A stretch of DNA of 63,571 bases, counting the filler, from Kipferlia bialata (Eukaryota), in the NCBI GenBank assembly GCA_003568945.1. It is 4 parts of 3 records of this genome, joined end to end, with 100 filler letters (N's around TTAATTAATTAA, not from the genome) between each part and the next. Parts side by side here need not be neighbours in the genome. Positions count along the whole stretch, not along the records: positions 13,700 to 40,203 come from BDIP01000186.1; 3 more parts are not named here. The stretch is one strand, 5' to 3'. The translations under genes and the position numbers were made by a program. Below the pieces are notes generated by a model that saw only the letters and a program-made list of their open reading frames with translations, was not told where the DNA came from and did not search any database. Below are positions 1 through 63,571 of the stretch, piece after piece (the first letter of the stretch is position 1; the number at the start of each line of letters is the position of its first letter).

Positions 1-79
1 TTCCAAAGGTATAAAAAAGGCCCCCCCCCCCCCCCCCCCCGCCCACCTATACAGTGATACTATACACCCCTCACCCCAG

Positions 80-181
80 GCCGAGATTGTGGATGAGGAG
101 AAGGCCAAGTCTAAGTCCAAGGCCAGGCACGGCAGCAGGGGCAGCGGGGACAGGGCCCCCAAGGCAAAGCGCAGGCGGTAG
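80..181 (+). CDS. Terminal exon of an upstream gene (basic C-terminus, unknown protein)
   Basis: Follows CTCACCCCAG 3' splice site (70-79). Reads AEIVDEEKAKSKSKARHGSRGSGDRAPKAKRRR-TAG, with an NLS-like end. Confidence 0.6.
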   Translation, partial: AEIVDEEKAKSKSKARHGSRGSGDRAPKAKRRR

Positions 182-385
182 ACTAGTGCCTACCCTCCCC
201 CCCCCCGCCTCCATCGTGTCTGTGTACAGGATTGGGTGGTCTCGTGTCAGTTTCGTTAGTGTGTTCCCTGTCTTTTATGTCTTTCCTTGTAGCTGTCCAG
301 TTGTCTTGAGGCATGCGTCGTGTTCCTAACTTATTAGAGTCGTTGTTGTTATGTGGCATTGTTCGGTTTGTTGGAGTGTTTGTTA

Positions 386-886
386 CTAGTGTACAGTTCT
401 ATTCATGATTGTAGTACGCCTTGATCCAGTCTTTCTTGTATGGGGGTCGTATACCGTGTCTACCATCCGAAATCCAGCCTTTCTCATCATGCCTGCTGAT
501 GGGGCATTATCCTCGTGTCTCCATATGTACACGGAGCGGTACCCCTTGTCACGTGCTTCCTCAACACACAGTGACAGCAGCCTAGTGCCCAAGCCCCTAC
601 CCGTGCACTGCCTACTCACCACCACCTCTGCCGCATAGCACATGCCCTTAAGGTCATCATACTGTGCCAGACAGTCGGGACACGCCTCACCCCTGACAAG
701 CAGAGCAAACCCCAGCAGACCCTGCCCCTCATACACACACAGTGCATCTGCATGCCCTGTGGATAGTAAGGACAGCTCAGAGTCTACAGCATCTGGGGGT
801 AGGCTGTTGTACTCACTCTCCCCATGGTCAAGAATGAATGCACGCAGCAACGGAACATCCTCACAGCTGGCCTTGCAGAAGCGCAT
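386..886 (-). CDS. GNAT-family N-acetyltransferase, intronless
   Basis: ORF from MRFCKAS. Acetyl-CoA motif A (VVVSRQCTGRGLGTRLL) and motif B (HEDNAPSAGMMRKAGF). No introns. Confidence 0.9.
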   Translation of the reverse strand: MRFCKASCEDVPLLRAFILDHGESEYNSLPPDAVDSELSLLSTGHADALCVYEGQGLLGFALLVRGEACPDCLAQYDDLKGMCYAAEVVVSRQCTGRGLGTRLLSLCVEEARDKGYRSVYIWRHEDNAPSAGMMRKAGFRMVDTVYDPHTRKTGSRRTTIMNRTVH

Positions 887-1309
887 ATGTAGTGGGTAGA
901 AAGACAGGGTTGTGTACATCGACCCAAGCACTCTATTATACACGGTTGCCGGTATGCGTGTAGGCTACACGCTAGAATATTACATAGGAAATACGATTAC
1001 AGCAGAGAGACTACATCGACCACCATCGCAATTGAACCAACCCAGCCAAGAGGGGTATGTACCGGTCGCAACCACCAATTGTAATGGTGTAATGCTAGCC
1101 TGAGGTAACGACACAAAGTGTGACAAGGCGAAACGCGTGGAATCTGACACATGGTCTCAGTCATAAGTATAGCCAGCCAGTCAGCACACTATCATGACGG
1201 TTCAGACTACATACGTGTACAATTACACTGGGGCCCCAAGTCTATGCACCAGGTGTCTATGTGATGCTCAAGGGATACAGTGAATATCTAGAACTCACTG
1301 CGAGTCTCT

Positions 1310-4300
1310 CTACCCCAGCCCCCCTGCCTGTTCCTGTATACGTGCAGTCAGTGCAATCTTCTCCTGCAGGAGGGCATCCAGCTCCTGCCTCACTGCATTG
1401 ATGCCATCCCTCTGGGCAGTGTATACATCTAAGACACCGCCTATGGCCTGGGGTTAGGCAGTGCAGATGGAAGGCACTGTCAAACACTATATGTATGGTA
1501 GACTAGTACATATAGACATATCTGAGACTAGATGCCTCATACCTGTATGGTACTATACCATACATATATACATATGGAGACACACCTGTCTCAGACCAGA
1601 TGTCTCATCTAGGTGTGTGTCAGTTGGGGCCTTACTGGTGGCACTCTCCATGGCACATGCCTCAAACAGAGCAACCTGGGGGTGAAAGAAAGTAGACAAA
1701 CCCATCGTAATTGTTCTCAATGTATACGCCTGCTGGTCCCTGACGTTGCCATTGATACACACATAGACATATAATAATAATATACACCTGCTGGTCCTTG
1801 ACGTTGTCATGGCCAAGAGCAAAGAGGATAGAGTGTGTCTACACGGTTGATTGTATATCCATACGATTGTACATATCCAGCCCTAACCTGCTGGTCCCTG
1901 ACGTTGTCGTCGCCGAACCCTATCATGACACCCAGGGTCGTGTGGAGCTTCCTGTTGGCCTCCTCCCTAGAGGACACAGCCTCATTGGCACATCGCTCCC
2001 TGAGTGTGTACTCTGCCACGCACTGCTGGGTGTGCTCAATCTGATACAGTGAGTAAAGGTGTGACATGTAACAACACACCCAGTTTGACCAATAATACAC
2101 GATACACCTATCCATACCTGTCTCTCCAGCTTCCCTACCACTGCCTGGGTGGCGTCCCTGACCGTGTTCATATGGGCTATCTCCACCTTGTCACACTGTG
2201 TCTTCAACTGCTCAATGTGCTGCAGGAGAAGATACCTCTCTGCCTGTATCCATCTATAGGCAGCAGAGGGGATAGGGGGATGGGCTGACTGTGCTCTCTG
2301 GGTCTGTCTGGCCTTAGTAGGGGCTGCCATGAGCCTTGTCAGTGCCGCCTCACTCTCCCTGTGCCTTGTCAGCCTGTCCTGCCTATCTAAGTGCAGTCTA
2401 GCTGACGCAGCCTCTGCCCTATACATCTGGTCCAGCACACACACCCTCCCATCCCTCTCCACCCTGGCTAGTCTCAGTCTCTCTCTCTCCTCCTCCATCC
2501 TCAGCTGATGCATCCTCTCCTGGGACTCTCTTCTGATGGAGGCATCTGTCTCTGCCTCTTGGATACGCGTGGCCATCCCAGCCTGTAGTCTGTCACTCTC
2601 TGCCTTGGAAATGGTCTCCCCAGTGTGTCTAGAGGCAGATGCCTGGCCCCTGGGGTAAGATGTATACGAATATGAGAATGAGACAAGTCAGAAGAGAAAC
2701 AACAGTGGAGAGTCGTGTATACACTACAAAGAAATCTATATATCTATACACTACAAAGGGTTGATGAAAAGTATATATCCCCACCTGTGGAAGAGCCTGT
2801 CCACCAGAGCAGTGCTCCCGAGAGAGGCCATGTCCACATCCCCTCCCCCTGCCCCTCCCTGACCCATGGCACTAGGAGGCATACTGTTGAGACTACCTAT
2901 AGACAGGGCACCCTGGCTCTGGTGGTCTGGGTACTGGTGCATCCCACCCTGGGAGGGCTGCCTCTCTAGGGAGTGGGCACCTGTCGACGTCTGTCTGCGG
3001 TGTCTCAGAGACCCACAGGAGTCACCATCCTCTGCCCCATCATACTCGTCTCTCATGTCTCTCTCCCTCTGTCTCTGCCACTCTGCCCTGGCCCTATTGT
3101 CATCAGGGGCCACTCCAAACACGTCCATACCCACTGCCTCATGCACCCCTGCGTCGAAGGAGGGGATACCCACCCCATGCCCCATACTCATGCTGCCCAT
3201 CCCATAGGAGGCACCCATGGGGGACCCGAACGATGCGGCATAGGGGGAGTCTGCATGATCCTGGAGGCTGTCTGTGAAGAGGCCCCTGAGGGAGGAGGGA
3301 ACAGCAGGGGAGGCTGGCGCAAGGGGTGAGGCAGGGACAGGCGGGCAGAGGTCGGAGCCGTCGCTCTCAGACTCACTGAGACACACCTCCTCCATACCCA
3401 TACCCATGTCTATGCCTATGTCCATGTCCATATGGGGTGTGACGTCTGACATATCGGATCTGGAGGGTGAGAGGAGAGTCATGTAACAGTGAGAGAGACT
3501 CTAGAGACACACACAGTACCTCGCTGTCTCCGACCCCTCCATGTGCTCAGACCCCATGCTACCCTCTACACCCACATCATCATCTGAGTGGAAGGTGTCG
3601 CTCTCGCTGCACCCCGTCAGCCACGACATGTCCACATCCCTCTGCAGCCTTGTGGGTCTCGGTCTAGAGACATTTAGCGAGGGGGTGTCCCTCTCAGAGT
3701 CAACATCGGAGGTGTCCTCTCCCGTCATCCCACTCTCCCCACTCCCTGCAAACCTGTCAGTGTCAGTCTTAGTATCATAAGTAGTAGTATCAGTGTCTCC
3801 CCCTCCCTGCGTACCTAGCACTCACAAAGGTCGATGCCAGCCCCACCACACTGGACCTACCCCCCACACTATCCCTTGGTCCACCCACGGCACTCACCCC
3901 CAGGTCCACCCCAGAGGTGGCTCTGCCTATCACGGCTATGGCGTCTGTCCCCCCTGTCAGTCCACCGTTGTGCGGCACGACTAGCCCGAGGGAGGTGGGT
4001 GTGGGGTAGTGGGTACCGTTGAAGAGTCCAAACACAAAGGAGTCGCCCTTCTTGGTGAACACACACGAGTAGTAGGCACCAGCTGCCACAGCGGCAACAC
4101 TCACACCACAGGACACAGGGCCAGAGACAGCCTTGCCTCTGAGGGGTGAGGGATTGTAGAGAGAGAGAGAGAGAGAGAGACACTCCCTCACCAGAGTGGA
4201 GATACAAGATATATATACACTCAGAAGAACACTCCCCATACCTAGCATTGGGGCCACACTGCCCGTGGTCATTGGAGCCAAATGCATAGCAACAACCCCT

Positions 4301-7300
4301 ACTGTCCACTATGATGGTGTGGTCATAGCCACAGGCCACATACACAATCTGGGGTGGGGGTGGTGTGATACTATAGGGTAAGATATACACGGAAGCATCG
4401 TACCTTAGCTCTGTTTAGTGACACGGGCACAGCCTCCATACAGGCCTGGGGGTGAGTACGGGTAGGGATGGGGTAGAGACTCCAGCGAATAGCACCATAT
4501 ATACCCGTACCTCACTCATTGGTACCATCTTGGTATGTACCAGACCCAGCTGCCCCTTGCTGTTATCACCCACAGCATAGATCTCACCGGTGGTACTACA
4601 GGGTGAGAGGGGGAGGGGGGAGGGGTATCATGCAGTCCCACTAACACTCACTCAGCCTGCCACCACTCGTACTACAGGGGACTATAGGGGAGTATGATAT
4701 ATACACCCACTCACCCTGCCACCACGACTGCGTGCCTGGCCCCTGCCTTGACCAAGGATGCCCCACAGGGTAGGGGGAGGGTGACACCGGTGGGTATGGA
4801 CAGAGAGGACATGCCCTGGATGGGTATGTGGCCATGCATGCAGACGGCACCGGTGGAGAGGAGGGTGCATACAAACCTAAAGGGGAGAGGGAGGGGGGAG
4901 GAGGGGGGAGTGATATGTATGTATGAGAACCCCCGCTCACCTCTGTCCACATGCTATACCCTCTACATGCACAGGGGTAGATGTCTGCTTGGAAGGGGAA
5001 ACATAGTCAGGGTGGTGGGTCGCAGAGACCGACCGCCTCCCCCCCTCCCCCTCTGCCCCCTCTCTGGGCTCAGGCCTCACCCCCTGCTCCAGCCCCCTCA
5101 GTCTCATGGGTCTGTGGATGCAGTAGGAGTCCTTGGGGTCGGCAGGGGCCTCTGGCCGGTGGATGGTCTGAGCCTGGGGGGTCGGAATGGTGGATAGATG
5201 TATAGAATATATGATGATAGTATACACACCTTTGGGTACATGTACCGCTGCATGTAGTCTGAGTGCACGTCCTCTGCATGTGACCTAGGGACAGGACAGG
5301 AGGGGTCCATGCCCATCTGGCCGTAGTTGAGACCAAACCCATACACCTGGGGTCACATTACCTGCTATCTACACTTGTCACACTACTATCGGTACCTGCT
5401 TGTCACTGTTGACGACAATCGTGTAGTGCCTGCCACATGCTGCTCTCTCCACAACGCCTGAGAGGTGAGAGGGAGATAGAATGAGTGACAGATGTGTAAT
5501 GACACTGAACTCCATAAATGACTTGTATTTGTGCATGTGTATATACACATACCTGATATGCCCTTGACCCTCAGAGGCACAAGAGCAGCCTCGATGCCTG
5601 GTATTGGTCATGTAGACGGGAGGGGAGGGTAGAGAGAGGATATATAGAGGACATGGCCGGTCACTAGCTATCGCCAACCCACCTGGCAGTCCCAGAGCCG
5701 TGGCCACTATGTATATATCTCCATGATAATGTATATATTGATAATGTATATATTGATGATGTATACATTGCCAGTAGTACCTGGCAGTCCCAGGGCTGTG
5801 GCCACGTTGGTGCCGAAGGACAGGAGGCACCCACCCACCACAAGCACACCGAAGCCATCACCTGAGGGTAGAGTATGGTGAGTGTATTTGGTAGTGTATG
5901 GGGAGACAATGGGAGTCATCAGTATCAAGAAATTAGAAACAAAGAGAGAGGGAGAGAGGGAGAGCGGGGGACGGGAGGTGGGTACATGCTAGAGAGAGAG
6001 GAGGGGAGTGTCTCCACATATACCCACAGCAAAGAGAGAGGATACACCCACCTAGAGACACTGTGTCTGGGGTGGCAGCCAGGGTGCTAGATATGACATG
6101 GCTGAGCTGGTCCAGTCGTGTCATGGACTCCATGCCCATGCCATAGCCCTCTGAGAGTCAAAGTGAGATATTAGATATATATAGGAGATAGATAGGGGGA
6201 TAGAGAGAGAGAGAGAGAGAGATCATGGACTCCATGCCCATGCCATACCCCTCTGGTGTAAGTGATGTGGAAGCTGGATAGGGAGAGAGAGAGAGGGGGG
6301 GGGGGAGAGAGAGACTCCATGCCATACCCCTCCGGGGGTCAGAGTAGTACATGGGAGATGGATACGGAGAGAGAGAGAGAGAGAGAGACGGAGACAGAGA
6401 CAGAGCGATTCCATGCCATACCCCTCTGGGGATCAGGTTTGGATTGGAAGATATAGAGGAAGATGGATAGAGAGAGAGAGATGACTTGTATAGGAAGGTA
6501 TAGATAGATGGGGGGGATTCCTCTGGGGGTCAGACTAGTATAAAAATGTATATAGGTAGATTGAGAATGGGGGGGGGGGGGGGGGGGGGGGGCCCCCGCC
6601 AAACCCCCCTNNNNNNNNNNNNNNNNNNNNNNNNNNNNNNNNNNNNNNNNNNNNNNNNNNNNNNNNNNNNNNNNNNNNNNNNNNNNNNNNNNNNNNNNNN
6701 NNNNNNNNNNNNNNNNNNNNNNNNNNNNNNNNNNNNNNNNNNNNNNNNNNNNNNNNNNNNNNNNNNNNNNNNNNNNNNNNNNNNNNNNNNNNNNNNNNNN
6801 NNNNNNNNNNNNNNNNNNNNNNNNNNNNNNNNNNNNNNNNNNNNNNNNNNNNNNNNNNNNNNNNNNNNNNNNNNNNNNNNNNNNNNNNNNNNNNNNNNNN
6901 NNNNNNNNNNNNNNNNNNNNNNNNNNNNNNNNNNNNNNNNNNNNNNNNNNNNNNNNNNNNNNNNNNNNNNNNNNNNNNNNNNNNNNNNNNNNNNNNNNNN
7001 NNNNNNNNNNNNNNNNNNNNNNNNNNNNNNNNNNNNNNNNNNNNNNNNNNNNNNNNNNNNNNNNNNNNNNNNNNNNNNNNNNNNNNNNNNNNNNNNNNNN
7101 NNNNNNNNNNNNNNNNNNNNNNNNNNNNNNNNNNNNNNNNNNNNNNNNNNNNNNNNNNNNNNNNNNNNNNNNNNNNNNNNNNNNNNNNNNNNNNNNNNNN
7201 NNNNNNNNNNNNNNNNNNNNNNNNNNNNNNNNNNNNNNNNNNNNNNNNNNNNNNNNNNNNNNNNNNNNNNNNNNNNNNNNNNNNNNNNNNNNNNNNNNNN

Positions 7301-7729
7301 NNNNNNNNNNNNNNNNNNNNNNNNNNNNNNNNNNNNNNNNNNNNNNNNNNNNNNNNNNNNNNNNNNNNNNNNNNNNNNNNNNNNNNNNNNNNNNNNNNNN
7401 NNNNNNNNNNNNNNNNNNNNNNNNNNNNNNNNNNNNNNNNNNNNNNNNNNNNNNNNNNNNNNNNNAGAGAGGGGGGGTGGGGGGGGGGGGGGGGGGGGGG
7501 GGGGGGAAGGATACTATACTAACCTGACTTTGGCTGCAGCCACTGGTACTCATAGCCCCCTGTTGCATGGGTAGGGCAGATGTAGGTGTCAGGTTCCAGT
7601 CCAAAGCTGAGTGTCAGAGATATATCACGCGACTAGTCAGGGAGGCAGTGCCTCCCGGAGGCACTCGAGAGAGAGACCCACATACATCTGTGCACACACA
7701 GAACCTGGAAATACAAATCCTGGTAACAT
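1310..7729 (-). CDS. RCC1-repeat beta-propeller protein with low-complexity linker and C-terminal coiled coil (multi-exon, spans N gap)
   Basis: Spliced exons give RCC1 repeats: VKAGARHAVV/EIYAVGDNSKGQLG, VACGYDHTIIVDSRGCCYAFGSNDHGQCG, VAAGAYYSCVFTKKGDSFVFG, AACGRHYTIVV. Coiled-coil exon at 1923-2576. Stop TAG at 1310-1312. Putative first exons at 7729-7686 and ~7607-7525 lie beyond the gap and are less certain. Confidence 0.8.
6611..7465. other. Assembly gap (N run) flanked by poly-G tracts
   Basis: Continuous Ns with G homopolymers on both sides. Confidence 0.99.
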
Positions 7730-8959
7730 AATATCATGCTGTCAGAAAACCATGATGTCGCGTTGTAGTGTCGAAATGGATTTAGAGTGTACTAATGTAG
7801 GGCCAAACCAGCTACCTTACATCAGCGTTGGGGCACGAGAAGGTCGATGCACTAGCAGCGAACAAGCCTAATAGCACCAGGTATATGCATACCCAGTGAC
7901 GCATCTGAGACAGAGAGGCTACTGTGCACAAGAGACTCGAGTCAGTTGAGCATATGCGTAATTTTTGGGTTGCCCCCCTTTTAGTTTTCTTTACTACTCA
8001 GAACAAGACAGTCGCTCGTTCCACCGTCTATGGTACTTAACCAGGGAGGGCGGCTAGTCACAGCCGTTTATATCATTCATATATCAAGTTGCTTTGCGTA
8101 GGAATCCGTATTTGGACCCTTCTTTCCAGCAGAGACTGTCGCGCAGTGAGAAGCAAAGGTTTGACCCGTGAAGTCATATCCTCGGAGGCAGCGCAACTAG
8201 GCAGGATATGTGGAGTGCGTGGTTTCTAGCCACTGAGCAATGAAAGGTCTAGCTCCACGCTACAATATGTGAGAGTCCGATTTCGGCTAGTAGAGATAGC
8301 CTAGCACTGTCACTGTCAAGGAGCTTTCCGATTGAGGAGATGAGGTCTCTTCATCATGAAGTGGAGTAACACATACATCGTCCATGATAAGGAAGCCGAG
8401 CCAATAGGCCATTTTGCCTACAAGCAACACCCCATTCACACCTCAATATATGAATACATCTCAAGTATTATTCTTGGCTTGATAGCCGCCCATGACATCG
8501 ATTCTCAGTCTCGTGTACGGTCGCCGGTGAGTGACTGGCGACCTGCTGTCCCATCATGTAAGAACATGATTCATGCTCTATGCAAGAGACTCTACGACGC
8601 CAACAGCTCTTCGATAAGATTGTAATATACAACAAAAATGCATATATATACCATTTGAACACATGGACTGCCAGTTCCCTGAGCTATCGGTGGTATATCG
8701 AGTATAAGTCAGTCTACTATTACAGGCAACGTCTACTAACACCTTGTGACTGAACGAAAAACAGAAATGCAAAATGAAGAGGTCTCTTATAGAGACCCTG
8801 TCCTACTGACGTAACGTGAACAGTATTTCGGCTCTATTCCTATCAGAGATATACTGCAATGAGTATGATCAGATAGACTACTCTATTAGTTCCCATTGGT
8901 CAGCCAATACCATGCAAATTCAAGTGCTCCACAGAATGTAACACTATGTCAGTGGGGTC

Positions 8960-10037
8960 TCACTCCTTCTGCCCCAAGATGGCGTTAGGTGGAATGATGC
9001 CCCATCTCATGTCTGGGTGTGGGTACACCAGGCCAGGGTCTAGATAGTGCAGCTGATAGTGCTCACCTGGCCTGCCCGACCAGACTGCTAAGGAGGGGAA
9101 GAAGACACCGTCCTCACACTCGAAAGTTGTACTGTCATACTGTGTGATCTCGCCAGATATGGTGTCTAATCCGTACCAGTCCCATTTGCCAGAGAAAGTA
9201 GTCGATAGAGTGACTATCAGGAGGAAGTGGCCAACGGCCATAGTCTGGCATCTGTATACATGCCTTGGTAGTCTAGCCTCCTCAACCCACCCAGTTCTCT
9301 CGGAAAACGAGACTATCCTACTGTCTCGAGTGAAAACATATGCACGGGAACCCAGACAACATGAAGGCGTACTAATATCGCTATCCACTGGGATCCTAAG
9401 TAACTTCCACTCCTCGTACCGTCTGTCCGGATCAAAGGTCCACATCTGCACACTATTCCCTGATGCACCTCTGAACCAAACTCGCATGAAACAGCGGTCC
9501 TCAAGTGCAAACACGTCCCGACGTATCAACTGATCCAAATCAAAGGGATGTAGCGTGTGTACTCGAGAGACTTCCATAGAGTCCAGCTCTAGCTTCAGAA
9601 GGACACGGTTACAATCGCACGCGTACAACACGCCCCCTACTGTAAATGTAGAACGTGGTGCCTTGCAGAATAGGGCTGTGTGGTGCTCTATGACGTCAGA
9701 TGCCCTCAGAGTCAGGGTGTGCATGTCTCCCGATACCACATCTAGGTAGGCCAGCGAGTTGGCACCAACCGTTGTGCCTTCGACTCGAGTAATTTCACAC
9801 TCTGGTACAACTTGAGAGGTTGTGACATGTGCGCAGAACAGAGGGTTGTGTGGCATGTAACGTCCAATATAGCGACTTAACTTGTTTCTGAGAAGGAACA
9901 GTGGTGTGTCTTGTATCTACTGCCACACACAATACGATATCACTCACGTGACGCCATCTTTCACCGAGTACGGTGACCCTCAGTCGTTTCAAAGCTTGGA
10001 TCCACTGCTGTAAAGTACAATTGGGATAGGTTGGCAT
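8960..10037 (-). CDS. Divergent kelch/beta-propeller-like protein (large exon 8960-9856, probable short 5' exon)
   Basis: 298-aa ORF with blade-like segments (TFTVGGVLYA, MWTFDPDRRYEEW, LGSRAYVF, WYGLDTISGE). GTGAGT donor at 9947 after a 30-codon ORF. The 5' structure is uncertain. Confidence 0.55.
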
Positions 10038-10471
10038 GGCTCTAGAGTGCTACACTGTAGATTCATCTGAATGTGACATAGGACTGAGTATACTGTTTTT
10101 ATATTTGTTATGTCTCGCTGACTGTCAAACAACTCTGGCAACTGATAGTGTACAACAACAGACAGGCCAGCAAGAGAATTCCCAACTCCTCGACTAACGC
10201 GGAACGACATACAGCAACACTGTCGCCCCACCAACACAAAAGACACCACAACATAGCAACCGCCCTCTTCCCGACCCAAGTCCATAAGGGGAGGGGCTAA
10301 TAAGTAGATACCGCCCTCTGACGGTAACGGGTCCGCCAACTATCGTTGAAGGACACCCCAAAAGCACACAAAGCTTGGTAATAATGATACAAAATCGTCA
10401 CAACGCAGTGCAGAAACGAGGGGTAGATACACCCCATCGCTATGCGCCACGGGACTCTGTGTGAATATAGT

Positions 10472-13400
10472 CTACAGCCACCTGTCCTGCTGTGACAGGA
10501 CAGAGCAGCACCGGGGAGGGGGGGTGCCGCCTGGGGTGAGGGGATTGAGTATGAGAGAGAGTACATATATACTAGTATGTGTGTGAATACCTAGGCCTGT
10601 CCCCCCCACGAGGTCCTCTGTGAACTGGGACTCATCGAACACAGTGTCGCCATGACCAGAGTACACCTGGAAGGTCTGGGGTCAGAGGGGGTACTAATAT
10701 ACACATATTCATATGCAGTGTAAGACCCAGGTGTATTCACACACATAAACATAAGCATACATTGTACAGTAGCGTGTGTACCTCCTCGGGTGCCTTGGCC
10801 CCTGTGTCCCCCAGGAAGTCAGAGGGGTGGGGGTGGTCGGCTGAGGGTCAGAACAGAGAGTAGAGAACTTGTTTGGACATATCAAGTGTGGCACATAACT
10901 CTAAAAATGTAAATATGTATAGTGACTATCGTGTACCTGTCTCGAGGTCCTGTAGGGCAGCTAGGCCATCCTCCACTGGATGTAAGAAAGGTGATAGTGA
11001 GGGGGGACAGTGATATAAGACACAGAGTGAGAGTCACTCAGAGAGAGACATGGCTTCACTCACCCACGTCACCGTCAGGGAAGATGTCGGCGGCTCTCTG
11101 GCCAAGGGCAAGTCTAGGAGTAAGCAATAGGGTAGGGGGGGGGGGAGGGGGATAGAAACAGAGCATCCCAGTAGAGTGGTGACATAGTACATAATGACGC
11201 GTCTGTCGTTGCCCACCTTGAGTCTGGTCTGTCGACGAGTATACTGGACACTGCCCTGACATCGAGGCCGTCCAGCCCCACCCCTCTCCCCCTCCCTGCC
11301 CCCTTTCTCTCTCTCTGCCCCATGGTCAGCATAGATACCCCGGCTATGGACAGACCGCAGATGGAGGCACGGCGGGCCCTGTCTCGGTTGGGGCCAGTGC
11401 CGATGGTGTTCTGGGGTCAGGCATAGGTAGATGGATATACAAATACAGGTGTACATATAGAGGTGAGACACATACAAGTGAATGCTGTGCTACACACATA
11501 AAACAGGTGTAGTTCTAATAGTCACTCAGATATACCACGCACCCTTCTGTTTAGTGCCGGTGTGGGGTGTGCCGTGACTGTCCTGGACACGGCAGGGCAC
11601 TTGCCAACCTGCGTCACACTGCCTAGGGGGTCAGACGGAGAGGGAGAGAGAGAGGTGTGTGAGAGAGAGAGAGTAGTAGGATTCACACTCCCAGAAGAAT
11701 GAGGAGACGGAGAGGACTGTTCAGTTACGAGTATGCTTGTATGTACATTTGTCTATGTGTCTTCCCTACCTGGGACAATGCCGTACATGGCCTTGGACTG
11801 GTTGGACATGGATGAGGATGGTCTGCGGGAGGGATCAGCATCAACGGCAGAGTGGTCTATCAGACGGCGGCTGGGGTGAGGGGGATGGCAGCATGAGAGA
11901 GAGAGAGAGGCAGGCCACGTACCGGCGAGTGTTGAGTGAGCGTGTGAGCCTGACACCCGTGTCGTGTCTATCTCCATGTCTGTGTCCATGTCTGGACCCT
12001 ACCCTGCTGGAGGGCCGGTCGTGGCTGCTCTCCTGGGGGTAAGGGATAGTCGTATGTATATAAATCAATATATACTGACACTGATACTATATGAAGTTGA
12101 TCGTGGCTGCTGTCCTAGGTATTAAGTACACATACGTGTATATATATACACTATATATATAGTGTACCTTAGTGATGTTGGCGCAGCACCGCAGCTCCCT
12201 CTCCACCTCCAGGTCCAGCTCTCGGTCCTTGTCCTGCTTGTCTCTCTCTCTCTCTCTCTCCCTGTCTCTCTCCCTCTCCTCCTCATCTACCACAATGCTG
12301 TCTCCAAACCCTGACCCGATACTGCCAACCAGGCTGTCGCCGTCTCTCTCTCTCTCTCTCTCTGTCTCCATGACACTATCATCTGCATCGCCTAGGACTG
12401 ACCCTAGCAGCACAGACTGGAACCCACTCGAGTTCAGGGGGGCAACACCGCTAAAGGAGAACTGACTGGGGGTAGAGAGGGGAGAAGAGTATAATACGCA
12501 GTGTAGGGAATAAGGATGCCTACCTGCAGTTGATGCTCTCTGTGATGCTCCCGTCCATGTCGCTCTCCCTGCCTCTCTCTCTCTCTCTCTGCTTGCCTCT
12601 TTCAAGGGAGGTCAGACGCTGGAGTGAGGGTGTGTGGGAAGTATATGAGAACACATACTATACACACACATACATCTACTAGCATACCTGGCATATAGTG
12701 GACGCCGGCCTGACCACGTGTGTCCTCTCCCTGTTGAATGACCCACTGTCAGCCATGCCGACTGCAGTGGAGGGAGAGTAGAAGGGTGAGGGAGGGGGCA
12801 GGGGGGACCCAGTACCGGGGGGGAGGGGGGACGCAGGGGCGGCATCTGGGGGTGAGGTTGTGACACGTACTCATACCATATACATACATATATATATATA
12901 CATATGTCACCATGCCCCTCACCCTCCAGCCCGTCCAGGCTCTGATGGCTGTGTGTGTTGGACCTGACTAGGAAGGGACTGGCCACAACAGTGCCCTCGC
13001 CCAGGCTCAGCTAGGATGAGAAACATGCACTATACACTACTCTGAAGAGTATAGCCACTTACTTGTAGTACACTAAAAGAGTGTAACACACAGTACCTGG
13101 CTTGTCCTCCCCCCCTCAATACCAGAGGCATAGAGACCAGACTGGGCCTGGGGGTCTGCCTCATTGTCCCCCTCCCCTGCCCTCTCTCTCTTCCTGCCCA
13201 GTGCCATGGCCATCGAGATGTCACCCACACTCTGGGGGTCAGAGAGGGAGGGGAATACATACACACCCACCCATATATATACTCATTGACAGACACACAG
13301 AGAGAGAGAGTGTGTGAGAGTGTGAGGGTGTGGTACCTGTGAGCGTGGCAGTGACTGAGACATAGACCTCTGTGTGTCTGTCCCTCTGTGGTATGAGGAG

Positions 13401-13540
13401 GTGGAGCCCATGGCAGAGGCAGCGGCCTTGCCTGACAGTTAGTCTCTTTCTCTCTCTCTCTCTCTATCTATGTATACATATATACACACACACACACATA
13501 TATATATATACCCCACCTGATATGGCTGTGTTCCACATCC
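10472..13540 (-). CDS. Multi-exon gene, unknown low-complexity protein with ER repeats (5' end lost at contig end)
   Basis: Regular GT donors and YTNAC..YAG acceptors on the minus strand. Open exons include FSFSGVAPLNSSGFQSVLLG...ERERE and TFQVYSGHGDTVFDESQF. Stop at 10472-10474. Confidence 0.6.
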
Positions 13541-13547
13541 TACTCTG

Positions 13548-13599
<52 letters not shown>

Positions 13600-13699
13600 N
13601 NNNNNNNNNNNNNNNNNNNNNNNNNNNNNNNNNNNNNNNNNNNTTAATTAATTAANNNNNNNNNNNNNNNNNNNNNNNNNNNNNNNNNNNNNNNNNNNN
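13600..13699. other. Artificial contig linker N-TTAATTAATTAA-N
   Basis: 100-nt spacer with a six-frame-stop 12-mer at 13644-13655. Identical linkers occur at 40204 and 52497. Confidence 0.97.
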
Positions 13700-26100: not shown

Positions 26101-29100
26101 TAAGTGAAAGAGTGACAGATAGTGCATTGGCCATGGCAGAGACTATCCCTTGGGGGCTCAGTATGAGTACACTTATGCTATAATATAGTGATGACTTACT
26201 TGAGTTCATTCTCAAGTGGCGCAATCTTCAGGTATGCCCCGTGGTATGCTATGTTGGCAGAGACCCATCCAGACAAGGGGGCAGCGGCCTTAGAAACAGA
26301 GCGGATGCGGTCCTGGAGGTAAGCTGCCAGTCACTCTCAGAATCACAATAGTCGCGGGCACATGGCTTCTCGGGTTGAATACAAAAACAATTCTCAATTA
26401 TAGAGGTCCTATTGGTAGTATCGTACCTCATTGAAGGCCTCTGGGCTGTTCTGGATGATGCCCTTGACAGCATGAATGACCTAAGGGTTAGAGAATAGAG
26501 TGGATGATATATACTTACTGATACTATTGCAATTCTGCAGATAAATACTTGTCGGCCTTGGGTAAACATAGAAATGCCCATGACTCACCTTTGGATGCAC
26601 AGTCTTGATGTTGAGCTCCATCAGTCTCTTCTGAAAGCCAGACTTGGCCAGGAAGGCACGCATGCCTAGGGATCAGAAGGTGAAAGAGGAGACATATGGA
26701 ACATTTAGAACAGATGATATCGGTGACAGTAGATAGAGGACGAAACACAATATGGCATAGACATAACATCGAGAGACAGAGGTACACACCGGTCCAAGAG
26801 AGATCCTTCTGACCACAGAGCCTGAGAACGGCACCAAGAACAACCTGGACTGAGACGGCCGCTGAAATAGAAAGGTACAAACAGATATGAATTCACCATG
26901 TACTATGCTATATAAGCATACATCATACCTGCACAAGGTGAGGGGGAGAAGAGAATCCCCTCACTTCCTGAAGGGCACGAGGTGGGATCTGGGAGACTGC
27001 GAGCTTGGCCTGGAGGGTAAGGCTGAGACTACTATAAGAGACATGTAATAGTGTGGATATTGGTTGAATGTACCTTCTCCAGCATTGGCTTGACTTGGGA
27101 GTAGTCCCTGTCAGCCTCGGCACGTCTCGTTTCTAGGGTTAGACACTATATATTCCTAGAAACAAGGCTTGGTGCAACGAATGTATGACTATATATACAT
27201 ACACGATACGCACCAATGGCAACGGTGTCTGCGTCTAGTGTTGTCCTGAGTGCCTTGGCCTCGGCCTGCTTCACAGAGACATCCTAGGGTGAGTTCTACA
27301 CGATAACTGATCGTTCATAATACTACGCGATACCTGCATGGCCTGCTGGATGTTTGTGAGTGCCTCTGTGGCATCACGCTGTGCAGTGCTGAGCTTGCCT
27401 CTCTCCACAGAGAGTCCCTGGAGTTAGTATATATAAACATACTCCATAGAAAGATTTATTATTACAGATATCACAAAGACTCCGGAATCATCACGCTCAC
27501 TTCCGAAAGATCACAGTACAGGGATCATTACCAAGAGGAGCATATAAAACCCAATATATAGTACCTTTCTCATGTGGCTGATAGTAGACTCGCACTGCTT
27601 CAGCTGCCTGAGACCCTTTCCTGTGGTGAGTACACAAGTATACGAAGAGAATGGTATGGTTGGCTCTAGACTAACCTAGGGTGCTGCTTTCCGCTGCAAG
27701 ACTGTCCTTCTTAGACTCAACCAACTTGGTGGCAGCGCTATAGGCATACAGTACGGTCTAAGGGTCAGTCAACTCATAAAAGCCAGCTCCAATCTAAGAA
27801 TAGTTGGCAAGAGACGATATAGCGATGAGTACCTGTCCCTCCAGGAAAGGTGACTGTACGTCTGAGAGTCCACCATTTGCATGCTTATCCCTAAGGGGTA
27901 AGAGAGGGAACAGAAGTCGGAGAGCGAATAGCTCCCCTAAACAAGCAAATATCAACATTTCTGAATACTAACTGCTAATGTGTATCCATACTATTTGGGA
28001 TACCTGAGTGTCTGCACCATGTCTCCAAAGACTGTCTCATATATTATATATATATACTATATATATATACTATATATATGATACCTGAGTATCTGCACCA
28101 TGTCTCCAAAGACAGAAAAAAACTCACTAGCAATATGCTACAATATACATCCACACATAGTCCTATTATATACATACATATACATATATATAAATAAATG
28201 ATACCTGAGTGTCTGCACCATGTCTCCAAAGACAGCCAGTGTCTCAGCACTCGATGTAACAGCAGGAGTGGCCCTGGTAGATGGTGACATGACACTACTA
28301 GGCACAGGGGCAGCAGGGGTCAGGGCCTCAAGAACCTCACTGGATCCGGCACCCCTAAGTGTCAAACACAACTCAGCTCATAGTCTTGAATTGAGACATT
28401 GAATATATGAATATGTTATACATACCTACTCCACTCTGCGTCGCTAACTGGAATGGCAACCATAGAGAGATGCCTCTCGACAGCTGGGTAGCTAGCCAAC
28501 AGAGCACACTGGCGAGTATCCATCTCTATCGCGTAGCGGACAGTCTGGCCAAAGGTCTCAAAGAGGCGCTCCCTTGCCCTCTCCCTCTCTGCCTCTCCAC
28601 CTGCCCCACCCTCTCTCTCCACCATGCCCTTCAACAGTCTGCTGATCTCGTAGGGGGAGACCAGGCTGCTGATGTTGGAGGGGTTGTCGAGGAGGGATGA
28701 TAGGCACCCGAGCCAGGTGTCTGCGGCAGAGGAGAGAACGGCAGGGGAGAGGAGGATGACAGTCTCGCGGAGAGGGGAGTCATCCTCTCTCTCACTCTCA
28801 GAGGCCTCGGCTAGAGCATCGGAAATGGAGGAGAGGGCCTGTGGTGAGTACTATAGCAACATACTATACTGTCCTTATTTATGACTCACACTGTGTTATG
28901 CCATATACCTGATATCAAAAAAAGATGGATATATATAGTATTATAGAGAGTACCTGTGTGAGTGTGGATGCCACGGCTGTAGGCCCTGCTGGTGGCTGAA
29001 CAACAGTGCAACCACGGGCGGCATACAGCGAGGTCACGCAGTGCCTAAGGTGGGGGCCTGAGGCCACACCTGCGACGGCAAAGACCTACGCGTAAGATAG

Positions 29101-32100
29101 TCCAAAGACAGGTATAGTGTAGCATAATCAAAGGTGTACCTTGCTACCCTCCAGAGCCGTGTCACACCACGCTGCCTGGGAGAGGAATGGCTGTACTAGC
29201 GGTGTGTGGAGGGGTGAGTACAGAGTGTTGGCATGTCCCACGGCAGAGGCTAGAGTAGAGGCATAGACGCTCATGGGAATCACACAGAGTCTCCCTCCCT
29301 CAGGTGTAGTTGTGTCCTTGGTGTCTAAGGGAGTCTCGGAAGAGTCCTCTCTTCTCATGGTTGGACTTCCAAAGGGATCACTTAGCTCTCTACGCATGGA
29401 TCTGTCGTGGTCCCTGCCGCCTCTGCCCCTAAGGGCATCCAACCAGGACTGCTGTACAACACCTAGGGTAAGTATCTGACTGCTCGCTACACTCTAACAA
29501 TTTCACAGTATATACATGTTATGTATGTAGTATAGTATACCTCGTAGAACGTCACTGTCTGCCCCTCCTAGGGGTATCATGCCGTCTGAGCATGCATAGC
29601 CAGAGATATCAATATATATAACAATCTAACACTGAGAAACTTAGTAATGTAACATACCTAGTACAACGTTACTGTCTCCCAGGGGTATCATGGCGTCTGA
29701 GTATGCGTTGCCAGACGACTTGGCAAGGGCAGCCAGGTAGGGGGAGGAAAGGCCGTGCTTGGCAGTGACCTATCATAAGTACCATAAGTAAAGATCCAAC
29801 ATAAATACTATTGAACTATATGAAATACCCATAAGTGTATGTTTGAGTACTGGATGAACTCCGGAAGACATGGGAGAGAATAATGGACAAGATGACAAAT
29901 ATACGAATCCATACCTTGGCAAGAGCCTTGACAGTGAGGCCCCTGGCTGCCCCCAGCTGCATACTTGCACTAAGTACCCCTAGGCCAGAGTGTACAAAGG
30001 CATCTGGCACAGAGACAACCTTACTCGCACCCTTGCCCTGACTGACCTCTGGGGCAAAGAGAGAGAGTCTGTCAACCCATCTGGGGGTAAGAAATAGACA
30101 TAGTGTATCAATATTAGAGTCAAATATCACTCTCATAGTACCTAATGAGGGTGTAGACGTCAGGCACTGCAGAGTGCAGTAGGTGCACACTGACATCACC
30201 CCTCGAGGGGTCTCTAGCCAGCTGGCTCGTCACGTGATCAATCAACTTGCCAAGGGCCTGAATGGTTAGCATTGGTTCAACATGCAACTTACTCGATATG
30301 TGATAGATCGTGTACCTTAGTGAGTAGCTGGCATGTCTGCACCATGGCAGTAGCCAGCATTTGCAGGGTGCCCTTGAGGTCCTTGACCCCAGAGAACATG
30401 GGGTGCTTAGCCACACTACGCAGAAGACGGTGCCTGATTGTCAGGTATATGAATATTCACGATATTCCGCAACAGTAGGGACAAATACTATACTAACCTG
30501 GTAACGGCCACCATCTCGCTGCTGTTGAGTCTGGGCAGGGACACGGTAGCGCACAAGGAAGCGAGCCTCGATCTGATTGGCTGTCTCCCACCCTCATCAC
30601 CGCCTCTGACTGAGAGCACAAACACAACCCCGCTGACCCTGGCGACAGACACATCGCCACCCTCACCCTCAGCGACAACACCAACCTCGCCCTTCTCCAC
30701 CACGCTCCTAATCACACAGTGCAGGGGTGTGTGGCCGTAAGTGTCACGCCTAGGCAGATCCGCATCGCGTAGGTACACGACGAGTCTCTGGCCCTTGGGG
30801 GGGGAGAGAACCACCCTTCCATCGGGGGCACTGCCCTTAGAGAGAGAGTTGGTCAGCATGGTTACTAGTGTGGAAGCGTCCGTGTCCACGCAACACGTGT
30901 GCTCGACGTAGATGGTATCCTGCATGGATGACACTGTCTGTCTCACTAGAGTGGCCTTGCCACTGCCCCTGGGGCCACTAAGGACGGTACTCACACCTGC
31001 ATCCAGGAGCATCCTGAAGGTAAGAGATATACAACAAGAGAAGAAGACAACACCAGTCTTGTTGAAACAAGAACAAGAGTGGATGTCCAGAAATACCTCA
31101 GGGTAGGGACTGCCCCAGAGAGTGACGGAAGGGGACACGTATTAGGGGACAGAGCACAGGTCTGGAAGTGAGTAGACAAAAAGAGAATCAATAATACTCA
31201 TAATATGGTACTGAAGGGATTCATCACTGAAACTACGCGATGAGTACCTTGTCCTTTGGCTCTGGTCCGTTGTCTCCCATGGCGACAGGGAGGGTAGATC
31301 CTGGGGGTACCCAAAGCCTAGGGTTAGATTGAAGACCAAACAAGTATAATCTAATATGCAAGAAAGAAGTGTAACTGATAGGCTATATACCTTCCCCTTG
31401 CAAACACTGGCTGTCTGATCCTCCTAGTCATCTTGTCATGGAGAGGGGGGACAGTCACAACGGCAAGCCTGGCGTGAGCACGGTATCGTCAAGTCACATT
31501 CATAACTGTTACCAGAGCACCCAACCCTTCAGACTCTACCTTGATATAGTGGCTGGGGATGCATGCTGCAGAGAGTCAGTCTCAAACAGGAAGGAGACAG
31601 GGGCAGTGGTGAGGTGCTGCCTGACCATCAGAACACAATAACCCTGAAGAATAGAGAAATTGCAACTCCGTTGTAGTGTACGTTGTATATATCCTATACT
31701 TACTTCATGTAGGCAGAGACGTAGTCCTCTGTCAAATGAATCATATCTGATCACAAAACAAGTATATATATAGTAAACTGAAACATATACATATACTCAG
31801 CGTACTCACTTCATGTAAGCAGATACGTAGTCCTCTGTCTGTGGGAACCTAACCCTCTCTCCACTTGCAAGGGTGAGGAGATGGTTGTCATCAAGAGCAC
31901 TGTTGAGAGCCTGAATGTCAGGGTTACTTACACGATTAATTTGACAGGTACCAATATTCGGACTACGTACCTCAACCCACTCAGGGTCCACGTCTCCATC
32001 GCATACAATCCAGGTCCAGACTCCCTGGGGGTAAGGGAATGATCTACACAGAGTGTCTTGGGATACATATGGATGTGATAGAAATGTATATACTGTACAA

Positions 32101-35100
32101 GGACACACCTGTGCCTGTCCTGCTGCCACCCTTGACTCTCTGGTCAGGATACCATCGTGCCACTCTCCCTGACGTAAGTACAGGTTACAACCTCCTGCAG
32201 ACTCACAAATACCCACTACAGCGCGCCACCTTCCAATTTCAGAATAATTTGGGTGACTCGTATATACATACCTTGTCTGTGTATCCGAGGAGTGCCCGTC
32301 TGTCCACAGCCTTGGGACACACCTCAACAATCCTGACATTAGCACTAGAGAATAACGCGATACAGTTCTTACACGATACCTGATGACGAGGCCACAGATG
32401 GACTGCACAGCCTTGGCCAGTGCCTGCCTCACTCTAGTCTTACCACACCGGCCCTCACCCACCAGGGCAACACCTATCTTACTCGATAGAGATCTGTACA
32501 GGGAGAGACAGAGATCCGTCTGCTCGGGGGTTACTCCACCTAGGGTCAGGTTCTCAATCGCAAAACTGAAGAATTTTAACAAACCAAGCTGAACTATAAT
32601 ACTGATATGATGATAAGTAACCCATACCTAGTGATCCCATGACCTCCTCCACGGCGTGCCTCAGCTTGAGTTCCACACTTGGCAGAGGGGGTGCAACAAA
32701 GGCATTCTTGTCAAAGACGTCCCTGGAGTCAGAGTGGAAGAGATATTAACGGGGTCAATAACAACTGACAATTCATCCACAATACAACCACAATACGTCC
32801 ACAATATCAATGTTTGTATACCTTAAGACTCCCTCAAATACTGGAGCGTCAAGAGCGCTGATACGGGGATGGACGGCAGAACGGAAGGCCTACTCGTCAG
32901 CAAAGAGCGTTATCGTGTATACACAAATGTGACGTGTGTACTCACCTGCACCAGCACAGCCTGCTCACAGATTGTGACATCCTTAGAGTACTGCTCCTTG
33001 GAAGGCTTAGACTTGTAGCTCTTCTTGAGAGAGAGGACAGCGCCAGGGAGCATACCGGCAGCCTGAGAGTAAGAGAATCACATACTATATGTTTCGTGTA
33101 GATATGGTTAATCGTGTGAAAATACCTGCTTCAGCACTGTCTGTAGGCCTCTCATACCCCAGTCCACAAAGGAGGACTGGGTCAGGCTCCTGACAGTTAG
33201 AATATGGTCATATATATACCATCAAGCTCAGTAAGGATTGTTCAATTGCCAGAGGAGTCCTAATAATATATAGAATACTCTGATACCTTCCACTGATGCT
33301 GCACACAAGCATGGCCTTTGTCGACAGGTGGCTGGAGGTCTTGAAGCCTGGATGAGAAAGACGAAATACATAGTATCATATATAGAAACAGTGTTAATCA
33401 GTCGACTGGCCACCAAGAGTACCAGATACACAGAAAGAGTGCTAATCGTCGACAGACCACTCACCATCTGCAAGTAGAGCAACATGGGCAATTGTGTCGA
33501 TATCAGCTCTGGCCATGTGGACAGGTCTAAGGAGCTGCTTGACATTGTCTGGCAGCTGGGAACGGCCCCTTACAATTAGATCATGAGTATTCTCACAAAG
33601 ACTTGAAGAGAAACTTATAGTTACAAATAATGAATACTACACCATGTATATATACTGTACTATATATACTATGTGAAGTATGGTACCTGTACTCTCTGGA
33701 CGCAGGGTTGAGTGTGACAAACACAGCTGCACCCCGTGTGACATGCACAGCTCTGCCACCAAGGGACAGAGTGGACTGCGAGTTAGAATAGAACAGGAAC
33801 AGACACAATGCCTGAGACATAGTAACATCACTGACAGGCAAGATCACATAACTAACCTCTCCCACTCCTCTGATGCTGGACTGAATGGCCTTGATGTTCA
33901 AATATATTATATATATATATAAATATGAATATATAGACATACTATATATATAGACATACTATATATATATATATATGAATATATAGACATACTTCTTAGA
34001 GTATAAGAGCGAAAAATGTCATTCAATGTAGAATACGCACCTCTCCCCCTCCTCTGATGCTGGACTGGATGGCCTTGATGTCATTGGCCAAGAGGTGCAG
34101 AGTGCGCTCAGACAGTCTGTTGAATTCATCGAAACAGCCAAAGGCACCAAGGAGAACAACTCCTAGAGAGTAAGAAAGCAATAAGTACCCAAACAGCAGA
34201 ACTAATACACTAAATGGGAGGAAGTGATGATAATGGTACCTGTAAGCACTCTTCTGATGGCCCCCACATCTGCCTCTGCATCACAGTTGAAGGTGATGAC
34301 TGGCCTTCCAAGCACACCAGCTAGGTACTTGACAGTCTCGGTCTTGCCTGGTGGTGAGGGTTCGACTCCCACTCAAATACACTTCTAGATAGATGAGAGG
34401 CTAAGAGCCTTACCTGATCCAGCGGGACCGTACGGGTTTCCTCCATAGCCAAGACCCATACCGACCATACAGGCATCAATGCACTTATCAGTCAGAGCAG
34501 AGTGCACGATTCGTGCCCCAAGTCCCTATCGGTGAGAAAATAAATACACGATATATGAGGGTGTAACTACGCCGTGTCTGGTACCTGGTACTCCCAGAAG
34601 TATGGGTATGACACACCCATACATACACATGCCACGTCCATGCCCCCTAGGGATAGGTCCCCAGAGGCATTGGGAGAGGCAACAGGGGCAGGGACAACCA
34701 GTCTGTACTTGATCTCCCTGGGGGTGAGGGGAGTAATCTATTGTCTATTCTACATCGTAGTAGTATTCTACGATACAGTACCTGAACCACTGGTATGCCC
34801 TCTCCCCAGGTGTGCTACACTCAATCAGTCTCCTGCACATTGACATGTGATGGACAAGGGTGGTGGTCAGGATACGGGTCTTGAGGTGGAATACCTCCCT
34901 GTCGCCCTCACATGGGAGGTTCTTCAGGGCAGCTAGGGACTGGAATGAGAGAACTTCGATGACTGAAAGAGTAGAGAATGCGACAAGTGAGATTGAAGAC
35001 AGTCTCCTATTCCATACCTTTGTTGTGGAAGTGAGTGCCCACTTCAGCCTGTGAGTGCACTCCTGAGGATGAGACTGATTCTAGGCACCAGAATAGAATA

Positions 35101-38100
35101 GTATGAACACTGTATGGCCGATTGAGAAGTTGAGTTGCCTAGAGAAAAGAGAAGAAACAAGAGAAATAGAGAGAACACACCTGGTGAGGATCTGGTCCTG
35201 TCTCCCCCCCATCTCCCACCAGTGCATCCTCTATATCGGCACAGAAGAGTACATTGGCAAGGAGACAGGCAATCTCTCCGGGCAGGGTGTTGGGATCCGT
35301 GGATGCGTTCCCGAGACCGGCCTTGGAGAGGAAGTATGTGCCATTGTCCCTGATGTCAATATACCGAACAATTGAAACAATACATTGTGGAAGTGACTAG
35401 TTGTGTATACGTACCCTCTTGTCACACTACCGGGTGGCAGTGGCAGGCAAGGGGGTAGCTTTGCCCCTGTCAGCAGAGAGTGGCGCAGCGAGGAGGATAT
35501 ACCCTGGGCAAGCTGAGGAAGCCACACCTAGTAGTTAGAATAGGAGTCCGATATGGTAGTAATATCATAAAGACTAGCGGTGCAATACCTCGCTTCTGGT
35601 GTTGGCTCTGCATGGGATCCGTCTCTGTAGTGGGATGGTCTCGCCATCAACGGAGGAGAAGCCTAGAGTCAGTAATTTGACTCATAACTACAAATCACAA
35701 ACTGAGACTAACAGAATAGTGTGTGAATAGGTGAGGAAGGTCATGTACCTACAATCTCCCTCTTTGTGGTCCCATCCACAGTGACTGCAGCCACAGCTCC
35801 AAAGAGCTTCCTGAGGTCAGAAAACAATACAATACTCACACAGCAACCAAAGAACACAAAGACAGTATTCTACAAACCTGAGGTGTGGGGTCACTGCCTC
35901 TGGATCAGCGGCACTGAGAATGGTAAGGAGATCCTGATGTGAGGGAAGCAGGAAACACATATATCGTGTAGAATCGTAAACCTACACGAACCTGATCTCC
36001 GACGAAGTAGAACCTCGGGAATGCCCTCCTCTTATCATCCAGGTACTCAGAGAGGGCCCTCTCTACACCCTTGAGAACAGACTCACACAGCTCCAGAGCC
36101 CCAGGTACATTCCTCTCCCCGTCTCTCTCTCCCTCACCGTCCGTATCTGCGTGTGCGTAGAGATCACTCAGCAGGATAGGGGGCACGAGGAGGAGACCAG
36201 TCGCAGGGTATGCGCCATGTCTGCTGTCGGGTGCCTCTCTCTCTCTCTCGAGGCCCTTCCTCTCTCCCCCGACCTCAATGTCTGACACTAGTGTGACTAA
36301 GGCAGTGCACACGACAGAGAGAGCACGGTAGAAGGGGGAGGTCTGGGCGGGTAGGGCGTTGTTAGCCATGACGGGCTCAAGGTAGGCAACCTTCCTCTGC
36401 ACCTATTGTGAGAACACGGTTGGTGACAAGAATGGGACAAGTGAATCATACCTTTGTGATACAGTGCAGCACACGTGATATGTCCCCAATAGTCTCCTCG
36501 TAGTGGGTGACCTCGTTCTTGGCAGTGGCGTAGTGAGGGGAGGTCTTTACAGACTGGAGCATCGCCTCTCTCTCAGCAAGACCTAGGGGTCAGAAGGGAC
36601 GGAGAAACATAGTAAATACATGTATCAAGGTTTCGAATTATAGAATATAGATAATATAGATAGATATAGATAGAATAGATACAATAATAGAATAATAATG
36701 TGAGCAAGTATGTATATACCTGATAGAACACGTGTGACTCCCCCCACAAAGGGCAAGCATGTCACTGTGTACTCAGGTGGGGTCTCATGACTGAAGATGT
36801 CCATGTCACGCAGGGCCTTGACTGGTGGTGAGTACTAGACACCTACACGATATATATCAGTTTCTACGCGATACCTGCGGGTCCCACTCTCTTCACAGAG
36901 GCCTCTGTGAGCTTAAATGGTGTGACGGTGAGGTTGCAGTGGATGTTGATGTATGCAGCAACGTCCTCCACAACCTTCCTGACCTCTCTCTCTCCTAGGG
37001 CCACCGAGACAATACTCCTGATGGCCTGGGGGTTAGGGACATAATATACACAAAATGATTACTTAGATTACATATGATATATAACTACCAACCTTGGTTC
37101 TTGCCGTCAGGTGTGGAATGTGTGACTGCGACACCTCGATAGACATACTCTTGCACTCAGCGGGTGAGTATGCAGCAGCAATGTCACCGACAGTCAGACG
37201 GGCAGGGGGGGAGGCAGGGCAAGGGATAGCGAGGGCATTGCATATCTGGACCCAGTGACTGGCAACTAGGGCGTCGCAACGAAGTAGTGTGAGGACAGGG
37301 GTCAGAGTGGAGACTAGCTCAAGATCAGCAGATACCCTGGATATCAGACAATAAAGCGAAGTAGAGCTAGCATAAATAGAATATAATAAGTGAATAAGGA
37401 ACAAACCGCAGAAATGGAAATGTATTGGGGAAGAGTAGAAAACTTACCTTGCGGAGAGGGTGCGACACAGTGTGGAGCAAGGTGAGTCTGCGAGGGTGTT
37501 GACCTCTCTCCTATCGAAGGAGTCCTGCTCCACTGGCTCCTTGCCCCACTCTGCCAGCATGTCATCTACAACATACAGACGGTGCCTAACGGTAAGATGC
37601 GAAAATATAGCAAAATAGAGGGGCGACAGAATCAGTATGACAACCAAGGAATACAAAGGATGTTGGTAAGAGTTGGAAATAATATACTATTTGAATATGA
37701 GAACAGGCCCAATAACAGAGAACTATTGAATATGTCATATACCTGATTGAGACCCAGTCCTGCTCGAGAATACCCTCTCTGATACCCTTGCTCACACTCT
37801 CATGCTTGGACAGGAGGGACAGAGTGTGTCTGGCGAGCTTGGCCTGATGATTAGTCATAAACACTTTTGTGATTATTGCTAACTATCTATATACACAAGA
37901 GTATACACAGGATTATGAGGCCGAAATAGTTAAATTTACCTGGGAAAGGATATCTGCGAATGTGGCTGCAGCCAGGCCAGTAACAGAGGAGAGGAGAGCA
38001 AACACCTCCTCCTCTGCACCTTTTTTAGTCTGAGGGGTCTTTGGAGAAGGTGGAGATCCACTGGCAGCAGAAGCGCTGCCCAGTAGAATGGCACGATTGG

Positions 38101-40153
38101 CACTGACTAGCTCAATGATCCTGACATCAGTAAATTAGAAAGACCAGCTTCATAGTTCTAGTACTCAAGAGAGAAACACAATGTGTATGAAAGCATACCT
38201 ATCTGCCACTGCCACCAGCATCGACAGGGACTCCTGGGCATCTGCCCAGCCTGGTGTCAATCGCGTAACAACCCACCCAGCTACTCATCGTGTAGAAAGC
38301 CACATACCTGGTACAGTCACCACTGTCAGCGCCTTCTCCCCGTCCTTCCTCTTGTACACCCAGCCGAGTGGATGCCCAGCCACTGCAGCACAGAGGGAGG
38401 CAGACACACTCTCCGTGACTTGTGATACGGCGTCCATGCCCTCTCTCAATAGGCCAGCGGGGTATCTGGTGGGTCAGAGGGTGTGGGTTCGATTCCAGCT
38501 ATTGACACTTTACCTTGGGTCTGCCCCTAGCTTCTGCTTGATAGACTCCAGGATGACCTTGACACCATCGTGGACTGGTGGTAAGAAAGTGTGAGAGAGA
38601 GAAGGAGGAAGAGAGAGAGGTACTCAAAAATATGGGCAAGAGAGACACCAGGTAGTGGGGGATAACTGCTACACATACCCTTCCCACTAACGTCTCTCGC
38701 GAGGTTGTCGAGTGAAGTGATGGCTCTACGGCAGGTGCCGCACCTGAGAGTGAGATACTACACTAGAGTGGTTATTATATCAGTCTTATGTACAGTTCTC
38801 ATACCTCTCCTTCAGTAGCTGCACCATGGTCTCCTGTCCAGAATGAGACAGAGAAGTCACAGTCTCCTCCATCAGATTGAGAATCTGAAGGTGAGATCAC
38901 TGTGGATACACTAATAGCCAATCAGATTGTTCAATGTTTTACATTCACATCATCGATACTGTGTGTATCGGTGATACCTCAAGAGATGCCAGCAGCGAGA
39001 GAGGTGTGTCCTCTCCCTCGTCCTCTCCCTTCAGCTCGGCCTCGGCAAGGGCAACCGCACCTGGGTTATTAATGTATAATATGTATTTAGATATAGAGTA
39101 TTGACATATATGCATATCATGGTACTCGGCCTCGGCAAGGGCAACCGCACCTGGGTTATTAATGTATAATAAGTATTTAGATATAGAGTATTGACATATA
39201 TGCATATCATGGTACTCGGCCTCAGCAAGGGCAACGGCACCTGGGTTACATACAGCATGTAAAATGGTCAATAATAATAACTCGATTATTGCTGTACTAT
39301 AGATATATATATATACATACCTGCCATGTCATTCAGAGCTGCACTGTCCGTCAGGGGTGCCTGCAGTCTAGTGACAAGGGCATTGCACCTCAGAGAGACA
39401 TCGCCAGAGAGAGAGGCAATGCTACCCTTGGAGTAAGTAAGTTATAATGGAAAGAAGATATATAATAATTAATATGATAATAGCATTACGAATAGAGACA
39501 TCGCCAGAGAGGGACGCAATGCTACCCTGGGGGTGAGTATAATAATAGAGGATGAGTCTAAGTATATTTGAGAGATTCAGTGTAAGTATCTATAGAATAG
39601 AGAATAGTACAAGAATACCTTGAGAGAGCGGCATATGAGCCCCGAGAGCAGTCTAGGCTGTCTGTCGAGTTGGTTGCATGCCATCTTGACATCCAGGGTC
39701 AGGTGGCAGGGGGAGGGGATGGACAGGGTGGTGGCTGGGTGAGTATCAAGATGAAAGCGTACAAAGGAATACAAATATCGGTACTATTAACGACAATTCA
39801 AATATAAATGGTTAATGTGACATTCAGAGTGAGGTGGCAGGGGGACGGGATGGACAGGGTAGTAGCTGGGTAAGGAGAGGGGAGACCGACATAATATATA
39901 ATACTATTCATATATATATATATATGTAGTTAGTGTGACATCAAGGGTCAGGTGGCAGGGGGAGGGGATGGACAGGGTAGTGGCTTGGTGTGAATAATAG
40001 GAAAGCATCCAGGAACACCGTTATATAGATGTGACTTAGTGTATACAAATAGATAGCAAGAGTTAGGTGGCAGGGGGAGGGGATGGACAGGGTGGTGGCT
40101 GGGTAAGAGAATAAAGAATACACACAGAAGAGCATCACTACTGAGAGTCATTC

Positions 40154-40200
<47 letters not shown>
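17171..40200 (-). CDS. DYNC2H1: Cytoplasmic dynein-2 heavy chain (DHC1b, retrograde IFT motor), partial, many introns
   Basis: Linker QRKVAYLEPV..YLDDKRRAFPRFYFVGD (35905-36402). AAA1 GNPYGPAGS|GKTETVK..FNCD..GAFGCFDEFNRL (34100-34500). AAA2 GEGRCGKT, WIVCDGDVDPEWVE|ALNSALDDNHLLTLASGERVRF. AAA3 GPRGSGKA. Stalk/MTBD LAVSQIPPRALQEVR. AAA5 LLSVLNEADGDIIDNE. C-terminal LQGAAW and PLYVGTDRE. GNPYGPAG and the 'ICDGD.DPEW' form match dynein-2. Confidence 0.9.
18255..18500 (-). repeat. Three ~100-nt tandem units, each an exon 3' end (EAWTGGMPSAPVSVQ) plus GT donor
   Basis: Direct repeats; visible as a triple peptide in ORF 18142-18558. Confidence 0.95.
19699..20420 (-). repeat. Exon-echo array: five copies of an exon 3' half plus donor, and three copies of its acceptor plus 5' half
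   Basis: PFAMCECLFNCASAT(S/A)Q|GT at ~19699, 19800, 19921, 20018, 20133. AG|EN.Q.LPPCVAS at ~20190, 20292, 20380. Confidence 0.95.
21209..23930 (-). repeat. Dense cluster of intronic duplicated exon termini within the dynein gene
   Basis: Pairs or triplets at 21209-21345, 21623-21772, 21842-22045, 22088-22265, 22330-22492, 22547-22790 and 23535-23930. Confidence 0.9.
39031..40110 (-). repeat. Exon-echo arrays (acceptor plus exon start)
   Basis: GAVALAEAE x3 (39031-39248), acceptor duplicate (39395-39535), ATTLSIPSPCHLTL x4 (39690-40110). Confidence 0.95.
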
Positions 40201-40203
<3 letters not shown>

Positions 40204-40303
40204 NNNNNNNNNNNNNNNNNNNNNNNNNNNNNNNNNNNNNNNNNNNNTTAATTAATTAANNNNNNNNNNNNNNNNNNNNNNNNNNNNNNNNNNNNNNNNN
40301 NNN
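40204..40303. other. Artificial contig linker N-TTAATTAATTAA-N
   Basis: 12-mer at 40248-40259 within Ns. Confidence 0.97.
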
Positions 40304-41201
40304 CATGGAACACCCCAGAGACTGGGTCGTACATCAGTACCTCATCTATCCCAGCATATCCGTCGTGAGGTGTGTACTTATACGCATAGTGTCTATCAGG
40401 TATCATCAGTATGAACCTCCCCACAGAGACCATATACTCCGGAAAAAATCCATGGGGACTTTTCACATCACAGTGAGCCAACCTGATCATCAACACTTCT
40501 AGGAAACTATGTCAATATTAGGTGACACTGTGGTGAAATGAACTTGTATGGTTCAGCAGGTGAGTATAGACAGACGTGTGGGAGGGTTTACATAGCGTTA
40601 CCATACCCGTGGTCCTCAGAGTAACTCCACCAACTTGGTGGCACCAAGTATCACACCTGCCACGGAAGTACACCACACCTTCATGTATGACACTGGCTCT
40701 GTACATGTGCAGCCGCAGTGCAGCCATGTCTAATGGATGTCTCCTCCAAACATGTGTCTCAGGGTCTAGGATCTCTGTGGTACCAACGTAGCTACTGGGA
40801 GCCCTTGACCCACCGAGCAGCAAGAGAGAGCCATTGACACAAAGACACATGGGTGTGATCCGAGGAATAGGTGTGTGCACAGTATCCTGCTCACTCTCAC
40901 CCATATACTCCTCACCCTCAATCTCCATCCACCGAAGCGTCGCAAGGTCAAGCTTGTACACAAGCGTCCTAACTGGAAGAATACGAGCGTCAAGGTCGTT
41001 GGTACCGTAACGGGTGACCCAGTTTACTACATACACAGACCCAAGCGAGTCAGAGGTTATCGTTATGTTGTACTTGGAAAAGGTGCTTTGCCGCCCACTT
41101 TTCGGTGTCGGTGGGGCAGCGATCAGTTCCCTTGAGAGGACACCCTCTTCGTCAACCCTTAGGATGTAGTACCTCATATGAGATTGACAGTAAGCATACA
41201 C
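40304..41201 (-). CDS. Divergent kelch-repeat-like protein, 3'-truncated by contig end
   Basis: VYKLDLATLRWMEI, CVNGSLLLLGG..TEILDPETHVW, VIHEGVVYFRG, SVGRFILMI, VLMYDPVSGVF. The two ORFs are probably joined by an intron near 40500-40600. A further 5' exon is likely. Confidence 0.65.
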
Positions 41202-41767
41202 TGACTGTTGCTAAATAGGCATATGTGCTATTATACAGTCCAGAGTAAGCGAATGACTTGTTGTTCGTTAGACAGATATGTTACCTGAACTCCCTGTTTA
41301 AATCAAGTACTCTCATCAGTGCACTGTTCCTCCCTAGCGACACAACTTGCTTTATGTGCCAATACTGACTATCAGATGGGAACCCTAACACGCATAATGA
41401 ATGCCAACAGGATGGTAAAGGGCACTATTCCTAATGATCTATGTTAGAGGGACTAGTAACAGTATTGTCCATGTGTCGTACCTTTAGGTCTTTGAGTACT
41501 GGCCTGTAGGAAGTGTACCACTCCTGGAATGACATGTTTACTGGGTGTCTGGTTGTGATATTCCTGTCTATATAGGGTAGCTGATACAGAACTTCCTCTG
41601 TTAGTAGAGTAGCGTGTGTATAGAGTCGGCTCTATACTACGTGACACCATGTTTCCACAGGAGGGCTTCACCTGTCCATGTCCAATATGTGCATCGCAAA
41701 TTCACCAGTAGATACATGTCTACAGTAAGTGGCTACGACACTTTCACGGTGAATTCTTCACCGAACC

Positions 41768-44700
41768 ATGATGGTATCACTGTTGAGTAAACAGTGTTTA
41801 CAGCTTCCATTAACAGCAGATGATATCCACTCTCGAGGAGCAAGACACGTCTATACAGACAGTGTGATGGTGCAAGTCTGGTTCGCTACTAGGTCATCTC
41901 CTGAAGGAGTGCTGTGTGATCCAAGACCCATTGAGTGGCAGGAGGGAAACCTGCTCAAAGTCCGTCTCTACCTCACGAGGCTGATGGCAGCAGTCCAGCC
42001 CATAGACTATTCCAGAGACCACGAGTATCCTGTAGTAGTGTATGATGCCATTGAGGATGACCTCTATCCATCTGCCGAGTGGAGCGACCCTCTTGATGAG
42101 GGAGTGACTCTCAACACTATGCCACCAGCACTCTTTAGAGACCTTACTAGGGTGACGAGAGATAACAGTGGCACGGTCCTGGTGATAACTCTGCCAGTGC
42201 TAGAGGTAAGTATCACACAAAGAATGTCCCATGTCTCTCCGCGGTGGAGTTGGTGAGATCCCTGCGTATTGACTATCAATATAGAGTATGGTTGGTTAGC
42301 AGTACCTTCGATAGTCAGAAAGATATTAATGTTGCCCACTGTAGAGGGATGTAACCCTGTCTCACACTAGCTCTGGTCTGATGTGTGCATGGACAGCTAC
42401 CACATCTCCAGAGAGGAGCATGAGTGGAGATCCCAGCACATTATGGTTGGCAGAGACGCAGCAGTAGTGTCATACGTATCCAATCTAGCGGTACAGCTGC
42501 TGACCATAGACTATGATGAGGACTACCCAGTGAATGCAGTAATAGGCGCACATGGCTCGGGAAAGACGGAGTTCGTTCACCAGGCACTATACAGGCTAAC
42601 AATTGACACTGACATTGCTGCTGCGGTACTACATGCGGTTGAGTGCAAGGTCAGAAAGATGCTCAACCGCAAGAGAGACCTGGCATCACGACTGGCTCGG
42701 CAACTGACTGCTTGCCTGATCTACACAGTGATAACAGGTCGCCTCATTGTCACAGATATCACTCACGTCCCCAGTGATAAAGCACAGTGTCATGTTGAGA
42801 GCCGGATCTGTCAAGGGCTGGAGGCGTCACGTCTGTCAATGCTGAGAATGGAGAACAATGCTACTCCGATGGGGTATGTGTCCTTCGCCCATCCCAATGA
42901 AGTGGCTGGGTCCTTCATCGGTATGGAAGCCATGGAGAGAGAGATGGACATGTACAGATGTATGTCCATACGCTCAGTGATGCCACTCTACCTCGCCAGA
43001 CTAGGTGTCTACCAGAGACGTTTCAGCGTCCAAGAGTCAGTGTTAGAGGTTATGGATATGGTGGGACTGGATGCCTCTACGTCAGACTCTACAGTGACTC
43101 AGCTACTCGGTGATGTAGTTAAGAAAGTTACAGGCACAACAAAAACAGACTGTCGGGTCCCTGTTTTTGTGGTTGTCGAAGGGGTGTCGGAGGCAAACAA
43201 GAAGCTCTTCAGGTGGATGGCACATGGAATCCAACGCCACTCATTGGTGTTTGCAGTGTCTGGAACCTCGCATGACAGTATATGGACAGCAACCATTGAG
43301 ACCCACATGGCTATCAAACCATACAGACTTGAGGTACAGACAAGTATACTCTTTGACCTGTATATAGAGCATGAATATCAAGTACCTCACACAGGCTATC
43401 ACCCGGGTGCCAGATACCTGCCGTTTCATCTGTGACAACCACGGGGTGCCAGGGTCCCTGTCTCCTATTCAAGGTGTTACAAGGGCTGATCTGGCCAGGG
43501 GTGTCTGGTGCCTGTTCCAGTGTGGGGGTGACCCTAGTCTGTTCCTTGAGGCATCGGATGGTTTCACCCACACTGGGCAGTGGGTGGTTCCTTGCACAGC
43601 AGGAAGATACAACGTAGACTCAGAAGTGTACACACTGCTTCAAGCATTCTCTCTGTGTGGTCAGCGGGTGGATACAGGGTTCTTGGTGGGTGACGCCACT
43701 TGGAGAATGGAAGACCTGGAGAGGCTTGGTGTTTCTCTCACTCCCTATACAACACCGCCCCTTAGTAGCCTCAGGCACAGCACTGCCCACTTCTGTCACT
43801 TCTGTGTACCAATGGTACCCATACTGTATCAGGAGGGCAACCACAGAAATCGTGCCCCCCCAGACACTGTCTCTCTCAGGTCCCTCTTCAGTACCATGCT
43901 TGACTGCTATGTCAACAGACACTCAGCAACCCACAACCAAGGTCTCAATGCAGGTCCATCTGTCTCCCTCATTACAAATCCTTCCCATCTGGGTTTCCCA
44001 GACTCTGTCGACCATTGGATCCCACACGGTATCGAGACGCTCTACATGACCATTCTACTCGAGAGAGCTAGACTGAGCAGGTATTTGGGTTGTGGGAACA
44101 GAAGCGTGAGGTTAGACCGCATCTTTGGTGTCCCTCACATGCCCATTCAGCCATCGGCCACAGTAGAAAGACAAATCACATTCCAGATGGATAATCTCTG
44201 GCAAAGCCACCCCAGGAAGTGCCTGAGAGACTATGGCACCCCTGGTCAGAGTGTGTATCACTCAGAGTTCATTGGCAGACTTGGCATCCCTGTCTTCGCA
44301 CCTCAAGAGGCTGCCCCAGAGTATCAGCACACTCTAATGAGACTAGATCACCCCTTGATGTCTGACACTCTCTTCGCAGAGAATGCTGAAACGCATGGCA
44401 CTATATCGGGAGAGATGTCTATCCTGAATGTCCAGGAGGGTGATGCCCCCATATGGTTCCTGAACACTCCCAATGCGCCTGGCCCAGGGTGGGGTCTGGT
44501 CGATGCCCGTGGCCCAATCTACGGATACACAACAGTGTCCAGCCACGAGAGTCACGTGCTGATAGACCAGTACCTAAAGGCAGCTTTGTGCTCGCCAGCA
44601 CCCACACTGATAGTCAGTGTCAGCCCAGTAGAGATGGACACTAGGATCATCACTCCTGGGCACTGGGTGCTAGCAGGTATTGTTATATGATACTATATAT

Positions 44701-44943
44701 GCTATACCTTACAATACATGAGTACTACCCGCAGACACCATAGAGAAGAGACACACCATGGTCCGTGAGTGGTTGAAGACCAACCCCTGTGGATGGGAGG
44801 AGGGACCTATCAACAGAGCACGTGCCTTGCTAGGTACCCTCACAGAAGAGACCACACAACTGCTGTCTATACCACATGTTGTGCTGGGTGAGGAGGCATT
44901 TGGGCCTGTACTTGGCGGGATAGTGGGTCCTGTCTACAAGTAG
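41768..44943 (+). CDS. Crinkler/RHS-like (CR-type) protein: Ubl-like header, P-loop NTPase, putative C-terminal REase-fold; 4 exons, ~963 aa
   Basis: Exons 41768-42205, 42371-43333, 43395-44676 and 44735-44943 splice in frame through GT..AG introns. Walker A GAHGSGKT, Walker-B-like VFVVVEG, GxP motif NHGVPG. The header ends TVLVITLP. The gene model is solid; the family call is inferential. Confidence 0.65.
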
Positions 44944-45149
44944 ATGTGTTGCCCATACATCGAGCTTCTTCAACGTTTGACTAGTGTCTATATCCATATA
45001 TGCGTCTCCGAAATCAACCAACACAGAATACTCTGGAATGATATTATATTTAGCATGCACATACCTGTAATTATAGGCCAGCAAAGTACTGAGATGATGC
45101 TGCTGTCAAGTGTGAGTGGCTAGACTAGTAACAGCCTGTGCCCTATGAC

Positions 45150-45270
45150 CATGAATGTGATGTACTCAGGTCTCACCACCCTCTCATCCACATCCACTAC
45201 TGTGTGGCCACGACCCAGTGGGTTGAACCCACTACCAGCATACGTTAAGCATGACAACGCTTGGTTTCTA
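45150..45270 (-). pseudogene. Degraded 3' fragment of the adjacent kelch-like gene family
   Basis: TGTGATGTA..CACCCTCTCATCCACATCCACTACT matches 48341-48386 and 46240-46286. No intact ORF. Confidence 0.6.
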
Positions 45271-45634
45271 CTTTCGAGACTGAAAGGTCCAAGTAACTTA
45301 CTTGACGTAAGGCAATGGACTCTGCTACAACAAAGTCACCGTACACAGAGTCGAGCTCTCTTGCTAGTTGGATGATCTTCCTCATACTCAACACAGAGCT
45401 CGTTTCGCCTTTCTAGACAGCAACAGCTGCACCTCCTCCTGTTACCTCCGAATATAGAGACGATTCTAAATGGAAGCTGCTTCTCTTCTTATAATTGTAA
45501 GAGGCGATGATCTCGGTCCAAATCGCATCTACACTTAAGTTTCACCGAATGGACACATCTCGATAAGGCGAGTACATTAGGAGTCCTAGTCTAGTAGAGC
45601 AGTAAGTGCAGCTCTAATTGTCACAGTATGTGGT

Positions 45635-45752
45635 TTAGCGGTACTCCTAATGGTTAGGAGTCCTAACTTAGGACGCTAATATCTCGCACTATTGAAGGGA
45701 ATCCCCTCAGGGGATGATGCATCATAATGCGAAGACACCGCATATTATGATA
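45635..45752. repeat. Cluster of overlapping perfect inverted repeats
   Basis: ACTCCTAA-tgg-TTAGGAGT, GTCCTAA-c-TTAGGAC, ATCCCCT-c-AGGGGAT, ATGATGCATCAT, ATCATAAT..ATTATGAT. Confidence 0.85.
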
Positions 45753-46205
45753 TTGGTAAGTAGATAGAGCTCATGCTCTCGTTGTCTCTTCTTTGGAATA
45801 GTTTTGGATAATGGAATACAGTGGTCGTGAGATTGGGTAAAGACTCCACAAATAGACTCAAGCAATGAAAACAATATACGTCAGTGGTAGCAGGACTGCT
45901 AGGGATACAGAGGTCACAAGCCATACCAGAAGGAGTATCATTCTGCCTCTACAGCAGCACCGCGATTGGGGGTTAGAGCTTATCTACCCATCTGGTCTCA
46001 GGCGACGCCTATACATACCATGGCCGTATTTAACTGTCCAAGTATAGAATACTGGGTCCTACTATATTTATATACATCTTCACGTGTTATTGTCTGTGGA
46101 ACACAAGATGATTCATGTCTCTATTGATGAAATACACTGCGATGACAGAAAAAGAGATTGACCACATTATTTGGTCAGGTGTAACTAACAATCAAGGTGA
46201 TCTCT

Positions 46206-47347
46206 TCAAAGTATTCGCCACCAATCCTCTGTGGTCATAGATATGATGTATTCGGGTCCCAGAACACTCTCATCCACATCCACTACCAGCGTGTCACTAC
46301 ACCCAACGACCAAGAGGGTGGTGGGGTTGAGCATGACGCAGCTAGCTTTGCTGTCAGCGTAATGAACTACAACGAGTGGAAGGGACCTCAGCACTACAAA
46401 GTCGAGTGAAATGGGATCCAGGATAGCCATTCTAGCTTCTCTCTCTCCTTGAATGGATTGGTCGACACATAGCATGTGACGCCCAAAAAGGCACCCGCCC
46501 CCTAGCCATCTCTCACTTTCTCCCCAGAGAGTGTGGAATGTGAAGGGGAGAGGCTCTGCCTTCCACCCACTAGTTGGGTGGAATGTGAGGTGGTGCCTAT
46601 CAGAAGAGTTGTATTCATGGTGAACAGTCCCGAGGGTGTAACCGAATGCATTGAATCCAAACAATGGGTGAGGGAGTCGACCATGCTGTGTCCACTGACG
46701 TGTCTCCAGGTTCCACTCCCAGGTGTCGTATCGATGAGCACCAACTGGACCGAAGTCATCAGTTCCGCCAACCACAAAGAGAGAGTCCCCAATTGCAAAT
46801 AGATAGGAGACGAGCTGGTGATATGGGCAACAGTCTGATGTGTGTGGAATGGTCTCCCACTCTTGTGTCTCGAGAGAGTAGACAGCCAGACACCAGACAG
46901 GGACTTCGATATCTTGGGCTTCCCAGAAGCGAAACCCGCCATAGGCTACCACATAGTTACCAACCCTTGTCAGCTGGATGGCATGGATATCAGCAGTGTT
47001 CTCTGGACCCCCTATGCTCTCCTCTAGTACTGTACGGTCTGGCTGGAGAGTCATAATAAGCCACGTGCGGCGGTGACGCACAGTGTATGTGACCATGGCT
47101 CTAGTGTGGTCCAGTGCTACCGCCTGAATTGAGTGAACATATAGTATATCAGCTGCAGTCAGCTGTCTATCACCTACTCTGACCTAGGTGCACTCCCAAT
47201 ACGTATATTGAAGGACCCTATACACCGTATGTTACCAGCGGTTCAGTTCATTACCTGAGTGTATAGACGACCATGCCTGAGAACATCAGCGTCAGTCTCA
47301 GATGGAAGGGGGGGCAGGGCAGTGGTTACACGACTGAACCACTCCAT
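46206..47347 (-). CDS. Kelch-repeat-like protein, tandem copy A (exons 47347-47255, 47123-46206)
   Basis: MEWFSRVTTALPP..YTQ|AVALDHTRAMVTY in frame across a GTAATG..TTCAG intron. Kelch-like VGNYVVAYGG..VYSLETQEWE and IGDSLFVVGG..DTWEWNLETRQW. Confidence 0.8.
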
Positions 47348-48316
47348 AGCCGTAGACCAGTGTTGTTGGGTCAGTTGAGCGAGAGAGTGATAGGTGACTG
47401 GCAGTGCTGGCTGCCACCGACTACTATAGATGCTGGGCGGGAGTGACAGTGGCGGGTAGATGGCAAGGTGTGAGAAGGGAGATGTTGTGGTTTTGGCCGA
47501 GACTGCGAGGTTACAATGCCGCCATCTCTCTGTCCCATTAGGCCATCTTCTGTGTTTGTGGCAGATGCATAGATTAAGATATGGACAACGGGTACGGTAG
47601 CGACATTCAGGCCTACTTTGATACTTGACGTGAAGCCATTAAGCCGAGGAACTGCCACATTCTTGGTACATATGAGTGGACACAACTATTCACCTATTGG
47701 TACAACATGGAATGAATAGTGATGTAGACCATTCATCCGTGGCTCAGACGATCATCTACCACAGTATTTGCACTACATACTGGAGCAGTAGAAGTGCTCA
47801 AAGGTGTTAGACCCTGGTACACAACTCTTGTGGCAACACTTACCCTCACAGGAACCTGGATTTAGAGAGTAGTAGAAATCAATGTGGGAGAGATACCAAG
47901 AGCTACACAAACACCTAGCTACGTTTCCATATCTTCACTTCCTAAATACCCTGATGGTAACATACAATGCGCACACCGACAGAAAGCTAGAAACATGGTT
48001 ACTGTTACCCATGAGTACTCTGGTACTGTGGTGGCCATTCCTAAGTCAGACTGATGTATCTGTCAGGAAGGCACAACGATGACCATTAACTACGATACTT
48101 GTGATGACTGATGGATGTTTAACAGTTACTATAATGAGTCACCTGGTGAGAGGCACATGGTGGCTTCTGAAATACCGCAGCTGTCAACACATAGTCTTAT
48201 ATGTGTCACCGGAATGCATTAATGCATAGGGTGTCTCGTATGATCTATTATTGGTAAAGGACATACACGTAGCTTAAGGAGAGTCGGTCAGTTTTCTTCG
48301 AAGTGTTGGATTATGC

Positions 48317-49443
48317 TTAGCTGTATGGTGTGGTCATTGATGTGATGTATTGGGGTACCATCACCCTCTCATCCACATCCACTACTAGTGTATCGACACA
48401 CCCAACTACAAGGAGGGTGGTGGGGTTGAGCATGACCAGGCTAGCTATGTTGTCAATGTATCGACCTACAACGAGTGGAAGGTACTTAAGCACTTCAAGG
48501 TCGAGTGAAATTGGATCCAGCATAGCCACTCTAGCCTCCCTCTGTCCTGGAATGGAAGCGTCAATACACAGCATATGGCGCCCAAAACAGCACCCGCCCC
48601 CTAACTCTTTAAGTCCTTCTCCACAAATGGTGTGGAATGTGAAGGTAAGAGGCTCTACCTTCCAGCCAGTAGCTACGCTGAACGTGAAGTGGAGATTCTT
48701 GTCAGGGGCGTATGCATGATGAACACTTCCAGTGGTGTAACCGTATGCAGTGAATGCCAATAAATGGTGAGGAAGTGGACCATGCTTAGTCCACTGACGT
48801 GTCTCTAGGTTCCACTCCCATGTGTCGTAACGATACCCCCCTTGACCAAGTACATCACATCCGCCAACCACAAAGAGAGAGTCCCCAATTGCAAACAGAT
48901 AGGATTGGAACTGGTGGTATGGGCAACAGTCTGGTGTGTATTGAATGGTCTCCCACTCTTGTGTCTCGAGAGAGTAGACAGCCAGACACCAGACCGAGGC
49001 TTCGGTACGTTGGGCCACCCAATGACGGAACCTCCCATAGGCTACCACATAATTACCAACCCTTCTCAGCTGGATGTCAAGAACATCAGCAGTATTCTCT
49101 GGACCCTCTATCCACTCCTCTATCACTGTACGGTCTGGCTGGAGAGTCATAATACTCCATGTGCGGCGGTCACGCACAGAGTATGTGACCATGGCTCTGA
49201 TGTGGTCCAGTGCCACTGCCTAAAGTGAGTGGACATATACTATATCAGCTGCAGTTAGCTGTCTATCACCGACTCCGACCTAGGAGCACTCCCATATTGT
49301 AGTGGCAAGGGCGCTATTCGCCGTATGTTACCAGCGTCTCATTTCATTACCTGAGTGAATTGACGACCATGTCTGAGAACATCATCGTCAGTCTCACTTG
49401 TGATGGGGGGCAGAGCCGTGGTCACACGTGTGAACCACTCCAT
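48317..49443 (-). CDS. Kelch-repeat-like protein, tandem copy B (exons 49443-49351, 49219-48317)
   Basis: Paralog of 46206-47347 with the same intron position, homologous intron and homologous upstream region (~2.1-kb duplication unit). Confidence 0.8.
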
Positions 49444-50217
49444 AACCGTAGACCGGTATTGATGGGTCAGTTGAGCGAGAGAGTGTTAGGTGGCTTGCAG
49501 TGTCGACAGTGCTGGCTCCTACAATATACTATAGATGCTTGGTGAGAGTGATGGTCCCTGGTAGAAGGCCAGGTGTGAGAAGAGAGAGGTGGTGAATATG
49601 ACATAGGCTGCGAAGTTAGAGTAACGCCATCTCTCTGTCCCATCAGGCCATCTTCTGTGTTTACACTGTAAACTTTACAGGAACAGCATAGACACTTGAT
49701 GTACAACGGGCCTCGTATATATCGAGTATTAACCGACATAGAGTACTGCTTTGACCATCGGAATATAGCCACTGAGCCAAAGGACTGCCACAGCCATATG
49801 GTCATAAGAGTCCCATGTACGTCCATTAATAATCTATTCGTACAACATGATACACGGGAACTGAATCTTAGACATATTCATACGGCTCCTCCCGTAGGGC
49901 ACCGATATAGTAGTCACAGCCACAAGAGACGACTAGTAAATATATCGATATACAAAAACCGATATACAAGAATCGATATACATCCCAAACTTCAGATACT
50001 TCAGTACTGTTTTATCATGAGCTCATAGTGCTGTTCTATTAACTTGACAACAGAATGCGTGTAAGAAATGGTAAACTAATTGAAAATGAACCTCGGGTCG
50101 ACTCTGTGACCCGCCACTTAGAGTAAGAGACGGAACCTGCCCCAGAAACACAACACCACTCCATCTTGGAGTGACGGTGGGTCCTATCTCTCCCTCTTTG
50201 AAAGGGAGGTATCCCTC

Positions 50218-52440
50218 TCACTTGGGGATGCCAAGGGTGGGGGCTCTCCTCTTCCTCTCCTGGGGTTATATAGGGTATATGCATCTATATATATATATAT
50301 ATGTAGATGCACATGTAGATACGTATATATATATATGTATGTATGTATGTATATATGAGTATAATGAGATGTATATATGCAAAATCACCTTCCTCTTCCT
50401 CTCCTGGGGCATGGAATGAGATGTATGTAAATATACAATAATCTATATACATAAAGAATATAAATTTAGTACCATATACATATAGGACACACTAAAGTAC
50501 ACCATAGAGTACACTATCGTACCTTCTCCTTCCTCTGGTTTCTCTTGAAGGCCTCGAAGCATGCGTTGTACCTCTGACTATGCATAGGGCCCTAGGGGTT
50601 AGGAATATATATATATAAATATATCGAAAGAGAGAGAAGTATACATATATCCACAAACATGTATATATACATGTATATGGAGAGAGGGTGAGAATCTGGC
50701 TGTGCCTGCATAGGGCCTTGGGGGTTAGGATCATATATACAAAGACACGCACTAATATAAAATTGTGTATAGAATATTGTATTTGGTACAATTATCTCCA
50801 TGGTGCAGGTGCGTCAACTATCTTGAATACTGATATGTATTTCTGATGAATCTTATCGTACTGAATGGTGTATCGACAGTATACAGAATATAGGTACCTT
50901 GAGGGGACTGCATGCTTTGGGGCTGTCATCTCTGTTGTGGAACACAGTGCCTGGGGGTGGGGGTGTATAAATAAATATATATATATATAGTTATATAGTA
51001 GTACATACATGAGTAGAATAGAATCATATTGTGTTATACTCACGGGTTTCTCTGCTATGGAACACATGTCATGGATAAAGGGACAAGTGCCACACAATAC
51101 ATAGTGTCCCATAGAGCCATTTCAAACATTCATACCTTCCGCCACCGAGCCACATACACGGAGTGTGTACCCATACATATGAATAGTATAGTGTAGTTCC
51201 ATACCTCCTGCCACAGACCCATATCTACTGAGTATACATATATGTGTGTGTGGAACTTGATACAAATATGTATGGTGTATATTGTACAGTATAGCACCAT
51301 ACCTCCTGCCACCGACCCACATCCAAACAGGTCGTAGTGGCACACGCGCTTGGCAACTAAGGTTAGAAGAATGTTAGAGGAGTGTTAGAGTGGCAGGGGA
51401 GGGGGGAGAGTATGGAAGCTAATACACTTGTTCACTGCATGGACAAAAGAGGATTAGGGTGGAGTACTTGGAGAGAGAGATATATATATATACCCTACCT
51501 GTGTTCCTGCCAGCTGCCGTGGCCGGGTACTGTCTCAGCTGGTGGTCCTGAGGTGGGAATAGTTGTATCTCCTATATAGGACATATAGTGAGTGTTCATG
51601 ACAAGAGAATATATGTCTGGACAGTTCATTGGTGGGAACAAGAGAGAGAGAGAGGGAGAGAGAAGTAGTACCTCACTGCGTGTCTTTGCCAGAATGTCAG
51701 ATGGCATATATATATATACTGGGTCTATATATACACATATGTATATATTACCTCGCTGCGTGTCTTTGCCAGAATGTCATGGCATATATATATACTGGGT
51801 ATATATTCATACATACACATGTATATAATACCTCGCTGCGTGTCTTTGCCATTATGTCCGAGGCAGTCACTATGTGCCCCCCATCACTCTCTGTCTCTCT
51901 CCCCTTCTCCCCCTCCCTCTCCTCCTCAGTGGTCTCTCCCTCAGTCTCTCTCTCCCTCTGAGAGTGTGTGTTTCTCTCTCTCCCCCTCTCCCTACCACCG
52001 CACATACCTCTGTTCAGCACTGCCACCTCGTGGTAGATGTCAGAGTCAGACATGCCCTGGGGGGTGAGACGAAATGGCGTAATAGATGTAGGTATTGGGG
52101 AGGGGGGGAGGAAGAGAGAGAGAAAGAGAGAGACACCACACGGGTGTCAAGAAGATGGGGCGGGAGGGATGAGACACGAGAGAGAACGTAGATTGACATA
52201 TCACCCAGTGAGGGACACATCAAGTGGTCAATATGAAGAGAGAGAGGGAGAGCACTCACGTTGAGCTCTGTCTCTGTGTGGAAGAATGACATGGGTGAGA
52301 GGGGGGCATCGACAGTCTCTCTCTCTCTCTCTCTCTCCCTGGGGGAGTCTCCTGCTGTGCGATAGCCTGAGGTCAGTACACATATGTAGAACATGAAAAG
52401 ATAAAGTGGCACCTCATACAATACAATATACCAATCCAGT
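50218..52440 (-). CDS. Multi-exon gene 3' part; C-terminal Cys/His motif resembling a Luc7-type zinc finger
   Basis: Phase-consistent splicing gives ..DIMAKTRSE|DHQLRQYPATAAGRNT|VAKRVCHYDLFGCGSVAG|GTVFHNRDDSPKACSPLK|GPMHSQRYNACFEAFKRNQRKEK|ERKRRAPTLGIPK-TGA. Confidence 0.55.
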
Positions 52441-52496
52441 ATCAGTGTAGGAGACGGGGGGGGGGGGGGGGGGGGGGGGAAAATGACCTATTTTTG

Positions 52497-63571: not shown

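What the first reader, a model, noticed from the sequence alone, without database searches (positions are those of the whole stretch)
39690..40110. Four acceptor+exon-start copies whose internal differences are all synonymous
The functional start is (G)CC ACC ACC CTG TCC ATC CCC TCC CCC TGC CAC CTG ACC CTG. The upstream echoes read CT ACT..CCG..CTC ACT CTG (39824-39865), CC ACT..CTG ACC CTT (39941-39983) and ..CTA ACT CTT (40056-40098). All 10 differences are silent (ATTLSIPSPCHLTL). Spacers are unrelated to each other, and two echoes keep an intact CTTACCCAG acceptor that must be skipped.
Basis: seen in the sequence. Interest (0 to 1): 0.8.

Follow-up and report, generated by a model that had tools for sequence, protein, structure and literature searches.

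The report
Exon-edge echoes in a protist dynein
In an intron-rich single-celled eukaryote, one intron in five of a dynein motor gene carries extra copies of the neighbouring exon's edge and splice signal, an oddity known from lancelets ("mirages"); here many copies differ from the real exon mostly by silent changes yet sit on unrelated intron DNA, likely because they were taken from other working alleles by unequal recombination.

Summary
Three intronic copies of acceptor plus exon start precede a real exon (39734-39619, minus strand) of a dynein heavy chain, in an organism likely Kipferlia bialata or close. DNA contigs bridge every junction, so the copies lie in cis. The reading frame is right. 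The 10 silent differences are only 7 distinct changes, and a missense (GAT>AAT) sits at 39824. The 25-30% null is too lenient: against a dead copy compared with a constrained exon, this array gives p 0.01-0.02 before selection. It is one of 21 arrays (34 echoes, 18 of 91 introns; acceptor and donor side alike). These are "mirage"-type exon-boundary duplications, known from amphioxus and already noted by this scan in several invertebrates. Two things differ. It is a protist with about 83-nt introns. And echoes on unrelated intron flanks show a silent excess (31 of 44, 19.6 expected, p 0.0003; 41 of 69, p 0.009 at a looser cut), while those on related flanks do not (17 of 36, 17.3 expected). Best reading (0.5): unequal exchange between homologues demotes working exon edges of other alleles to intronic echoes. 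No second allele was seen.

The parts
39619..39734 (-). Real 116-nt exon (xTTLSIPSPCHLTLDVKMACNQ...), acceptor ATACTCACCCAG ending at 39735, donor GTATTC
   Evidence: Only open frame; part of stop-free model; RNA-contig depth 23.7 in bin 39521-39743 against 22.9 expected for this exon alone
39818..39865 (-). Echo 3: 48 nt of exon start behind acceptor CTTACCCAG; 5 silent changes, 1 missense (D>N at 39824)
   Evidence: bridged on both sides by DNA record 5 of X1
39936..39983 (-). Echo 2: 48 nt behind acceptor TTCACACCAAG; 2 silent changes; same distal break point as echo 3
   Evidence: records 5 and 7 of X1
40056..40098 (-). Echo 1: about 43 nt behind acceptor CTTACCCAG; 3 silent changes
   Evidence: record 7 of X1
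39735..39817 (-). Spacer between echo 3 and the real exon (83 nt), ending in the working acceptor
   Evidence: identity to the other spacers 0.49-0.59
39866..39935 (-). Spacer between echoes 2 and 3 (70 nt, TA run)
39984..40055 (-). Spacer between echoes 1 and 2 (about 72 nt)
39494..39526 (-). Acceptor echo in the next intron (2 silent changes)
39125..39240 (-). Two acceptor echoes in the following intron; one has 2 silent changes on an unrelated flank, the other is identical to the exon with a 97%-identical flank (recent same-chromosome duplication)
33857..33897 (-). Donor-side echo (exon end + GT) skipped by the RNA contig
   Evidence: joint 33775-34041 in X2
19702..20412 (-). Densest arrays: 2 acceptor echoes before and 4 donor echoes after one 87-nt exon
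16669..39734 (-). Divergent dynein heavy chain gene (91 exons modelled to 17172, two more terminal exons likely; 5' part off the contig) carrying 34 detected echoes in 18 of 91 introns
   Evidence: Pfam DHC_N2 E=1e-10 and AAA_7 E=4e-15

Best explanation
The array is a set of intronic duplicates of an exon edge with its splice site (mirage type), lying in cis in a dynein heavy chain gene, and the copies were likely gathered by unequal exchange between homologous chromosomes whose introns differ, so that each echo would be a once-working acceptor and exon start from another allele. Shown: the copies, their order in cis, the frame, a shared break point within each multi-copy array, and skipping of one donor-side echo in RNA. 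Inferred steps: (1) a founding partial duplication across an exon-intron boundary is tolerated only when the extra copy falls inside the intron; (2) the real exon edge of one homologue mispairs with an echo on the other, and the crossover leaves a new echo whose splice site, adjacent intron and splice-proximal codons come from a functional allele while its far end keeps the old break point; (3) alleles differ mainly at silent sites and in freely evolving introns, which gives silent differences on unrelated flanks; (4) the spliceosome uses the outermost sites, probably by pairing across the complete exon, and wrong products would be frameshifted and degraded. The echoes themselves would have no function.
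For: All internal junctions of the focus array are bridged by DNA records with 31 or more letters on each side, at record depths 388-469 against 473 for the flanking 10.9-kb contig, with no other letters listed. 9 of 9 multi-copy arrays share the distal break point within 4 nt, apart from echo 1 here, which ends 5-8 nt earlier. Echoes whose intron flank is unrelated to the real intron show a silent excess over a dead-copy null: 31 of 44 distinct changes (19.6 expected, p=0.0003) at identity <=0.55, 41 of 69 (30.8, p=0.009) at <=0.60, 49 of 86 (38.9, p=0.017) at <=0.66; echoes with related flanks fit the null (27 of 61, 17 of 36, 9 of 19). Across 33 ungapped echoes flank identity falls as silent divergence rises (rho -0.38, p=0.03) but missense divergence does not follow (rho 0.02), so flank divergence is not a decay clock. 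Only 2 of 33 echo splice flanks equal the real one, yet their scores are near real sites (acceptor median 6.5 vs 9.1 real vs -0.7 random AG; donor 4.9 vs 5.7 vs 3.0). Silent changes cluster in the splice-proximal half (43 vs 20, p=0.016), missense do not (22 vs 18). The three shared changes in the focus array support three incompatible trees (simulated p 0.006-0.02 without exchange). No echo of the focus array makes a good stop-free in-frame cassette. K. bialata is described as probably diploid (PMC5874029, passage) and metamonads lack NHEJ and rely on homologous recombination (PMC8516963, passages).
Against: No second allele was seen: one search lists no differing letters in 6.7 kb, so divergent intron alleles are assumed, not shown. 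Gene-wide the excess over the dead-copy null is marginal: 55 of 100 distinct changes (45.8 expected, p=0.038), and 48 of 92 (42.2, p=0.13) without the focus array. The flank split was made after seeing the data, contrasts at p=0.06 (Fisher), and weakens without the focus array (p=0.003, 0.03, 0.07). Echoes within an array are not independent. Several echoes are plainly decayed (29604-29541: 0 silent, 8 missense; 20412 and 20324: 2 to 5 and 2 to 4). TA/CT-rich introns may scramble faster than exon-like DNA, which would mimic unrelated flanks. Retention of AG/GT in 33 of 34 echoes is what 4-5% divergence alone would give. The RNA joint at the focus intron was not seen. One gene, one sample.
Confidence: 0.5

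Rival explanations
1. Ordinary dead mirages: each array arose and grew by slippage or sister-chromatid exchange on one chromosome; the silent bias comes from silent drift of the real exon, chance, and picking the most extreme array; flanks look unrelated because microsatellite-rich introns turn over fast.
For: Gene-wide excess over this null is only p=0.038, and 0.13 without the focus array; echoes with related flanks fit it exactly; one echo is an exact copy with a 97% flank (39150); focus array p 0.19-0.39 after correction.
Against: Echoes on unrelated flanks have pS 0.24 but pN 0.039, a ratio of 6 where at most 2 is expected; missense divergence does not rise as flanks diverge; the 10 intron bases next to the AG/GT differ at 4.0 positions on average while the sites still score well; incompatible shared changes.
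Confidence: 0.28
2. Reserve exon edges under second-order selection: arrays contract often enough that an echo's acceptor and codons become the working ones, so in a large population missense and splice-breaking changes in echoes are purged although echoes are never translated in place.
For: Echoes 2 and 3 share a break point, so descend from one echo, yet differ from each other by 5 silent and 1 missense change while their spacers are 58% alike; no stop codon in 33 ungapped echoes; changes private to one echo are 20 silent to 20 missense against 25-30% expected.
Against: Predicts fewer missense near the splice site and evenly spread silent changes; the opposite was seen. Decayed echoes persist. 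No copy-number variation could be observed. It overlaps with the best explanation, since one unequal crossover yields both products.
Confidence: 0.15
3. The echoes are used: as minor alternative acceptors or donors, as nested splicing steps, or as decoys that tune mRNA dose through nonsense decay.
For: Splice motifs are near real strength; in 3 of 3 introns with both kinds the donor echoes come before the acceptor echoes, forming a possible inner intron; 6 of 18 acceptor echoes have a donor scoring 4.7 or more within 3 nt of their end.
Against: Units of 115-131 nt in the focus array shift the frame or meet stops; the one RNA joint over an echo skips it; use as a splice decoy does not explain silent bias in codons.
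Confidence: 0.05
4. Assembly artefact: haplotypes stacked in tandem.
For: Short-read style contigs; the array ends at a contig break beside a CT repeat; run X1 may be the source of this DNA, so it is not an independent sample.
Against: Echo-to-spacer junctions, which no working allele would contain, are inside single DNA records at full depth; copies differ up to their ends and share old break points.
Confidence: 0.02

Closest known systems
Amphioxus 'mirages' (Adh3, globins BflGb6 and BflGb9, troponin C, PGBD5). Seen: passages of PMC3087553 and PMC3902484; the original Adh3 paper (Canestro 2002) was not held and is known only through those citations
   Same: Tandem copies spanning an exon-intron boundary, on either the 5' or the 3' side, many keeping AG/GT, apparently ignored by splicing; unit size in range; unequal crossing-over suggested; amphioxus is highly heterozygous.
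   Different: Here a metamonad protist with introns of median 83 nt; 18 of 91 introns of one gene; only 1-4 echoes per array; units are not minisatellite-like (focus spacers at background identity, not found by Tandem Repeats Finder; BflGb6 units are 81-100% alike with concerted evolution); a silent-site excess, which PMC3087553 does not mention ('synonymous' and 'silent' occur 0 times in its main text). That paper calls the generating mechanism unclear.
Internal tandem repeats at human exon-intron boundaries (PMC2812944, passages) and intron gain by tandem duplication (PMC4974935, search listing only)
   Same: Duplication across or near a splice site that can reshape gene structure.
   Different: Those cases create new introns or lengthen proteins; here the duplicate stays inside an existing intron and the protein is unchanged.
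Tandem mutually exclusive exons such as Dscam (recalled, no call)
   Same: Series of related coding segments with their own splice sites and silent-biased differences.
   Different: Those are whole exons with both splice sites; these are half-exons with one site and would break the frame if used.

Membership tests
Mirage repeats (as described in PMC3087553) | Head-to-tail copies that span an exon-intron boundary of their own gene | tested here: met
   34 of 34 echoes reach the splice site
Mirage repeats (as described in PMC3087553) | Both 5' and 3' boundaries can be duplicated | tested here: met
   16 donor-side and 18 acceptor-side echoes
Mirage repeats (as described in PMC3087553) | Many copies keep AG/GT signals | tested here: met
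   32 of 33 ungapped echoes plus the gapped one
Mirage repeats (as described in PMC3087553) | Normal splicing is undisturbed | tested here: inconclusive
   One joint over a donor echo skips it and the real focus exon is covered; the joint at the focus intron was not seen; contigs drop minor forms
Mirage repeats (as described in PMC3087553) | Minisatellite-like units, alike over the whole unit (81-100% in BflGb6), concerted evolution | tested here: not met
   Focus spacers 0.49-0.59 alike, background 0.53; no tandem-repeat call there; met only by some other arrays (39035-39248, 18247-18501)
Mirage repeats (as described in PMC3087553) | Length instability between haplotypes or cells | not testable with these tools
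   Only contigs of one sample were available
Mutually exclusive or cassette exon array (features recalled) | Each copy is a complete exon with both splice sites that keeps the frame | tested here: not met
   Frame-keeping donors after the focus echoes are weak or lie behind a stop
Dynein heavy chain (host gene) | DHC_N2 linker and AAA motor domains in order | tested here: met
   PF08393 E=1.1e-10 and PF12775 E=4.4e-15 on single-exon frames; GPAGSGKT P-loop in the model

The most novel reading that the evidence does not exclude
The introns of this protist are an archive of its population's alleles: working exon edges are continually swapped between the coding position and intronic echo positions by unequal recombination, so untranslated DNA keeps the protein code, one genome records silent polymorphism and intron alleles of many haplotypes, and a short-intron spliceosome bypasses up to three acceptors or four donors by exon definition in a fifth of its introns.
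Probability: 0.25. Interest if true: 0.8.

Novelty: new variant of a known kind. Interest (0 to 1): 0.5.

Why it matters
The origin of mirages is stated to be unclear (PMC3087553). An organism with tens of them per gene, and with a signature that separates same-chromosome copies (related flank, neutral decay) from apparent allele captures (unrelated flank, silent excess), makes the mechanism testable genome-wide from existing data. It is also a natural test of splice-site choice: a lineage with short introns and a reduced spliceosome (87 of 174 proteins in K. bialata, PMC6679479, passage) would be expected to take the nearest site, yet must take the outermost. Practical point: an ab initio model read many of the echoes as mini-exons (27 spurious exons had to be removed, most of them echoes), so intron counts and proteins predicted for such genomes may be inflated.

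Tried and rejected
Run search listed no holder on record as RNA; X2 was a guess but shows GT-AG joints when laid. X2 has no cover in bins 39744-40160 and 39075-39297, where five echoes lie; no listed contig joins across them, so this is not counted as evidence. The splice joint at the focus intron remains unseen. No whole genome is held, so no genome-wide count. Homologue search with one dynein exon found nothing (0 of 2427 candidates; weak). No earlier scan note on this genome or sequence. The prediction that missense changes crowd the far end of echoes was not met (median position 0.37 vs 0.29, p=0.11). Spacers are not systematically whole introns: 6 of 18 acceptor echoes have a good donor at the junction and 1 of 16 donor echoes a fair acceptor. 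Retention of AG/GT was considered as evidence of selection and dropped. Echoes in the other contigs (1723-1910, 4644-4725, 5681-5805, 6121-6440, 50581-51860, 52857-53260) were read by eye only and left out of all counts; they show both silent and missense changes. The scan threshold (score 14) missed at least three short or diverged echoes (near 25690, 22570, 21332), also left out; the one at 21332 has 5 silent and 1 missense change in 27 nt by eye. Literature: nine searches listed no paper on such echoes in Kipferlia or any protist, or on silent bias in mirages; this rests on listings and abstracts, most subscription journals are not held, and the supplements of PMC3087553 (mirage alignments) were not opened and may bear on the silent-bias claim.

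Full report
Setting. The window is five contigs joined by linkers, one with a further 855-base gap. The finding lies at the end of contig 13700-40203, in the first, incomplete intron of a minus-strand gene. A spliced model trained on nine RNA joints and curated by removing 27 spurious mini-exons gives 91 exons, 11,154 nt, no stop. Single-exon frames match Pfam DHC_N2 and AAA_7: a divergent dynein heavy chain. A Kelch protein elsewhere in the window has one homologue among 893 candidates, from Kipferlia bialata at 34% identity; with the intron density this makes K. bialata or a close fornicate likely (inferred).

The observation. The four copies are there. The real exon is 39734-39619; its other two frames contain stops. 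Against it echo 1 has 3 silent changes, echo 2 has 2, echo 3 has 5 plus GAT>AAT at 39824. Three changes are shared by two echoes, so there are 7 distinct silent changes and 1 missense. All three echoes keep an AG. Spacers are as unlike each other as unrelated introns (0.49-0.59 against a median of 0.53), but echoes 2 and 3 end at the same exon base and share the next 10 or so bases.

Is it real DNA? Run X1 (contigs; it may be the source sample) has records 39194-39724, 39701-39973 and 39949-40094 at depths 469, 437 and 388, against 473 for the adjoining 10.9-kb contig, and a 35-mer shared by copies at 850. Each echo-spacer junction has at least 31 letters on both sides in one record, and no differing letters are listed. 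Stacked haplotypes are therefore unlikely.

Which copy is used? Run X2 holds one 12,768-nt contig with GT-AG joints; 9 of its joints were shown and 19 rows of the table were cut. Its record positions keep a constant offset to the model at 9 of 16 anchors (the other 7 are 1-nt overhangs outside model exons), and binned depth matches the echo-free model in 25 of 30 bins; the other 5 have extra cover from unrelated contigs. The bin with the real exon shows 23.7 against 22.9 expected. One listed joint, 33775-34041, crosses a donor-side echo and skips it. The joint at the focus intron was not seen. Using an echo acceptor there would shift the frame or meet a stop.

It is gene-wide. A local-alignment scan (threshold 14; null maximum 12 in 2952 trials) finds 34 echoes in 18 of 91 introns, 18 before an exon (acceptor plus start) and 16 after one (end plus donor), in 21 arrays. 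Echoes are 19-64 nt, spacers 41-143 nt, echo-free introns have a median of 83 nt. All 9 multi-copy arrays share their far break point within 4 nt, echo 1 here excepted. Similar repeats occur in three other contigs of the window (read by eye, not counted).

How strong is the silent bias? Over the gene, 55 of 100 distinct changes are silent against 30.4 expected if all were neutral (0 of 200,000 simulations reached it). That is the wrong null: a dead echo compared with a constrained exon collects neutral changes on one branch and silent ones on the other, giving 45.8 expected, p=0.038; without the focus array 48 of 92, p=0.13. The focus array alone gives p 0.010-0.021, or 0.19-0.39 after allowing for 18 introns.

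The mixture has structure. I compared 35 intron bases beside each echo's splice site with the same bases at the real site. Echoes with related flanks fit the dead-copy null (9 of 19, 17 of 36, 27 of 61 at three cut-offs). Echoes with unrelated flanks exceed it (49 of 86, 41 of 69, 31 of 44; p 0.017, 0.009, 0.0003; without the focus array 0.07, 0.03, 0.003). In the 18 ungapped echoes at background flank identity pS is 0.24 and pN 0.039. Flank identity tracks silent but not missense divergence (rho -0.38 and 0.02, n=33). Echo splice flanks differ from the real ones in 31 of 33 cases yet score close to real sites. Silent changes are denser in the half next to the splice site (43 to 20, p=0.016). 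The three shared changes in the focus array each support a different tree (p 0.006-0.02 in simulations without exchange). The split was chosen after seeing the data and copies are not independent, so this is suggestive, not proof.

Mechanism. These patterns are what unequal exchange between homologues would leave (inferred). After one founding duplication across an exon edge, the real edge on one chromosome can pair with an echo on the other. The longer product gains an echo whose intron, splice site and first codons come from a working allele and whose far end keeps the old junction. If alleles differ mostly at silent sites and in their introns, the echo looks selected without ever being translated in place. 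Same-chromosome duplications also occur (39150-39125: identical echo, 97% flank). K. bialata is described as probably diploid (PMC5874029, passage), and metamonads lack NHEJ and lean on homologous recombination (PMC8516963, passages). The needed divergent alleles were not observed. In every array the model needs the outermost sites, which points to recognition across the complete exon or to decay of wrong products (inferred). I give this 0.5; plain dead copies 0.28; second-order selection on echoes as reserve exon edges 0.15; functional use 0.05; artefact 0.02.

What is known. A scan note on a sea urchin gave the name and papers: 'mirages', tandem duplications of exon-intron boundaries in amphioxus that keep splice signals and do not disturb splicing, mechanism unclear (PMC3087553 and PMC3902484, passages). 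This scan has noted them in urchins, annelids and molluscs (unchecked notes). The present case works like a mirage and meets three of six features; it fails the minisatellite-like unit identity, so I file it as a variant, not a strict member. Nine literature searches listed nothing on such structures in a protist or on silent bias in them; the original 2002 paper and the supplements were not seen.

Verdict. Real, partly overstated, a new variant of a known kind. The value lies less in this array than in the density of echoes and the two-class signature, which makes the origin of mirages and splice-site choice in a short-intron protist directly testable. Interest 0.5.

Noticed in passing
window 1723-1910, 4644-4725, 5681-5805, 6121-6440, 50581-50740, 51140-51325, 51669-51860, 52857-53260: Exon-edge echoes in genes on three other contigs, so the trait is likely genome-wide; both silent and missense changes by eye.
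   Followed up: partly
window 22762-22381, 22215-21875, 20575-20223: Three introns hold donor echoes followed by acceptor echoes, i.e. a possible inner GT-AG intron nested in the outer one.
   Followed up: partly
window 29604-29541: Donor echo with an in-frame 6-nt insertion and 8 missense, 0 silent changes: the clearest counter-example to silent bias.
   Followed up: yes
window 39240-39125 and 18737-18620: Acceptor echoes that end in AG followed by TA, so the spacer starts with a good GTA donor; the echo is flanked by both sites like a 22-25-nt micro-exon.
   Followed up: partly
window 16704-14918, minus strand: A second gene follows the dynein 3' end with little or no gap; its translation ends in a Cys/His-rich motif recalled as RMND5/GID2-like RING (not tested).
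   Followed up: no
window 40518-41210, 46206-47183, 48317-49219, 8960-9916: Long uninterrupted frames in an otherwise intron-dense genome; the first two match Kelch families, the third resembles the second by eye, the fourth had no Pfam match.
   Followed up: partly
window 386-964: Uninterrupted GNAT acetyltransferase frame (PF00583, E=5e-12); origin not examined.
   Followed up: no
window 28954-29085: The expected fourth P-loop region of the dynein shows no GxxGxGK motif in the model, while three others do.
   Followed up: no
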